Part shown: one piece after another, positions 1 to 64,000 of the stretch
Position numbering within the stretch: position 1 is the stretch's first letter
How the letters are laid out: each line of letters begins with the position of its first letter
Virus record (IMG/VR): IMGVR_UViG_3300007513_000013
Location: 54,472 to 118,471 of that record
Length of the DNA stretch: 64,000 nucleotides
Strand: one strand, 5' to 3'
DNA from: a virus
The notes under the pieces: model-generated
Told to the model about the DNA's origin: nothing
Databases searched by the model: none
The model's input: only the letters and a program-made list of their open reading frames with translations
Translations under genes and position numbers: made by a program

Positions 1-1
1 A

Positions 2-121
2 TTAGAAGAGTTTGATACAAATATCCCAGGCCAAACACTGGTTTATGGAGATCCCAATAATGCCGGTGGATTAAATACAAAGCCTAAAAAGTTTGCTGAC
101 GAAGAAAATGAAGGAAGTTAA
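2..121 (+). CDS. 3' end of a hypothetical protein (partial, runs off the left edge)
   Basis: Frame 2 is open from base 2 (LEEFDTNIPGQTLVYGDP...ENEGS) to TAA at 119-121, overlapping the next gene's start; it is not in the ORF track. Confidence 0.6.
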   Translation, partial: LEEFDTNIPGQTLVYGDPNNAGGLNTKPKKFADEENEGS

Positions 122-707
122 TAATTTAGTAAAAGAATGGAAGAAATTTTTATTAAAAGAAGATAAAACCTACCAAATATATTGTGATATGGATGGCGTT
201 TTAGTAGATCTGGTTGGTGCCGTCTTAGAAAAGGCACAAAAAAATGCAAAAGATGAAAAGTTAAGAAAAGGTGTTGAAAAAATTCTAGCCATTGATTGGA
301 GATGGACGGAAAAGAATCCAAAATACCAGAAATCTTTAGATTATATTGATAACATGGTAAGCAATAATGTAGAATTTTGGGCAACATTGCCCCCAACATC
401 AGATAAAGACGTTTTGTGGAGTTATATTTCACAATATGATCCAATTATCCTTTCTCACCCATGGGATGGAGAGTCTGCAGAGGGGAAAAGAGTGTGGGTT
501 TCGAATTTAATAGATCCTCAACCAATTGATGTGATACTAACAGGCGACAAACACAGGCATGCTACAACAAAAGATGGTAAACCCAACATTTTAATTGATG
601 ATTTTGAAAAATATACTGTCCCATGGGAGCAAGCAGGGGGCATTGCCATACTACATACTTCTGCAGAGGACACAATAAGCAAACTTAAGGCTTTAATGGA
701 GCAATAA
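108..707 (+). CDS. HAD-superfamily 5'(3')-deoxyribonucleotidase-like protein (NT5C type) with N-terminal virion-leader motif
   Basis: YCDMDGVLVD HAD motif I, ILS, and ILIDDF motif IV, ending in GGIAILH; N-terminus NLVKEWKKFLLKE. ATG at 108 preferred over the track's TTG at 93. Confidence 0.85.
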   Translation: MKEVNNLVKEWKKFLLKEDKTYQIYCDMDGVLVDLVGAVLEKAQKNAKDEKLRKGVEKILAIDWRWTEKNPKYQKSLDYIDNMVSNNVEFWATLPPTSDKDVLWSYISQYDPIILSHPWDGESAEGKRVWVSNLIDPQPIDVILTGDKHRHATTKDGKPNILIDDFEKYTVPWEQAGGIAILHTSAEDTISKLKALMEQ

Positions 708-1454
708 ATGAAGAAATTATTTGAAAATTGGCGAGGATTAATTAAAGAATCAAGGGGTCCAAAGGGTTTTCACTATAAAATTACACAAAGTTCCAAAACA
801 ATAGTGATTTTGCCTTTAAGTTTGCAAACTAATGAACCAGAACCAGGAAAAGCAGAGGGAAATGCAGAGGTTGTTCTTGAAAAACGCACAGATATTCCCA
901 ATTGGCAGCTAGCATGGTCTAATGCACCTGCTGATTCAGAGGGTGTTGGTACGATAATGTACCTAATGGCACTAGAATTAGCCGGAAATGAAGGTTTATC
1001 CCCCGATGATTACGATCAAAGTGATGATGCACTACGTGTTTGGGCCAAATTTATGCCCGAAAACAATAGATTTGGTGTTTCTAAGGTCAAAAAAGAGCAA
1101 TTTGCCCACGATAACGATGAAAATCCCTTCTTTTTTGTGTTCTACAAGCCGAATAGAGCCATTTTAAGCCGCTTTAAGGACCGTATATCGTATGAGGAGG
1201 GGTCGGAGGAAGAAAAGCCCGTCAAAGAGCCTGATATTGAGCCGTTCGACGTTGAAAATGACTGGGATTCTCTCTATGATGACGAAATATTGCAAGAAGA
1301 AGAGCCCTATCAGAAGAAAGTGAAGAAAAAACACCGCAGAATGAAGGTTAGACTGATTGGAAAGGGCAAAAACAAGCATAATGTGGGCAAAAAGATGAAA
1401 AAGCCGTCTTATAAGCGATCAAAAAGCGCTCCACCGGGCGCTGGTGGCTCTTAG
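708..1454 (+). CDS. Hypothetical virion-associated protein; possible GNAT-like core and Lys/Arg-rich C-tail
   Basis: ORF track; leader MKKLFENWRGLIKE; EGVGTIMY...S-D-A-L-R-V-W resembles acetyltransferase-like motifs; basic tail KKVKKKHRRMKVRLIGKGKNK...SAPPGAGGS. Confidence 0.6.
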   Translation: MKKLFENWRGLIKESRGPKGFHYKITQSSKTIVILPLSLQTNEPEPGKAEGNAEVVLEKRTDIPNWQLAWSNAPADSEGVGTIMYLMALELAGNEGLSPDDYDQSDDALRVWAKFMPENNRFGVSKVKKEQFAHDNDENPFFFVFYKPNRAILSRFKDRISYEEGSEEEKPVKEPDIEPFDVENDWDSLYDDEILQEEEPYQKKVKKKHRRMKVRLIGKGKNKHNVGKKMKKPSYKRSKSAPPGAGGS

Positions 1455-1457
1455 TGA

Positions 1458-1464
1458 CTAGTTA
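1458..1464 (+). promoter_or_regulatory. CTAGTTA, candidate phage late-promoter motif
   Basis: Intergenic, 20 nt before ATG 1485; same CTA[N]TTA consensus seen before many other genes. Confidence 0.45.
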
Positions 1465-1484
1465 TTGATAGCGAGGGAGGTTTT

Positions 1485-1685
1485 ATGCCAATTATCACTG
1501 AAATTTCCGATTTTGACCTCGAAATGATCAATATTCTGATCAAAAAAGAGCGCGAAGAGCAAAATAACGCTTTTGGGCGCCCATTTCTTCAAATACCAAC
1601 CCCAAATCCGCTAAATTGTCCGAAATTGCGCGAAATAACAGAAGAAAAACAAAATGACGACAAAATAATCATTATTGACATTTGA
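1485..1685 (+). CDS. Small hypothetical protein
   Basis: ORF with strong SD (GAGGGAGG) upstream. Confidence 0.7.
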   Translation: MPIITEISDFDLEMINILIKKEREEQNNAFGRPFLQIPTPNPLNCPKLREITEEKQNDDKIIIIDI

Positions 1686-1688
1686 AAA

Positions 1689-1695
1689 CTATTTA
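1689..1695 (+). promoter_or_regulatory. CTATTTA, candidate phage late-promoter motif
   Basis: Intergenic, upstream of gene 1724. Confidence 0.5.
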
Positions 1696-1723
1696 AACTG
1701 TATACTTTTATTTTCCCGGAGTT

Positions 1724-3658
1724 ATGCAGCATATGCCCTATAAGAACCTTGCAAGAATTATATTAGAAGAGTATTATAAGCTTATAAGCGAGTCAAAGGG
1801 CAAACTACCATCGACTATAAGCAAAATAGGTAAACCGGTTCGTATACCTACGCCTAGGCTTCCAACTATTAGGCCTGGTTTGTTAAACCTCGGAAAAACC
1901 AGCAAAATAGGACAGACTGGTCATGTTCCGGATGACGTGGGAGCGCCGCTCGAAGGTGAATTTACATATAGACCTTATGATCTTGAAGCGGCGCCGGTAA
2001 AAGAATTGACGCCTGCTGTTGGCGCGCCGCATGTAGAACCACATGGCCAGAACGTGCAGTATTTAGGGGTGCGCGAGGCTCCGGGTGAACCTGTAGATTA
2101 TAGCGCGCTAAGAACGGAACTTGGTGGCATGCTGGCGCCACATTTTCGAAAAGAACCTGTAAATCCACAAAACTATAGTAGGGTGGCAATGCCGGGAGAC
2201 GAAGGAAATTTAACGGTTCGGCCATCATATGAACAATTTGAAGAACTAGCACCAAGTGGTTTGCGCGATGTAATAAAAAGCATCACAGCGGATGTAAGGG
2301 CGGGGGTTATTACTCCACACGATGCTGCTAGCTTTGTAATCGAGTATTATCCCCGTGAAGCAATGCAATGGCACACAAGACGAGGATATCTTGCGGATGT
2401 AGAAAAAGCAGTTAAAGCAAAGATAAAAAGCATCGATCTTTACCCTAGTGCTGAAAAAGTTGCGTTAGAAAAGTTAAGATTGAAAGCTGCAGAAGCTTTT
2501 GAAGCAAACAGACCGGTGGGAGTTGCAAGCACCGGAAGGCTTGATTTATCAGGTGGTTCAACCATGGAAATACTAGCTCAAGAAAAGGCAGTTATAGACA
2601 GCATTGCTCCAAGCTTGGCGCGCCAGTATTATGGTAAGGATTATGGTAATTTAACACCTGGAGAAAGAGCGACTGTTCAGGGTATTAGTAAAAACACGCT
2701 TGATAGTATAAAAAATACGCCCCCAGCGCAACTTCGTAAAAATATTGCAAATTTGGAGGCGCGCCAAGGCCAACAGAACCCATGGGAAAAGGCTGGAGTC
2801 TCGAAAAAGCTATGGGACGAAGATGTTGCTGCGAGATGGGGACAATTAATTGATGAAGTACACCCAATGGTAGTAGATTATTATGTCGACGGAATTCGCA
2901 GTGGAAAAATTACGGGGCGCGCCCTACAACTTGCGCGTGGAACATGGATGAAAGATCCTTTTTATCGCGCAATTGTAAACAAACTGGAGGAACCCTCGCT
3001 TATCATCACTGATCATACCAAAGAACCTGCGATGACCGTTCGAAGGGACTTTAGCGAAGATCCGCGGGGCGTAACGGTTGTTGAACCCACAAAAACACAC
3101 GAGGATTACGCACCCGGGATGTCTCTTGAAGATTTTAAAGGCGTTGAGGCGCCGAGTAATTCGGAATTGGCGTGGGCTCGTCACAGGGCACATACGCAAA
3201 GGGGCCATGAGGATACAGGCCAACTCATTCCCGGAAGAACATATGGGATTCAAGCTTATGAGAGAGCGGTGAGCGAGATAGGGCGTCTAGGCATGCCTTT
3301 AACTCCCGGAGAAATAAGAGAATTGGCAACTAACAGCCCTACAGCATTGCGTGTATATCGCGACATTTTAAATTTGGGATGGGATGAGCACATTGCGCCC
3401 GGCCTCAGAACGCCACGAGTGCGCGTTCCGGAGCGTGGGTTCGATTGGGACACACACTTACAAGACGTGGAACGGGAGATACAAAGGTTTGGGTATTCTC
3501 GTTCGGCTGCAGATGTATGGGGTGAAAATCCACGTGGTGGTCTAACAGTTGTTGATGAGACACCGCCAAGAAGAAGAGGTCGCATGACAGAATTTGACGA
3601 AGCTAAAAAAATAGTACAGAAAGAATACCAAAAGTTATTGTTGGAAATCAAGAAATGA
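1724..3658 (+). CDS. Hypothetical 644-aa putative internal virion protein
   Basis: Long ORF bracketed by RIILEEYYKLISE and KIVQKEYQKLLLE; N-terminal region paralogous to the next gene. Confidence 0.8.
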   Translation: MQHMPYKNLARIILEEYYKLISESKGKLPSTISKIGKPVRIPTPRLPTIRPGLLNLGKTSKIGQTGHVPDDVGAPLEGEFTYRPYDLEAAPVKELTPAVGAPHVEPHGQNVQYLGVREAPGEPVDYSALRTELGGMLAPHFRKEPVNPQNYSRVAMPGDEGNLTVRPSYEQFEELAPSGLRDVIKSITADVRAGVITPHDAASFVIEYYPREAMQWHTRRGYLADVEKAVKAKIKSIDLYPSAEKVALEKLRLKAAEAFEANRPVGVASTGRLDLSGGSTMEILAQEKAVIDSIAPSLARQYYGKDYGNLTPGERATVQGISKNTLDSIKNTPPAQLRKNIANLEARQGQQNPWEKAGVSKKLWDEDVAARWGQLIDEVHPMVVDYYVDGIRSGKITGRALQLARGTWMKDPFYRAIVNKLEEPSLIITDHTKEPAMTVRRDFSEDPRGVTVVEPTKTHEDYAPGMSLEDFKGVEAPSNSELAWARHRAHTQRGHEDTGQLIPGRTYGIQAYERAVSEIGRLGMPLTPGEIRELATNSPTALRVYRDILNLGWDEHIAPGLRTPRVRVPERGFDWDTHLQDVEREIQRFGYSRSAADVWGENPRGGLTVVDETPPRRRGRMTEFDEAKKIVQKEYQKLLLEIKK

Positions 3659-6600
3659 AAAAAAAGAAAATCACCATCAAGATGAACGAATCAAAAAGCA
3701 AATTACCATCAACTTTAAGTAAAATAGGCAAACCTAGACCACCAGGGCCATCGCTTAAGCTACCAGTTATTAGGCCTGATTTATTAAAAATTGGCAGCCC
3801 CACTATTTCAAACACTCCACGAGCAGTAGATGCGCCACTTGAGGGTGAATTTGTATATAAACCTTATGATCCTGATGTATTAAAACCAGAGGTGCATTTG
3901 ATGCCGAAGCCGCCGGAGACACCTGATCTTGCGCGCGGGAAGCAGCCTGATTACGATTGGCTGGAAAGCGAGGTTACACCTGCGGCACCAGTAGAAACTC
4001 CAGTTATAGAGCCGTGGGAGTCGCCATTACGTTTAGACGACCGACAGCCATTAATGGCAGCCAGGGAAGAAGAAAAGCTGGTTAATGGTTTGAAAAATTT
4101 TCTTGCGAAAGAATACTCAAGCGGCCGGTATAAGGAAAAATGGTTAGATGCCGGGGTACCAGAAAAAGTGTACGATGAGCTTGTTTTGCCGCGCGTAATA
4201 AAAAAAATCAACGCCACGCCAATAATTATTTCAAGTCAAACACCTGATGGGCTTAACCCAGAAATATGGGAGAGGGCTGGTGGCGTATATGCCCCGCCGG
4301 GTGCAACTGGGACACCATGGGGGAGCGTACAAATAAGAACACCATCAGATATAGCAAAATATTCCACCGGAGGCATGTCGACCTTGGGAACACTGGCTCA
4401 TGAAGTTGGCCATGGTTTTTCTTATGATCCATATTTGGTTGCAATTTACAACAAATTCAGAAGTGCTCCTAATCCTGCGCAAGAGTTCCTAGCAAACAAA
4501 GCATTAGTTAGGAGCGGCATACCGGCTGAAATTATTCCGTATCTCAAATCGCACGGCTTAAGTGCAGCGCAGCAAGGTCTTTATCGTTACTACCCTCCGG
4601 AGCATGCGCAATCCATTTATATACCAACTGCTACACTGGCTCAAATGCAGGCTTATGAGCTAGATAGTTTACTTGATCTTGGTCAGCATGGCGGCCAGAT
4701 TGGAGACCGTCTAACACCTGGAGAATTGCTGGGTTATAAATGGGCGCAAAATTTTAAAAAATATCGTGCTGGAGACACTTCTCCAGAAGTGAAGGAAGCT
4801 GCTCTTCAGGAATATAAATGGCGAAGCAATATAGAGGAAATATATGCAGATGTAAAAGCAGTTGATGCTATTTTAAAGCGCCCAATGACAGGGAATGATA
4901 TTAGAGAAACTTGTATGGGAGTTCGTACTGTTGGTTCGGCTGCAATAAATGCTGTCCCTTCGTTTAGGGATTTTTTAAATTGCAAACACCCTGAAAAGGC
5001 TGCTTCTATATTCAACAAAATAGTCCAAATCGGCATTGCTGGTACTGGTGCTGCAGCTGTTGGTGCTTCCGAGGGAGATGGATCACAAAGCTTAAAAGAA
5101 GATACACAAAATAAAATAAACAAAATTATTTCTGAAGAAATTGAGAAAATGTTGTTAGAGGCACCTGTGATACCCGCTTCTTTTGCCGATTATTTAGATA
5201 CACCGCATGCAGCTGCTCTTCGAAGAAAAATGGACTTCTTAGGTTCAAAACATTCTCTCCCCTACCCTCAAAGCATGGACGTACGCCCGAAGGAAGAAAT
5301 CGGTGGTGGTTATACAGACGAATTTGGCTTGAAGCATCAAAAAGGTTCACAGCGCGTGACGCCCGGAGAGCAACTTAAGCACGAAATTGCAATGGGCGGC
5401 ATGAACTGGAAACAAGGTGTCCCGGGATATTATTTACCATGGGGCGGCCCTAAAGATCCTAAAGATCCCCGCGGGGCGCCAAGAGGTTGGATATATCAAG
5501 GGCCCGGAACACGAGAAGGTGGGGGTTCCACACCGGTTCCTCCGCAAAGAATGGGCGGCTCTAGTGCTCTAAAAAAAGATCCGAGTGGTTATTTTCAAAG
5601 ATTTGGAAAGGGCAAACGAACTTGGTCTGGTGTGCCAAGAGGAAAAAATAAAGGACTGAGATATGGCTACATTCCCGGCTCAGAATTAAAGGCGAAAGTG
5701 GACGAATACACCAAAACGAGAAACATACACAAAGATCTAGAAGACGAAACGTGGCAAAATTACAGAGGCCGCTCAAGTTTTTTCAGTGAAGATTCCGGAG
5801 ATTTAGATGGTCCGATTGTTCGCTCATATCAAGATCCAAAAACAGGCAAGTGGCATCAAACCACAATTGTACCGATGGCAGATCCATATAGGCAGGGACC
5901 GGATCCCAGTAAAGAGGGAAAGTCATCATGGTTAGATCTGTTTACTGGTGGCGGATCTGGTGTGGGATGGACTGGCATGCCACACACTGGTCCAAGCGCA
6001 TCGCGGCAGCTAGAATTAAACAAAGAAAGAATGCGTCGGTGTGCAAATGATCCTAAATGTCTTGATAAATTAAAATCAAAATGGGAAAAATCTAAATATT
6101 TCCCTGGAGCAACAGAAGGGTTCGGAAATCTTCCTCTCATGTGGCCTGGATGGGAACAACTTACAGATTATTGGACCGGAATACAGTCGCCCGGAACGCA
6201 TCGTGCTGCCCTACCAGATGAAAGCAGTTATCTACGACATTTGGGTGTACCCAAGAAAGCTACACAAAAGGTTTTTAATAAAAAAGATTGGCATTATTTA
6301 AACGACAGAGAGAAAGAGGTCGCTAGTTTTAACTATTGGGAGCGCAAAGAGAATAAAGATAGAATTCCTGAACTTTTGAAAAAACAAGAATCTGGTGATC
6401 TTACCGATAGAGAAAGACTGGAACTAAAAGGGTTAACGTATGTAAAGGAGTTTAGTAAAATCGCAGACAAATACAAAAAAGCGATGGGCCCGGGCTATGA
6501 ATATTCTAACCCTGCATATGCAGGTGACGTTCCTTATCAGTTTAATCTTTTCACAGATCCTATAGAAGTAACTCCAGCCGGTATACCGGCCATGCTTTGG

Positions 6601-8643
6601 AGAGGGCTAGCCAAGGGAGGCTTACGGAATATGTACAGATCATTGAAAAGTGGACAGCCTATGCCAACTGGTTTAGGTGGCGAAATTACCCCAAGGCTGG
6701 CTCATTGGTCAGAATCTCCGGTGTTGGCGAGGCTAGCTCCAAAAACAATAGACGCGGCGCAGTCTGCAGAGCTAATGCGCCAGGCGAAAGCCGCAACTGA
6801 TCCTACGCAGTTGGCCAAAGGAGCAGTAGTTGGGCCCGGGGCACTTCCGGGTGGTGAGCAAATAATACGTCCATATGAAATACCAACGCCCAAGGGGCCA
6901 AAGCCGTTTGAGCCGGTAAGAGTCGACGTAGAAAAAAGCGAAGCCTTTAAACACATTCATCAACAAGTTAAGGCTTTAAAAGATTGGCATCAAGCTAATT
7001 TTGGTGCAAGGAATTCGGTCGAAATTGAAAATATCAAAAAAGGAATAACACAACAAGCGGTAACTGGTAGGCTTTATGACCTAGAAGACCTCAAACATAT
7101 AATCATCGATCTTAAAACTAGTGGCGGTTGGGCAAGAAATCCATTTGCGGAGCTTTCACAAATAAAATATGATCCTAGGTTACTTGAAGAATCCTTAGAC
7201 AGCTTGAAAAACGTTGTTCTAGGAAAATTACAGAGTTTATTAAACGAAGACAAAGATATAGTTCTGGAAGAAATAAAGCCGCCCAAGCCCTACAAACCCA
7301 AGACTGTCAATTATAAATTTTCGTTTGGAAGAATTGGAGAGGAGCCTTTAGAAGAGCGTGATGGCGACAAACTTCATTATGGAGCATCGATGAATAAGCC
7401 TGTTTTGGCTTTTATCAATCTTGTTCTGGCCAAAAGAAAAGTCAAGCAACAGCAAACAGGAAAACCAATTAGAGCGCTAACTGATAAAGAGCTTTCAGAT
7501 TTGATTACATATACAAATTACAAAGGTGGCTCAAATAAGGTTAATAGAGCTTTAAGCAATCTTCGTTATAATCCAAAAAATCCAAAAAACGATAGAGATT
7601 ACTATAAAAAACTCAGCAAACAAGTAGGAATAACACAAGAACAAACACGAGAAATGTTAAAAGAACTTGAAATTGATAATGTAATTGGTGGCGTTCGATG
7701 GGGTGGGGCGAACAACAGGCAATCGCCGCGGGGTTATAGCCAATTCATGTCTAAAATGCTACAATATAAGTCCAATCCGGATTCTGAATTTCATGATGAG
7801 GCCACTAAAGTATTATATTATATGCAACACCGGCATGACAAGAGGAATACTGGTGCAAAAGGTTTAAAAAAATATTTAAATAAAAGACTAGAGAAAGAAG
7901 GGTATGGCAAAGATGCCATACAAACAATATATGGAAAAGGCGGATATGTAAAGGGTACCCTAAACTACTCCATCGTTATAAATGATAAATATGTCCTATC
8001 TTTGTATACAAAGTCTAAAAAACCTAAAGCATCTTCATATAAAATGAGACCAGACTTACATAAGATATCGGCTGATATTATCTTACGTAACCTCGATCCA
8101 GAAGAGTTAGGTGTTGGTGGTTATGATCGATTAAAACAGGACACGGAAATAGAAGGCTGGAATCAAAGAGAGATGGATAGAGTAGAGAAACTAGCTACTT
8201 GGGATGTTATTTCACCAGAGGACATGATGTCTGCACAAAAAATTGATGCACTAGTACCTCAAGAGGTGGACAAAGCAGTTGACCTAGATAGAGCAGAAGA
8301 GGAGCCAGATCTGCCATTGAGCAAAGAAAGACTAAATGAAGAAAAGCAACATATTGCGGTTGATATTGTACTAAAGTATAATAACGACTTTTCATTCTAT
8401 GGCTATGTGTTAAATCAAATTAGAGCAATTGATGGAATTACAATTGCAAAGGCGGATGAAGCTGGTGTTGTAGATGTTTCGCCCGAACGTCAACAAATTT
8501 TATTGCACCTTAAGTTTATGCCAATTGGCTCACTTTCACGTTATTTTTGGTATCTAAAAAATGAGCTAAAGAAGATACAGGATGCCAGTGGCGACAAGAT
8601 CGACAGTGTACAAATTCGCGGAATCCCACGACAAATAGATTAA
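3655..8643 (+). CDS. 1662-aa modular putative internal virion protein: zincin (HEVGH) module plus beta-lactamase/PBP-fold module
   Basis: TLAHEVGH at 4399 with downstream EEIYAD; SMNK (SxxK) at 7387, SNKVNRAL, NRQSPRG, and GKGG (KTG-like) at about 7936; ATGA overlap with the upstream gene. Confidence 0.8.
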   Translation: MKKKKITIKMNESKSKLPSTLSKIGKPRPPGPSLKLPVIRPDLLKIGSPTISNTPRAVDAPLEGEFVYKPYDPDVLKPEVHLMPKPPETPDLARGKQPDYDWLESEVTPAAPVETPVIEPWESPLRLDDRQPLMAAREEEKLVNGLKNFLAKEYSSGRYKEKWLDAGVPEKVYDELVLPRVIKKINATPIIISSQTPDGLNPEIWERAGGVYAPPGATGTPWGSVQIRTPSDIAKYSTGGMSTLGTLAHEVGHGFSYDPYLVAIYNKFRSAPNPAQEFLANKALVRSGIPAEIIPYLKSHGLSAAQQGLYRYYPPEHAQSIYIPTATLAQMQAYELDSLLDLGQHGGQIGDRLTPGELLGYKWAQNFKKYRAGDTSPEVKEAALQEYKWRSNIEEIYADVKAVDAILKRPMTGNDIRETCMGVRTVGSAAINAVPSFRDFLNCKHPEKAASIFNKIVQIGIAGTGAAAVGASEGDGSQSLKEDTQNKINKIISEEIEKMLLEAPVIPASFADYLDTPHAAALRRKMDFLGSKHSLPYPQSMDVRPKEEIGGGYTDEFGLKHQKGSQRVTPGEQLKHEIAMGGMNWKQGVPGYYLPWGGPKDPKDPRGAPRGWIYQGPGTREGGGSTPVPPQRMGGSSALKKDPSGYFQRFGKGKRTWSGVPRGKNKGLRYGYIPGSELKAKVDEYTKTRNIHKDLEDETWQNYRGRSSFFSEDSGDLDGPIVRSYQDPKTGKWHQTTIVPMADPYRQGPDPSKEGKSSWLDLFTGGGSGVGWTGMPHTGPSASRQLELNKERMRRCANDPKCLDKLKSKWEKSKYFPGATEGFGNLPLMWPGWEQLTDYWTGIQSPGTHRAALPDESSYLRHLGVPKKATQKVFNKKDWHYLNDREKEVASFNYWERKENKDRIPELLKKQESGDLTDRERLELKGLTYVKEFSKIADKYKKAMGPGYEYSNPAYAGDVPYQFNLFTDPIEVTPAGIPAMLWRGLAKGGLRNMYRSLKSGQPMPTGLGGEITPRLAHWSESPVLARLAPKTIDAAQSAELMRQAKAATDPTQLAKGAVVGPGALPGGEQIIRPYEIPTPKGPKPFEPVRVDVEKSEAFKHIHQQVKALKDWHQANFGARNSVEIENIKKGITQQAVTGRLYDLEDLKHIIIDLKTSGGWARNPFAELSQIKYDPRLLEESLDSLKNVVLGKLQSLLNEDKDIVLEEIKPPKPYKPKTVNYKFSFGRIGEEPLEERDGDKLHYGASMNKPVLAFINLVLAKRKVKQQQTGKPIRALTDKELSDLITYTNYKGGSNKVNRALSNLRYNPKNPKNDRDYYKKLSKQVGITQEQTREMLKELEIDNVIGGVRWGGANNRQSPRGYSQFMSKMLQYKSNPDSEFHDEATKVLYYMQHRHDKRNTGAKGLKKYLNKRLEKEGYGKDAIQTIYGKGGYVKGTLNYSIVINDKYVLSLYTKSKKPKASSYKMRPDLHKISADIILRNLDPEELGVGGYDRLKQDTEIEGWNQREMDRVEKLATWDVISPEDMMSAQKIDALVPQEVDKAVDLDRAEEEPDLPLSKERLNEEKQHIAVDIVLKYNNDFSFYGYVLNQIRAIDGITIAKADEAGVVDVSPERQQILLHLKFMPIGSLSRYFWYLKNELKKIQDASGDKIDSVQIRGIPRQID

Positions 8644-8669
8644 TTATTTTTATAAACTAAAGAAAACGC

Positions 8670-8697
8670 TTGTTTTTTTGTTAAGTTGTGTTATACT
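8670..8697 (+). promoter_or_regulatory. sigma70-type promoter (TTGTTT-16-TATACT with extended -10 TG)
   Basis: TTGTTT 8670-8675, TG 8689-8690, TATACT 8692-8697, then GAGGG SD and TTG start at 8719. Confidence 0.6.
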
Positions 8698-8718
8698 TAT
8701 ATATAGAGGGCTTGTGCG

Positions 8719-10863
8719 TTGTTTATTAAAAAGCTACTTTCCTTAATACTTTGTTTCTTTATAATTTTATTTTTTATCGTTTCATGTACAGATGAACAAG
8801 GAGGGGGCAGTGGGAAAAATGATGAAGATTTATATGCGTACCCCGAAATTTCTACAAAAGATACTTCTGAAGATTCTGAGGATGTATCTGAATCTGAAGA
8901 CGCGACTGAAGAAGTAGAAGAAGATACCTACTCTGTTTGGACCGATCCTTGTGTTGACTGCGCTTGGTATTTTTGTGGCAACCTAGATGTCATATGGCAA
9001 AAACAAATTTGTATCAATAACTGTGATGATCCCCCTACAATTGTTTTTGAAGGTGAGTGCGAAGAGCACTTAGAATGCAATCCCGCACAACTAATTTTAG
9101 AAGCAAACATTCCATGCACAACAGAAGATGGATATCCAGGCACAAAAGACAAGCTTTGCAACAAAGGGCAAATACAATATACAGACTGTAAATCAAGCTG
9201 CTCAGAGGAGATCTGTGACCTTTTAGACAACGATTGTGATGGTGACATCGATGAAGGCGTAAAGAACGCTTGTGGAGAGTGTGGGGACGTCCCAGAGGAG
9301 GTTTGTGACTTCATAGATAATGATTGTGATGGCGTAATTGACAATGGTGTCGCAAATGCGTGTGGTGGATGTGGAAAAGAACCAGAAGAGATATGTAATG
9401 GAATAGACGATAATTGTGATGGTGAAATTGATGAAGGTCAATTAAATGCGTGTGGAAAATGTGGACCAGTTGATGATGAAATTTGTGATGGTATTGATAA
9501 TGATTGCAACGGATTGATTGATGAAGATTTGATAGGAAAGTGTTCTACAGACTGTGAAGAAAATTTAAAATATTGTGTAGGTGGTCAGTGGATATGTACA
9601 GCAAAACAACCGCAACCGGAAGTATGTAATGGATTAGATGATGATTGTGACGGAAAAGCAGATGAAGGCTTAGATTGCTTGTGCACAATACAAGACATTG
9701 GTGTTTTATTTCCATGCCAAGAGGGTCCTTTGGTTTGCGGTGCGGGATATAAGACGTGTGAATGTGTTGATCCCAGCGATCCAACATGTGCCGAACTGCA
9801 GTTAACAGAGTGTTTAGCTGTATGTCATTGGCTTCCACAAACTACTGCACCCGGGACAATTTGCGATAAATATTTAGGTGAAGTAAAGCCAGAAGAATGT
9901 AATAATCATGATGACAACTGTAATCAACAAGTGGATGAAAACTTATTTGCAGGTTGTTATAGTGGGCCGCCAAAAACAATGTATGTTGGAATATGTATAC
10001 CAGGCGAAATGACGTGTTCTGCGGGCAGTTGGGGCAATTATGATGATAACAATCAATTCATTAAAAAACTGTGCTTAGGAGAGGTTACGCCGGAGCCAGA
10101 GGACATATGCAATGGTACAGATACAAATTGCGACGGTAAAATTGATGAAGACAAAGAATTAGAGCCTACAGACATATTGTTTATTGTTGATTTGTCTGGA
10201 TCTATGGTTGAAGAGATTAATGCGGTCATGACTGCTCTTAATAAGTTTGCAGCACACTACAGTGATTCCGATGTAGTAAAATGGGGCTTAGTTTTTACAG
10301 CGGCGCAAGATCCAACATGGAGCGAGCGCGTTGTTTTGCAAACAGACCTAGTTGATTTTCAAACCTTTGTTAACACATTCCAAAACTCTGGCTTTAGTCT
10401 AACCGGAGGGAACGAACAAAATTATGATGCAATTTACCTAGCTATTCATAATTTGGTTGCAGACGCCGATCTTCCTTATAAAATCTCTGATTTACAATGG
10501 GGCTGGGGATCTGTCGAATCAGTACCTCCCAAGGACCAATGGAACATTAGTTGGCGTGATGATGCAAAGCATGTCATAATTTTATTTTCCGACGAAGAAG
10601 GTCAATCTTATTTGACACCGGCACTCACTGAGGCAGATATGGTTAATATGATTAATGCTGCTGATGAGTTGGCTGTATATACTTTCACTTCTCCGATGGT
10701 AATGAGCAGTGGGTGGGGGAATTCTTACGTACCGCTGGCTCAGGCAGGCGTTGGTGGAAAAGTTTATGAATTAACGATGAAGGCCATTGAAATGTATAAC
10801 AGTCTTTTAGAAATTCTAGATGAGACTGCATGTGGAAATAGCGTAAAAAATAATAATCCTTGA
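8719..10863 (+). CDS. Lipoprotein with seven Cys/Asp-rich 'putative metal-binding' (MopE-like) repeats and a C-terminal vWA domain
   Basis: Signal peptide with lipobox IVS-C; repeats E[IV]C[DN]xxD[ND][DN]C[DN]GxxDE; vWA MIDAS DILFIVDLSGSM, GGNEQNYDAI, IILFSDEE. Confidence 0.85.
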   Translation: MFIKKLLSLILCFFIILFFIVSCTDEQGGGSGKNDEDLYAYPEISTKDTSEDSEDVSESEDATEEVEEDTYSVWTDPCVDCAWYFCGNLDVIWQKQICINNCDDPPTIVFEGECEEHLECNPAQLILEANIPCTTEDGYPGTKDKLCNKGQIQYTDCKSSCSEEICDLLDNDCDGDIDEGVKNACGECGDVPEEVCDFIDNDCDGVIDNGVANACGGCGKEPEEICNGIDDNCDGEIDEGQLNACGKCGPVDDEICDGIDNDCNGLIDEDLIGKCSTDCEENLKYCVGGQWICTAKQPQPEVCNGLDDDCDGKADEGLDCLCTIQDIGVLFPCQEGPLVCGAGYKTCECVDPSDPTCAELQLTECLAVCHWLPQTTAPGTICDKYLGEVKPEECNNHDDNCNQQVDENLFAGCYSGPPKTMYVGICIPGEMTCSAGSWGNYDDNNQFIKKLCLGEVTPEPEDICNGTDTNCDGKIDEDKELEPTDILFIVDLSGSMVEEINAVMTALNKFAAHYSDSDVVKWGLVFTAAQDPTWSERVVLQTDLVDFQTFVNTFQNSGFSLTGGNEQNYDAIYLAIHNLVADADLPYKISDLQWGWGSVESVPPKDQWNISWRDDAKHVIILFSDEEGQSYLTPALTEADMVNMINAADELAVYTFTSPMVMSSGWGNSYVPLAQAGVGGKVYELTMKAIEMYNSLLEILDETACGNSVKNNNP

Positions 10864-10896
10864 CAAAAACAAATTAATATATAAGAATAGTAATAT

Positions 10897-11292
10897 ATGA
10901 AAAACATTAAACTTAATAGCATATTGAAAACATGCGATGATTCTAAAATTGAAACCTACATTAACAACATACCAGAACCTTGGAGTCATAATAAAAAAAT
11001 AGCAGTACTGCTTATAACACTAGCCATATTAAATATTTTTGATGCATTGTGCACGCAACATCTTATTTCTGTGGGTGGAATGAAAGAGTTTAATCCACTT
11101 ATGCTGAGTTTGCTTAAAATGAGCGATGGTATATTTATTTTTGCAAAGCTGTTTGTTGGCTTCTTAGGTATTGGAATTCTATGGCGTTACAGAGAAAATA
11201 TTTTAGTATATCTATTAACAATTCCTCTTGTAATGCTATATACTTTTATTGGGGCAATGCACATAGCTTTGCTTATACGATACTATCAATAA
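10897..11292 (+). CDS. Membrane protein, DUF5658-like
   Basis: LNIFDALCT...GGMKEFNPLM motif and three to four hydrophobic helices. Confidence 0.65.
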   Translation: MKNIKLNSILKTCDDSKIETYINNIPEPWSHNKKIAVLLITLAILNIFDALCTQHLISVGGMKEFNPLMLSLLKMSDGIFIFAKLFVGFLGIGILWRYRENILVYLLTIPLVMLYTFIGAMHIALLIRYYQ

Positions 11293-11307
11293 AATTGGAA
11301 ATTAAAT

Positions 11308-11574
11308 ATGAAAACTACTATAAAATATGTGGTTGCTAGCGTTTTAGCTTTTGCTATAGGCGCTAGCGGAGCTTATTATGCAACTACACACAAATATGAA
11401 GCCAAGATTGTGCAACATCAAAAGACCATTGATGACGCTGCAGCACAAATTAGTTCTTTTTGTGAAGGACAGAAAGTTGGAGACATAAGGATTACTAGGG
11501 CTCTATGTGGCGATGTTAAAGAATATTGTCTCTGTGTACATCCAGATAAATTTCGCGCAGATTTTCATCAATAA
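11308..11574 (+). CDS. Small secreted/membrane-anchored hypothetical protein
   Basis: N-terminal hydrophobic segment, four Cys in the C-terminal half. Confidence 0.7.
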   Translation: MKTTIKYVVASVLAFAIGASGAYYATTHKYEAKIVQHQKTIDDAAAQISSFCEGQKVGDIRITRALCGDVKEYCLCVHPDKFRADFHQ

Positions 11575-11579
11575 CGTTC

Positions 11580-11616
11580 TGTTATAATGGTATAAAGCAA
11601 TTGCTTAAACTATTTA
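11580..11616 (+). promoter_or_regulatory. Extended -10 (TGtTATAAT, 11580-11588), 12-bp palindrome AAGCAATTGCTT (11595-11606) and CTATTTA motif (11610-11616)
   Basis: Read directly in the intergenic region before ATG 11635. Confidence 0.45.
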
Positions 11617-11634
11617 TTTACAGAGGTTTTTTGT

Positions 11635-13506
11635 ATGTCGTCCAAAAATGTATATACTCTTTTCAAAACATTGCGTGAGTACCTTAGTGAAGAAACGGTA
11701 CAACTAGATATATCCTTACCAGAAGAAGAAAATGTCGGAGAAATTGAAGCCAAAGAAGCTCGATGGGTCGATAACTTATCTGATAGTGACCCGGGCGTAT
11801 TCAATTTAAAGCTAGTAAAATCACAATTCAAGTCTCCCAAAAAAGATATGCTACAGGAACAGGGTTTACATGGATTTGACTTGCCATGGGCGTGGAAAGA
11901 TAAAATATTAGCACTGGCTCCGCCTGCAGAACCTGTGGATTCAGTTCCGGGCGGCGTGATTCTTCCCGGACCTCAAAAAGCCAAAGAAAATCCACTCAAA
12001 GGCACAGATTTGGAGCACATCCAGCCAGAAGTGACACACCCAAAAGAACTGGCTGGTCAATATATAATAGAGCCTTTCGAAATCACTGCTCGTTCTAAAG
12101 AAGAGCAAGATAAAGCATATAAAGACTCACTTAAACAAGTTTTTTTACCGCCGTCCGGACTGAAAGATTCTTCTGAGACGGGATATACAGCCGGGCGTAA
12201 ATGGAGGCAATATGGAGAGTCGCGAATGGCGCGAATGTTGACTGATGTTGCACAAGAGTGGAAAAATAATCAAGAAGATTTAGTCGACGAAAAGGGAAGG
12301 TGGGGCCCCATTGAATATTGGGATGTGTCCAAAAAGGGAGGGGGCGAGTTTCCACCGCATGTCAGCCACCAATCAGGGAGAGATGTTGATATCGCAACGT
12401 TTCTCAAATCAAAGGCCCGCGGCTCTGCTAATATGGCCACCATTAGTACCGTTGATATGTATAGGATGTATAGGTTGGCTGAAATGTATATTAATTGGTC
12501 AGCGGATAATCCGGAGCCGCACTGGATTGACAAAGAAACAGGACTAGCTAAAAATCCGATGGTGATATTCTGGAATCAAGAATTAATTGATGCAACAAGA
12601 AAATGGGCAGAAAAAAAACACAAAGTGAATGGTGAGTGGGTATACAAAAACAATGTCAGCGAAATGACCAATGATGCAATGTTTGGCACGTGCACAAAAC
12701 GGAATTCTCGGGAGGAGTGCGTAAAGCGCAAAAAAACATCTGATGTTAACAGGGGGCCGCGGACGTTTCGTCATGAACCTGGACATGCAAACCATTATCA
12801 TATACGTACAGACCGAAGTTATGGAAAAAGAAACAAAATAAGATATGCAAACAAAGGTGAAAAACCATCTGTTTATATGCCTCCGCCTGAGCCGGAAGGG
12901 TTTGATCCAAAGGTGCGCATGAAAACTGCAGAGGATGAAGCAAGAGAATGGAAATGGAACGACAAGACACAACAGTGGGAAAATATGTTTGAGGGCGGCG
13001 CGGAGCAGGTTTATAACGTAGGCGGCGGAGGGCGGCCAGATCAAACAGTCCCAGTACCAGTGCCGACGCAAAAACTGTCGACGGTGCCCCCCAGTAATAA
13101 AATTAAAAAAGCGGCAAAAAAGAAGAGGCGGCACCGGGGCGTTTTTAAAAAGGCACCTAGTGGGCCCGAGACTATGAAAAACCTTATTAAGAGTGGGATA
13201 TATGGGCCATTGGATGAGCAGATGGGGGCGCCCATGGATCCTATTCAGCAACAAATTCAAATGTCCGTAATGGCAGCACAAGAACAACTCGGTCCTTTGT
13301 TTGGTCAGTTGCAAGGAATGATTGTGCAAATGCGCACTTTAAACACCCCAGCAGCCAATCAAGAGGTAAAAAAGCAAACTAATAGAATTGAACTAATTAC
13401 TAATGACTTAAACGACGGAGATATTGATGTCATGGCCGCAATTGGTCAATTGGGTAACATTGCAAACGACATGGGCAAGAAAATGCAAAAGTTAACACAA
13501 GGGTAG
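11635..13506 (+). CDS. Putative virion protein with penicillin-insensitive murein endopeptidase (MepA/M74, LAS family) domain
   Basis: YG...M-A-R-M-L, DVSKKGGGEFPPHVSHQSGRDVDI (H at 12358) and GHANHYHIR (HxH at 12793-12801). Confidence 0.8.
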   Translation: MSSKNVYTLFKTLREYLSEETVQLDISLPEEENVGEIEAKEARWVDNLSDSDPGVFNLKLVKSQFKSPKKDMLQEQGLHGFDLPWAWKDKILALAPPAEPVDSVPGGVILPGPQKAKENPLKGTDLEHIQPEVTHPKELAGQYIIEPFEITARSKEEQDKAYKDSLKQVFLPPSGLKDSSETGYTAGRKWRQYGESRMARMLTDVAQEWKNNQEDLVDEKGRWGPIEYWDVSKKGGGEFPPHVSHQSGRDVDIATFLKSKARGSANMATISTVDMYRMYRLAEMYINWSADNPEPHWIDKETGLAKNPMVIFWNQELIDATRKWAEKKHKVNGEWVYKNNVSEMTNDAMFGTCTKRNSREECVKRKKTSDVNRGPRTFRHEPGHANHYHIRTDRSYGKRNKIRYANKGEKPSVYMPPPEPEGFDPKVRMKTAEDEAREWKWNDKTQQWENMFEGGAEQVYNVGGGGRPDQTVPVPVPTQKLSTVPPSNKIKKAAKKKRRHRGVFKKAPSGPETMKNLIKSGIYGPLDEQMGAPMDPIQQQIQMSVMAAQEQLGPLFGQLQGMIVQMRTLNTPAANQEVKKQTNRIELITNDLNDGDIDVMAAIGQLGNIANDMGKKMQKLTQG

Positions 13507-13509
13507 ACA

Positions 13510-16500
13510 ATGTTAGATATATTTAATGAATCAGAACATCCTTTAGAGGGGCTAGAAGAATTAATTCAAGATCTTTTTTCATTTTCTAATGAAAGATTTG
13601 GATTCCAGAGACCTCCCAGTTTATTTCTTAGGTCTGATTCAGAAAACGCAAAAAACGCATTAGGTAGAACCGGTTCTTACGACCCGTCAAAAATGGAAAT
13701 TATGATCTTTGTAGATAAGCGACACCCAAAAGATATTTTGCGCTCTATATCTCACGAACTAATCCACCATATGCAAAACTTAAGAGGTGATTTTGAACAT
13801 GAATTCGACACATCAGAAGGATATGCCCAAAACGATCCACACCTAAGAAACATGGAAGAAGAGGCTTATTCTGCTGGAAATCTGTGTTTCAGAGATTGGG
13901 AAGACTCACGAAAACAACAATTAGCAGAATCAATATGTTATAACAATATTATAGGAGGAGATGACATGTCAGAGGATAAAAGAATTCCACTGAAAGAGTG
14001 GAAAAATGCAGAACTTAATTCACAATTGATGAAGAAGTTTGGTCTTGTAAATGAAGAATCAGGTGCAGGAGCCGAGCAACTTTATCACGAAGAAACCACT
14101 GCAGAAAATGTTAGTGGCGAAGAAACCCTAGAAGAAGACGAAGAACCAGAGAGTACCAACTTCTCTACAACCTTAAATGAGAGAAAAGAACTTGTTGTAG
14201 AGAAGAGGGCTGAATATTATCGTGCTCCAGGGGAAAATTATAGATTTGATCGGGATGAAGCCAATAAAGGCAAGGGTGGAGTGTATTCGCAAAATATTGC
14301 GCAAGTATATGATCGCTGTGTTGCAGAGGAAGATCAAGATTGTATAGACGATCTTGAAATGTCCGGAGATATATATCAATGGGCTGACCGGCAGGGTAGA
14401 GCAGCCAAAAAGGCAAAACAATATTGTATATGGGGCCATTGCTTTCCCCTGTCTTCTAAAAAGAAGCCAAAAGGGAAGCCTAAAAAGAAGCCAAAAGGGA
14501 CATATCAAGAAGGTATTGCATCCTATCTCCCTGTCCACCCTGACAAGCTTAAAACACTTTTAAACGAAGGCTGGCTTGAAGATTGGTGGCGAAGTTCCAC
14601 AGGGCAATCCGGACAGTCTATTCAAGTGGGGCCCGGCCAGAAACAATACCAGAAGGTTCTGAATCAAGGCGCTTGGGTTGATGTTCCGAAGGGTACGTAT
14701 GAACTTCCGGATTATGTTACACCTGCAGACGTGGCGCCTTATATGTATCATAAAGGTGGAAATCCGGCGGCAGAGGCCGCAGAGCATGCCAAACGACGGC
14801 TAAATCCATCATATGGAGCGGTGGATTTTCACGCCCCTCTAAAAGCCGGTCCTTCTGACGTCGAGATGATTCGTAGACATCAGAACCCTAGGCAAAACAT
14901 GGCATATGCCAATCAGCAAATTGCTAAATTACCGGGTGGAAAACAAAGGATGACTACTTTAACCCCCACTGAAGAATTTGCTATAGACATGGGATTAAGC
15001 GCGCTCGATATATACGGTGGTTTTGGGGCGCTAAAATGGGCTAGAGCAATGAAAGCAGCTAAAGCAGCAGAAGAAGCGGCAAGGGTATCCAGAATTGTGA
15101 AATCTGGGGAGAAAGTGGCGCCAAAATTTGGTGTACCTCCGGAATTACCACCACCTCGAAAACCTGCTGAGTTGCCGCACACAGTTATTGATCCAGATGA
15201 TGTATATTACATACTCGATGACGCCGACATTATATCTTCAACGAAATCAAAGCCTGTGCAGCCTCCGCCAGTGCCAAAACCCGTGCGACCACCGCCGGTA
15301 CCGGTCGAAAAGGCGGCGATGAGTCTAGATGACCTTCCGGTGGTGACTGCGGCAATGAGAGGCGAAGAAGCGGCGCAACTTAGTAAGTGGCAAAGAATTA
15401 AAGATTGGACTAAAGATTTGCCCGTTAAAATAAAAGAGGCATCCGGAAAGGCATGGGAGGCTACAAAAACAGGAGCAAGAAAGACAGGTGAATATTTAGA
15501 TCCCAGGACTACGAAATTTCCTACCACATTCAATCAACTTCTTGGGCCGGGTAAACAAAAGTTCTTCAGTAATAGAACTGCATTGAACCTTTTTGCTACT
15601 GCAGCTGGAACCGGTGCTAGCGCAGAAGCTCTATATTATTGGTTTGGTGGCGATGGTCCGTTCATTGAACATGAAGAGGGTAAGAATTATCCATCAAACG
15701 CTATCTTACAAAAAGATCCAAAATCAGGTGAGGTGGTTTCTTATTACCTAACCCGAGAACAGTTTATGGGCGAACCCAGATCGTTTTTTGATCGTACACC
15801 AGATCCCACAAAGTTCGTTAAAGTGTGGACTACAAATGGCAGAGAAGCCAATGATTTAGTTGAAGGTCTTTACGCAGAACAGCACAGAAAAGAGTTTTTT
15901 GCTAAGGTTGGTAATTCTGAAGCTTCTATGAAAGATTACACAGAACTCCGAGAGAAACAACTAGCAGGATTTAAACAATTATATGATGACGGTCGCGTAA
16001 ATAAAGCGGTGCTTGATGCAAAACTAAGACAAATAATGGCAGAATACAAATTAGTAACTAAAACGAAGGAGAAGAGTAAAGTTGATTGGCAACTGACAAC
16101 ACCCGAGCAAAAAGAACTTGTCCGGACTTATTTAAGATCATTAATGTTAGAAGATTATGTCCGAGAGTTTGGGCCGGGTGCAGTTCCAGGGATTGGAGAA
16201 ATATACACGTTCACAGACTATAAAGGTCAAAGAGTAAAGATAGAAAGCTCTGAGGATGATGGCGATAGTTACGGCATAAAAATAATTGGAGTTGAAGATC
16301 CTGATGGTGACGGCCCCTTAACAAAAAAAGATGCGGAAGAGAAAATAAAAAGAAACTGGGTGCTTGGACATATTGGGGGTCGCGAAGATCAGTGGTCTCA
16401 AGGAATGCATTTCCCAATTGCACAGACCGGAAAGCCAAAACACCCTATCCTATACACCCCTCAATCTGAACGTGAGTGGCGAAAGGGATATTTTGCTAAC

Positions 16501-16731
16501 TTATTTGGCGATGATGAACCTGCCGGCTTAAGACCTCCTCGCTCTCCAGCTCTTATGGACAGGAAAACCAGAATGACGGATGAGGAAGAGGTACGCAAAG
16601 AAGATGAGTATGTATACGAAAACAAGGCCCAGGCACTCTTTAAAAAACCCTACAATGAACTAGGCGAAGACGATAAACAAAAAGTTCGCGATGCTGTCGA
16701 GCTAGACGAACTTGAGTGGGTTAACGAATAA
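13510..16731 (+). CDS. 1073-aa modular putative virion protein with N-terminal zincin-like (HELIH) domain
   Basis: GSYDP...DILRSISHELIHHMQ (H at 13753)...MEEEAY; remainder is low-complexity and Pro-rich with no recognisable family. Confidence 0.75.
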   Translation: MLDIFNESEHPLEGLEELIQDLFSFSNERFGFQRPPSLFLRSDSENAKNALGRTGSYDPSKMEIMIFVDKRHPKDILRSISHELIHHMQNLRGDFEHEFDTSEGYAQNDPHLRNMEEEAYSAGNLCFRDWEDSRKQQLAESICYNNIIGGDDMSEDKRIPLKEWKNAELNSQLMKKFGLVNEESGAGAEQLYHEETTAENVSGEETLEEDEEPESTNFSTTLNERKELVVEKRAEYYRAPGENYRFDRDEANKGKGGVYSQNIAQVYDRCVAEEDQDCIDDLEMSGDIYQWADRQGRAAKKAKQYCIWGHCFPLSSKKKPKGKPKKKPKGTYQEGIASYLPVHPDKLKTLLNEGWLEDWWRSSTGQSGQSIQVGPGQKQYQKVLNQGAWVDVPKGTYELPDYVTPADVAPYMYHKGGNPAAEAAEHAKRRLNPSYGAVDFHAPLKAGPSDVEMIRRHQNPRQNMAYANQQIAKLPGGKQRMTTLTPTEEFAIDMGLSALDIYGGFGALKWARAMKAAKAAEEAARVSRIVKSGEKVAPKFGVPPELPPPRKPAELPHTVIDPDDVYYILDDADIISSTKSKPVQPPPVPKPVRPPPVPVEKAAMSLDDLPVVTAAMRGEEAAQLSKWQRIKDWTKDLPVKIKEASGKAWEATKTGARKTGEYLDPRTTKFPTTFNQLLGPGKQKFFSNRTALNLFATAAGTGASAEALYYWFGGDGPFIEHEEGKNYPSNAILQKDPKSGEVVSYYLTREQFMGEPRSFFDRTPDPTKFVKVWTTNGREANDLVEGLYAEQHRKEFFAKVGNSEASMKDYTELREKQLAGFKQLYDDGRVNKAVLDAKLRQIMAEYKLVTKTKEKSKVDWQLTTPEQKELVRTYLRSLMLEDYVREFGPGAVPGIGEIYTFTDYKGQRVKIESSEDDGDSYGIKIIGVEDPDGDGPLTKKDAEEKIKRNWVLGHIGGREDQWSQGMHFPIAQTGKPKHPILYTPQSEREWRKGYFANLFGDDEPAGLRPPRSPALMDRKTRMTDEEEVRKEDEYVYENKAQALFKKPYNELGEDDKQKVRDAVELDELEWVNE

Positions 16732-19700
16732 TGGGTGGTGCTGCAGGACACATGGCACATCCTTTTGATTTGCCCGAAGTAAATACTGGAAATGATTTAA
16801 TCAATTTCTTTCAAACAGCGGTAGATCATTTACAAACAAATGCCGGTAGTGTTAAAATTGATGGAGTTAACGTAAGCTTTAAATTAATTGACGGACCTCA
16901 AGGCAAAGAATTTGCAGTTGATCGTGGAAGTACAAAACCAATTGACATTGAAGGGATAACAATAAGCAGAGTTAACGAAAGATTTCCAGAAGGTCATGGA
17001 ATGCGGCCAGCTATTACAACTCTATTGACAATCCTCAATGAGGCTCTCCCAAATATAAAACGACAATTGCAGCAATTGGGAATGTGGTATGACCCCACGA
17101 AATTCTTAAACACAGAATATGTCTTAGGACAAACAAACGTAACTGTATATGATAAAAACTTTTTAGCTATTCACGGCTTAAATCAGTTTTATGAGAAAAC
17201 CAATCAAAGAACCGGCGTTTCTAGACCGGGAACTAAAAGACCCTTAAACAATAAAGCTCCGAGTACAGAAGTAGAATATAGCGACGATCTAATGGAGTCT
17301 TTAGTTGCAGAAATTGGTAAAGTAGCTGGTAGGTATGGATTTGAAGTTTATGGATCCGTGCCAACAGAATCCATGAAGCCTGTTAATTTTTCTAGTACCT
17401 TAAGTACCCCTTTTACTGTTAATTATGGATATGAAGAAAATGGTGAGGTGTTCTCAGACACAAAAACCCTTCAAGAATGGTTGGCAGAGGCCAATAATCC
17501 CCGAGGGGCAACTGTCAATTTAGCCGATGGTAGAAAACAAGGGGCCATGAGCAAATTAGTCTACACAGAAATTTTAAATGGCACTTTAATAACTGAATTG
17601 TTGCAAATTGGTGAAGATTTTTGGCAGAACATGCAGGACGGGGGAAATATAGAAGGAACGGAAGTAGAATTAGCTGTAGATGGCGCAATATTCTACCATG
17701 CAACCAGATTGTTGGGAAATGATGTTTTAGAGACACTCACAAGCCCCATGGGAGACGTTCTAAGCCACGAAGGAGTGGTTATTAGGGGGTTATCCTCTGT
17801 GCCGGTTAAAATCACCGGAGAATTCATCGTACAAGGCCTACAAACGGCCTTTAGAGAGCAGAAAGAACTTTATGAGCAGAATATACCGTTTGCAGGCGAA
17901 AAGTCCCATATAGCCTTCATTCCGGGCGGATTTAAGCCTCCGCACAAAGGGCATCTAGAAATGGTTAAATATTACTACAATAAAGTGGGCCCAAATGGGA
18001 CAGTTGTTGTTTTAATGGGCGGTGGTGGAAAACAGCCGAGAACAATCAATGGAAAACCCATAACTTTGCAAGATTCTATGAATATATGGGAAACATATTT
18101 AAGAAATGATCCTGGAATTGATTGGCCCTCTGATAGAGTGGAGTTTCAGAGTGTTGAAGGTGTTGGTCCAATTGCGCCTATTATAGATTATATAAAAGAG
18201 AAAGCAGATCCAGAAACTGAAGTTATTCATTTGGGCGCTGGTGCGAAAGATGCTAATAGATGGAAAATGATGCTGGATAATTCCAAAAACAACCCGAGAG
18301 GAGTTGAATTACATATTGATCCTGCTCCAAATATGGTAGATTCAGAAGGAAATCCATTGAGCGCAACTGTTATGCGAAGATCTGTTGAAGAAAAAGATCT
18401 AGACACCTTTAAGAGATTTATTCCCGACACCAGCCTTCATACAGCTGAAGATTTGTTTGTTATGCTGAGCGGTGCTTTATTAACAGAAGGAAAGGAGGAT
18501 GACCCACTTCCTGTGGGTATTTTTCTGCGGTTAATTGAAGAAGAGGTAGATAAAGAAATATTAAATGAAAATTTATGGGACACTTTAGATAATTGGAGGC
18601 GCAGATACGGCCGTAAAATCCTTAATCCAATCGAAACAACGGCAGGAGTGTTGGGCGATCTTATCGGTAAACAAGAGGCCGGAAAAAAAGCAGAACACCT
18701 TACAGATAAATTAGCAGACACTATTACATCTCCATTTGATCCTTTAATTAATCCAGTGGTTGATTATCTATCTGGTCGGAGAGACATTGATCCGCCAAAA
18801 GGGCCGGGCGGAAGTACACCAGTTATAGTACCTCCATATGACCCTAGGACAGAAAAAATAAATCAACTTTTAAAACAAAGAGAAGACTGGAGTAAAAAAC
18901 TGCATTTAAAATATTTACAAGACAGAGAAGAAGCTTATTATCGAAATCCGGAAAGATGGGAAGGGAAATTACCCGAAGAAGGATATTGGGGACCTCATGA
19001 GAATAGCCCGACAAGTAAAACGACTTACGATGCGTGGTTAAAATCTGGCGCGTACAGAAAACATTTTCCAAACTTAACACGAATTAGCACTGATGACCCA
19101 AGATTAAAATGGTATTGGAAAGATATGGATCCCTCCAAATTAGAACAAGTATATGGTACTCGCGATGGACGTTGGCACGACCCACTAAAAGAGTCAAACA
19201 CACTTTCACCAGATATGTTTCTAGAATTAATTGAAGAAGCTATAGCCAGCACAGATTTATTTGGTGGCAGGAAAGACGATGCCAATATGTATCCTCAATG
19301 GAATGCTCAAGCTGCTGATGATGCAATATATGATAATGACGATACAATACCGGTAACTGAAGCTAGTGGAATGGCAGCCGGTGATGTTTCTGGTGGCGGT
19401 GTAGGAAATAGGCCTCCGGGAGCTTGTGATGATGAATACTTAATTCGTGAAGAAGACAGTGAAACACCTGAAGTTAAAAAACCTGCTGAAGTTAAAAAAC
19501 CTGCTGAAGTTAAAAAACCTGCTGAAGTTAAAAAACCTGCTGAAGTTAAAAAACCTGCTGAAGTGGCTAGCTGGCAGGATGACCCGAGCTATGAATCATC
19601 TCTCCCTCCTCAAAACAAGCAAGAAGAAACCCACGAAGACAAAATAAAGGGTATGAAGTTTTATAATAACTTAAAAGACGATACATTTAAAGAGGCTTTT

Positions 19701-20690
19701 AACAAGGCCTATAAAACATATGGCTGGAAAGGGGCTTATGTCTGGAAGAAGACATATGAAAACTTCATTAAGAAGGGAGACGGTCCGGATGATGCAGCAT
19801 ACTTTGCCAGCGATGCAGTTACTTCTTTGAAGTGGCCCGGGAAACAAAAAATCACCAAGCAGAGGGCGCGCCCGTACCACCCGCTAGAGCCCGGCTCATA
19901 CACAAAGATTTATACCGGTAAAAACCGGCCATCAGATGAAGAGATAAAAAGAGATCCAGTGAAGCCGCCGCCAAAAGGTTCACAAAAATACTCCTATACA
20001 GATCAGGGCAAACAAATAGCTAATAATGTAAGAAACGACCTGATCAAAGCATATACACAGCCATGGTCCCCGTTTGCGCAGCAAGGAATCAGAAAACATG
20101 GAAAGAAAAAGTATTTTAACGAGATCCTTCCGAAAATTACAGAAAAACTACGTGGCATCAGCTTTAATATTGAAAAAGGTAAAAAGACCGTTAGTGATCA
20201 TGCCGCGGCATATTACGCGCCCGGGACGAATAGTGTCACTCTCCCCGGACGCTTTGATGCAAGCACAGAAGAACTTGAAACACTGCTGGTACATGAAATA
20301 GGGCACTCTTTGGCGCCAGGATTTCTTACTAAACTTGGCCTAGGTGTTATTGATCCGGGTGATAACAAGCAAGATTTATTAGCGTTGATAGACAAGGAAA
20401 AAGTGCACAAAGGGTTCAGGCCCGGGCAGAAGTCGATTATGCACCGGGTTGAGTATGGCAAAGATCCGCATGGTGCGAATCCCTCGGAGATACAAACCAA
20501 CTTAGCTCATTTAAAATATTACCTTATGAAAAAGGGCCACATGGGCAATGATGGGAAAGTAACCGGAAAAGTTATTGACAAAATTCGCCAAGGAAAAATA
20601 AAAGTACCCGGTAATAATTTTGTAAAGAATATAAATTCCAAAATGGATTCGCGCGAACTAGCTCAGCGTATGAATAATATTTGGAATTAA
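16731..20690 (+). CDS. 1319-aa multidomain protein: RNA-ligase-like nucleotidyltransferase, HxGH cytidylyltransferase-like domain, and C-terminal zincin (HEIGH)
   Basis: KIDG (16854), TEYV, FLAIH, EGVVIR (17769) and VKIT match ligase motifs I/III/IIIa/IV/V; FIPGGFKPPHKGH (H at 17943) ...LSATVMR; LLVHEIGH at 20292. Confidence 0.75.
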   Translation: MGGAAGHMAHPFDLPEVNTGNDLINFFQTAVDHLQTNAGSVKIDGVNVSFKLIDGPQGKEFAVDRGSTKPIDIEGITISRVNERFPEGHGMRPAITTLLTILNEALPNIKRQLQQLGMWYDPTKFLNTEYVLGQTNVTVYDKNFLAIHGLNQFYEKTNQRTGVSRPGTKRPLNNKAPSTEVEYSDDLMESLVAEIGKVAGRYGFEVYGSVPTESMKPVNFSSTLSTPFTVNYGYEENGEVFSDTKTLQEWLAEANNPRGATVNLADGRKQGAMSKLVYTEILNGTLITELLQIGEDFWQNMQDGGNIEGTEVELAVDGAIFYHATRLLGNDVLETLTSPMGDVLSHEGVVIRGLSSVPVKITGEFIVQGLQTAFREQKELYEQNIPFAGEKSHIAFIPGGFKPPHKGHLEMVKYYYNKVGPNGTVVVLMGGGGKQPRTINGKPITLQDSMNIWETYLRNDPGIDWPSDRVEFQSVEGVGPIAPIIDYIKEKADPETEVIHLGAGAKDANRWKMMLDNSKNNPRGVELHIDPAPNMVDSEGNPLSATVMRRSVEEKDLDTFKRFIPDTSLHTAEDLFVMLSGALLTEGKEDDPLPVGIFLRLIEEEVDKEILNENLWDTLDNWRRRYGRKILNPIETTAGVLGDLIGKQEAGKKAEHLTDKLADTITSPFDPLINPVVDYLSGRRDIDPPKGPGGSTPVIVPPYDPRTEKINQLLKQREDWSKKLHLKYLQDREEAYYRNPERWEGKLPEEGYWGPHENSPTSKTTYDAWLKSGAYRKHFPNLTRISTDDPRLKWYWKDMDPSKLEQVYGTRDGRWHDPLKESNTLSPDMFLELIEEAIASTDLFGGRKDDANMYPQWNAQAADDAIYDNDDTIPVTEASGMAAGDVSGGGVGNRPPGACDDEYLIREEDSETPEVKKPAEVKKPAEVKKPAEVKKPAEVKKPAEVASWQDDPSYESSLPPQNKQEETHEDKIKGMKFYNNLKDDTFKEAFNKAYKTYGWKGAYVWKKTYENFIKKGDGPDDAAYFASDAVTSLKWPGKQKITKQRARPYHPLEPGSYTKIYTGKNRPSDEEIKRDPVKPPPKGSQKYSYTDQGKQIANNVRNDLIKAYTQPWSPFAQQGIRKHGKKKYFNEILPKITEKLRGISFNIEKGKKTVSDHAAAYYAPGTNSVTLPGRFDASTEELETLLVHEIGHSLAPGFLTKLGLGVIDPGDNKQDLLALIDKEKVHKGFRPGQKSIMHRVEYGKDPHGANPSEIQTNLAHLKYYLMKKGHMGNDGKVTGKVIDKIRQGKIKVPGNNFVKNINSKMDSRELAQRMNNIWN
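19468..19564 (+). repeat. In-frame 18-bp perfect tandem repeat CTGAAGTTAAAAAACCTG, 5 copies plus a partial sixth (encodes PAEVKK repeats)
   Basis: Units start at 19468, 19486, 19504, 19522, 19540; partial at 19558. Confidence 0.95.
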
Positions 20691-20711
20691 GTTAAATGAG
20701 AAATTTATACA

Positions 20712-20718
20712 CTATTTA
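20712..20718 (+). promoter_or_regulatory. CTATTTA, candidate phage late-promoter motif
   Basis: Intergenic, 23 nt before ATG 20742. Confidence 0.5.
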
Positions 20719-20741
20719 CTGTGTAAAGTGGAGCAAAAATA

Positions 20742-21467
20742 ATGCAAACTGAAAGAGAAGATTTTATAAATGAAATTTTGGAAGAAAGGAAGCTTAGAGA
20801 GGTGGTTCGAGCCGGTATTAAAACCATACTGGAGAGGAAAAAGAAAGTCGTTGACGAGTCGATGCAGCTTAAATCAATCATACAGCATATAATTAAAGAA
20901 GCAAAAGCTAAAAACATTGCTGTACATGATTCCACCGGGATGAATAGATTAGAAGATCTATTTAGCAACACTTCTTTTTTAGATACTCTGGAAAAAGCTT
21001 ATATGTCGTTAACTTCGGCTCCAGAACAAAGAAAGTCATTTCGTGCACATCTTTTGAATGCAGTAGAGGCGTTACTGCAAACAGATGATCTAAACAGATC
21101 TGCAGATGCAGAGGAGGCTGGTAGTAGTAGCCTTATGACTAGACCGGTGAAACCTATAGCAGAAGATATTGATGTTGATATCGATGATGACTTTAGTGAT
21201 GATGTTGAAGATGTTAACAAATCTGATGAAGAAAAGGAAGAAGAAGACTTTAGTATTCCCGGGATGGATGAAACAGGCAGAAATATCGCCTTACAAGCTT
21301 TTAATGGTCTTAAAGATTTAATTAAAAACGCTCTAAAGCCAATTGTTAATTCTGAAGATAAAGAATTGTTTATGACATATTTAATTAAAAATTTAAATTT
21401 ATATTTAGATACGTATGAAGAATCGATTACTGGTGACTTTAAAAATCAAGAACCAATGATGCCATAA
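20742..21467 (+). CDS. Acidic hypothetical protein with virion-leader-like helices (scaffold/internal-protein-like)
   Basis: FINEILEERKLREVVR, LKSIIQHIIKE, and an Asp/Glu-rich central tract. Confidence 0.75.
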   Translation: MQTEREDFINEILEERKLREVVRAGIKTILERKKKVVDESMQLKSIIQHIIKEAKAKNIAVHDSTGMNRLEDLFSNTSFLDTLEKAYMSLTSAPEQRKSFRAHLLNAVEALLQTDDLNRSADAEEAGSSSLMTRPVKPIAEDIDVDIDDDFSDDVEDVNKSDEEKEEEDFSIPGMDETGRNIALQAFNGLKDLIKNALKPIVNSEDKELFMTYLIKNLNLYLDTYEESITGDFKNQEPMMP

Positions 21468-21500
21468 AATAAAACCAACCGTCCGACCAAGGGTATCATA

Positions 21501-21516
21501 AATTTTTATAAAAATT
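21501..21516. promoter_or_regulatory. Perfect 16-bp palindrome AATTTTTATAAAAATT, possible operator
   Basis: Self-complementary, ends 5 nt before the ATG of the Fis-like HTH gene. Confidence 0.35.
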
Positions 21517-21521
21517 AAACT

Positions 21522-21878
21522 ATGAGCTGGAAAAAAAAGAAAAAATATGGAAAGAACGAGCACTATAGTCTTGTAAAAAAGCTGAAAGACGAAGAAAAGA
21601 TTAATGAAAGCTTTGAGTTAATGCTAAATGGATTATCACTGGAAGAAATCATTGGACTCAAGTTAGAATTAGCATCTAAATTCTTCGGAGGGAAATCTTA
21701 TGGCATGCCAATATGGTACTCGATGAGAGAAATTGTACAAGATGCTGTACTAAAATATGCTCTTTCAGCTTGTCGTACCAAGAAAGAGGCTGCTAGATTG
21801 TTGGGCTTAGATCCTAATAATTTCAGAAAATTAATAAAAAAATACGAAACTGAATCTTTTTTTGAAGAAAATACTTGA
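21522..21878 (+). CDS. Fis-type helix-turn-helix DNA-binding protein
   Basis: C-terminal VLKYALSACRTKKEAARLLGLDPNNFRKLIKKY matches the Fis/NtrC HTH pattern. Confidence 0.7.
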   Translation: MSWKKKKKYGKNEHYSLVKKLKDEEKINESFELMLNGLSLEEIIGLKLELASKFFGGKSYGMPIWYSMREIVQDAVLKYALSACRTKKEAARLLGLDPNNFRKLIKKYETESFFEENT

Positions 21879-21906
21879 CAAAATTAATTATAATGTTTAC
21901 TATTTA
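21875..21906 (+). promoter_or_regulatory. tmRNA promoter: TTGACA-17-TACTAT overlapping a CTATTTA motif
   Basis: TTGACA 21875-21880, TACTAT 21898-21903, CTATTTA 21900-21906; mature RNA starts at 21917. Confidence 0.65.
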
Positions 21907-21916
21907 ACGTAATTAT

Positions 21917-22347
21917 GGGGGCGAAATGGTTTCGACAGAGTAATGAGATTGTTTTGTGCAAGACTGTGTAAGTATCACAGTATAAATACTTAAACTTTAT
22001 AAATGCCAACGACAACGTTGAATTTGAATACGCACTAGCTGCGTAATCTGAAGTTACTAACGCTTTATTAACGAAGTTAGATCGGGAATACATACGATAT
22101 CGTGTATTAGTTTTCAAGGGTTCAAATAACCTAGCTCAGCTGTGGCTTAACAAGTCTTAAAAGGTCAGAAGGGCGAAAGGGTTATATAGTTACTATATAA
22201 TTTTGGTAACCAGCACCATAAGTTGGTAAAATGGATTCCCCGATGTTTCATCGGGTGGTTGGTACTTAGGTGGTTATTGTACCTATTCTTGTGAATGACA
22301 AAATAATTAATTTATTTTGGACCCGGGTTCGACTCCCGGCGCCTCCA
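21917..22347 (+). ncRNA. ssrA: tmRNA (transfer-messenger RNA), tag ANDNVEFEYALAA at 22005-22046
   Basis: 5' GGGGGCG pairs with 3' CGCCTCC-A including the G3:U wobble; GGTTTCGAC near the 5' end; T-arm CCGGGTTCGACTCCCGG; tag ORF after ATAAAT ending ALAA-stop; CCA not encoded. Confidence 0.95.
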
Positions 22348-22376
22348 CTCATATAGTAAGTTTACATCAGAGATAA

Positions 22377-22383
22377 CTACTTA
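22377..22383 (+). promoter_or_regulatory. CTACTTA, candidate phage late-promoter motif
   Basis: Intergenic, 21 nt before the tubulin ATG at 22405. Confidence 0.45.
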
Positions 22384-22404
22384 TATACAAGGAGAATTAA
22401 ATTC

Positions 22405-23496
22405 ATGAATGAAAACGAAAATGAGAACGAAGGTGGTTGGGACTTACCAGAAGCTCCCCCAGATGATTTTGATTTTGATTTTGTAGAAGCCTATGATGAT
22501 GAGCCTTCTGTAGGTGAAAAAATGCTAGCTGAAAATACAGCACCTAGCGCAATTAATTGTGCTTTTGTTGGTATTGGCGGTGGCGGTGGTAAAATAGCCA
22601 AAGCCTTTTTGGACTTAGGTTTTAATAAGACATTCCTTGTTAACACTACTGAAAAAGATCAGCCAATTGGACTAGAACCAGAAAATTTTCTTTTATTGCC
22701 TGGTGCAGATGGTGTTGGAAAAGATGTTAAGCTTGGAAAACAAATACTGCAAGATAACAGCGCTATGGTAGAAGATGCCCTCAGAACCAGATTCGGCAAA
22801 GTAGATTGGATTTTTGTTTGTGCTGGTGCTGGTGGAGGCACTGGAAGTGCTAGTTACATTTTACACAAAGCAATGACTCGATATTTATCTTCTATAGAAG
22901 CTTCAGGAAAGGTGGTTTATATAGCTAGCAAACCAACCGCGCAAGAGTTGTTAAATCCTACAATTAAATCTAATTGCGCAATGTTCTTGAAAGATATCAG
23001 CAAGCACACTCATATTATTATTGACAATGAAAAGCAATTGCAATTGCTGAGAGGTAAGGTGGGCATGTTGAATATGTATCCAGCGGCTAATAAGAACTTT
23101 GCAAAACTATTGGCACAGGTTCTTAAACTAGCTCATGAGCCTTCACCAATTCAAGTTTTTGATTCTAAAGATCTAGAAAGATGTTTACAAACAAACGGCC
23201 GTATACTTTTAGGAAGTACTGTTGTAAGAGATCCTTCCAAAACAGATTTAGGGGCAACTGTATTTCAGGGCTGTTTAAAATCTTCCCCGTGTCCTCCACC
23301 AGCTAGCAAATCTAAGACTGGTGCACTATTGTTGGTAACCACTCCAGAAATGGCAGATGATCCTTCTATAAGTAATCGATTAGAGGCAGCCTTTTCATAT
23401 GTTGGTGGTCGTTCTGAGACATTATTTTCTGGTGTTTATGTGAGAGAAAGACTACCAGGATTAATTGCCTTAACTTTATTGGGCGGAATGAGTTAA
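22405..23496 (+). CDS. Tubulin/FtsZ-family GTPase (PhuZ/TubZ-like)
   Basis: VGIGGGGGK (T1), VNT, GADGVGKD, GAGGGTGS signature, IIIDNE, YPAAN, and FDSKDL (T7-like). Confidence 0.9.
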   Translation: MNENENENEGGWDLPEAPPDDFDFDFVEAYDDEPSVGEKMLAENTAPSAINCAFVGIGGGGGKIAKAFLDLGFNKTFLVNTTEKDQPIGLEPENFLLLPGADGVGKDVKLGKQILQDNSAMVEDALRTRFGKVDWIFVCAGAGGGTGSASYILHKAMTRYLSSIEASGKVVYIASKPTAQELLNPTIKSNCAMFLKDISKHTHIIIDNEKQLQLLRGKVGMLNMYPAANKNFAKLLAQVLKLAHEPSPIQVFDSKDLERCLQTNGRILLGSTVVRDPSKTDLGATVFQGCLKSSPCPPPASKSKTGALLLVTTPEMADDPSISNRLEAAFSYVGGRSETLFSGVYVRERLPGLIALTLLGGMS

Positions 23497-23540
23497 AAAA
23501 TAGTTTAATTTCGTTTACAATATGGCTAGAGGTGGTAATA

Positions 23541-23777
23541 ATGGAAGAACAACAAACCAAAACATGGAAAACAGTTGGCACATATACTGATTATAATGAT
23601 GCAGCTGTTAAGAAGAACGAGTTGTGTGAATCTTATCAAGAGGTTAAAATAAAGCGCGGCGGAAAAGGTGGTTCTATATTTCGGGTCAAAGCCTGGAATC
23701 CCCCTCAAAAAGAAAACAAAAAGAAAGGTAAGAAAAATGTCAACAAGAAGGTTCGCAGTCGATCAGAAGGGCAATAA
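23541..23777 (+). CDS. Small basic hypothetical protein
   Basis: ORF; ATG 23541 follows SD GAGGTGG (track starts at GTG 23532). Confidence 0.7.
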   Translation: MEEQQTKTWKTVGTYTDYNDAAVKKNELCESYQEVKIKRGGKGGSIFRVKAWNPPQKENKKKGKKNVNKKVRSRSEGQ

Positions 23778-23955
23778 AGTTTATGTTGGAAGTACTGTAA
23801 GATATAAGGATGACACGCTTTTAATCGAAAATATTCAAGATCTTTCTTGGAATAAAATTCAATATCTTACACTTTCAGACCGTAAAAATAAAAATAAAAA
23901 AATCGATTTTGTTCCCTCATCAGAAGTGACTGCCAGTTATAATTCTAGAAACTAA
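23737..23955 (+). CDS. Small hypothetical protein (SH3/KOW-like beta-rich)
   Basis: In-frame ATG at 23737 (MSTRRFAVDQKGNKVYVGSTVRY); track start 23668 is probably too long. Confidence 0.6.
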   Translation: MSTRRFAVDQKGNKVYVGSTVRYKDDTLLIENIQDLSWNKIQYLTLSDRKNKNKKIDFVPSSEVTASYNSRN

Positions 23956-23963
23956 TTAGCTTT

Positions 23964-24392
23964 ATGAAAAGTATTGTAAAAGATGTTTTATATTTGCAGC
24001 AAGCATGCGAGAAAATTGATTCAGAAAAAGAGGCTAAAGAAATCGCAGATGAGCTGTTTGAAATATTAAATAAAAATAAAAATGGTGTTGGTCTCGCAGC
24101 AAACCAAATTGGAATAAACAAAGCTGTTTGTGTTGTAAATGTCTGGCGCCCTCTTTGGTTTATGAATCCTAGTTTTATATCTGCCGGTAGTGAAAAAGTC
24201 CATTTTAATGAAGGGTGTTTGTCATTTCCGGACTCTATTATAACTACAGAGAGGTACAGGCACATTTCCGTAACGGCCGATAATCACGAAAAACAACTTT
24301 ATTTTGGACCATGGAATATGTTAGAATGTGTATGTGTTCAACATGAAATATGCCACTTAAATGGTGAAACAATGTTTGATTATAAAATATGA
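23964..24392 (+). CDS. def: Peptide deformylase
   Basis: GVGLAANQIG, EGCLSFP and QHEICHLNG motifs. Confidence 0.95.
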   Translation: MKSIVKDVLYLQQACEKIDSEKEAKEIADELFEILNKNKNGVGLAANQIGINKAVCVVNVWRPLWFMNPSFISAGSEKVHFNEGCLSFPDSIITTERYRHISVTADNHEKQLYFGPWNMLECVCVQHEICHLNGETMFDYKI

Positions 24393-24399
24393 GGCATAA

Positions 24400-25461
24400 A
24401 TGAAAAATGTATTGATTATTGGTACCGGTACTATTGGCGAACCTCTGATAGGCTTGTTTGCTGATTTTAAAAAGAAATTAGGTGTAAATGTGTTTTTTCA
24501 CAAACGTACACCCTTGGTAGATGAAATTGCAAAAGTTAATAGCTTGATTGCTCGCGGCGCAAATTTAGTTGTTGATCCAAAAAGAGTAGAGGAGTTTCAA
24601 GCTTTAGGGCATGAACCGGTTTTAAACTATGAGGCTGCATTAAAACTATGTGATATTATTATTGATTGTACTCCCGCGGGAAATGCAGCCAAAAAAGAAC
24701 ACTATTTACCCCTTTCAGAAAAATACAAAAGTAAATGTTTTATAGCTCAAGGAAGTGAGAAAGGTTTCGGCATGCCCTACGCATATGGAATTAATGATGA
24801 TGCACTTCTTAGGGAAAAGCCACAATTTGTGCAGGTAGTTAGTTGCAACACTCATAATATTGCCTCTTTGATTAAAACAATATGCCCTACCATAAGAGAT
24901 CTTCATTGCGGCGATTTTACATGTATTCGTAGAGCAAATGATATAAGCCAAGAAGGAGGCTTTATAGCCTCTCCAGTCGTCGGGAATCACAGTAAGAGGT
25001 CTTTTGGCACTCATCATGCAAAAGATGCCTATGATTTGTTTGCAACGATGTATGAGCATCCAAATCTTTTCTCCAGCGCGCTCAAAACGAACACTCAATA
25101 TATGCACACCATTCGTTTCAACATACAAATCAGAAAGTATGCTACAGAAAGAGATATATTTGATAAATTTAAAAGCAATAAGTTTATTGCACTCACACAC
25201 AAAACTTTAGCTAATAGAGTTTTTTCCTTTGGGAGGGATCATGGATATTATGGAAGAATTTTTAATCAAACTGTTGTCGTGGAACCGACCATTTCTGTTT
25301 CTCGCACTAATGGCACTACACAGATTGCAGGATTTTGTTTTACACCTCAAGATGGAAATTCTTTATTAAGCAGCGTGGCAGCTGCCATGTATAAGATTCA
25401 CGGAGACAAATATAAAGAATATATGAATTTATTTGACGACTATTTATTCAAGAGGATATAA
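24400..25461 (+). CDS. Archaeal-type (class II) glyceraldehyde-3-phosphate dehydrogenase-like protein
   Basis: IGTGTIG Rossmann loop, IIDCTP, AQGSEK, catalytic VVSCNT, RRAND and THHAKD. Confidence 0.75.
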   Translation: MKNVLIIGTGTIGEPLIGLFADFKKKLGVNVFFHKRTPLVDEIAKVNSLIARGANLVVDPKRVEEFQALGHEPVLNYEAALKLCDIIIDCTPAGNAAKKEHYLPLSEKYKSKCFIAQGSEKGFGMPYAYGINDDALLREKPQFVQVVSCNTHNIASLIKTICPTIRDLHCGDFTCIRRANDISQEGGFIASPVVGNHSKRSFGTHHAKDAYDLFATMYEHPNLFSSALKTNTQYMHTIRFNIQIRKYATERDIFDKFKSNKFIALTHKTLANRVFSFGRDHGYYGRIFNQTVVVEPTISVSRTNGTTQIAGFCFTPQDGNSLLSSVAAAMYKIHGDKYKEYMNLFDDYLFKRI

Positions 25462-25463
25462 GT

Positions 25464-25793
25464 GTGGTCAATGTTATTAGATATTTAGATTATGCATGCA
25501 CACCAAACAATATTACAATAGAAGCCAGATATCCGGCCACATCTCGATATTTAGAAGTTGAGCTAAAAGTTGATGGAAAAATTGCTTTACATGGTCAATA
25601 TACAATATCGCTTCCAACCAAAAGAGACATTATTGATGAACGCATAAAAACTTTTTGCGGTGGAATAGGAATGTTTACAGAGGATGAGATTCAAGATTAT
25701 GTAATGGCGGATAGAATAATGGCAGCTTTGTATACCAAAAGGCACTTAAAAGAGGTGCGCACAAAAAGCGGCACGTTAATTTGGCGATTTTGA
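25464..25793 (+). CDS. Hypothetical protein
   Basis: ORF track; CTATTTA at 25440-25446 upstream. Confidence 0.6.
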   Translation: MVNVIRYLDYACTPNNITIEARYPATSRYLEVELKVDGKIALHGQYTISLPTKRDIIDERIKTFCGGIGMFTEDEIQDYVMADRIMAALYTKRHLKEVRTKSGTLIWRF

Positions 25794-26624
25794 TTTCTTT
25801 TTCTTGTTCTTGTTAACGAAGATGTTTTCCAAATCTAATGAGGACATGTGCTTTTTGTAAAGTTCGTATTTTTCTATATTGTATTTAATAAAGTGCTTTG
25901 TATGTTTATATGGAACACCTAGAGAGAGATGGTGAAAACGCACAAAAACACTATGTACAACTCCTATCAAGTCTCCTCTATAATTAAGAATCATAGAACC
26001 AGAACTACCTGGGGCTACCGGCAAAGAAAATAACGCAACTTTTCCTCCTGGTGCTAATCCACTATATCTGCCCTCTAAAATTGGTATCATGTTTTTTGCA
26101 AATATCCCCATGGGCGCCGCAACGTTATATACTTTATCTCCAACTTCTGGTGCCTTTGATGCAACATCTACCGGCTCAATATCGCTCATATCATATACAA
26201 ACAACAAGCAGATGTCCGTTTCTTCGTCATAAGTCAATGATCTGGCGTAATAAATATTACCAGAAACGTCTGTCATCTTATATTCAACAGATATCTTAAT
26301 TGCGGCTTGATTTAACTTCATCATCATTCTTAAGAAAGGCGGGATACTATCAGCGCAGACATGTGCAGCACTAACTGCATATGAACCATATTCATTTTTT
26401 CCAACTACAAAAGCACTGGCAGTGCTTCTGTTCGTTGGCATTTTTTGTGAATTACAAACTCCTTTCTCTTCGTCGCAAGAGTTAACTCTTATTTCTAGAG
26501 ACTTTTCAACATGTATAAAACTCTCTATTGGAAGGAAATTTGAAGATTTGTTTTGGTTGCCATGGGCGCATGATTGCAAGAGAAAAATAGATAGAAATAA
26601 AAATAATACTTTTTTTAAAAACAT
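25776..26624 (-). CDS. Trypsin-like (S1) serine protease lipoprotein
   Basis: Catalytic triad SAAHVC, DICLL, PGSSGS; lipobox LLQS-C; ATG at 26624 preferred over the track's TTG at 26642; CTAGTTA on the minus strand at 26649-26643. Confidence 0.85.
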   Translation of the reverse strand: MFLKKVLFLFLSIFLLQSCAHGNQNKSSNFLPIESFIHVEKSLEIRVNSCDEEKGVCNSQKMPTNRSTASAFVVGKNEYGSYAVSAAHVCADSIPPFLRMMMKLNQAAIKISVEYKMTDVSGNIYYARSLTYDEETDICLLFVYDMSDIEPVDVASKAPEVGDKVYNVAAPMGIFAKNMIPILEGRYSGLAPGGKVALFSLPVAPGSSGSMILNYRGDLIGVVHSVFVRFHHLSLGVPYKHTKHFIKYNIEKYELYKKHMSSLDLENIFVNKNKKKKSKSPN

Positions 26625-26700
26625 ATATGGTGCCCTCAACAATAACTAGATAAAACTAATTTAAAAACGTGTGTTCTTTTTATTTTTATGTTTTCACTGC

Positions 26701-26707
26701 CTATTTA
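26701..26707 (+). promoter_or_regulatory. CTATTTA, candidate phage late-promoter motif
   Basis: Intergenic, 12 nt before the PhoH ATG at 26720. Confidence 0.45.
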
Positions 26708-26719
26708 CAATAAGGTATA

Positions 26720-28042
26720 ATGGCTAAAAAAACTTATATTTTAGATACTAGTGTTTATTTGACAGATCACAATTCTATATTTTCATATGGCATTAATGAT
26801 ATCGTGATTCCTTTTAAGGTGTTAGAAGAGGTAGATAAGCACAAGAAAAGACAAGACACTGTTGGTTCAAATGCACGACAGATTATCCGTGCACTGGACT
26901 CTTTTCGTGAAAAAGGTAGCCTCTATAAAGGTGTGCGAATTGGCAAGGGAAAAGGACTGATATCTGTTAAAAAAAGCAAATCAGAAACTCTACCAGAAGA
27001 TCTAGAACCTCATATCGCAGATAATGAAATAATTGCAGTTGCACTAAACGAAAATAAAAAAAATTTAAAACGAAAGACGATCCTAGTTTCAAGGGATGTT
27101 AACATGAGGGTAAAGTGTGATGCTTTAGGTCTTTTAACAGAAGATTATGTGGTAAATCAAGTTGTCAAAGATAGCGATCACTTGTATATGGGGTTTAAAA
27201 GCCATTTAGTGGATGAAGAAATAATTGATCAATTTTACTCTGGAGAAGAAATCTATCTAGACAAGGAAGATATTAAATTACAACCAAACCAGTATCTGAT
27301 GCTTATTTCAAGCTCAAACCAAAAGAAAACGGCGTTAGCTAGATTTTATAGTTATTCTAAACCATTAAAGAGAATCAATGGGGAACATAAAAAAGGAATT
27401 TGGGGCGTAAAGCCAAGAAATAAAGAACAAAGTTTTGCTTTGGACCTGTTGATGGATCCTTCTGTACCAATTGTTACTTTAATCGGAAAAGCTGGTAGTG
27501 GTAAAACTTTGTTGGCGATAGCAGCCGGTTTAGCGCAAGTTATGGAAGACAAAAAAGAATCTAACTATAGAAGATTGGTAATCTCTAGACCAATACAGCC
27601 CATGGGAAAAGACATTGGTTATCTTCCCGGCTCAATGGAAGAAAAAATGGCACCATGGTTGGCTCCCATACAAGATAATTTACAAAATTTAATGGGCAAC
27701 GATAAAGAGACATTAAAAATGTATACCGATAACGGCACTATAGAAATCGAAGCTCTAACTTATATAAGAGGTCGTTCCATTTCAAATGCATATATTATTA
27801 TAGACGAAGCACAAAATTTAACAGCACATGAATTAAAAACAATTATTACGAGAGTTGGCGAAAACACAAAAGTTATCTTTACAGGAGATGTAGAGCAAAT
27901 CGACAATGCTTATGTTGATGAGACATCGAACGGTTTGGCATATGCGATAGAGAAGTTTAAAGGCTATGATTTATCAGGCCACATTACCTTAGTAAGAGGT
28001 GAGCGTTCAAAAGTTGCAACACTTGCAGCAAAAATTCTTTAA
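26720..28042 (+). CDS. phoH: PIN-PhoH family ATPase (YlaK/PhoH2-like)
   Basis: N-terminal PIN (YILDTSV, ADNEI, LVSRDVNMRVKC); GKAGSGKT Walker A; IGYLPG; YIRGRS; IIIDEAQN; GDVEQID; RGERS. Confidence 0.92.
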   Translation: MAKKTYILDTSVYLTDHNSIFSYGINDIVIPFKVLEEVDKHKKRQDTVGSNARQIIRALDSFREKGSLYKGVRIGKGKGLISVKKSKSETLPEDLEPHIADNEIIAVALNENKKNLKRKTILVSRDVNMRVKCDALGLLTEDYVVNQVVKDSDHLYMGFKSHLVDEEIIDQFYSGEEIYLDKEDIKLQPNQYLMLISSSNQKKTALARFYSYSKPLKRINGEHKKGIWGVKPRNKEQSFALDLLMDPSVPIVTLIGKAGSGKTLLAIAAGLAQVMEDKKESNYRRLVISRPIQPMGKDIGYLPGSMEEKMAPWLAPIQDNLQNLMGNDKETLKMYTDNGTIEIEALTYIRGRSISNAYIIIDEAQNLTAHELKTIITRVGENTKVIFTGDVEQIDNAYVDETSNGLAYAIEKFKGYDLSGHITLVRGERSKVATLAAKIL

Positions 28043-28097
28043 AAGTGGTGAATTATGTGTTAATATTTAGCATACTAACCTAAAGGAAGGGTAAAAT

Positions 28098-28421
28098 ATG
28101 AGTAGAAATGATGTATCAATTGGAGATAATGTATTGGACGGAGAAGATGTGCTGATTGAAAGATCGGAACTTCAAAAGCCGGTTGAACCGGATACAGATA
28201 TGAAAAACTGGATTGTTGAATACGTTGGAGAAACGCTACAACCAGAAAATAGCGAAGTTACATTGGAAATGGTCATTGAAGTTATGGCAAAAGAATTCCC
28301 AGAGTTTCTTCTTCCGATAGCAGAAGAAAACTTTATCCGCGGCTATCAACAGGCATTGCTCGATGTAGACGAAGGAAAGAAATTATACGAAGAGCAATTA
28401 AAAAAAGCAAATAATGAATGA
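28098..28421 (+). CDS. Hypothetical protein
   Basis: ORF with SD (AAGGAAGG). Confidence 0.75.
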   Translation: MSRNDVSIGDNVLDGEDVLIERSELQKPVEPDTDMKNWIVEYVGETLQPENSEVTLEMVIEVMAKEFPEFLLPIAEENFIRGYQQALLDVDEGKKLYEEQLKKANNE

Positions 28422-29091
28422 GTATGTGAAAAATTCTGCTACAACGGCCGCTGCCTTACAAAGAGAAAAGTTGCTGCACAACAGGGTTGTGATCTATATC
28501 AAAGATCCCCTCCCAGACAATGTTGATGTGGATTATGTAATTTCTTTTCTGGAGAAAAACGTACCATCTCAAATGTTTTATTTCATAGATTCGATTTTTA
28601 TAGGCCAGTTTAAACAGCTGAAAAAAAATGATATCAACGCTTCGTATGAAGATGGCGCAATTTACGCAACAAACGAACAGTCTGATGCAGATGATATGAT
28701 TGATGACATTGTACACGAATTGGCTCATTCTTTGGAAAAATCACTAGGCGATGTGATTTATGCTGACAATTTAATTGAGAATGAGCTTTTGGGAAAACGC
28801 AAAAGACTATATCAGATATTAAACGCAGAGGGTTATGAAGCTAGTTTAAAAAGTTTTTTAAATATAGAATATGATAAAAACTTCGATAAATACTTGTATA
28901 AAGTTGTTGGATATGATAAACTAACTATGTTGACTATGGGGTTGTTTATTTCTCCGTATGGAGCGACTTCAATAAGGGAGTATTTTGCAAACGGCTTTGA
29001 ACATTATTTTTTAGAAAGCAAAGAATATGTACAAAAAATTAGCCCTTCGCTTTTTAGTAAAATAGAGGAAATAATTGACTATGTTCAATAA
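28414..29091 (+). CDS. Hypothetical protein with zincin-like HELAH motif
   Basis: IVHELAH at 28714 and a downstream EYFANGFE. Confidence 0.7.
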   Translation: MNEYVKNSATTAAALQREKLLHNRVVIYIKDPLPDNVDVDYVISFLEKNVPSQMFYFIDSIFIGQFKQLKKNDINASYEDGAIYATNEQSDADDMIDDIVHELAHSLEKSLGDVIYADNLIENELLGKRKRLYQILNAEGYEASLKSFLNIEYDKNFDKYLYKVVGYDKLTMLTMGLFISPYGATSIREYFANGFEHYFLESKEYVQKISPSLFSKIEEIIDYVQ

Positions 29092-29104
29092 AGGAAAAAA
29101 ATAA

Positions 29105-29524
29105 ATGGAATTAGTGTTAAAATATAATAAAGATAAAACAGAACTTAAGGTTAATGTTAGTGTGCCTGCGGCCAAATGGGCTGCAGAGGAAAGAGTGTAT
29201 ACAACAGATGATGTTGTTGAGGCTCTGGCCAATTTAGATGTTGCAGTGACAAGAGAACGGTGTACACGGCAGGGCGGAAGGTTATATAACTGGACCGGTC
29301 AAACTAGTGGAACATGGCACTTTGAACTTGATGGCGCCTCTAAATCAGAGACGAAGCCTGCAAAAAAGACAGTTCCAAAAACTGCAGCGCCCAAAAAGAA
29401 AGTAGAGGCCCCCAAGCCAGCGCCCAAAAAGAAAGTAGACGCACCGGAGAAAACTGCAGCGCCCAAAAAGACCGCCAAAACATCCAGCACTAAAGACGTA
29501 CTTAGTCGACTAAAGAAGTCCTAA
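29105..29524 (+). CDS. Hypothetical protein with histone H1-like (AAPKKK) C-terminal repeats
   Basis: CAGCGCCCAAAAAG occurs at 29385, 29418 and 29457. Confidence 0.7.
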   Translation: MELVLKYNKDKTELKVNVSVPAAKWAAEERVYTTDDVVEALANLDVAVTRERCTRQGGRLYNWTGQTSGTWHFELDGASKSETKPAKKTVPKTAAPKKKVEAPKPAPKKKVDAPEKTAAPKKTAKTSSTKDVLSRLKKS

Positions 29525-29541
29525 GTAAGAATCGAGGAATT

Positions 29542-30333
29542 ATGTCTCATATATCTTTTTCAGAATTAAAACTGTGGAGCGAGTGCCCTTTTAAGCATAA
29601 ATTGGTTTATATTGATAAATTAAAAGGATTTGAAGGGAATATTTATACCGCTTTTGGTACTGCAATTCACGCATCTAGTGAACAAAAGGTCTTAAATGAA
29701 GGTTTAAACGAAAAGGAGATTTTCGAAAAGAACTTTCTAGAAGAACTACAAAAGTTGCCGGAAGCTGTTAGAAAAGATCTGGATAGAAAACAAGTTGAAC
29801 AGTTTCGAAATCAAGGTAAATATTTATCATCGCTGGTAATTCCAGCATTAAAAGATTACTTTGAAAATATCGAAGAAATAGTTTCTGTGGAAGAAAAACT
29901 ATATGAGCCTATAAAAGACTTTACAACAGAAGAGCACGACTTCAAGGGATATATTGATCTGGTTGTTAAAACTTCTGATGGCAAGTATCATATCATTGAT
30001 TGGAAGACATGTTCTTGGGGTTGGGACACTAGAAAGAAGTCGGATAAAATGATCACATATCAGTTGACATTTTATAAATATTATTTTGCACTTAAACACG
30101 GCATTGACCCAAAAAATATTGAAACGCACTTCGGTTTGATTAAAAGAACCGCAAAACACAATAATGTCGAGCTTTTTAGAGTTACTAGTGGAAAGAAAAA
30201 AACAGAGAATGCTCTTAAACTTTTACAAAAAGCACTCTATAATATAAACAAGAAACATTACTTAAAAAATAAACTTTCCTGTAAGAGCCCTTACGGAATG
30301 TGCGAATTTTACAAAACAGAACATTGCAAATAA
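29542..30333 (+). CDS. PD-(D/E)xK nuclease (Cas4/AddB-like, probable Fe-S cluster)
   Basis: ISFSEL..W.ECP, FGTAIH, KGYIDLVV...IIDWKT, QLTFY, and C-terminal C..C..C. Confidence 0.85.
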   Translation: MSHISFSELKLWSECPFKHKLVYIDKLKGFEGNIYTAFGTAIHASSEQKVLNEGLNEKEIFEKNFLEELQKLPEAVRKDLDRKQVEQFRNQGKYLSSLVIPALKDYFENIEEIVSVEEKLYEPIKDFTTEEHDFKGYIDLVVKTSDGKYHIIDWKTCSWGWDTRKKSDKMITYQLTFYKYYFALKHGIDPKNIETHFGLIKRTAKHNNVELFRVTSGKKKTENALKLLQKALYNINKKHYLKNKLSCKSPYGMCEFYKTEHCK

Positions 30334-30342
30334 GAGGTAAAC

Positions 30343-31611
30343 GTGAGCGATAAAAAGATCACCATTTTGACATTGAGCGATCATCCGCTTTCTCCTTCTG
30401 GAGTTGGCACTCAAACGAGAAACATGATTGAGGCAATGCTTGAGACTGGTAAATATAAATTTATAAGCCTAGGCGGGGCGATGAAACACGTCGATTATGA
30501 ACCTAAAAAGGTAGATCCATGGGGAGAAGATTGGGTTATTTTTCCAATCGACGGGTATGGAAATCAAGAAACAATTCGTTCCCTAATCAGAGTTAATAAA
30601 ATAGATATTCTTTGGTTTATGACAGATCCCAGATTTTATGGCTGGCTCTGGTTAATTGAAAATGAAATTAGGCCGCTGATTCCAATGGTCTATTATCACG
30701 TGTGGGACAATTACCCTTATCCAACTTACAATAAACCATTTTATGACTCAAATGACGTTATCGCGACAATATCTAAAGTAACTGACGATATTGTTAAGAC
30801 TGTATCACCAGATGTTGAATCTGTTTATATTCCACACGCAGTGGATGCTAATATTTTTAAAAAACATGATGGTCCCGAAATGGAAAAGTTCAAAACAGAG
30901 GTGTTTAAGGACAACTCTCTAGAGGGTAAATTTATATTCCTGTACAATGGCCGAAATGCAAGAAGAAAACAGACTGGCTCTATGATCTTTTGGTTTAAAG
31001 AGTTTTTAGACAGAGTGGGTCACGACAAAGCTGTTTTTATTATGCATACAGATGTTAAAGACCCGGTTGGCCAAGATCTGGAATATATCATAAGACACTT
31101 AAAATTAACAAATGGAGAAGTTGTATTTTCAACACAGAAATATCCACCGAATGTTTTAGCTAAAATCTATAATATTGCAGATTGTACTCTTTGTTTGTCT
31201 GATGCCGAAGGTTTTGGATTGACCTCTTTGGAGTCTTTAGCATGCGGAACTCCTGTTATTTCAACGTTGACAGGCGGTTTGCAGGAACAAGTAACAGACG
31301 GCAAAGACACTTTTGGAGTGGGAATTGAGCCTAGTACAAAATCTATTATCGGCTCTCAGGATATTCCATGGATTTATGAGGATAGGGTATCGGAAGAAGA
31401 TGTTATAAATGCAATGTTAAAGTTGTACAATATGTCGCAAGAAGAAAGAGACGAACTTGGGGCAAAAGGTACAGCACATGTATTAAAAAATTACAGCTTT
31501 GAAAGGTACGTTGAACAGTGGGATGAATTATTCCAGCGCGTTCATAGTGAAATGGGCTCGTGGGAAAATAGAAAAAATTACAAGTCATGGACTTTAAAAG
31601 AGGTAGTATGA
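30343..31611 (+). CDS. Glycosyltransferase, GT-B fold (GT4-like)
   Basis: SGVGTQ, IPHAVD, NGRNARRKQ, and SDAEGFGLTSLESLACGTP. Confidence 0.88.
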   Translation: MSDKKITILTLSDHPLSPSGVGTQTRNMIEAMLETGKYKFISLGGAMKHVDYEPKKVDPWGEDWVIFPIDGYGNQETIRSLIRVNKIDILWFMTDPRFYGWLWLIENEIRPLIPMVYYHVWDNYPYPTYNKPFYDSNDVIATISKVTDDIVKTVSPDVESVYIPHAVDANIFKKHDGPEMEKFKTEVFKDNSLEGKFIFLYNGRNARRKQTGSMIFWFKEFLDRVGHDKAVFIMHTDVKDPVGQDLEYIIRHLKLTNGEVVFSTQKYPPNVLAKIYNIADCTLCLSDAEGFGLTSLESLACGTPVISTLTGGLQEQVTDGKDTFGVGIEPSTKSIIGSQDIPWIYEDRVSEEDVINAMLKLYNMSQEERDELGAKGTAHVLKNYSFERYVEQWDELFQRVHSEMGSWENRKNYKSWTLKEVV

Positions 31612-32873
31612 GAAAAAAAGTTTTAGTTAGAGCACCAGCATTGAGCAGAACAGGATATGGTGAGCATGCTCGTTTTGTTTTACGTTCCTTAAGAAAGCAT
31701 GAAGATAAGTTTGACATTTTTTTAGACAACACCAACTGGGGCCAATCCGGCTGGATTTTTCGAGACAATGAAGAAAGACGATGGATAGATACAATTATTG
31801 CAAAAACAATGTTTCACGTGAATAATGATGGCGGCCCAATGGATGTATCTGTACAAGTTACAATACCAAACGAATGGCAACCTTTGGCCCCGGTAAATAT
31901 TGGCGTAACTGCTGGTATTGAAACAACACAGGTCGCACCGCAGTGGGTTGAGCAGTCTTTTGTTGTAGATAAGATTATTACCACTTCCAATCATTCTAAA
32001 CAAGTTTATGAAAACACAACATATGAAGCACAACACAAAGAAACGATGGCGGTTATCAAAGAATTTAGATGTGAGCGGCCAATTGAAGTTGTCCATTATC
32101 CCGTAAAAGATATTGAAAAAGCAGAAATTGATTGTGAACTTGAAACAGACTTTAATTTTTTAGTAGTTGCTCAGTGGGGCCCTAGAAAGAATATTGAAAA
32201 CACAGTTAGGTGGTTTATAGAAGAATTTGTCGACAATTCTAATGTTGGAATGGTGTTAAAGTTGTTTTATAGAAATGGATCTATTATAGATCGGGTCAAT
32301 TTAGAAGAAAATGTAAAAAATCTACTTAACGAATATCCGCAAAGAAAATGCAAAATTTATTTATTACATGGAGATATGAGTGAAGAAGAAATGACCGGCC
32401 TTTATACTCATCCAAAAATTAAGACATTAGTATCTTTGACGCATGGTGAAGGATATGGTCTTCCTTTGTTTGAGGCGGCTTATAACGCACTACCAGTCTT
32501 AGCTCCAGATTGGAGTGGGCATGTCGACTTTTTGTTTAAACCAACAAAAGATAAAAAAGGCAAAATAAAGCAAAAAGCACATTTTGCAAAAGTGGATTAT
32601 GATATCGGCCCGGTTTCCCAAGAAGTATTGTGGCCCGGAGTTCTAGAAAATTATATGATGTGGTGTTACCCAAAGCAGGGTAGTTATAAGATGAAATTAC
32701 GTGAAATCCACAAGGATCACGGCAGGTTCAAATCCCAGGCAAAAAAGCTGCAAAAATGGATTCGAAAGGAATTTTCTGAAGACAAACAATATGAAAAAAT
32801 GGCTAATGCCATTTTGTCTGTTATAGAGAAGGGCGAAACTGCAGAGGAAAAAGCCGTCGTTAGTTATGAATAA
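31608..32873 (+). CDS. Glycosyltransferase, GT-B fold (GT4-like)
   Basis: TGYGEH, QWGPRKN, and THGEGYGLPLFEAAY; ATG at 31608. Confidence 0.88.
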   Translation: MRKKVLVRAPALSRTGYGEHARFVLRSLRKHEDKFDIFLDNTNWGQSGWIFRDNEERRWIDTIIAKTMFHVNNDGGPMDVSVQVTIPNEWQPLAPVNIGVTAGIETTQVAPQWVEQSFVVDKIITTSNHSKQVYENTTYEAQHKETMAVIKEFRCERPIEVVHYPVKDIEKAEIDCELETDFNFLVVAQWGPRKNIENTVRWFIEEFVDNSNVGMVLKLFYRNGSIIDRVNLEENVKNLLNEYPQRKCKIYLLHGDMSEEEMTGLYTHPKIKTLVSLTHGEGYGLPLFEAAYNALPVLAPDWSGHVDFLFKPTKDKKGKIKQKAHFAKVDYDIGPVSQEVLWPGVLENYMMWCYPKQGSYKMKLREIHKDHGRFKSQAKKLQKWIRKEFSEDKQYEKMANAILSVIEKGETAEEKAVVSYE

Positions 32874-34470
32874 GATTCTATACATCTCAGATTTTTTTTT
32901 GGACACAATACAAGGCGGCGGAGAACTAGTAGACGATTGTTTAATAAATAATTTAATTGAGCGAGGCTATGATGTTCAAAGAGTGCATTGTGGAAATGCC
33001 ACTCCGGAGTTTATAGATAATAATTCTGCCGCATTTTTTATTGTATCTAATTTTGTCACTCTGTCAGAAGAGTCAAAAGAGTCTTTGGGCGCGCAGTCAT
33101 ATGTGATTTACGAACACGATCACAAATACATAATCGAAAGAAACCCTTCTGCATACAAAAATTTTGAAGTACCATCACATAGATTGGCTAATCTTTCCTT
33201 TTATCGAAACGCAAAAGCCGTCTTTTCTCAATCTAAATTACATTCTGAAGTTATAGGAAAAAATGTAAAGGGAGCAAATGTAATCAATTTAGGCTGCACT
33301 TTGTGGAGCGACGAACATTTGCGCGCCCTAGAAAATAACCTAGATACGCAAAAAGATGATAAGTTTGCTATTGTAAATTCAGAAAACCCTGTTAAAGGTA
33401 GGGATCCTGCAATTGCATATTGCAGAAATAAAAACGTTTCTTTTGATTTAATAGGCTCGAACGATTATAAAGAATTTATCGCACAGTTGGCCGCCAAAAA
33501 AGGCTTAGTTTTCTTTTCACAGGTCTTAGAGAGCTTTTGCCGACTAGTTGTTGAGGCCCGAGTATTGGACTGCACAATTACAACCAATAACTTAAATGGA
33601 TGTGCTTCTGAAGAGTGGTTTAAGAATTATAAAGGCAAGGAATTATTAAATTTTTTAAAGGAAAAGAAAAAGGAAGTCATCGATACAATTATTTCAGTAA
33701 TAAAAGGCGATCACCGTTCTAATAAAAAAGGCGACATCACAGTTATATTGAACTCTTATCGACGTCCATATAATTTAAACATGCAAGTTGAGGCAATAAA
33801 AAACCAAACCATACTTCCAAAAGAAACTTGGCTTTGGGTCAATTCCCATGAAGACAATAAGGGTTGGGACTATTCAAATCTTGGAATAGACAAAGTATTC
33901 AACAATGATCATAATTGGAAATTTTATGGCAGATTTGCTGCAGCCCTTCTGGCAGATACAGAATATGTTGCAGTGTTTGACGATGATACAATTCCGGGAA
34001 AAGAGTGGTTTGAAAACTGTTTAAAGACAATGGAAACCCACGAAGGAATATTAGGAAGCGCCGGTGTAATATTGAATGGCAAACATTACGTTCAGCATAA
34101 TAGGTGCGGCTGGCCCTCTCAAAATAAAGAGGCAACAGAAGTTGATTTAGTTGGTCATGCGTGGTTTTTTAAGCGCGATTGGCTTCAATATTTATGGAAA
34201 GAAAAACCAACAACATGGGACAATGGCGAGGATATACAATTTTCCTATTTAGCTCAGAAATATGGTGATATAAAAACCTACTGTCCACCTCACCCCTTAG
34301 AAAAGCCCGAATTACATGGTTCGATTTTAGGAAATGAGCTAGGCATAGACAATAAAGCAACTTCTACTGATTCTAGTATATCACACGAACGATTTTTTGC
34401 CGAAAGAGACGTCTGTGTACAAACAGCAATAAAAAATGGCTGGAAAACTGTTAATGGAGTTTCGCTGTGA
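32866..34470 (+). CDS. Fused glycosyltransferase (GT-B-like N-half plus GT2/GT-A C-half)
   Basis: GGGELVD and ESFCRLVVEAR in the N-half; ITVILNSYRRP and AVFDDDTIPG in the C-half. Confidence 0.75.
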   Translation: MNKILYISDFFLDTIQGGGELVDDCLINNLIERGYDVQRVHCGNATPEFIDNNSAAFFIVSNFVTLSEESKESLGAQSYVIYEHDHKYIIERNPSAYKNFEVPSHRLANLSFYRNAKAVFSQSKLHSEVIGKNVKGANVINLGCTLWSDEHLRALENNLDTQKDDKFAIVNSENPVKGRDPAIAYCRNKNVSFDLIGSNDYKEFIAQLAAKKGLVFFSQVLESFCRLVVEARVLDCTITTNNLNGCASEEWFKNYKGKELLNFLKEKKKEVIDTIISVIKGDHRSNKKGDITVILNSYRRPYNLNMQVEAIKNQTILPKETWLWVNSHEDNKGWDYSNLGIDKVFNNDHNWKFYGRFAAALLADTEYVAVFDDDTIPGKEWFENCLKTMETHEGILGSAGVILNGKHYVQHNRCGWPSQNKEATEVDLVGHAWFFKRDWLQYLWKEKPTTWDNGEDIQFSYLAQKYGDIKTYCPPHPLEKPELHGSILGNELGIDNKATSTDSSISHERFFAERDVCVQTAIKNGWKTVNGVSL

Positions 34471-35471
34471 TATTAATAAGTTTCGGAACCAGGCCGGAAT
34501 ATATTAAGCTTAAGCCGATTGTTGATATTTTTAAAAAAAAGAAACAACCCTACAAAATTTTATTCACTGGGCAACACACTAGTTTACTACCCGCAGAAGC
34601 TTCAGTTGAAATAGATTATAAGTTAAACATTAAAGATGGTTCAAATCGACTTGATTCAATCGTTGGCTCTGTCATGAATCAGTCCCATATATGGATTGAA
34701 CAGCTTACGCACGTAATGGTACAAGGAGACACGACTTCTGCTTTTGCGGTAGCATTGGCCGCTTTTCATAGAAAAGTCCCTGTAATACACCTTGAAGCCG
34801 GTCTCAGGACCTATGACAATAATAATCCATACCCAGAAGAATTCAACAGGCAGGCAATTTCTCGTTTGACCAGCATACACCTTTGCCCAACGGAAAATGA
34901 TGCAAATAATTTAAAAAGAGAAAACGCGCAAGGTGAAATACATGTTGTGGGAAATACTGTGTTGGACAATCTACAAAATTTGAAAGTTTCTTATAATAAT
35001 AAAATTTTAATAACAATGCACCGCAGAGAAAATCATGATAAAATAGAAGATTGGTTTTTGGCCTTTAACAACCTTGCGAAATCTTATTTAGAGTATGATT
35101 TTGAGTTTGTTGCTCATCCAAATCCAAACGTACAAAAGCATTTGCACCTATTGGACCATGTTAAGGTGGTGGATCCTATGGAGCATACTGACTTTGTTCG
35201 AGAAGTTGCACAATGCAAGTTTTTAATAACCGACTCTGGTGGGCTACAAGAAGAATCTTCTTTTTTGAGAAAAAGGAGCATTGTTTGCCGAAAAGCCACG
35301 GAAAGAACAGCTGGACTGGGGCATTTTTCAATTTTATGTTATAATCCAAACGAGTTATATGATATGATACCTAGGTACATAAATAATTTTAAAATCAGTA
35401 GTGCGATTAAGTGTCCTTATGGCGATGGCAATTCTGCTGAAAAGATATATAACATTCTAAAATCAAAATGA
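34467..35471 (+). CDS. wecB: UDP-N-acetylglucosamine 2-epimerase (non-hydrolysing)
   Basis: FGTRPEYIK, TGQH, VQGDTTSA, HLEAGLRT, PYPEEFNR, TMHRREN, TDSGGLQEE, PYGDG. Confidence 0.92.
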   Translation: MILISFGTRPEYIKLKPIVDIFKKKKQPYKILFTGQHTSLLPAEASVEIDYKLNIKDGSNRLDSIVGSVMNQSHIWIEQLTHVMVQGDTTSAFAVALAAFHRKVPVIHLEAGLRTYDNNNPYPEEFNRQAISRLTSIHLCPTENDANNLKRENAQGEIHVVGNTVLDNLQNLKVSYNNKILITMHRRENHDKIEDWFLAFNNLAKSYLEYDFEFVAHPNPNVQKHLHLLDHVKVVDPMEHTDFVREVAQCKFLITDSGGLQEESSFLRKRSIVCRKATERTAGLGHFSILCYNPNELYDMIPRYINNFKISSAIKCPYGDGNSAEKIYNILKSK

Positions 35472-36250
35472 CAGACAAATTTGTAAACGACCTATTTTTA
35501 CTTTTAAACAAGCTAAAGAACAATGAACACTTTGCTTTTGTGCGCTTTTCTGACGGAGAAGTCTTTGTTATGCAAAACAAATATTTGAGACTGGGAGAAA
35601 AACAGGTAAACGTTGGTGATTTTGTACATAACTTTGGATATTCAGCAGATGACTTTAAAGAATACATACCTGAGAAACACAGCTTTCTCAAAGACAAATT
35701 AATAGACTCTATCTCGTTTGAAAAAAAGAATTATTTTGTTGGGGCAGGTTGCGCAAATTGTACGTGCGCCATTAGAGAACACATCCCATGGATAAAAGAG
35801 TATTATAAAAACGGCGAAGAGCATTGGACTAGTCCAAACTTGCTTGTTAATTCAAATTATCCGATGTTTGTTGGGCATTATGTGCCTGAATTCAAGAAAC
35901 ATAAGGTTGTTATGATCTGCAGCAAAAATGCTGATCTTACAAGTATGCCTTTTGAAGTAGTGAAAGACTTTAGAGTTGGGAAAAACTGTATAGTCAACGA
36001 TCATCATTTAGAAGATGAGATTAAAGAGTGGATGGAATCTAACTCAATAGAAGATCATGTCTTTTTGTTCTCAGCCAGTAGTTTAAGCGAGGTTTTGATA
36101 CATAAGCTTTTTGATTGGAACGATAAGAACACATATATTGATATTGGAACAACTCTCCACAAATATATGAAATTAGGAATAGAAAGAGATTACCTAAAAG
36201 CCTATTGGAATAATGCTCCTTTGGCGGACATACACAGATCATGCAATTGA
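35468..36250 (+). CDS. GT-D fold (DUF1792-like) glycosyltransferase candidate
   Basis: FAFVRFSDGE and YIDIG motifs, in glycan-cluster context. Confidence 0.55.
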   Translation: MTDKFVNDLFLLLNKLKNNEHFAFVRFSDGEVFVMQNKYLRLGEKQVNVGDFVHNFGYSADDFKEYIPEKHSFLKDKLIDSISFEKKNYFVGAGCANCTCAIREHIPWIKEYYKNGEEHWTSPNLLVNSNYPMFVGHYVPEFKKHKVVMICSKNADLTSMPFEVVKDFRVGKNCIVNDHHLEDEIKEWMESNSIEDHVFLFSASSLSEVLIHKLFDWNDKNTYIDIGTTLHKYMKLGIERDYLKAYWNNAPLADIHRSCN

Positions 36251-36627
36251 AACTAGTTGAAAATGAACCTAAATACTGGGAATTTATAAGAAATTTAAGA
36301 AATGATTCTGAAGTAAAAAAAGGATTTATACAGCAACAATATATAACGACTGATAATCATAAAAGTTTTATGGAGAATCATAATAAAAATTTTTATATTT
36401 GCCTGGTAGAAGAAAAACCGGCAGGATATGTTGGTCAAATAGATAACGACATAAGAGTTGCAACCTCTCCAGAATTTCAAGGAAAAGGTGTTGGAAAGTT
36501 TATGATTAATACGTTGATGGAAAAGCATCCAAATGCTTTTGCAAAAGTTAAAGTGGAAAACGAAGCGAGTCTGAGGCTTTTTGAAAGTTGCGGATTTAAG
36601 AAACAATATTATATTTTGGAGAAATAA
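36241..36627 (+). CDS. GNAT N-acetyltransferase (PseH-like)
   Basis: IRNLRND, PEFQGKGVG, and NEASLRLFESCGF. Confidence 0.85.
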   Translation: MQLKLVENEPKYWEFIRNLRNDSEVKKGFIQQQYITTDNHKSFMENHNKNFYICLVEEKPAGYVGQIDNDIRVATSPEFQGKGVGKFMINTLMEKHPNAFAKVKVENEASLRLFESCGFKKQYYILEK

Positions 36628-37251
36628 ATGCTGCATAACCCTTATAAAATAGTACAGATGTTTGAAGAAGAAGTCGCCCATTACACGGGAGCGCCATATG
36701 CTGTTTCTACAAATAGTTGCACAAATGCTCTGTTTTTAGCATGCAAGTGGAATAAAGTAGAAGGGAAAGAGGTTATAATACCTAAAAGAACCTATTTGTC
36801 CCCTCCTCAATCTATTCTACAAGCTGGCGGAAAACTAATTTTTGAAGACATTAAGTGGGAAGGCACATATCAATTAAAGCCTTTTCCAATTTATGATGCC
36901 GCCAAAAGATTAACATCTAATATGTATATTCCTGGTACATTTATGTGTATTTCTTTTCATATCAAAAAGCACCTTAAAATAGGCAAGGGCGGTATGATAT
37001 TATGTGATAACAAAGAAGCCACAGAATGGCTTAAAGCAAGAAGATACGAGGGCAGAACTGCAGGAATGAAGTATCATGAAGACCAAATTGATGAAGAGGG
37101 CTGGAACATGTATATGACACCCGAACAAGCTGCAAGAGGGTTGACTTTGATGCAGAATTACCCAGAAAACATGCCAGACATTCCAGAAGATCCCCCTTAC
37201 AGGGACTTGACTGAATTTGAATTATTTAAAGATATAGAGGTTAGAGAATGA
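36628..37251 (+). CDS. Short DegT/DnrJ/EryC1/StrS-family PLP sugar aminotransferase
   Basis: FEEEVAHYTG, STNSCTNAL, IYDAA, SFHIKKHLKIGKGG, GWNMYM; only 207 aa. Confidence 0.8.
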   Translation: MLHNPYKIVQMFEEEVAHYTGAPYAVSTNSCTNALFLACKWNKVEGKEVIIPKRTYLSPPQSILQAGGKLIFEDIKWEGTYQLKPFPIYDAAKRLTSNMYIPGTFMCISFHIKKHLKIGKGGMILCDNKEATEWLKARRYEGRTAGMKYHEDQIDEEGWNMYMTPEQAARGLTLMQNYPENMPDIPEDPPYRDLTEFELFKDIEVRE

Positions 37252-38864
37252 AGATTATAGGAGTTAGCACGGGTCACGATTGTTCATATTGTGTTTTGGA
37301 AGATGGAAGGCCGGTTGTACATGAAGAATGGGAACGTTTTTCCAGAATAAAGGAAAGCGATACTAACGTTTTTGAGTTTTTGGAAGATAGATTAGCTGAT
37401 TACAAAGATACAAAATATGTAACTCATTGGCCCTGCAATCCGAATGGTTGGGAAAATATCTTTAAAGACAAGAAGTTAGCCTCTTTTGAAAAGATGAAGG
37501 AAATGGTCAAGGAAAACGGAGGAGCCTATTATCAATTTGGACACCATCAAAGTCATGCTGCCAATGCTTTCTTTTCAAGCAATCATGATAGGGCACTAAT
37601 ATTGACATTGGATGCTGGTGGTTGGGATTACGGTGATTATGATGAGAACAGTGTTGGAAGGGGAGAAATCCACGACACTTCAGTTACTGTTTGGAGAGGT
37701 GAGAAAAACAAGATACACCCAATTGCAATTCTTTCGATTGAGGATTTAAGCATTGGTTTGGTTTGGCATGATATTCTACCTTCAGTTTTTGGCCTTTCAA
37801 ACGGAACACCAATTGGAAATCAGGCCGGTACTGCCATGGCAATGGCAGCAATGGGAAAAACAGATAAATATGTAGATAAAATTGGCTTTAGCAACAATCA
37901 TCATCGTACAGATTATAAGTACCTTAAAAATGCAGCCGTAGAAAATCCTGATGAATTATACGAAATAGCAAGAGCGCTGCAAACAAACACTGAAGGGCAA
38001 ATCAGGCGCCTGATTAGTTATTATCTAGTGGAAGGGGATGAAAACTTGTGTGTCGCTGGCGGAGTTGCATTAAATTGTGTATCTATGGGTAAACTATTTG
38101 ATTGGTTTCCACAGCTTAAATCTGTTTATGTGCCTCCTGTGCCTTATGATGCGGGTTTATCTATTGGCTCCGCTCAATATCTTTATCATCACGTGCTAGA
38201 TAATCCAAGAATCACCTGGGAAGATAATTTTACACCTTATTTAGGAGTAACCTATGAATTGAGCGAAGTAAAAGAGGCGCTGGAACAGCACAAAGATGAG
38301 GTCACCTTCTCAGAAGCTTCTGATTCTGAAGTGCTGGAGTTACTGGATAAACAGAATATTGTTGCAGTTTTTGGCGGCCCCTCGGAATCTGGCCGACGCG
38401 CCCTAGGCAACAGAAGCATTTTGGCAGATCCTCGCAACGCTAATATGAAGGATATAATTAATGAAAAGGTCAAACATCGACAGTCGTTCCGTCCATTTGC
38501 GCCATCTATTTTAAGAGAAGAAGTAAAAAATTGGTTTGTGCACGATGTTGATAGTCCATATATGAATTTTGCTTTGAGATATCAAGAACATGCATTAGAA
38601 AAAGTACCGGCCGTTGTGCACTTTAATAACACTGGCCGTTTACAAACAGTAACAGAAAGCGATAACAATTGGTATTACAACTTTATAAAACAATGGCAAG
38701 AAAAGACTGGAGTGCCGATTTTATTAAACACCAGCTTTAATGATCGAGAGCCAATTGTTGAAACACCAGAACATGCACTTAAATGTTTCATGAAAACCAA
38801 AATAGACTATTTGTATTTTACCGATTATGGCATTTTGGTGCGCAAGAACGAAGAAGAGAAATGA
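37248..38864 (+). CDS. Carbamoyltransferase (NodU/CmcH family)
   Basis: GHD, HHQSHAANAF, LTLDAGG, AGGVALNC, PYDAG, SESGRRALGNRSILADPR, KHRQSFRPFAP, LLNTSFN. Confidence 0.93.
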   Translation: MKIIGVSTGHDCSYCVLEDGRPVVHEEWERFSRIKESDTNVFEFLEDRLADYKDTKYVTHWPCNPNGWENIFKDKKLASFEKMKEMVKENGGAYYQFGHHQSHAANAFFSSNHDRALILTLDAGGWDYGDYDENSVGRGEIHDTSVTVWRGEKNKIHPIAILSIEDLSIGLVWHDILPSVFGLSNGTPIGNQAGTAMAMAAMGKTDKYVDKIGFSNNHHRTDYKYLKNAAVENPDELYEIARALQTNTEGQIRRLISYYLVEGDENLCVAGGVALNCVSMGKLFDWFPQLKSVYVPPVPYDAGLSIGSAQYLYHHVLDNPRITWEDNFTPYLGVTYELSEVKEALEQHKDEVTFSEASDSEVLELLDKQNIVAVFGGPSESGRRALGNRSILADPRNANMKDIINEKVKHRQSFRPFAPSILREEVKNWFVHDVDSPYMNFALRYQEHALEKVPAVVHFNNTGRLQTVTESDNNWYYNFIKQWQEKTGVPILLNTSFNDREPIVETPEHALKCFMKTKIDYLYFTDYGILVRKNEEEK

Positions 38865-39739
38865 TCACGTTTTTAGAATTAGGAAAACATGGCCGCCTAG
38901 GCAATCAACTTTTTCAATATGCCGCACTGAAAGGCATTGCTCTAAGAAATAACTACGAGTGTAAAATTCCAGATCCGGCAGAGTGCGAGTGGCACGGTCA
39001 AAAATGTCTATTAAAGGAATTTAATATAGAGAGCGAATATTTAACCTTACAAGATAGAGAAAAAATTGAATATATGGCAGTAGAGCCAAGCCCCCATTCT
39101 TTTTACGAGCAAATGCTGGCAATACCTGACAACACCAATCTTCATGGCTATTTTCAGTCGACATACTATTTTAAAGGATATGAAGAGCAGATTCGCAAAG
39201 AACTGACCCCTAAAAAAGAATATATTGATTTTGCCAAAGAGTATCTTGAACCACTAAAGACAGACGGCAGTGCCATAGTTAGTGTTCATTTACGCAGAGG
39301 GGACATTACAGATGGTACGAATGCAAGTGAGAAGTACTTAAATTTTTATGGAAAAGATGATATATTTAGTAAAGAAAGCGGCTATGGTAGATATATTAAC
39401 AAGGCCTTGGAAAATTTCAAAGATGTGAAAGTAAAATATCTAGTCTTTTCCGGAGGTTCGCGCACAGGAGACGATGCCGCCGACATTGCATGGGCTAAGA
39501 ACAATTTTGCAAAAGATAAATTTAAAGTATCAGACACCAATGATCCAATGAAAGATTTGGCATTGATTATGTCATGCGATCACAACATCACATGTCACAT
39601 GACGAGTTTCGGTTGGTGGGGGGCATATTTAAATTTTAATCCGGATAAAATTGTTATTGCACCTAGGAATTACTTTTATGATATGCCTAGCGCATACGTA
39701 AGGCCCGGCTTCTTTCCAGAAAATTGGAGCTTGACCTAA
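38861..39739 (+). CDS. Glycosyltransferase family 11 (alpha-1,2-fucosyltransferase-like)
   Basis: GRLGNQLFQYA, HGYFQS, VSVHLRRGD, and TSFGWWGAYL; ATG at 38861 (track start 38783 too long). Confidence 0.9.
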   Translation: MITFLELGKHGRLGNQLFQYAALKGIALRNNYECKIPDPAECEWHGQKCLLKEFNIESEYLTLQDREKIEYMAVEPSPHSFYEQMLAIPDNTNLHGYFQSTYYFKGYEEQIRKELTPKKEYIDFAKEYLEPLKTDGSAIVSVHLRRGDITDGTNASEKYLNFYGKDDIFSKESGYGRYINKALENFKDVKVKYLVFSGGSRTGDDAADIAWAKNNFAKDKFKVSDTNDPMKDLALIMSCDHNITCHMTSFGWWGAYLNFNPDKIVIAPRNYFYDMPSAYVRPGFFPENWSLT

Positions 39740-39753
39740 AGGGGATATGAAAA

Positions 39754-40587
39754 GTGGAGAATAAAAAAATAAAATTAATTAAAGAATACTGGAACAGACG
39801 GCCGTGCAACATAAAACACTCTTTAAAGGAGTTTGGCACCCAAGAGTATTTTGACGAAGTGGAAGAAAGAAAATATTTTGTTGAACCCCACATTCTAGAG
39901 TTTGCTGAATTTCAAAAATGGAAAGGAAAAGAGGTTTTAGAGATTGGTTGTGGAATAGGGACTGATAGTGTGAATTTTGCTCGAAATGGTGCAAACCTAA
40001 CTGTTGTTGAACTCTCCGAAAAGAGTCTAGATGTATGTAAAAAACGATTTGGCGTTTACGGATTAAAAGCTGATTTTATCTTGGGAAATGCAGAAAAGCT
40101 CTCTTCTTTATTGCCGGTGGGAAAAAAGTATGATTTAGTTTATGCGTTTGGCGTAATCCACCATACAAACAAACCAGATAGAGTAGTTAAGGAAATCAAG
40201 AAAGTTTTAAAGCCCCAGTCGGAGCTAAGAATAATGTTGTATTCTAGGTTTAGTTTTAAATTGTTTGATTTTATGCATCAAAATAATATTTGGGACTTTA
40301 GCAAAACGAGAGAAACGATACAATATTTTGCCGAAGCTCAATTGGGTTGCCCTAGGGCTTTAACTTATACTTTTAAAGAAGCAAGAGAACTATTAAGTGA
40401 TTTTGATATCATTTCTATCAAGAAGGATCATATCTTTCCTTACGATATATCTGAATATATTAATCATAATTATGAGATTGCTGATTCCTTTAAAAATATC
40501 ACTAATGAAGATTTTAGACAACTGTGTGGCGAGTTGGGCTGGCACACTTTAATCAAAGCAAAGCCTAAAAACATGCCTGGAGAATGA
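39754..40587 (+). CDS. Class I SAM-dependent methyltransferase
   Basis: VLEIGCGIG, GNAEKL, YDLVYAFGVIHH; GTG start. Confidence 0.9.
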   Translation: MENKKIKLIKEYWNRRPCNIKHSLKEFGTQEYFDEVEERKYFVEPHILEFAEFQKWKGKEVLEIGCGIGTDSVNFARNGANLTVVELSEKSLDVCKKRFGVYGLKADFILGNAEKLSSLLPVGKKYDLVYAFGVIHHTNKPDRVVKEIKKVLKPQSELRIMLYSRFSFKLFDFMHQNNIWDFSKTRETIQYFAEAQLGCPRALTYTFKEARELLSDFDIISIKKDHIFPYDISEYINHNYEIADSFKNITNEDFRQLCGELGWHTLIKAKPKNMPGE

Positions 40588-40591
40588 TTTA

Positions 40592-41365
40592 ATGAGCTTT
40601 TTCACACAAGACATTTCTCAATGGTTAGAAAAATATCTAGAGGAGAGTTGTTTATCAACATTTGTTGTGGGAGTATCTGGTGGTGTTGATTCGGCTGTTG
40701 TGTCTACTTTGTGCGCACTGACAGGTAAGCCTACAGTGGTGCTTAATATACCTGTAAATTCAAAACACGAGAACACTGCTCTTTCCACTACTCAATGTGA
40801 GTGGTTAGCAGCAAATTATGACAATGTTACGGTACATGAGATAGATCTAAGCAATACATATAAAGAGTTTCAAGAAGCTGTTTTAAAGTCAATTGATATC
40901 AATGGGTTAGCCATGGCCAATACTAAGTCGCGTTTACGTATGGTGTTGTTGTATTATTTTGCCACAACGTTAAATGGTTTAGTGGTTGGAACTGGAAACA
41001 AAGTTGAAGATTTTGGTGTAGGCTTTTATACCAAATACGGTGACGGAGGAGTTGATGTAAGTCCAATTGCAGATCTTACCAAAACTCAAGTGCGCAATCT
41101 AGCGAAAGAACTTAACATACCGGCTGAAATTATTGAAGCTCCTCCGACTGATGGCCTTTGGGAAGATAGTCGCACCGACGAAGAACAAATTGGCGCTTCA
41201 TACGAGGAATTGGAGTGGGCTATGGATTATATTGATAATAATAGACAAACATCGTTATCAACAAGAGAGAGACATGTTTTAGACATATTTGTTAGTTATA
41301 GAACTAAAAATGCTCATAAAATGAATCCCATACCGGTATATCAATGTAGAGGAGAGAAAGGTTGA
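40592..41365 (+). CDS. nadE: NH3-dependent NAD+ synthetase
   Basis: VGVSGGVDS, NTKSRLRM, GTGNKVE, FYTKYGDGGVD, PIADLTK, PPTDGLW, TDEEQIGASY. Confidence 0.9.
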   Translation: MSFFTQDISQWLEKYLEESCLSTFVVGVSGGVDSAVVSTLCALTGKPTVVLNIPVNSKHENTALSTTQCEWLAANYDNVTVHEIDLSNTYKEFQEAVLKSIDINGLAMANTKSRLRMVLLYYFATTLNGLVVGTGNKVEDFGVGFYTKYGDGGVDVSPIADLTKTQVRNLAKELNIPAEIIEAPPTDGLWEDSRTDEEQIGASYEELEWAMDYIDNNRQTSLSTRERHVLDIFVSYRTKNAHKMNPIPVYQCRGEKG

Positions 41366-42468
41366 ACATTTCAGTAGTAGGTATTGGAAAATTGGGTCTT
41401 TGTTTTTCTCTTACGTTAGAAAAAGCAGGCTATAATGTTGTGGGCGTTGATATCAATGAGAATTATGTAGCTCAAATTAATCAAAAAACACTTCACAGTT
41501 CTGAAGCGGGAGTCACAGCTGTCCTAAAAAAATCTCAAAACTTTAAAGCAACAACATCGCTTAACGAAGCACTAGAACACTCTAATATTATTTTTGTAGT
41601 CGTTGCAACCCCTTCGTTAGAAAGCGGGAGATATGATCATTCACAGGTTGATTCTTTGGTCGATAGATTAAATGATATTGGTCCGGTGAAAGAACAGAAA
41701 CATTTGATAGTGTGCTGTACTGTTATGCCGGGTTATTGTGACTCCATAAAAGAAAAACTAAACAGTTTAAATTATACAGTGAGTTACAATCCAGAATTTA
41801 TTGCACAGGGTACAATTTTACGAGATCAGTCGCGACCCGATATGATATTGATCGGAGAAGCCTCAGAAAAAGTGGGTGACATTTTAGAGGAAATTTATAC
41901 AAAGCATACAATCAGCAGTCCGCGCATATGTAGAATGTCTCCTAAAGAGGCAGAAATCACTAAAATAGCTTTAAATTGTTTTCTGACAACAAAAATAGCA
42001 TATGCCAACATGGTAGGGGATATTGTTATTGCCGCAAATGGCGACCCGCATAAAGTTCTTAAGGCTATTGGTGAGGATTCCCGGATTGGTAATAAATATT
42101 TAGGCTATGGATATGGCTACGGGGGACCTTGTTTTCCTCGTGATAACCGTGCTTTGGCTGTGTTTGCTGAAGATGTGGGAGTGGAAGCATTGGTAAGTGT
42201 TGCCTCTGATGAAAGCAACAAAAAGCACTTACAAAACCAAATTCAACAATATATTAGCAAGAACCCGAAAGATAAAGAGTTGGTTTTTGATTATATAACC
42301 TATAAGCCTGAGTCTACGCTATTGGTAGAATCACAACAGCTTGAATATGCCGTTGGTCTGGCAAGAGAAGGTTACAAAGTCCGAATTAGAGAGAGAAAAG
42401 AAGTGATAGAAGAACTTAAAAAAGATTATGGTAACTTGTTTACTTACGAGGAGAGAGAAAATGACTAA
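41362..42468 (+). CDS. UDP-glucose/GDP-mannose dehydrogenase family protein
   Basis: VGIGKLG, VATP, YNPEFIAQG, TKIALN, GYGYGGPCFPRD; TTG start. Confidence 0.88.
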   Translation: MNISVVGIGKLGLCFSLTLEKAGYNVVGVDINENYVAQINQKTLHSSEAGVTAVLKKSQNFKATTSLNEALEHSNIIFVVVATPSLESGRYDHSQVDSLVDRLNDIGPVKEQKHLIVCCTVMPGYCDSIKEKLNSLNYTVSYNPEFIAQGTILRDQSRPDMILIGEASEKVGDILEEIYTKHTISSPRICRMSPKEAEITKIALNCFLTTKIAYANMVGDIVIAANGDPHKVLKAIGEDSRIGNKYLGYGYGYGGPCFPRDNRALAVFAEDVGVEALVSVASDESNKKHLQNQIQQYISKNPKDKELVFDYITYKPESTLLVESQQLEYAVGLAREGYKVRIRERKEVIEELKKDYGNLFTYEEREND

Positions 42469-43465
42469 GAGAGCGTTAGTGTGCGGTGCAGGCGGATTTA
42501 TCGGAGGCCACATGGCAAAGCGCCTTAAAGATGAGGGCTGGTGGGTACGAGGCGTAGATTTAAAGCCCAATGAATTCATGAACATGGAAGAAATCTGTGA
42601 TGAATTCTTTGTTGGGGATCTTCGCGATCCTCTTTTCACCAGTGTAATGGTTTTTGCCCCTACTCAAACTTCTGAAAAAGACGCAGAAAATGCATTTGAT
42701 GTTATATATCAGTTTGCAGCGGATATGGGTGGTGCAGGTTTTATTTTCACGGGAGAGAACGATGCAGATATTATGCATAATTCAGCCCAAATTAATCTTA
42801 ATATTGCTCATGAGGCAACCAAAAAGAGTGTAAAGAAAGTGTTTTATTCCTCCTCTGCTTGTATGTATCCAGAATATAATCAAATGGATCCGGACAACCC
42901 TAAATGCTCAGAAGACTCGGCATATCCCGCTGCACCAGATAGTGAATATGGCTGGGAAAAGTTATTTAGCGAGAGGCTTTATTTGGCATTTGCTAAAAAT
43001 TATGGTTTAAATGTAAGGATCGCTCGCTACCATAATATTTTTGGACCTCAAGGTACGTGGGACGGCGGAAGAGAAAAAGCACCTGCAGCGTTTTGTCGCA
43101 AAGCTGCAAAAGCAGATGATGGTACTTCTATTGAGGTTTGGGGCGATGGAACAAGAACACGCTCCTTTTTATATATTGATGAGTGTATTGAGGCCACGCG
43201 TAGGTTTGTTGACTCTGATTTTATAGGCCCAGTAAACATAGGTTCAGAAGAGATGATTACCATTCAGGATTTTGCTAATATGGCTATTGATATATCTGGA
43301 AAAAAACTAACTATCAATAATGTTGATGGACCTTTGGGGGTCCATGGGAGAAATTCTGATAATAAGCTTTTTCAAGAAAAAGTTGGCTGGAAGCCTTTCC
43401 AGCCTCTACGCGCAGGGATGGAAAAGACTTATAAATGGATTTTAGAACAGATAAAGGAAGGGTAA
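42461..43465 (+). CDS. NAD-dependent epimerase, GDP-mannose 3',5'-epimerase-like
   Basis: GAGGFIG, FAADMGGAGFI, SSACMYPE, PDSEYGWEKL, GREKAPAAFCRK, TRSFLYIDEC; ATG at 42461. Confidence 0.85.
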   Translation: MTKRALVCGAGGFIGGHMAKRLKDEGWWVRGVDLKPNEFMNMEEICDEFFVGDLRDPLFTSVMVFAPTQTSEKDAENAFDVIYQFAADMGGAGFIFTGENDADIMHNSAQINLNIAHEATKKSVKKVFYSSSACMYPEYNQMDPDNPKCSEDSAYPAAPDSEYGWEKLFSERLYLAFAKNYGLNVRIARYHNIFGPQGTWDGGREKAPAAFCRKAAKADDGTSIEVWGDGTRTRSFLYIDECIEATRRFVDSDFIGPVNIGSEEMITIQDFANMAIDISGKKLTINNVDGPLGVHGRNSDNKLFQEKVGWKPFQPLRAGMEKTYKWILEQIKEG

Positions 43466-44431
43466 GTGAAACTAGTAACAATAACCGGATGTTTGGGGCT
43501 AATTGGCTCATATGTCACGAGAAGGTGTTTAGAGAAGGGTTGGAAAGTTTATGGAATTGATAGCTGTACATATGCGGCAAATATGGATTTTATTGACGAG
43601 TTTAAAGAAAGTGAAAACTTTACGTTTGTCAAAGAAGACATCGCGACTTTAAAATATTTACCCGATTGCGATTATGTTATCAATGTTGCAGCAGAGTCTC
43701 ATGTTGGGAACAGCATCATCGACAGCACAGACTTTATAACATCTAATGTTGTTGGGGTTAAAAATTTATTAGATCTTATTCGAAGAAAACCCAGCAATGT
43801 GGACAGCCAACCGATATTCTTTCACTTTAGTACAGATGAAGTTTATGGAGATATTACTAGCGGCTTCCATACAGAAAACGACCTTCTTAAACCAAGTAAT
43901 CCATATTCAGCTTCAAAGGCTGCCGCAGATATGTTTATTTTAGCTTGGGCAAGAACTTACGGTATTGATTATATCATTCTAAGGCCAACAAATAATTACG
44001 GTCTAGGACAATATCCAGAAAAACTAATACCAGTGTCAACAAAACTTTTAACAAGAAATAAAAAAATAAGATTGCACAATGAGGGCACCCCAATAAGGAA
44101 TTGGTTGCATGCAGATGACACCGCACAAGCAGTTATAACCATTGTTCAATCCGGCGTTAAAAACGAAATATACAACGTTGCTGGAAGTTTTGAACAAAAA
44201 AACATAGAAACAGTTAAAAAAGTTATCAATTGCTATTATAATAGTAATCATAGTAAGTTGCATGAAGACTGGACAAACTTGATTGATTTGTCGTATGTGC
44301 GAGAAGGTCAAGACGTGAGATATGCCTTGGATGACTCAAAACTAAAGAAACTTGGTTGGAGTGCAAAAAAGAACTTCGATGAAGAAATAAACAAAATAGT
44401 TCAATACTATAAAAATAATTTTAAATGGTAG
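43466..44431 (+). CDS. dTDP-glucose 4,6-dehydratase-like (RmlB family)
   Basis: TYAAN, AAESHV, STDEVYG, PSNPYSASKA, NNYG..QYPEKLIP, RNWLH, GQDVRY. Confidence 0.88.
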   Translation: MKLVTITGCLGLIGSYVTRRCLEKGWKVYGIDSCTYAANMDFIDEFKESENFTFVKEDIATLKYLPDCDYVINVAAESHVGNSIIDSTDFITSNVVGVKNLLDLIRRKPSNVDSQPIFFHFSTDEVYGDITSGFHTENDLLKPSNPYSASKAAADMFILAWARTYGIDYIILRPTNNYGLGQYPEKLIPVSTKLLTRNKKIRLHNEGTPIRNWLHADDTAQAVITIVQSGVKNEIYNVAGSFEQKNIETVKKVINCYYNSNHSKLHEDWTNLIDLSYVREGQDVRYALDDSKLKKLGWSAKKNFDEEINKIVQYYKNNFKW

Positions 44432-44439
44432 GTAAAGAA

Positions 44440-44670
44440 ATGACAAACACAACAGAAGAAAAGAGCATGTTTTTAACAGATCAGGCCCTAGGGGCTGTAA
44501 TGATGGCCTTGCAAAAGTCCTTGATGGAACAAAGCGACATTGTACCGGTACTAAAAGGTTTTAAATTTAGGCTTTCAGAAGAAGGCTTGATGGTACTGAA
44601 CCCTCCTCTGGTAAAATTCAATGAAGAATTTGAAGATTCCTTGAGTGAAGAAAGCGCTGATGTAGCATAA
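44440..44670 (+). CDS. Hypothetical protein
   Basis: ORF; ATG at 44440 preferred. Confidence 0.7.
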   Translation: MTNTTEEKSMFLTDQALGAVMMALQKSLMEQSDIVPVLKGFKFRLSEEGLMVLNPPLVKFNEEFEDSLSEESADVA

Positions 44671-44674
44671 AAAT

Positions 44675-44914
44675 ATGCCAACGTATGAATATCAATGCAG
44701 CAATTGCAATGAAATAACCAAAAAACGCCACTCAATAAAAGAAAGACTCACCGATTGCACAAGCTGCAATTCTGCTAACTCTCTAGAAAGACTACTTGGA
44801 GACTTTATGATTCTTAATAAAAAAGAATCTGGAAAACTAGTTAAAAACTTTATTGAGGATTCCAAAAAAGAATTAAAAGCAGACAAAGACAAACTTAAAA
44901 GGCAGGAATATTAA
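44675..44914 (+). CDS. FmdB-type zinc-ribbon protein
   Basis: MPTYEYQCSNC...CTSC. Confidence 0.8.
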   Translation: MPTYEYQCSNCNEITKKRHSIKERLTDCTSCNSANSLERLLGDFMILNKKESGKLVKNFIEDSKKELKADKDKLKRQEY

Positions 44915-45229
44915 ATGTTAATTACTATATTGACGATATCTTTATTATTAAATATCTTCTTTGTTTGGTATGTTGTTAAGTTGCTTAAAAAGCTTTTGTA
45001 TGTTTCTGATAACATTGGCGGCTTAATGGATGATTTAAGTGCATATGCAGAACATGTAGAAGGCGTTTATAATATGGAAACGTTTTACGGAGATCCAACA
45101 ATTGAATTGTTGTTAAAATACTCCAAAGACTTGGTACAAGAAATAAAAGCATACGAAGAAATTTACGAGCTTATGGCTGCACCGGAAATAGAAGAAGAAA
45201 TAGAAGAAGAGAGATTAATAGATGGCTAG
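44915..45229 (+). CDS. Membrane-anchored hypothetical protein
   Basis: N-terminal TM helix followed by a coiled-coil-like region. Confidence 0.7.
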   Translation: MLITILTISLLLNIFFVWYVVKLLKKLLYVSDNIGGLMDDLSAYAEHVEGVYNMETFYGDPTIELLLKYSKDLVQEIKAYEEIYELMAAPEIEEEIEEERLIDG

Positions 45230-45896
45230 AAGAAGAAAAGAACATTATTTTACAAAAGATCATGAAAACGCAATAGTTGAATATGCCAAGACTAAGTGTG
45301 TAAAGATAAGAACTAAATTATATATTGATCTTATAGGCCCGGCTTTTAATGAAATGGTTGACAAAATAGTTTATACGTATAAATTTACAAACCTTCCCAA
45401 CATTGATGACTTGAAAGACGAATGCAAAATTTGGCTTACAACGATTCTAGACAAGTACGATCCAAATAAAGGTTCCAAAGCTTTTTCATATTTCAGCGTT
45501 ATAACCAAAAATTGGTTTATTCATAAAGTTAAGAAAAACACCAGTAAAAATAGGAGAGAAATACATTTTGATGATGTGAAAGCAGATACGGCCACTGAGC
45601 ACTTGGTAGTCTATAATGAATATTACGAATTGCGCAATCAAAAAGAATTTTGGAATTCATTTTATGAAGAAATATATGGATGGGAAGAGGAGAATCTTAA
45701 GGCTAATGAAAAAAAGGTTTTACAAGCGGTTAAAATTTTATTTGAAAACTCTGAAGATATAGAAATTTTTAATAAAAAAGCTATTTACTTATACTTAAGA
45801 GAAATCACCGGCTTAAATACAAAACAGGTGGTCAACAACCTTAATAAAATAAGGGTGAAATATAGGGATTTTAAAAAAGGATGGGACAGAAGCTAA
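45222..45896 (+). CDS. Phage RNA polymerase sigma factor, T4 gp55-like (late)
   Basis: KYDPNKGSKAFSYFSVITKNWFI resembles sigma region 2 as in gp55-family proteins; located just before structural genes. Confidence 0.7.
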   Translation: MARRRKEHYFTKDHENAIVEYAKTKCVKIRTKLYIDLIGPAFNEMVDKIVYTYKFTNLPNIDDLKDECKIWLTTILDKYDPNKGSKAFSYFSVITKNWFIHKVKKNTSKNRREIHFDDVKADTATEHLVVYNEYYELRNQKEFWNSFYEEIYGWEEENLKANEKKVLQAVKILFENSEDIEIFNKKAIYLYLREITGLNTKQVVNNLNKIRVKYRDFKKGWDRS

Positions 45897-46186
45897 AAGA
45901 TGTAAGTGAGTATATACTCTCTGCAATCGAAAACATAGAAAAAGACAGAGCAATAACCAGCACTTTGTTGACCGACATAATGGTTAAACTTAAGCAAGCT
46001 TCTGAAGACTCTCATCAAGACTTGGGCCTGATCGCTGCTAAATATGTAGAAACACTACAGAGATCCAACGAACAATTGGTAAAAATTACCGGCCTTTTGC
46101 ATAAAAAAGACTCAAAAGAACAGTTAACAAACTTATCTAGTAAAGATAAAGATGAATTATTTGATTTAATACAGGAAAATAAATAA
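45881..46186 (+). CDS. Hypothetical helical protein
   Basis: ORF overlapping the end of the sigma gene. Confidence 0.65.
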   Translation: MGQKLKDVSEYILSAIENIEKDRAITSTLLTDIMVKLKQASEDSHQDLGLIAAKYVETLQRSNEQLVKITGLLHKKDSKEQLTNLSSKDKDELFDLIQENK

Positions 46187-48177
46187 TGTCTAAAATCAAA
46201 GGGATTGACCCAACATTAGAATTGGGACCGGGAGGTTGGCCAAACGTAGTAGAAACTCGACCATCGGCCAAATCTCCGGTCGATCCTTATGTAAATAATA
46301 AAAATCCTGCCGCCGCCGCAGCCGGAGAATTAGCTCTTGAAAATACAAGACCAGCGAAACAAGATCTGCACCGCGGTAAGTATTTAGCAATTGTTTTAAA
46401 GGTTAACGAAGACTATAATTTTCCTCACGATACACACCCGGAGGCACAACGCGCAGCTTTGTTTGGCCTTTCTCCGGAGAAAGTCTTTTCAGTAACTGCG
46501 TATATTAATACTGTTGATTGCTTGCCGTTCCCAGAATCAGGCGATGACATCCATTTGATTCAAATGAGAGAACACACTTTTGAATTTATTGGCTCGATGT
46601 GTGGGCCACGCAAACCAGAAAAAAATGAATTAATTTGGGTTAGTTATGGATATCAAGGCGCCGGAATAGACTGGACAGATGGCGTATATTTGGGCCCAAA
46701 GAATAATGCAAACCCAGCTAAGGTTAATATAATTAGCAGAGAGGCTGCAGCCGATGCAATTGCCAATGCTTCTGGTGGTGACGGCACACTTCCGCAGACA
46801 GCTTCTCCGCCTGATTGGACAAGATTTCTTAAAGAAAGGAAAAATAAAGGATTTCTGTCAACAATGACACCCTCTCGTCATGAGATTTATATAGACAAAA
46901 CATCAGATTATTTCAATTTAGAACGTCGCTCAATAGTGCCAAACACTGAATATGGCACATTGACTCACGTTGATGCAGAGCACCACAAAACTAATCCTGC
47001 ATATCGCCCAGATCGAAAAATATATGTATTGCCTCCACACAAGAAGTTGCAACAAAGAAAACAAACTAGAATGCTTATACTTCGCGAAAGTGGCACTTCT
47101 AGATTCGAGCCATATTATGACCTAGATGAGGATCCCTTGATGCATTATAATGTGGTGTATAAAAACTTAGTAAAAGAACAGCCGAGTAGGAAAAAGACAT
47201 GTGCAATCGTAGTAAATATTCCATATGGCCTTACTTTTGAAGATATAAAAGGTCCATTTTCAAAAAATGCGGTCGGATGTGTGCTTTCTTCTCCTGGTGA
47301 TGGAAAAGCTTTCTTTAAAAAAGCTGGCGTTGCTTGGGATCCTAGATTGAAACCTCATATATTGGAGGGTCTGGCGCAGTTTAGTAGCTTTAAATCTGAA
47401 ATAAATAATTGGGTAAGCTCTAAAAAACTACCAGATGGCGCCCCAGCCTATATAATGGGCCCATATGGTACGCCGGGCTTAGAAACCGGCCCAAACGAAG
47501 GTGTCACTAACAATTTCTGGGAAGGAAGATTGACATGGGCTCGCTGGGGTCATTATTTTTTACCGGACGAAAGGCAGGTCATCTTATTATATAATTTGGT
47601 TTCTAGTTTGGTAAGAACCCCTCCTCAATCTGTATATTCTTGGGGATTTAAACCCGCAAGAACAAGCGACTATTTGAATTTTGATTTTCCAGCACTTAAA
47701 ACAAAACGCGGTGATCCGGACTTTGGCTTTCATTGGGGTACTGTTAGCGGCGAATATTCTGGAAGAGGTAGAATAACCCCTAAAAAATGGTGGCAAAATT
47801 GCCTAACATCAAAGAACGTTGGAAAAAAACAAAAAGTTTCAGGTATTTCTGCCGCAGCAAGATGGATAGGAAAAGGCACCGATGGCCTGTTTCTAGAATA
47901 TTATATCCTTACAAGAAGTTTAGGGTTTAAACACAATGAGGCTTGGTATATAACTTTAGCGGTAGCATCAGAAACATTTCCGAAAAAATATGGTGGCGTC
48001 GGCTTTGGTCCGTCTCCGATTCCAACGGATGCACTGCTTAACAAATACCTAAAGAAAGGCCAGAGGATGTGGTATAGAGCGGCAACTTATATGCATGGAG
48101 ATAAATCCAAAGAGTTATCAAGCGTTGCAAAAAAGAAAGCATCGCAGAAAAAGAAGATAGATAGGAAAGATAGATAA
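46186..48177 (+). CDS. Baseplate hub/gp5-like N-terminal protein with a possible degenerate amidase-like domain
   Basis: Position before the spike-like gene and gp25/gp6; N-terminal YLAIVLKV...PEKNELIWVSY...GVYLG resembles a gp5/Vgr OB-fold. Confidence 0.45.
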   Translation: MSKIKGIDPTLELGPGGWPNVVETRPSAKSPVDPYVNNKNPAAAAAGELALENTRPAKQDLHRGKYLAIVLKVNEDYNFPHDTHPEAQRAALFGLSPEKVFSVTAYINTVDCLPFPESGDDIHLIQMREHTFEFIGSMCGPRKPEKNELIWVSYGYQGAGIDWTDGVYLGPKNNANPAKVNIISREAAADAIANASGGDGTLPQTASPPDWTRFLKERKNKGFLSTMTPSRHEIYIDKTSDYFNLERRSIVPNTEYGTLTHVDAEHHKTNPAYRPDRKIYVLPPHKKLQQRKQTRMLILRESGTSRFEPYYDLDEDPLMHYNVVYKNLVKEQPSRKKTCAIVVNIPYGLTFEDIKGPFSKNAVGCVLSSPGDGKAFFKKAGVAWDPRLKPHILEGLAQFSSFKSEINNWVSSKKLPDGAPAYIMGPYGTPGLETGPNEGVTNNFWEGRLTWARWGHYFLPDERQVILLYNLVSSLVRTPPQSVYSWGFKPARTSDYLNFDFPALKTKRGDPDFGFHWGTVSGEYSGRGRITPKKWWQNCLTSKNVGKKQKVSGISAAARWIGKGTDGLFLEYYILTRSLGFKHNEAWYITLAVASETFPKKYGGVGFGPSPIPTDALLNKYLKKGQRMWYRAATYMHGDKSKELSSVAKKKASQKKKIDRKDR

Positions 48178-48191
48178 GAAAAAGGTGAAAA

Positions 48192-49175
48192 ATGGTAGAT
48201 AAGAAAGCGTCAGACGTTTCGGGTCTGTCCCCCTCAAAAAAATCAGCATTAAACTCTTTATTGGGTACCGAAGGTGAAGCAAAAATCGACGGGGGAATGA
48301 ATTGTACTTTAAAAGTTGAGCCGGTCCCAAATTTCAACAAAGCGCCCTGTGAGGTTGTACTTAAAAACTCAAACAACTCTTGGATTGTTTTGGGAAGAGA
48401 CAGGCCTGCAGGTACACTATCCGGATACGGCGGCTATGGCTTTTCTCAGGCCGGAATGATTGATCTTGTGGTTGGTAGGATGAATCCGGTACAAATGGAA
48501 GTTCACCCTTCAGATGGCGGCGAACTTAAAGTTGATAACTTCTTTGTACCGTATGTCCCAGAAGATGATGATGTGCCTTCTTTTACCACTGATTCTGCAC
48601 GTGTTTATATAAGTCAAAAAACAGATGTAGATATAAATTTTAATTTAGTGAGAGAACGCTCAGGAAACTCAGAGGGTAAGTCTGCTGTCGCAATTAAGGC
48701 AGATGCGGTTAGAATAATGGCAAATGAGAGTATTAAATTAGTTACCGCACCAGATAAAATGAACTCATATGGAGTCCCCACGACGACAATACAGGGGATT
48801 AGTTTAATAGCAGGAAATATACCAGAAGATGACGAACAGGACGGGCTGCAACCATTGGTTAGAGGGTTCTTCATGTCGGAGTGTGTACACGCGATTGTTG
48901 ATATGATTATGGATTTGAATTTTACTGTGCAGGGTGTTGTAAACGAGTGCATAAAACTGAATAAACAACTAGGAAAACACGTACACGGTGTCGCTGGCGC
49001 TATGACAAATGCCAATTCCGCAAACACTCCTGCTGCAGCAGCAAACCTCAGACTCAACAGCGTCTCAATGCAATCGTTGGAAAACAACGTTGCAAACCTT
49101 GAGTCGGTGAGGAAGGATTATGTAATGCCGAATGGTAGTGCATATGTTTGCAGTAGGTATAACAATACTAATTAA
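48192..49175 (+). CDS. Baseplate spike/gp5 C-terminal-like protein
   Basis: Beta-strand repeats (SWIVLGRDRP, IDLVVGR, ARVYISQKTD, VAIKADAVRIM, IKLVT) and a late HVHG. Confidence 0.5.
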   Translation: MVDKKASDVSGLSPSKKSALNSLLGTEGEAKIDGGMNCTLKVEPVPNFNKAPCEVVLKNSNNSWIVLGRDRPAGTLSGYGGYGFSQAGMIDLVVGRMNPVQMEVHPSDGGELKVDNFFVPYVPEDDDVPSFTTDSARVYISQKTDVDINFNLVRERSGNSEGKSAVAIKADAVRIMANESIKLVTAPDKMNSYGVPTTTIQGISLIAGNIPEDDEQDGLQPLVRGFFMSECVHAIVDMIMDLNFTVQGVVNECIKLNKQLGKHVHGVAGAMTNANSANTPAAAANLRLNSVSMQSLENNVANLESVRKDYVMPNGSAYVCSRYNNTN

Positions 49176-49189
49176 TTTTATTTTTAATT

Positions 49190-49196
49190 CTAGTTA
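49190..49196 (+). promoter_or_regulatory. CTAGTTA, candidate phage late-promoter motif
   Basis: Intergenic, 12 nt before ATG 49209. Confidence 0.45.
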
Positions 49197-49208
49197 AATA
49201 GAGGGAAC

Positions 49209-52200
49209 ATGGGAAAGTTAAATAAAGAACAAATTGTAGAAAAATATAAGCACACTAAATGGTACAAAAGATGGGCCAACAATAAGGATATTTTCGATAC
49301 TGATAGTGAATTTAGTCTGGTTTATGACTTTGAGAATGATGAGCCTCTAGAGTTTCCCCTTTTAGCAATAGAAAAGAACTTAGTTTGGTCTTGGAAGAAA
49401 GACATTAGCTCTATTCATACTCCTCGGTGGGCAGACGTTTACGAAGGAAAGGACAATCCGCGCGGAAAAATTTCAAAATTAGAAGGAACTGATTGGTCCT
49501 ATTATATCTATGATACTTTTAATTTCGATATGGCTCATGCCCTTCGCGGAAACCCGGGCATAAACCCTGATTTGACTAGTCCATATGGTATGGCAGATCT
49601 TATCAAGGGAAATTTTATCGACTATGTTCTTCTTAGTTTGGCTCCTGTTCTAAAGTTATCAGGAAAGAAAATTGGCCTTGACAGTGACGGATATCCAAAA
49701 CCTGGAAGTCCTTGGGGAAAAATATCTAAAGAAATTAACAACTTGGGAGTTGGCTCAAAAGATAGTCCAATTCAATTTGGCGCCTACGATATTGAAGTTA
49801 GAGGCGCGCACGATACGGCTAAAATGGTAGGCCCGGGCCTACGCTTTCTAATCGGAATTAGAAATAGTCTATTGGATGAATTACCGGATGACGAAAAACT
49901 TCTTGGCGGTTCTCCAAAAACCATCAATATGGATGACTTAAATCCAGCCGCCTCAATAGTGTTCAAAATTGGAGACATTGATAGTGATTTAGATGCTATG
50001 ATTGAGCTTTTTAAATTTTATGGACGCTGGACAAAAGAGCGGGGAGAGTTTAAGGTAGAATACAAAAAAAGTGAGAAGGAGAAGAAGGTACCAATCAATC
50101 TTACTTTTGAAAAAGAGGCTGAGAATCTTGAAAAATTTAAAAGCAAGTTAAAAGAGTTTATAAGTAATGCCTCCGGCCGTGTAAAAGCTGTTTCGAGTGT
50201 GCGTAGTACACCAAGAAGACCGGGCTTCGGCACAGTTGTCGAGGCCGAAGAAGCTGGTTTTACAGAAAAATCAATGAATGAGGCCGAAGATAAGTATAAA
50301 ACCCCCGATGTTGATCTCAAAAGTAAAACAAAATGGGCGCCACTAACATCGATGGCTAAAGATTTAAAAGCAGGCGCAATGATGGAAATGATAAAAGAAC
50401 AAACGCGCTGGGGAGACAAAGAAAATATTGTAGAAATTGCAGTAAATACATCGTGGGAAATAATGTATGTTGTAGAATATCAACCAGCAGGAAAATTCAA
50501 GACAGACGGGAAGCCCCTGCAAAAAGGTGGTAGGATTGCAATTGGCAGGCTTGATACTGCGTGGAATTCCGACAAAACAAAGAACAAAGCAATTGCAAAC
50601 ACTCGCTTGATCCTTAGAGAGTTGGCAGACTTTAAAAGCTCAGACGTGGTAAATAAAAGAACAATTGGGTACATTTCCAAACTACATGGATTCAAAAATG
50701 GATTCAAAAATGAGAAGTTGGCAGCGTTTGTTCCCAGACAAGCAAAAACACACCCATCGCAATTACCACCGGAGAAGTTTTTAAAAGACAATACAGTAGA
50801 TCCAGCCGGTAAAAAGTTAACTTTTACATACAGTGCAAATCCAAAAATAGCTCTTGAAAAAATTAGGAAAAGTTTAGATAACAATCCATTGGCCTCTGCC
50901 GGAAACCGTGCTCTGATAAAAGAGTCGGTCGAAGATAAAGACTTCGTTGACAAATATTTAAGCTATCTTGAAAATTGGGATGACAAAATACAAGATGGGT
51001 TTTTCGAAAACCTTCCAGCCAAACCAAAAAGATTACGCCTTCATGACTGGCCAAACACATTTGACGATATTTACTATGAAGTTTTAAACCAAGCAGACGT
51101 TCAGGCATTAGTTGTAGAGCTTATTCGCTGCCTAGCCCCAGAAAACTGGTTATATATTCTTTGCAAAAAGGCCATGAAATATATTGGCTTTGAAAGATTC
51201 ATGGAGCAGTTGCAAAACAGCGGCCTTTTGGAACAACTTATGGAGGGCAATGAGGCACTCGCGGCAGGCTTAAATGATTATAGACAGAAACAAACTGTTC
51301 AAGCTTCAGAAAAGTTTTCCTTGGCCCAAGAGAAAGAAGAGATAGACAAAGAGATCGAGGCGCTAGAGACGCTTAAAGCGGCCCAAGGCGGCTCTGGAGA
51401 CGTCGATGCATATATGGACACAACACTAGATGAAAGGCTCGACCAGTTATGGGGACTGAGACAACTAGTGGAGGTTGATCAAGGAATGGCCGCTCTAGGC
51501 GATCCAATTTACCCGATGTCTGAAGAATTTGCAGACGGCCTTGAAGAAGCCAATGATATGATGATGGACGCCATTGGAAACCTACAAGATCCAAACTTGA
51601 TTGATAAAATTTGTAAAAACATTATTCCAATGGTTAAAGAGTTGTGGCAGTTAATGAAAGATCTTTATGCATTTTTTGCCGGTTTACCACCAGACTGGAG
51701 CGCGAAAAAAAGGAGTCTTACCTTAAAGAGGCCAAAACTCCAGATAGATGATCTTGGTAAAATAATAATAGAAATTCTTAGACAAATGGCAGCCCAAGCT
51801 ATAGCTGCAGCTGTACTGTTCTTCGTAAAAAAATTATTGCAAGAGTTGATAGATGCATGTAATAATTTTATGGATTGGTTAGAAAATGGTGATCCGGAAG
51901 ACGATGCGACTCCCGGTAGTGCCAGTTTCGACGATATGTTGGCGGAAAACGAAGACTTTTCTGGACTGTTTGATGCTATGTCCGGGAATTTGGGGCTTAA
52001 GCCCGGCAAACTAGGCCCAGCGGATATTGCTGCAACATCAGAAGAACTGCTAAATTTAATGGGAGATTTAGAATTGTTGTTTTCGCAGATTGAGCTTTGT
52101 GGCTTGTTCTATGGAAAGCCGACGTTAACAACAACAACCATTATTAGAAATCTAATTTTAGCTAAGTATGAAATTATCGCTTCGAAATTACAAGAATCCG

Positions 52201-55200
52201 ACAGTAGCTATATTACAGACGCTTCTATTATCGATTTTTTCAGTGGATTTCAAAACTATATTGACAACTCTTTCTGTTCTAATATTATGGAGGGAAAGGA
52301 GAAAGCATCGCTTTATGAGGTTTGTCTACCTCCACCCAACATACAAAGTTTAAAAGAAGATTTATTGGACGGAAATGCGACAGAAGAACAAATTGAAAAT
52401 GTACTCGAACAAAACAAGCTAGATCATGAAGCTTTGTTAGATTGGGCGCTAGATATGGCCATGCAAGATGAGCTTATTGAACCTCCTCCTGTTTTTTGTG
52501 GCCCTGACGGCCCGGGCCTCATTGAGCGCGGAAGTGTGGGTCCAACCAAATTTACAAACGACATGGTTTTGGAACAACTTTTTGAACCAATTGATCATGA
52601 GTTTAGAGGAGATCTGACTTATTTCATAACAAAATTAACCAGTAAAAATACATTTGGAAATCCCATGGGATTGGGTCTTAGTGATGAAACAGATCAAAAC
52701 GGCAATCGTGTTGGCAGAACTGACCTAAATGACACGTGGGGTTGGAATGATAATATGTCAGAGGCTCAAGACAGCTTAATAGGCAAAGCCAACCGTGCAG
52801 CTGCCAGAAATTCCAATGGAATATATGCGAAACCAATACTGTTTAACATATATTCATCACTGAGAAACGATAGGACAGTTCGACATGCATATGTGGCCTC
52901 GAATTATATTTTAAGGAACATTGACGGATATAAGAATAGTGATATGTTAGATTCTTACGTGTTAGATGCTGAAACTCCTTCGTATATTTCTTTAAATGCT
53001 TGGAGAATGGCAGAAAAATTTGGAACTCAAGATAAATTGGGCTTGCAGCCGGACATCGGCTTATTGCAGTCCTCGCCTGTTATATTGTCTTTGCTTCCTA
53101 ATGTTTTTGGAGCAGATCCGACCAACAAAACAGATAAAAGGTACCTTTTGCGGCTAAACGACGCTGTTACGCAGCTTTCAGATTGGACCGACCTTAAGGT
53201 ACCATCTGACCATAAGTGGAACTACATTAAGGGCAGCAAGTCTGAAGCCAACAATCTAGATGAAGACACCTGCAGGTTTTATGGAGATTTATTACCATTA
53301 AACGAGAAACTAGCTGAAAAGTTCGAATATCCATTCAAAGGTTCGGACTTTTTCTTTGAAACCGGACCGGGCACACCAAACGTTGGCCCCTTTAACGATT
53401 CGCGACGACCGATAAATAGTGTATATTTAGAATCGTTTATGAAAAAACGTTTTTCTGATAATATAGATGCAATATATGTCCCCCAGGCATACACCGCAGA
53501 CGCGTCCGCAATTTTTGTTCTTCCCGAGGATGACAATCCGCAAGAGCACATTGAAGAACTCTCTATCGCCGTCCATGGTGTTGGCGAAAACGGCGGCCTA
53601 GCAGAGTTTATGGGACATTACCGTTTTGCTGCGGTTATGCACGATGAAATAGTTTGGGGCTCCGCTAGATTTCTTGGCCAATCATTTTTCTTTAGACGAG
53701 AGAAGGATGTAAAAGAGTATCTTTACAGTCTTATACCCACTAAAGTTACTGGAATTGGTTCTGGTTGTGTGCCGTTGCCCGATGGAAGTATATTAAAAGT
53801 AGATGAAATAAAAACAAAAATAAGAACAAGAAAAAAGGAATTAGAGTGTGAAGAACAACAACCAAAAATGGGTCACGATCCAAGCTTTTTTGGCCTTTCC
53901 GCGGCCGAAGGAATGGTTTTAACTATTGCGAGAACATATGCAGTTGAAACGGCCCTTAGACTTCTGCCAATGTTGTGGGAAATGGAAATTGACGGCCCGT
54001 TACGCTCGGAAGCACTTATTGATTATGTGACAATGAAGGCGGTTGATGAGTTTATACAATTGGATTGGGAAAATACATTTATTACACACACAAATATGTA
54101 CAAGAGACACCACCGGCCTAAAGTCGTTCAAATTAAGTATCATGATTTAGAGTCCATGGACATCGGTGAGGTCGCCGGATCGGTTGCCAAGCCGGGCCAA
54201 AAACTTAGGCCACCCGGTGTATATACAGAAGACTTACCAATACCAGCTGCACCAGCTAAATTAATATTGAACAAAGAAACAAAAAAATATGAGCACGGAC
54301 CCTTTCATCCCAAATACCAGGCACATATTCTTGCCATGGCAAATAAAATTGTATTTCGACTGGCAAAAAAAGCAGAAGAGTCTGGAGGCAAAGATAAAGA
54401 CGGCAACCCTCTTTCATATTTGGCAGATCCTTTTGATACCGACGATCCTGGTAATGTTTTGGAAGGTGCAAAAGTCTATCCAAAAGAAATGTTTGAAAAA
54501 AATCCTTATAGTATAGAAGGTTTCAAATTCTTGATGAAAACCGAAATAAAAGAAGTTTCAAAATTCTTCGGCAAGAAATTTTCTGAATTGGATATGCCTT
54601 CTTATATTTCAGGCGATTATCCAAATATGTATCAATGGTGGCTCAAGAACGTTATGCGCCTAGAGGCTCCGGATATATATCTTTCTGCGACCAATAGTGG
54701 CACCAGTCAGGGCGAATATCTGGGTACCGGACCTGAAAATTTTGATGCATATATGGCTAAGTTGTTTGACAAGTTTCCAGATAAAAAAGGAAGCTGGAAA
54801 TCCCAAACAGTCAAAGCTATTGAGGATGTAGTTGACTTGAAATTCTTGTTTGAGCAAGATCTTCATTCACACTGGATGCCTAGATTAGTGTATAAAGACT
54901 CTCACTTGAAATGGGTTGGCTCAAAATTTGGAAATCAAGCGGGCGGCAAAACAGCGTCTAAAGGTCAGTCTTTTGGTCGTTTTTATGCGGTTGTACCCGG
55001 GTTCACAGACGGCCCGGCCGACCCTGACGGCGATCAAGTAGATCAAATCATGATGAAGCGAAGTGCTTGGGAAATATATGGCAAAAAAGGCGCCTTTGTG
55101 CTCGAACCATATATTAAGATAAAGCAAACAACACTTGAGGACGGCACGCCAAAGATCATTAGTGCCGGAGATAAAAAATTCCAGCCGTTTAATCTAGACA

Positions 55201-58148
55201 AACTCAAAGGTCACTCTCTTATTTTGCCCGGCATGCAGGCAACGGCGGACAGCCACAAAGAAGCCTACCATGAATCCTTCGTCCTGCAGGAGTCAACTAA
55301 ACAGAAACTATTAGATCTCAAAAAGGTCGGCATGTGGGGCGGCTACGAAGAAGCAATCGAAGCCATGGAAATGGCTCTTGAGGCAGTCAAAGCTGCCACT
55401 GAGGCTCATAAGAAAGATTGGGAACAAGCCAAAGAACTGGTTAGTGATGCTAACACATATGTTCAATATTCCGGCACAGCAAAAGGCGCAAAGAATCTCA
55501 TTGAATCTGGCTATTTAGATCTAAGAAAAGGGGCTTATTTAAACCTAACAGACTTTATTGAAGAATTTGGCAGTGAAGAACTATATGATATATTTGGTGC
55601 CGTTGGATCAGAACAATATGATCCCGATATTGATGCTCATGAGTTTTTCGATTCATGGGAATACGGATTAAGACTGGTTTATGTTTTTCCACTGGGCGGT
55701 TCTTGGGACACAGATAAACTCAGTGCAGATAAAGTTGGATTATGGCACGGCTCAGAAAATGTACCGGTGCTTCCAGATCCATCCAACGAAGGGTTGGCAG
55801 ACAAAGATAATCCGACACGTTGGGCCAAAGAACTTCATGAATATCGAGAGCGATTAATCTTAGATGCAATTAAGGGCGGATTCCACACCGATTTCATCGG
55901 ATACGGCGGTGTTAATTATCCTAACACCCAAAATTTTAGAATTACTGCGGAAGAATCAAATGGTTATTGGAAGGGCGGCCCAGTTAAAATAAACGCCCAG
56001 AAGGCCGCCGTCCAGGTAGATACACTGCGAGTTTTTGAGAATCTGCCCCCAGTAGGTGTTCCGCGATATCTAAATCATACGCAAGGCTGGGAGTTTTGGG
56101 TTTCAATGCAACAAGCAAGAGAAATATTAGGTTACAGCGAGAGTGTGAGTCATATTCCACAAATGGTGAAACATTATGAAGAATATTTAGAAAAACACTT
56201 TGCAAGTTTGTATGGGCCCACAATTAATTTAAAAAACTCATTTCAAACTTACAATTCCTATGAAGACGTTTTTGACGGCGACGATACTTATGAAACAGGT
56301 TATTGGAACTCAAAGAAAACCAATGGTGATGGTTACATAGAGGTTTTACAAGACTTCTGGGATGCCTCGGTTTCGCTTGATGCTGCTAATGAAACTGACA
56401 TGTCAACTATCGCTGCAAAAAATAGCTATATTATTCGTGAAAGAATACTTCACCTGACTGCACAACAAGAAAAAAAATTATTTGTATCTCCGGAAATATA
56501 TTGCGTTCCCCTTGCAGAGGTTAATGTGCCTGTTATTGCAGGCGGCGGTTCTCCAAAGCTTTTACGCTATAGGGAAGACATTAATATATACAAAGAATAT
56601 CCAAAAGAAGATTTGATGCAACGCTTAGAGGAAAAGCTAAAAACACCTTGGGGAAAAGACAACGGCCTCTTATATAACATGTACGATCTGGAAGCTTCAA
56701 TTTCCTTCTTGGCACTTTATCTTATTCAAAAATCATATGAATCAGAAGAGTACAAGGATATGTTTAAGTCAACTAAGCGTTTATTGCGCACAACGTTTTA
56801 TACATGCATGTTGGCCCAAAGAGCAACTCATGATACTGATGAATTTGATTCGTGGGAGCTTTGGATGGGCTGGATGTGTAAAAAAGGCGACGGCCCTTGT
56901 GGAAGTGAAAACGGCGAAATACTTTGTATGATAGCTAATATGATAGGTGTGGCATGGCCCCCGGATTTAGGGAAGCTTTTCACTCTTTCACCGCTAGCCA
57001 TACTAAAAATATTGGTAATGATAATTGATCCAACATGGTGCAAAATGCCATGGACTATTCCTGGTATCGTTATGTATTATTTAAATAAACTAACTGATGG
57101 CTGGTGGGATTGGGACTGGTGGGAGAATGACGGCAAAAAGTGTCTACCATTGCCGCCAAGCCCACTTGAACCACCTCCTGAAGTGCCCGAACTAGAAAAA
57201 CTAAAGAAGTTTCAAATCTTGAAATTGGGCATGCTCTATAAAGCAGCCGGTTCAGTGACGGACGAAAGCCTTGAAGATATTATTCTTGCTTTTGACGCTG
57301 ACGATAAACACACATACGGCTTTGACCAAACTAGGCTGTGGCAAGCACTTCTTAAATCTACAGAAAACCCCAATGGCGCCATTGTAGGCCTAGAGGAAGT
57401 ATTTGAGAGAACTGCACAGTTCCTTCAACTTAGAGAAGAGTTAAAAGAAAGTCATCACAAGCTTTTAAACGATGTTATAAACGGCAAGGGAATAGGCACT
57501 CCTGAATCTCCAGGCGAACTTTACTCTTATGTATGTGCGGGGTGGACATGTGAAGATTTTATGTCTGATCCCAACAAAGAGATTGAAGGAATGCCAGATA
57601 CGTTAGCTTATTGCCTAGCAAAAGCAAAATATATTAATCGCTTTGAAGAGTTCGAGGCAACTGTTAATGAATTTAAAGCAATTTTTGAGGCCGCAAAGAG
57701 TGCTGATAACCCTAAAGATAAAATAGAAATTGATTATGACGATGCCGGAGAGTTGGCAATGCTTGAAATTAATCTCTCTGAGGATGGGCCATACTGTCAA
57801 GAACCCCCGGAAGCCCCTGTGTCAAGCGACCCCTTGCCCGTCGAAAACGCATGGGAAATTGGTTGTGTAGATAAATGGTCAGAACTAGAGCAGAGCATAG
57901 AGACCACTCTAAGCCCAGGTACAGATATTGTCTCCATTAACGGTTCAGAGATGACACAAACCAAATGGAGTGAAATCAAGTGTCAGGGGGCTAATACTAT
58001 ATTACAATCGTCATATACTCACAACGAGAAGAGGATGTATGCCTTGATTTTATTTATTGCAATTCAAGAGCTTGAAAGTGGAAAGCTGGTGGAAGAACTA
58101 GAGTCTCAATTTAAAAACGCTATAACTGAATTCAAATTGTTGAGTTAA
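49209..58148 (+). CDS. 2979-aa hypothetical protein, probably structural (baseplate region)
   Basis: Uninterrupted 8.9-kb ORF between gp5-like and gp25-like genes; no motif recognised. Confidence 0.8.
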   Translation: MGKLNKEQIVEKYKHTKWYKRWANNKDIFDTDSEFSLVYDFENDEPLEFPLLAIEKNLVWSWKKDISSIHTPRWADVYEGKDNPRGKISKLEGTDWSYYIYDTFNFDMAHALRGNPGINPDLTSPYGMADLIKGNFIDYVLLSLAPVLKLSGKKIGLDSDGYPKPGSPWGKISKEINNLGVGSKDSPIQFGAYDIEVRGAHDTAKMVGPGLRFLIGIRNSLLDELPDDEKLLGGSPKTINMDDLNPAASIVFKIGDIDSDLDAMIELFKFYGRWTKERGEFKVEYKKSEKEKKVPINLTFEKEAENLEKFKSKLKEFISNASGRVKAVSSVRSTPRRPGFGTVVEAEEAGFTEKSMNEAEDKYKTPDVDLKSKTKWAPLTSMAKDLKAGAMMEMIKEQTRWGDKENIVEIAVNTSWEIMYVVEYQPAGKFKTDGKPLQKGGRIAIGRLDTAWNSDKTKNKAIANTRLILRELADFKSSDVVNKRTIGYISKLHGFKNGFKNEKLAAFVPRQAKTHPSQLPPEKFLKDNTVDPAGKKLTFTYSANPKIALEKIRKSLDNNPLASAGNRALIKESVEDKDFVDKYLSYLENWDDKIQDGFFENLPAKPKRLRLHDWPNTFDDIYYEVLNQADVQALVVELIRCLAPENWLYILCKKAMKYIGFERFMEQLQNSGLLEQLMEGNEALAAGLNDYRQKQTVQASEKFSLAQEKEEIDKEIEALETLKAAQGGSGDVDAYMDTTLDERLDQLWGLRQLVEVDQGMAALGDPIYPMSEEFADGLEEANDMMMDAIGNLQDPNLIDKICKNIIPMVKELWQLMKDLYAFFAGLPPDWSAKKRSLTLKRPKLQIDDLGKIIIEILRQMAAQAIAAAVLFFVKKLLQELIDACNNFMDWLENGDPEDDATPGSASFDDMLAENEDFSGLFDAMSGNLGLKPGKLGPADIAATSEELLNLMGDLELLFSQIELCGLFYGKPTLTTTTIIRNLILAKYEIIASKLQESDSSYITDASIIDFFSGFQNYIDNSFCSNIMEGKEKASLYEVCLPPPNIQSLKEDLLDGNATEEQIENVLEQNKLDHEALLDWALDMAMQDELIEPPPVFCGPDGPGLIERGSVGPTKFTNDMVLEQLFEPIDHEFRGDLTYFITKLTSKNTFGNPMGLGLSDETDQNGNRVGRTDLNDTWGWNDNMSEAQDSLIGKANRAAARNSNGIYAKPILFNIYSSLRNDRTVRHAYVASNYILRNIDGYKNSDMLDSYVLDAETPSYISLNAWRMAEKFGTQDKLGLQPDIGLLQSSPVILSLLPNVFGADPTNKTDKRYLLRLNDAVTQLSDWTDLKVPSDHKWNYIKGSKSEANNLDEDTCRFYGDLLPLNEKLAEKFEYPFKGSDFFFETGPGTPNVGPFNDSRRPINSVYLESFMKKRFSDNIDAIYVPQAYTADASAIFVLPEDDNPQEHIEELSIAVHGVGENGGLAEFMGHYRFAAVMHDEIVWGSARFLGQSFFFRREKDVKEYLYSLIPTKVTGIGSGCVPLPDGSILKVDEIKTKIRTRKKELECEEQQPKMGHDPSFFGLSAAEGMVLTIARTYAVETALRLLPMLWEMEIDGPLRSEALIDYVTMKAVDEFIQLDWENTFITHTNMYKRHHRPKVVQIKYHDLESMDIGEVAGSVAKPGQKLRPPGVYTEDLPIPAAPAKLILNKETKKYEHGPFHPKYQAHILAMANKIVFRLAKKAEESGGKDKDGNPLSYLADPFDTDDPGNVLEGAKVYPKEMFEKNPYSIEGFKFLMKTEIKEVSKFFGKKFSELDMPSYISGDYPNMYQWWLKNVMRLEAPDIYLSATNSGTSQGEYLGTGPENFDAYMAKLFDKFPDKKGSWKSQTVKAIEDVVDLKFLFEQDLHSHWMPRLVYKDSHLKWVGSKFGNQAGGKTASKGQSFGRFYAVVPGFTDGPADPDGDQVDQIMMKRSAWEIYGKKGAFVLEPYIKIKQTTLEDGTPKIISAGDKKFQPFNLDKLKGHSLILPGMQATADSHKEAYHESFVLQESTKQKLLDLKKVGMWGGYEEAIEAMEMALEAVKAATEAHKKDWEQAKELVSDANTYVQYSGTAKGAKNLIESGYLDLRKGAYLNLTDFIEEFGSEELYDIFGAVGSEQYDPDIDAHEFFDSWEYGLRLVYVFPLGGSWDTDKLSADKVGLWHGSENVPVLPDPSNEGLADKDNPTRWAKELHEYRERLILDAIKGGFHTDFIGYGGVNYPNTQNFRITAEESNGYWKGGPVKINAQKAAVQVDTLRVFENLPPVGVPRYLNHTQGWEFWVSMQQAREILGYSESVSHIPQMVKHYEEYLEKHFASLYGPTINLKNSFQTYNSYEDVFDGDDTYETGYWNSKKTNGDGYIEVLQDFWDASVSLDAANETDMSTIAAKNSYIIRERILHLTAQQEKKLFVSPEIYCVPLAEVNVPVIAGGGSPKLLRYREDINIYKEYPKEDLMQRLEEKLKTPWGKDNGLLYNMYDLEASISFLALYLIQKSYESEEYKDMFKSTKRLLRTTFYTCMLAQRATHDTDEFDSWELWMGWMCKKGDGPCGSENGEILCMIANMIGVAWPPDLGKLFTLSPLAILKILVMIIDPTWCKMPWTIPGIVMYYLNKLTDGWWDWDWWENDGKKCLPLPPSPLEPPPEVPELEKLKKFQILKLGMLYKAAGSVTDESLEDIILAFDADDKHTYGFDQTRLWQALLKSTENPNGAIVGLEEVFERTAQFLQLREELKESHHKLLNDVINGKGIGTPESPGELYSYVCAGWTCEDFMSDPNKEIEGMPDTLAYCLAKAKYINRFEEFEATVNEFKAIFEAAKSADNPKDKIEIDYDDAGELAMLEINLSEDGPYCQEPPEAPVSSDPLPVENAWEIGCVDKWSELEQSIETTLSPGTDIVSINGSEMTQTKWSEIKCQGANTILQSSYTHNEKRMYALILFIAIQELESGKLVEELESQFKNAITEFKLLS

Positions 58149-58175
58149 AATATAATAAATTAATTCACACCTACA

Positions 58176-58182
58176 CTATTTA
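58176..58182 (+). promoter_or_regulatory. CTATTTA, candidate phage late-promoter motif
   Basis: Intergenic, 25 nt before the gp25-like ATG at 58208. Confidence 0.5.
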
Positions 58183-58207
58183 GATATGAAGCGGAGAACA
58201 TTAATAA

Positions 58208-58603
58208 ATGGAAGGATTTTCACCTAAATTACCTCTTACTGTTGATTATACCGATGGTTATACGTTGACAAAAACTTATAAGGAAGTTATTGCGCAAAAT
58301 TTAAAACATTTAGTTTTAACTGCGCCTGGCGAAAGGATTATGGATCCGGAGTTTGGAGTGGGTATTCGAAATTATTTATTCAGACATAACATAGAATCGG
58401 TTCATCAAGAAATTTTATATACCATTGACAGCCAAGTTGCTAAATATATGCCCTTCATAGAAGTGGAACCAGAAATATTAGCTTTAGGGGATTCTTCTGA
58501 TAGTGTGGAAGATTTTAATGGAATAAATCTAAGAATTAAATACTCTGTTAAGCCTTTAAACTTGACAGATGTGCTAGAAATAACAATTGATGAAACTATT
58601 TAG
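58208..58603 (+). CDS. Baseplate wedge subunit, T4 gp25-like
   Basis: QNLKHLVLTAPGERIMDPEFGVGIRNYLF and AKYMPFI. Confidence 0.92.
   Translation: MEGFSPKLPLTVDYTDGYTLTKTYKEVIAQNLKHLVLTAPGERIMDPEFGVGIRNYLFRHNIESVHQEILYTIDSQVAKYMPFIEVEPEILALGDSSDSVEDFNGINLRIKYSVKPLNLTDVLEITIDETI
58596..58602 (+). promoter_or_regulatory. CTATTTA, candidate phage late-promoter motif
   Basis: Overlaps the gp25 stop, 27 nt before the gp6-like ATG at 58630. Confidence 0.45.
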
Positions 58604-58629
58604 TTTAAACTTATAAGGGTTTATAATTA

Positions 58630-60447
58630 ATGGCAAAAAAAGAAAATGTACCTATTAAATATACTAGCAGAGACTTTGCATCGATTAGAAGCGATTTAGT
58701 TTCGTATGCAAAAAAATATTACCCCAAGACATTTAAAGATTTTAACGAGGCCTCTTTTGGCGCCTTAATGTTGGATACTGTTGCCTATACTGGTGACATA
58801 CTTTCATTTTATTTAGACTATCAGGCCAACGAATCTTTCTTAGATACAGCAGTGGAAGTCAACAATGTTATTAGATTGGGAAAACAAACTGGATATAATT
58901 TTGAACATTTTTCAACTTCTTTTGGTAAAGTTTCCTTGTATGTTTTAGTGCCCGCCAACGCCAATGGTATTGGAGTAAATTCTGATTATGTGCCGATTTT
59001 AAAGCGCGGCACTTCATTTTCTTCGCAAGGCGGCGGGAACTTTATTTTGACCAATGACGTTGATTTTTCTGGGCAAGACACGGAAGTGATCGCTGCTAAA
59101 TTTGATGATAACACTTCAGCAACAACTTATTACGCAATTAAAAGCGAAGGCGCCGTAATTTCTGGCGATATGACAATGGACTTTATTGAAGTGGGGGACT
59201 ATCAGCCGTATTATAGCGCAGAGTTAGCAGGCGGCAATACTATTTCTGAAATTGTTTCTGTTATTGATTCACTAGGAAATGAATATTATGAAGTAGATTA
59301 TTTATCTCAAGATACAATATATATACCAGTCTCAAATACAGGCGCAGATAAAGATGTTGTCCCTAGTATAATGAAACCATTGTCAGTTCCAAGAAGATTT
59401 GTTGTTGTAAAGGAATTTGGTAAAACCTTTTTACAGTTTGGTTACGGCGCTGAAGTCGAGCTATCGTCAGAAACTGAAAGTATTAAAGATCCAAGCGAAG
59501 TTGTGTTGAAACTACACGGAAAAGATCATATCGTAGATGAAACGTTTGATCCGGCCAACTTATTAGGCACTGACAAACTGGGGGTGAGCCCGGCAAATAC
59601 AACATTACAAGTTGTTTATCGCGTCAACACTTCAATGAATTCCAATGCCGCAACCGATTCTGTAACCAGCGTTAATGGCCCTAGGGTAGAATTCCCTTCA
59701 GCTCTAGAGGGCGTCCAACTAAACTCATCTACAATGAATGAGGTTGTCGGTTCTTTGGAAGTGAAAAATGAAGAGCCGATTCTGGGCGACATAACTCAGC
59801 CAACCATTAAAGAAATTAAACATAGAATAAAAAACACATTTGCAACTCAAAATCGGGCCGTAACATTAGAAGACTATCAAAGTCTTGTCTATAGAATGCC
59901 GGGAAAATACGGTGCAATTAAAAAATGTCATATTATACCAGATGTAAATTCGTTTAAGAGAAATTTAAATTTTTATATTCTTTCAGAAGATGTCAGCGGA
60001 AAGTTGATTCAATCTAACACGCCACTTAAAAGAAACCTTAAAACGTGGATTAACAGATACAAAATGATCAACGACACAATTGATATATTGGATGCACAAA
60101 TTATCAACATTGGCATTGAATTTGAGATAGTTAGCATGCTATCGGCAAACAAATATGATGTTTTAGAGGCTGCAACAGATGCTTTAAGAAGAAAATACAC
60201 AAACTATAGTTACAATATTGGAGAACCGCTTTATATAACAGAGATTTACTCAACTTTAAACAGGGTGAGAGGAGTTTCTGATACACTTAAAGTGAAAATT
60301 ATTAAAAAGGTTGATTCTTCATATTCACAACTTGGATTTAATGTTGATTACTACACTTCACCAGACGGCAGATATGTTGCAATGCCAGAAAATGGAGTTT
60401 TTGAAATTAAGTTTCCAGATGTAGACATCAAAGGGGCTGTTAAATAA
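58630..60447 (+). CDS. Baseplate wedge subunit, T4 gp6-like
   Basis: YTSRDFASIRSDL, LSFYLDYQANESFLDTA, and TQNRAVTLEDY. Confidence 0.9.
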   Translation: MAKKENVPIKYTSRDFASIRSDLVSYAKKYYPKTFKDFNEASFGALMLDTVAYTGDILSFYLDYQANESFLDTAVEVNNVIRLGKQTGYNFEHFSTSFGKVSLYVLVPANANGIGVNSDYVPILKRGTSFSSQGGGNFILTNDVDFSGQDTEVIAAKFDDNTSATTYYAIKSEGAVISGDMTMDFIEVGDYQPYYSAELAGGNTISEIVSVIDSLGNEYYEVDYLSQDTIYIPVSNTGADKDVVPSIMKPLSVPRRFVVVKEFGKTFLQFGYGAEVELSSETESIKDPSEVVLKLHGKDHIVDETFDPANLLGTDKLGVSPANTTLQVVYRVNTSMNSNAATDSVTSVNGPRVEFPSALEGVQLNSSTMNEVVGSLEVKNEEPILGDITQPTIKEIKHRIKNTFATQNRAVTLEDYQSLVYRMPGKYGAIKKCHIIPDVNSFKRNLNFYILSEDVSGKLIQSNTPLKRNLKTWINRYKMINDTIDILDAQIINIGIEFEIVSMLSANKYDVLEAATDALRRKYTNYSYNIGEPLYITEIYSTLNRVRGVSDTLKVKIIKKVDSSYSQLGFNVDYYTSPDGRYVAMPENGVFEIKFPDVDIKGAVK

Positions 60448-62408
60448 TGTCAATATTAAGATACACGGCTAGTGCAGACACAACTATAACAAACGCGTTT
60501 GAGTTTGATATGAAAACCAGAGGCACCGGCTCCAACATGGGAGCTTCAGATAGTTTAGAGGTTTTTTCTATTTATAACCAAGTTAGTAGTTCTACGAGCG
60601 GTAAAAGCGCCGAATTGTCTCGCGTCTTGGTAAATTTCCCAATTTCTACTATAGAAAGCGACAGAACAGCCGGAACACTTCCAGCCTTTGGAAAAGTTAA
60701 TTTTTATTTAAGAATGTTTAATGCAGAGCATGCTTCTACAACTCCTGCGCAATTTACTTTAACAGCGTCAGCAGTCACAACAGATTGGGAAGAAGGTTTT
60801 GGTTTGGATATGGAGTCCTATAAGGATTTGACTCGCGATGGAGAGGGGGCAAACTGGATTAATTCAAGGGCCCTCAACGCAGCTACAGCAACTTTCACCT
60901 TTACGAATACCGGCAATGCCGCGGGAACTTATGCTGATGAGGCAACAATTACCATTACAGATGCCGGAGACGTAGCGAAAACCTATAAAATCATGACCGG
61001 TTTTGATGCCAATGCGGCCAATCAAGAATTTAACACTGGCGCAACTGATGAGGCCGCCGCAGCAAATTTCAAACAAATTGTCGAGAGCGCAAATGGTCAT
61101 AATGGCACTATACTTGTTACTGTTGATGGCGGCACTGTCACAATGACACAATCAGTCACTGGCACTCGCGGCCTTAAAGATATTACAGTATCCTCCTCTC
61201 CAGATTGGAACGCCAATACAAGCACAAATGTAGGCACAGCCTTTTCGCTAGCATCTTTGTGGACTAGGGCTGGTGGTGATTATGATTTCCATCCAGATTC
61301 TTCTTTTCATCAAAGTTTTGAATCCGGCCGCGAAGATTTGGAACTTGATATCACGCCTCTTGTTGAACAATGGTTAAATTCTGCTGGAAATACTTATGGA
61401 AATAAATCTAGTGCTCGATATGGCGTTGGAGTCTTTCTAACAGGAACACAAGAGGCGCACCATGATGAAGCTGATAGTGGCGGAGTGTTAAAAAACCTTA
61501 GTGGCTCTGCGCGCTCCTATTATACTAAAAAGTTTTTTGCAAGAGGCAGTGAGTTTTTCTTTAAACGGCCCCTTATCGAAGCGAGATGGGATTCCTCCAG
61601 AAAAGACAACCGGTCAAACTTTTACTTTAGTAGTTCCATTGCACCTGGAGAAGATAACTTAAACACGATATATTTATATAATTACGTAAGAGGCCAATTG
61701 AAGAATATTCCAGGAGTTGGCACTACAGGTTCTATTTTGGTCAGCATATACTCTGGCTCTGCAGATAATACTGCCGCGCTGGAAACAGCACAGCAAAAAC
61801 TTTGGAACCCATATAACGTTGAGCCAACGGCAGGAGGGGCCCATGTCTTAAATATAACGGGTAGTTACGTCTCTACTGGTATTTATTCTGCTTCGTTTGC
61901 CCTTACTGGAACATCGGGCTTAACAACTATATATGATGTTTGGCATAGCGGAACGTTTGCAAATCCGCACGTACATCAGTATTTTACGGGCGCAATATCT
62001 ACAAACGACTTTAATTCTTCAGAGATCGATCCGAATGCAAATTATGTAATGAATATGAAAAACTTAAGACCAATTTATTCGGACAAGGAGACAGCCAGAT
62101 TTAGATTGTTTACTAGAAAAAAAGATTGGTCCCCAACTATTTACACAAAGGCAACCAAGAACATTAAAACCGATATTATAGAGGACGTTTATTATAAAAT
62201 ATTTAGAGTTAAAGACAATCATACAATAATCGATTACGGAACAGGAAGTTTAAACCACACCAGATTGTCTTATGATGTTAGTGGAAGTTATTTTGACTTA
62301 GACATGTCAATACTGCAGAATGATTATATGTATGGAATTAAATTGGTTGCTTATGAAAATGGTAAATATACGGAGCAACCTGATATTTTTAAATTTAGGG
62401 TAGAGTAG
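60447..62408 (+). CDS. Putative baseplate/tail structural protein
   Basis: Directly follows gp6 with a 1-nt overlap; beta-rich, Thr/Ser/Gly/Asn-rich. Confidence 0.6.
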   Translation: MSILRYTASADTTITNAFEFDMKTRGTGSNMGASDSLEVFSIYNQVSSSTSGKSAELSRVLVNFPISTIESDRTAGTLPAFGKVNFYLRMFNAEHASTTPAQFTLTASAVTTDWEEGFGLDMESYKDLTRDGEGANWINSRALNAATATFTFTNTGNAAGTYADEATITITDAGDVAKTYKIMTGFDANAANQEFNTGATDEAAAANFKQIVESANGHNGTILVTVDGGTVTMTQSVTGTRGLKDITVSSSPDWNANTSTNVGTAFSLASLWTRAGGDYDFHPDSSFHQSFESGREDLELDITPLVEQWLNSAGNTYGNKSSARYGVGVFLTGTQEAHHDEADSGGVLKNLSGSARSYYTKKFFARGSEFFFKRPLIEARWDSSRKDNRSNFYFSSSIAPGEDNLNTIYLYNYVRGQLKNIPGVGTTGSILVSIYSGSADNTAALETAQQKLWNPYNVEPTAGGAHVLNITGSYVSTGIYSASFALTGTSGLTTIYDVWHSGTFANPHVHQYFTGAISTNDFNSSEIDPNANYVMNMKNLRPIYSDKETARFRLFTRKKDWSPTIYTKATKNIKTDIIEDVYYKIFRVKDNHTIIDYGTGSLNHTRLSYDVSGSYFDLDMSILQNDYMYGIKLVAYENGKYTEQPDIFKFRVE

Positions 62409-62414
62409 AACAGG

Positions 62415-64000
62415 ATGCACGACGATATTAAAAAATATTTTAATGAAGAAGACCCTACAATTGTTAATTTGACTGATATCGATTCTCTAGGAAAAGAGGT
62501 CGAATCACTTAATTATCTTAGAGCGTATATCGAACAAAAAGAGCGCTTTGTCCCTCATATAGACTTTTCAGATCCCGCTAATTTTGCTAAATTTGGCTCT
62601 GCAGAACAGTATTATCGCGATGCAATTGAAAGAATTTACAAAACCTATCCATATGATGGCTCATTATATGAGAGAATTGCATGGCACAATAGTTCATCCT
62701 TTTTTGACAATCATGTTTTCGATAAAGAATATCCCAGAACAAACGGTTATATAAAATTCTCAGCCGATCCTGATGTGGCAAATGGTGGCTGGGGCGTTCA
62801 AGGGACAACCTCTAACTTATATTCTAGTAGTTCGGTGGGTGAATATATAATTTTTAAAGGTGGCCCACACCCGAGCAACAGAGGAACAGGCAAAGCACCA
62901 AACGATAAATCTGGTGATTATAAAAGCGGCTACTCAAATATATTTGATCAATCAGAAAACAGAGAATCAAATCTTAAAATTGATGGAAATGATGGAAACA
63001 CTGTTGAGTTCTGGATGAAAAAAGAGGATTTTGAAGCAGGAGGTGCAACCACATCAAAAATGGTGATTTTTGATACGTACGCTGTAAACGGAACAACTAC
63101 CGGAAGCTCTGAATATGGTCGCTTAAGGATCGAAACAGATGCTAGCAAGGATCCATCCACTTCTCCATTTTATGTCACTTATATGTCTGGAAATACGGGA
63201 TTTGACACTTTAAATATTGGCAATTGTACATATGCCGATGTTGCAGACAGCAAATGGCATCATTATGCATTTACTTTTAAGAGCAACGTTGCAGAAAATC
63301 ATTCTATTTTATTTGACGGAGTTGATGATTTTCTTAATGTCGGTCAGCCTAAAAGTTTAAATTTTGATCCGGACAGCGACTTTTTTACTCTTTCGGCGTG
63401 GATAAAAACTACTGCTGAAAATGGCACCATAATTAGCTTAGCAGAAGACGGTACTGCCGCCAATGCGCAATATGAATTATATGTAGCTTCGGGATATCTT
63501 GCCGCTGTAGTTGGCGGCAACGCTAATACGTCTGTTTCTAATTCAACTATTAATGACGGAAATTGGCATCATTGTGTTCTTGTTAGTAACACCGCGGCTC
63601 ATTTGTTATATCTCGATGGTGTACTGCAGACAGACACCGGAGCTTGTGGCAGTACAACTAAATCGGGGATTGATGTGCTTATTGGAGCCAGAAGAAACGG
63701 CGATAATACAACTACAGGCCGCCTTTTTGATGGCAATATTGACGAAGTAACAGTGTGGAGCGCTGCCTTGAATGCTAATCAAGTTGCAGAACTATACAAC
63801 GGAGAGCTTCCGGCCGGACTAGTAAAAGGTCCCATTTTTGCAGATCCCAGAATACACAGTGCAAAAGCAAATCTTGTGCATTATTGGAATATGGGAGAGT
63901 CCATAAAGAAAGGAGAAAATGGAAAAGAATTAAAAGAACTAGTTAGTGGCGTACACAATGCAGTGTTTAACAATTTCTCTTTTGACTCAAAAAGTGGACC
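62415..64000 (+). CDS. Structural protein with LamG/concanavalin-like domains (partial, runs off the right edge)
   Basis: Translated by hand from ATG 62415 with no stop to the window end: DFSDPANFAKFGSAEQYY, TVEFWMK, KWHHYAF, FDGVDD, TLSAWIKT, DGNWHH, FDGNIDEVTVW. Absent from the ORF track because it lacks a stop. Confidence 0.85.
   Translation, partial: MHDDIKKYFNEEDPTIVNLTDIDSLGKEVESLNYLRAYIEQKERFVPHIDFSDPANFAKFGSAEQYYRDAIERIYKTYPYDGSLYERIAWHNSSSFFDNHVFDKEYPRTNGYIKFSADPDVANGGWGVQGTTSNLYSSSSVGEYIIFKGGPHPSNRGTGKAPNDKSGDYKSGYSNIFDQSENRESNLKIDGNDGNTVEFWMKKEDFEAGGATTSKMVIFDTYAVNGTTTGSSEYGRLRIETDASKDPSTSPFYVTYMSGNTGFDTLNIGNCTYADVADSKWHHYAFTFKSNVAENHSILFDGVDDFLNVGQPKSLNFDPDSDFFTLSAWIKTTAENGTIISLAEDGTAANAQYELYVASGYLAAVVGGNANTSVSNSTINDGNWHHCVLVSNTAAHLLYLDGVLQTDTGACGSTTKSGIDVLIGARRNGDNTTTGRLFDGNIDEVTVWSAALNANQVAELYNGELPAGLVKGPIFADPRIHSAKANLVHYWNMGESIKKGENGKELKELVSGVHNAVFNNFSFDSKSG

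Follow-up and report, generated by a model that had tools for sequence, protein, structure and literature searches.

A ligase-like and HIGH-superfamily nucleotidyltransferase pair in a candidate head-delivered protein of a marine myovirus

IMG/VR virus record IMGVR_UViG_3300007513_000013 contains an ORF that an initial annotation, made from the nucleotide sequence, described as an RNA-ligase-like adenylyltransferase fused to an HxGH nucleotidyltransferase in a putative virion protein. This description raises two questions. Are both domains the enzymes that their motifs suggest, and would they work in the cell that makes them or be carried in the phage head into the next host? We analyzed the ORF in a 64,000-nucleotide stretch of the record (positions 54,472 to 118,471), which we refer to as the window. 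The source record is 118 kb long, 65% complete and without a recognisable head module.

The span originally annotated, 16731-18480, covers only the first 583 residues of a 1319-residue ORF, and we located every motif quoted for it in ORF 16731-20690, at the residue positions given in Table 1. Pfam, PHROGs, NCBIfam, PADLOC and PDB sequence searches with the C-terminal 700 residues were all empty, and the HEIGH-bearing C-terminal region had no family or PDB match. As part of the overall explanation developed below, we consider it reasonably likely that the product of the ORF is a modular cargo protein from a marine myovirus of roughly 180 kb.

Table 1. Features of the ORF at 16731-20690 of the window
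Feature	Position (nt)	Strand	Remarks
Whole ORF, 1319 aa (P0001)	16731..20690	+	Two-enzyme N-terminal module, then 700-aa C-terminal region
Ligase-like covalent nucleotidyltransferase domain, aa 1-370	16731..17840	+	AF2 model, VIA-align, Foldseek PDB and BFVD
Conserved N-terminal segment GGAAGHMAHPFD, aa 2-13	16734..16769	+	G6, H7, M8, H10, P11 and F12 invariant
Motif I KIDG, aa 42-45	16854..16865	+	K42, D44 and G45 invariant
Motif III NTEYV (aa 127-131, E129) and motif IIIa FLAIHG (aa 144-149, H148)	17109..17177	+	
Motif IV HEGVVIR (aa 346-352) and motif V PVKITGEF (aa 358-365)	17766..17825	+	
Disordered acidic linker with L-Y-E (aa 380-382)	17841..17906	+	pLDDT <50 at aa 373-390
HIGH-superfamily (Rossmann) nucleotidyltransferase domain, aa 393-590	17907..18500	+	
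FIPGGFKPPHKGH, aa 396-408	17916-17954	+	HIGH domain, contains HxGH
HxGH, H405-H408	17943-17954	+	HIGH domain
SxTxxR, S544-R549, within LSATVMR (aa 543-549)	18360-18377	+	HIGH domain
Module border with two tandem leader look-alikes	18531..18635	+	Class A LIEEEVDKEILNE (aa 601-613), class B LDNWRRRY...PIE (aa 616-635)
Second leader-like helix, aa 829-840	19215..19250	+	Weak
Tandem PAEVKK repeats, aa 913-945	19467..19565	+	Pfam DUF1388, 21.5 bits, below cut-off
HEIGH (HExxH) motif, C-terminal region	20292..20306	+	Possible zincin site

Two nucleotidyltransferase folds in one module

The AlphaFold (AF2) model of residues 1-370 was confident (pLDDT 91.9). When this model was compared with known structures, every one of the best 21 matches was an RNA ligase, a DNA ligase or a capping enzyme (VIA-align, Z 8.0-5.5), led by T4 Rnl1 with Z 8.0 over 178 residues at an rmsd of 3.9; these Z scores are middling (at most 8.0). 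The nucleotidyltransferase fold is common to T4 Rnl1 (9do4/5tt6), the ligase domain of fungal Trl1 (9qw7/9r3w), REL1, Rnl2 and NgrRnl. As in ATP-dependent RNA ligases, the motifs of the domain run I, III, IIIa, IV, V and include the conserved Lys, Glu, Glu-Gly and Lys. RNA ligases likewise share with it the lack of an OB domain.

Could this fold have lost its chemistry and serve instead as a scaffold or binding module for assembly or packaging, like the cap-binding domain of snurportin or T4 Rnl1 in tail-fibre attachment? Snurportin is among the structural matches (Z 4.6), the domain stops right after motif V with no OB or C-terminal substrate domain, motif V is incomplete (one Lys instead of two), and in relatives the domain is the constant element beside variable cargo. 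Conservation of the motif residues argues strongly in the other direction. All 44 aligned homologues have K42, D44, G45, H148, E347, G348 and K360, and conservation of E129 and R352 is at least 90%. The Lys, Asp and Gly of motif I are likewise invariant in alignments of 14 and 34 sequences, the latter made up of more diverse representatives that include Microcystis phage Mel-JY01. Because such invariance would be hard to account for without catalysis, we regard a purely structural role as very improbable.

The domain differs from RNA ligases in several respects. It has no detectable sequence similarity to the ATP-dependent enzymes, an insertion of roughly 190 residues separates motifs IIIa and IV, and motif V has the single Lys. 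The conserved N-terminal GHMxHPFD was not seen in the T4 Rnl1 or Rnl2 sequences compared. The domain had no match in Pfam, PHROGs, NCBIfam, PADLOC or PDB sequences (phmmer). The Pfam models of the T4 Rnl1/RnlA family (PF09511 and PF20819) also gave no match, unlike all Rnl1 relatives, which carry PF09511, and the C-terminal tRNA-binding domain of Rnl1 is missing, as is the C-terminal domain of Trl1; the ligase-like domain is always partnered with a HIGH enzyme. When its profile was aligned with hhalign to single T4 Rnl1, Rnl2 and DNA ligase sequences and to an Rnl1-family profile, probabilities were at most 2% and not significant; the family alignment paired NTEYV with the motif III Glu of the Rnl1 family at low probability, and this was the only sensible register.

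The second domain was also modelled with confidence (pLDDT 85.9), and the AlphaFold model of each half of the module matched the expected fold. Foldseek matched it to NMNAT and PPAT structures (E 1e-6), and a profile search gave E values from 1.6e-6 (1f9a) to 2.5e-5. The window's own sequence alone reached 13 bits against a Pfam cut-off of 21, and 12 of the 44 relatives had a Pfam HIGH-domain match at E ≤0.001. HIGH-domain homologues all keep G399, P403, H408 and R549, and H405 and S544 are each kept by at least 90% of them. The Rossmann fold, HxGH and SxTxxR are common to archaeal NMNAT (1f9a, 1m8g), NadD (8aih) and PPAT (3nd5, 5h7x). In contrast to archaeal NMNAT, the domain has Gly in place of the Arg of the GRFQP motif. 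It also falls far below the cut-off of every curated NMNAT, NadD and PPAT model, the best score being 19.2 bits (NF002243, cut-off 127) and all others lower, against cut-offs of 103-449.

These data show, at the level of modelled fold and conserved motifs, that residues 1-370 have the fold and catalytic motif positions of covalent (lysine-nucleotidylating) nucleotidyltransferases, nearest to Rnl1/Trl1-type RNA ligases, with Lys42 as the predicted nucleotidyl-accepting lysine. By the same kinds of evidence, residues 393-590 belong to the HIGH superfamily of nucleotidyltransferases; HxGH and SxTxxR are both intact, and the enzymes nearest to this domain are archaeal NMNAT, NadD and PPAT. The initial assignments, an RNA-ligase-like adenylyltransferase and an HxGH/Rossmann enzyme of the NadD/NMNAT/PPAT class, are thus borne out by motif conservation and by the structural and profile matches, in both cases at the level of fold or superfamily.

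The ligase-like and HIGH enzymes are an evolutionarily coupled pair

Clustered at 50% identity, the ligase-like family has 690 representatives. The family is found widely among ocean phages, occurs in cultured cyanophages and is missing from the domain databases. Its members occur with the HIGH enzyme in several arrangements. In the Mel-JY01 protein (WWT39297) both domains are fused in reverse order (BLASTP 2e-7 and 0.005), with an I-A-E|GG junction before the ligase-like domain. Other relatives are polyproteins of the order HIGH-[cargo]-ligase-like, and in split forms the two enzymes are encoded by adjacent separate genes. A 591-residue homologue in S-PM2 has both domains in the same order as the window's protein (hhalign 95.6%, E 1e-8), and its motifs IV and V aligned with those of the window's protein at 95.6% probability. 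The ligase-domain profile alone detected nothing in S-PM2, S-CREM2 or P-HM2, and S-PM2 is linked to the family only by the two-domain profile and by the motifs seen in its N-terminal ORF. These data show that the two enzymes are evolutionarily coupled, whether fused in either order, separated by cargo or encoded side by side.

Family proteins are annotated only as "cytidyltransferase" because domain databases miss the ligase-like half. In S-PM2, Mel-JY01, phrog_3041 and S-CREM2 ORF154 the name covers the HIGH half alone, and the ligase-like half is unannotated. The window's protein is related to these proteins at low identity (about 26% or less) or by profile detection only. The P-HM2 "possible cytitidyltransferase" (438 aa) was rejected as a relative, as it has no ligase motifs and the HIGH gene of P-HM2 is a separate small protein. 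A lead to Pfam DUF6267 was not confirmed in the window's own genome, in Mel-JY01 or in 78 relatives.

T4-like leaders and predicted cut sites

T4 gp21 cleaves after L/I-x-E, and IPIII needs no more than its first 10 residues to be loaded into the head (PMC9026906). Of 77 diverse representatives with residues ahead of the conserved GGxxGHM start of the ligase-like domain, 72 have E at position -1, and every one has L, I or V at position -3. This (L/I/V)-x-E junction is found in both N-terminal and internal contexts. Short leaders are present in 41 of 108 motif-bearing representatives, and they resemble MKTYQEFIAE of T4 IPII/IPIII and MKTFKEF of IPI; some are near-copies of the IPII/IPIII decapeptide followed by an (L/I)-x-E cut site. 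In one split form (L019), the ligase-like gene and the HIGH gene that follows it each open with their own T4-like leader. No T4-like leader was found on other genes within 10 kb on either side of one relative (P0241).

The window's protein lacks a leader at its N-terminus. Like 31 of the 108 motif-bearing representatives, it starts directly with M-GG (M-GGAAGHM), in which respect it differs from the T4 internal proteins. It does contain, at residues 601-635, internal look-alikes of two leader classes that recur N-terminally in its own genome, and these motifs are also present in large ORFs nearby. Regular expressions for the two classes, chosen post hoc, found 8 occurrences against 0.18 in shuffled sequences and 11 against 2.1. 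ILNE613 and PIE635 fall inside these post hoc motifs and are putative cleavage sites. An (L/I/V)-x-E is also present in the linker between the two domains in 130 of 139 relatives, which we did not count as evidence because it is expected by chance in acidic linkers. We also considered the upstream ORF, which ends in V-N-E, as an ancestral cut site or a partner in a frameshift fusion. Both were rejected, as the upstream ORFs of relatives end otherwise and a -1 shift gives no clean junction.

An enzyme from another phage bears on packaging. Mass spectrometry of virions detected S-CREM2 ORF154, a related cyanophage HIGH-only enzyme with the leader MKNFSSFLTE, and the authors of that study themselves caution about carry-over in the virion proteome (PMC10665884). 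ORF154 matches the window's HIGH domain over the HxGH stretch only (16 residues, 50% identical, BLASTP E 0.001).

If the pair were instead an unpackaged, cytoplasmic auxiliary enzyme active in the infected cell, with tasks such as sealing DNA or RNA and synthesis of NAD+ or another cofactor, then the (L/I)-x-E residues would be linker features or limited to some lineages. Most close relatives, like the window's protein, have no leader. One split, standalone form (L008) has replication and nucleotide-metabolism genes around it, namely those for ThyX, dUTPase, helicase and DNA Pol III. Models for a gp21-like head protease (PF03420) and gp23 found nothing in the 118-kb, 65%-complete record, and neither did a search for a T4-type DNA ligase, so ligase function could be needed for replication. 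This alternative has an appreciable chance of being correct, although we think it unlikely. It accounts poorly for a junction that is nearly constant in N-terminal and internal contexts alike, for independent leaders on both genes of the split form, and for the internal look-alikes that the window's protein shares with its large neighbours.

We favour, with moderate confidence, a head-loaded, trimmed and injected two-enzyme cargo. Proteins of the family would be loaded into the prohead, and a head protease of the T4 gp21 type would trim them. In long forms, the window's protein included, cuts would fall at internal leader-like borders, here after about residue 613, and would free the two-enzyme module. 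Judging from the sequence signals and from the analogy with T4, both enzymes would probably enter the host along with the DNA. The virion-protein claim of the initial annotation therefore has genuine, if indirect, support from relatives, through their leaders and junctions, the leader on each split gene, the HIGH enzyme in the S-CREM2 virion proteome and fusions to Tad3; in the window's own protein, look-alikes are internal only.

The enzyme would travel in the head like packaged T4 Alt. The proposed cargo differs from the T4 internal proteins in being a two-enzyme module, or a long polyprotein with internal sites, and its packaging is predicted. It also invites comparison with the polyvalent proteins of phages and conjugative elements, which are thought to be delivered with DNA (Iyer et al. 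2017, PMC5512222). In both, a single polypeptide holds many enzymatic or anti-defence domains of unrelated kinds. In contrast to polyvalent proteins, we detected no MuF or other hallmark domains, and the modules are divided by T4-type protease and leader motifs.

Possible chemistry and role in the host

The initial annotation had proposed a possible role, in which an injected tRNA-repair ligase would be accompanied by an NMN/NaMN adenylyltransferase that rebuilds NAD+ with NadE after NADase defences. The best structural matches of the ligase-like domain are indeed the tRNA-repair ligases T4 Rnl1 and fungal Trl1, and those of the HIGH domain are NMNAT and NaMNAT. Some relatives are fused to Tad3 (82.5 bits), an anti-Thoeris domain that binds and blocks ThsB (PMC13728456), and this fits an NAD-defence theme. 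The window also encodes the synthase, as the ORF at 40592-41365 belongs to the NAD_synthase family (186.9 bits). However, this gene sits within a sugar-biosynthesis (glycan) cluster and is not a conserved partner, since three complete phage genomes in which relatives occur (Mel-JY01, S-PM2 and S-CREM2) lack NadE. Searches of the window's own record (65% complete) and of the complete genome of Mel-JY01 found neither NadV nor Tpt1, and T4-type Pnkp, Rnl1 and Rnl2 were not found in the 118-kb record, which leaves the proposed pathway there with no Pnkp-type end-healing enzyme. Together with the low scores of the HIGH domain against the curated NMNAT, NadD and PPAT models, these results make the tRNA-repair and NAD+ scheme doubtful.

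For the injected pair, we can outline a chemistry at low confidence. Lys42 might take AMP from ATP (or NAD+) and pass it to a 5'-phosphate nucleic-acid end, for sealing or capping. The HIGH domain might join ATP and a phosphorylated small molecule into an AMP-pyrophosphoryl product, such as an NAD-type dinucleotide or something similar. Both activities could serve early host take-over or counter-defence. A bolder proposal, which we put forward as speculation and think unlikely to hold in full, is that the pair is a previously unrecognised, pre-made two-enzyme system injected by T4-like marine phages and cyanophages, acting before phage gene expression. Against immediate host defences, it might restore or redirect a cofactor or signal that is adenylylated (an NAD-type dinucleotide), or cap or seal nucleic-acid ends, with a chemistry outside the known RNA-repair and NAD-reconstitution pathways.

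The second enzyme, the coupling and the T4-type loading and cutting signals turn a vague annotation into a testable hypothesis, namely that many marine myoviruses deliver a ready-made nucleotidyl-transferring pair, sometimes alongside anti-defence domains such as Tad3. If so, the family would supply a natural collection of leaders and capsid-cargo architectures, relevant to phage biology and to T4-style protein packaging.

The initial annotation had also noted a tmRNA near the ORF, as a pointer to translation rescue. The gene, which ARAGORN missed, is present at 21917-22350 on the + strand (Rfam RF00023, 105.6 bits).

Two nucleotidyltransferase-type domains in P0001

The gene encoding P0001 is real, but the span first assigned to it (16731-18480) covers only residues 1-583 of 1319. 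The ligase-like domain (residues 1-370) was unmatched in Pfam, PHROGs, NCBIfam and PADLOC, and neither phmmer nor a profile returned a match to it among PDB sequences. AlphaFold2 gave a confident model of this domain (pLDDT 91.9, pTM 0.88). In an all-against-representatives structure search with the model, covalent nucleotidyltransferases filled the top 21 places. They include T4 Rnl1, superposed over 178 residues with an rmsd of 3.9 (Z 8.0), as well as Pmar ligase (7.4), fungal Trl1 (7.1), REL1 (6.9), Rnl2 (6.8), T7 ligase (5.5) and, from Chlorella virus, a capping enzyme (5.9). Foldseek against the PDB again placed ligase and capping families first, with weak E-values of at least 8e-3. Against viral models it ranked close uncultured relatives above distant cyanophage and jumbo-phage proteins, and these above annotated viral RNA and DNA ligases.

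Conservation was assessed in a 44-sequence alignment. Invariant positions lie at the N-terminal end (G6, H7, M8, H10, P11, F12), around motif I (K42, D44, G45, N47, S49, D64, R65) and in motifs IIIa to V (H148, E347, G348, K360, T362, G363), while E129 and R352 reach 90% conservation or more. These data show that residues 1-370 have a covalent nucleotidyltransferase fold, the case being made by the predicted fold, the motif order and the invariance of exactly the catalytic positions, with Z-scores that are middling. Comparison with the Rnl1-family alignment by hhalign was not significant (2% probability); in the sole aligned stretch, NTEYV lands on the Rnl1 motif III Glu. In contrast to known ligases, the P0001 domain carries an insertion of ~190 residues between motifs IIIa and IV, has a single Lys in motif V, lacks both an OB domain and a C-terminal domain, and opens with a strongly conserved GHMxHPFD segment.

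The second domain (residues 393-590) retains HxGH (H405-H408) and SATVMR (S544-R549), both conserved in its relatives. Its model (pLDDT 85.9) matched archaeal NMNAT, PPAT and NadD in Foldseek at E ~1e-6. The family profile matched 1f9a (NMNAT, E 1.6e-6), 8aih (NadD, E 1e-5, full length with SxTxxR aligned) and 3nd5 (PPAT, E 2.5e-5) in the PDB, and the PHROG family phrog_3041, 'cytidyltransferase', also matched (4e-6). All NCBIfam equivalogs scored far below their own cut-offs against this domain. Membership of the HIGH superfamily is therefore secure.

Pairing of the two domains among relatives

Relatives were sought among 5.8 billion and 1.84 billion proteins. The family is large, metagenomic and mainly marine, with 690 representatives at 50% identity; at 90% identity, one length class gave 597 clusters and a second 1137. 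The ligase-like domain comes before HIGH in, for example, P0001 and minimal forms of ~640 residues; some proteins of this order carry long variable C-termini and others do not. The reverse order is seen in many metagenomic proteins, in WWT39297 of Microcystis phage Mel-JY01 and in two huge uncultured phages. Other proteins place DUF192, DUF5661, Tad3, SET, GNAT, DUF6934 or Ros/MucR inserts between HIGH and the ligase-like domain, or join the ligase-like domain to Amidase_2, GDSL/DUF459, SET or DUF192 with no recognisable HIGH domain. The two domains are also found as adjacent separate genes. Fusion in both orders and conserved adjacency are classical evidence of shared function. In the metagenomic relative P0315, DUF5661 and Tad3 (anti-Thoeris) occupy residues 221-408 of a HIGH...ligase-like polyprotein.

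A 591-residue 'cytidyltransferase-like' protein of cyanophage S-PM2 aligned over motifs IV and V and the HIGH domain (hhalign 95.6%, E 1e-8), and its N-terminal part contains an H-L-E-H-L-E-D segment and a KWDG motif. By sequence comparison, this protein is a distant homologue with its domains in the P0001 order. It stands in UniProt as one 591-residue protein and in RefSeq NC_006820 as two overlapping ORFs (258-836 and 727-2037), likely through a frameshift or a strain or sequence difference.

Leaders and (L/I/V)-x-E junctions

Where GGxxGHM is not N-terminal in relatives, it sits directly after (L/I/V)-x-E. In an initial set of sequences, position -1 was E in 32/34 distinct contexts and position -3 was L or I in 34/34. 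In a wider count of 150 representatives at ≤50% identity, the domain begins the protein at M-GG in 31, comes after a leader of 3-40 residues in 41 and is internal in 36; among those with upstream residues, -1 was E in 72/77 and -3 was L, I or V without exception. Many short leaders (MNTFEEYFLLE, MITFKQYLLNE) resemble the IPII/IPIII propeptide MKTYQEFIAE and the IPI start MKTFKEF, taken from the T4 genome. The T4 head protease gp21 cleaves after L/I-x-E, and ten N-terminal residues of IPIII are enough to bring a protein into the T4 head; the authors of that work suggest that this targeting signal allows T4-like phages to package diverse proteins (PMC9026906).

Leaders also mark the split form. 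On one relative contig (L019) the ligase-like gene and the next gene, HIGH, each carry one, the latter starting MKTFQQFFIE ahead of a GRFHPFHIGH motif; a sister contig has the same pair, with HIGH confirmed by Pfam. In long polyproteins, the junction F-S/T-K-x-W-W ... L-L-T-E recurs before successive modules. In P0315, L-L-T-E leads at about residue 421 into a truncated GGAAGH stub, which stands before an unrelated module. ORF154 of S-CREM2, a 286-residue HIGH enzyme with leader MKNFSSFLTE and a PPHKGH motif, was among 52 proteins detected in purified virions, and 'cytidyltransferases' are often detected in cyanophage virion proteomes, for which the authors warn of contamination (PMC10665884). 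Leaderless ~640-residue forms such as P0149 and P0171 have a conserved C-terminal tail in common: after an L-x-E site the sequence is rich first in Ser and Gly and then in Lys, and it ends in an amphipathic helix (VDEVMRLIMERG-like). By analogy, this tail may be an Alt-like C-terminal targeting propeptide.

P0001 itself begins M-GGAAGHM with no leader in front, and Met removal would yield the same GG start. The V-N-E end of the ORF upstream was considered as an ancestral cut site and rejected as coincidence, as relatives do not share it. Elsewhere in the genome, at least six ORFs start with a class A leader, MK(L/I)TK..L..II.EEL...L.E, and several others with a class B leader of (L)FE(N/S)WR.(F/Y)L.E type. 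Right behind the HIGH domain, P0001 has tandem look-alikes, one per class, at residues 601-613 and 616-635. Genome counts exceeded shuffles (8 vs 0.18 and 11 vs 2.1), but the patterns were written after examples had been seen, so the counts and the apparent internal leaders are supportive only. Within each class the leaders are near-identical and stand on unrelated ORFs; internal repeats occur in ORF 42866 (residue 157) and ORF 49825 (residue 154). Neither a gp21-like protease nor gp23 was found in the source record (an IMG/VR virus record of 118,471 bp, an estimated 65% complete).

Candidate function and genome setting

We propose that the two domains would form a head-packaged pair of AMP-transferring enzymes, released by a protease and active at infection onset. 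Most likely, the ligase-like half would adenylylate or seal a 5'-phosphate nucleic-acid end, and the HIGH half would make an NAD-type pyrophosphate-linked nucleotide. A review of NAD and RNA-repair systems in phages (PMC9503650) does not include such a pair. NadV and Tpt1 were not found in the incomplete source record or the complete Mel-JY01 genome, and T4-type Pnkp, Rnl1, Rnl2 and ligase were not found in the source record. The initial annotation had enlisted NadE for NAD+ rebuilding; an NAD_synthase-family gene is present, but it lies within a glycan cluster, and of the genomes compared only this one has it, with none in Mel-JY01, S-PM2 or S-CREM2. These absences and the confinement of NadE argue against a classical NAD salvage/tRNA-repair kit. 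Three representatives contain fused Tad3 (P0315 at 82.5 bits), and these fusions point to a counter-defence theme: Tad3 is a ThsB-binding protein that blocks Thoeris signalling (PMC13728456).

Features of the window and leader-bearing ORFs of the genome
Feature	Position	Strand	Details
P0001 ORF	16731..20690	+	1319 residues
tmRNA	21917-22350	+	Rfam RF00023, 105.6 bits, E 3e-40; full-length, ~434 nt
Large glycan/nucleotide-sugar cluster	30343-44431	+	Contents given below
NAD_synthase-family gene (NadE)	40592-41365	+	Inside glycan cluster
Tail/baseplate-like ORFs	49209-64000	+	2979 aa, then 131 aa, then 605, 653, 528+ aa
Leader-bearing ORFs (two classes)	558, 28572, 42866, 44167, 44715, 49825		Genome coordinates (window start = 54472)
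Further leader-bearing ORFs (two classes)	6334, 26365, 51999, 54041, 54564, 55179		Genome coordinates (window start = 54472)

The window has ~38% GC, with all large genes on the + strand. The tmRNA said to lie nearby was borne out by Rfam; ARAGORN reported zero tRNAs or tmRNAs in the window. A PhoH-PIN gene is also near P0001. Around P0001 relatives (contigs of 87-184 kb) gene order is kept: MopE-repeat protein, large ORF, P0001 relative, acidic ORF, Trypsin_2, PhoH, PD-(D/E)XK and glycosyltransferases. The glycan cluster encodes GT4, GT2 and GT11 glycosyltransferases, UDP-GlcNAc 2-epimerase, DegT aminotransferase, a carbamoyltransferase, a methyltransferase, UDP-glucose dehydrogenase and two epimerase/dehydratases.

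Upstream of P0001 (1724-16731, +), very large ORFs follow in a row (644, 1662, 714, 623 and 1073 aa) with family matches nearly absent. The exceptions are a match to MopE metal-binding repeats at 8719-10863 and a weak one to Peptidase_M74 at 11635-13506. A HELIHH (HExxH) motif lies close to the N-terminus of the 1073-residue ORF, and leader-like helices occur in several ORFs of the row. A 363-residue ORF (22405-23496, +) matched the tubulin/FtsZ GTPase domain at 32.1 bits, against a Pfam cut-off of 33. The end of the window is probably a tail/baseplate module, and its 131-residue ORF has a start similar to gp25-type baseplate proteins.
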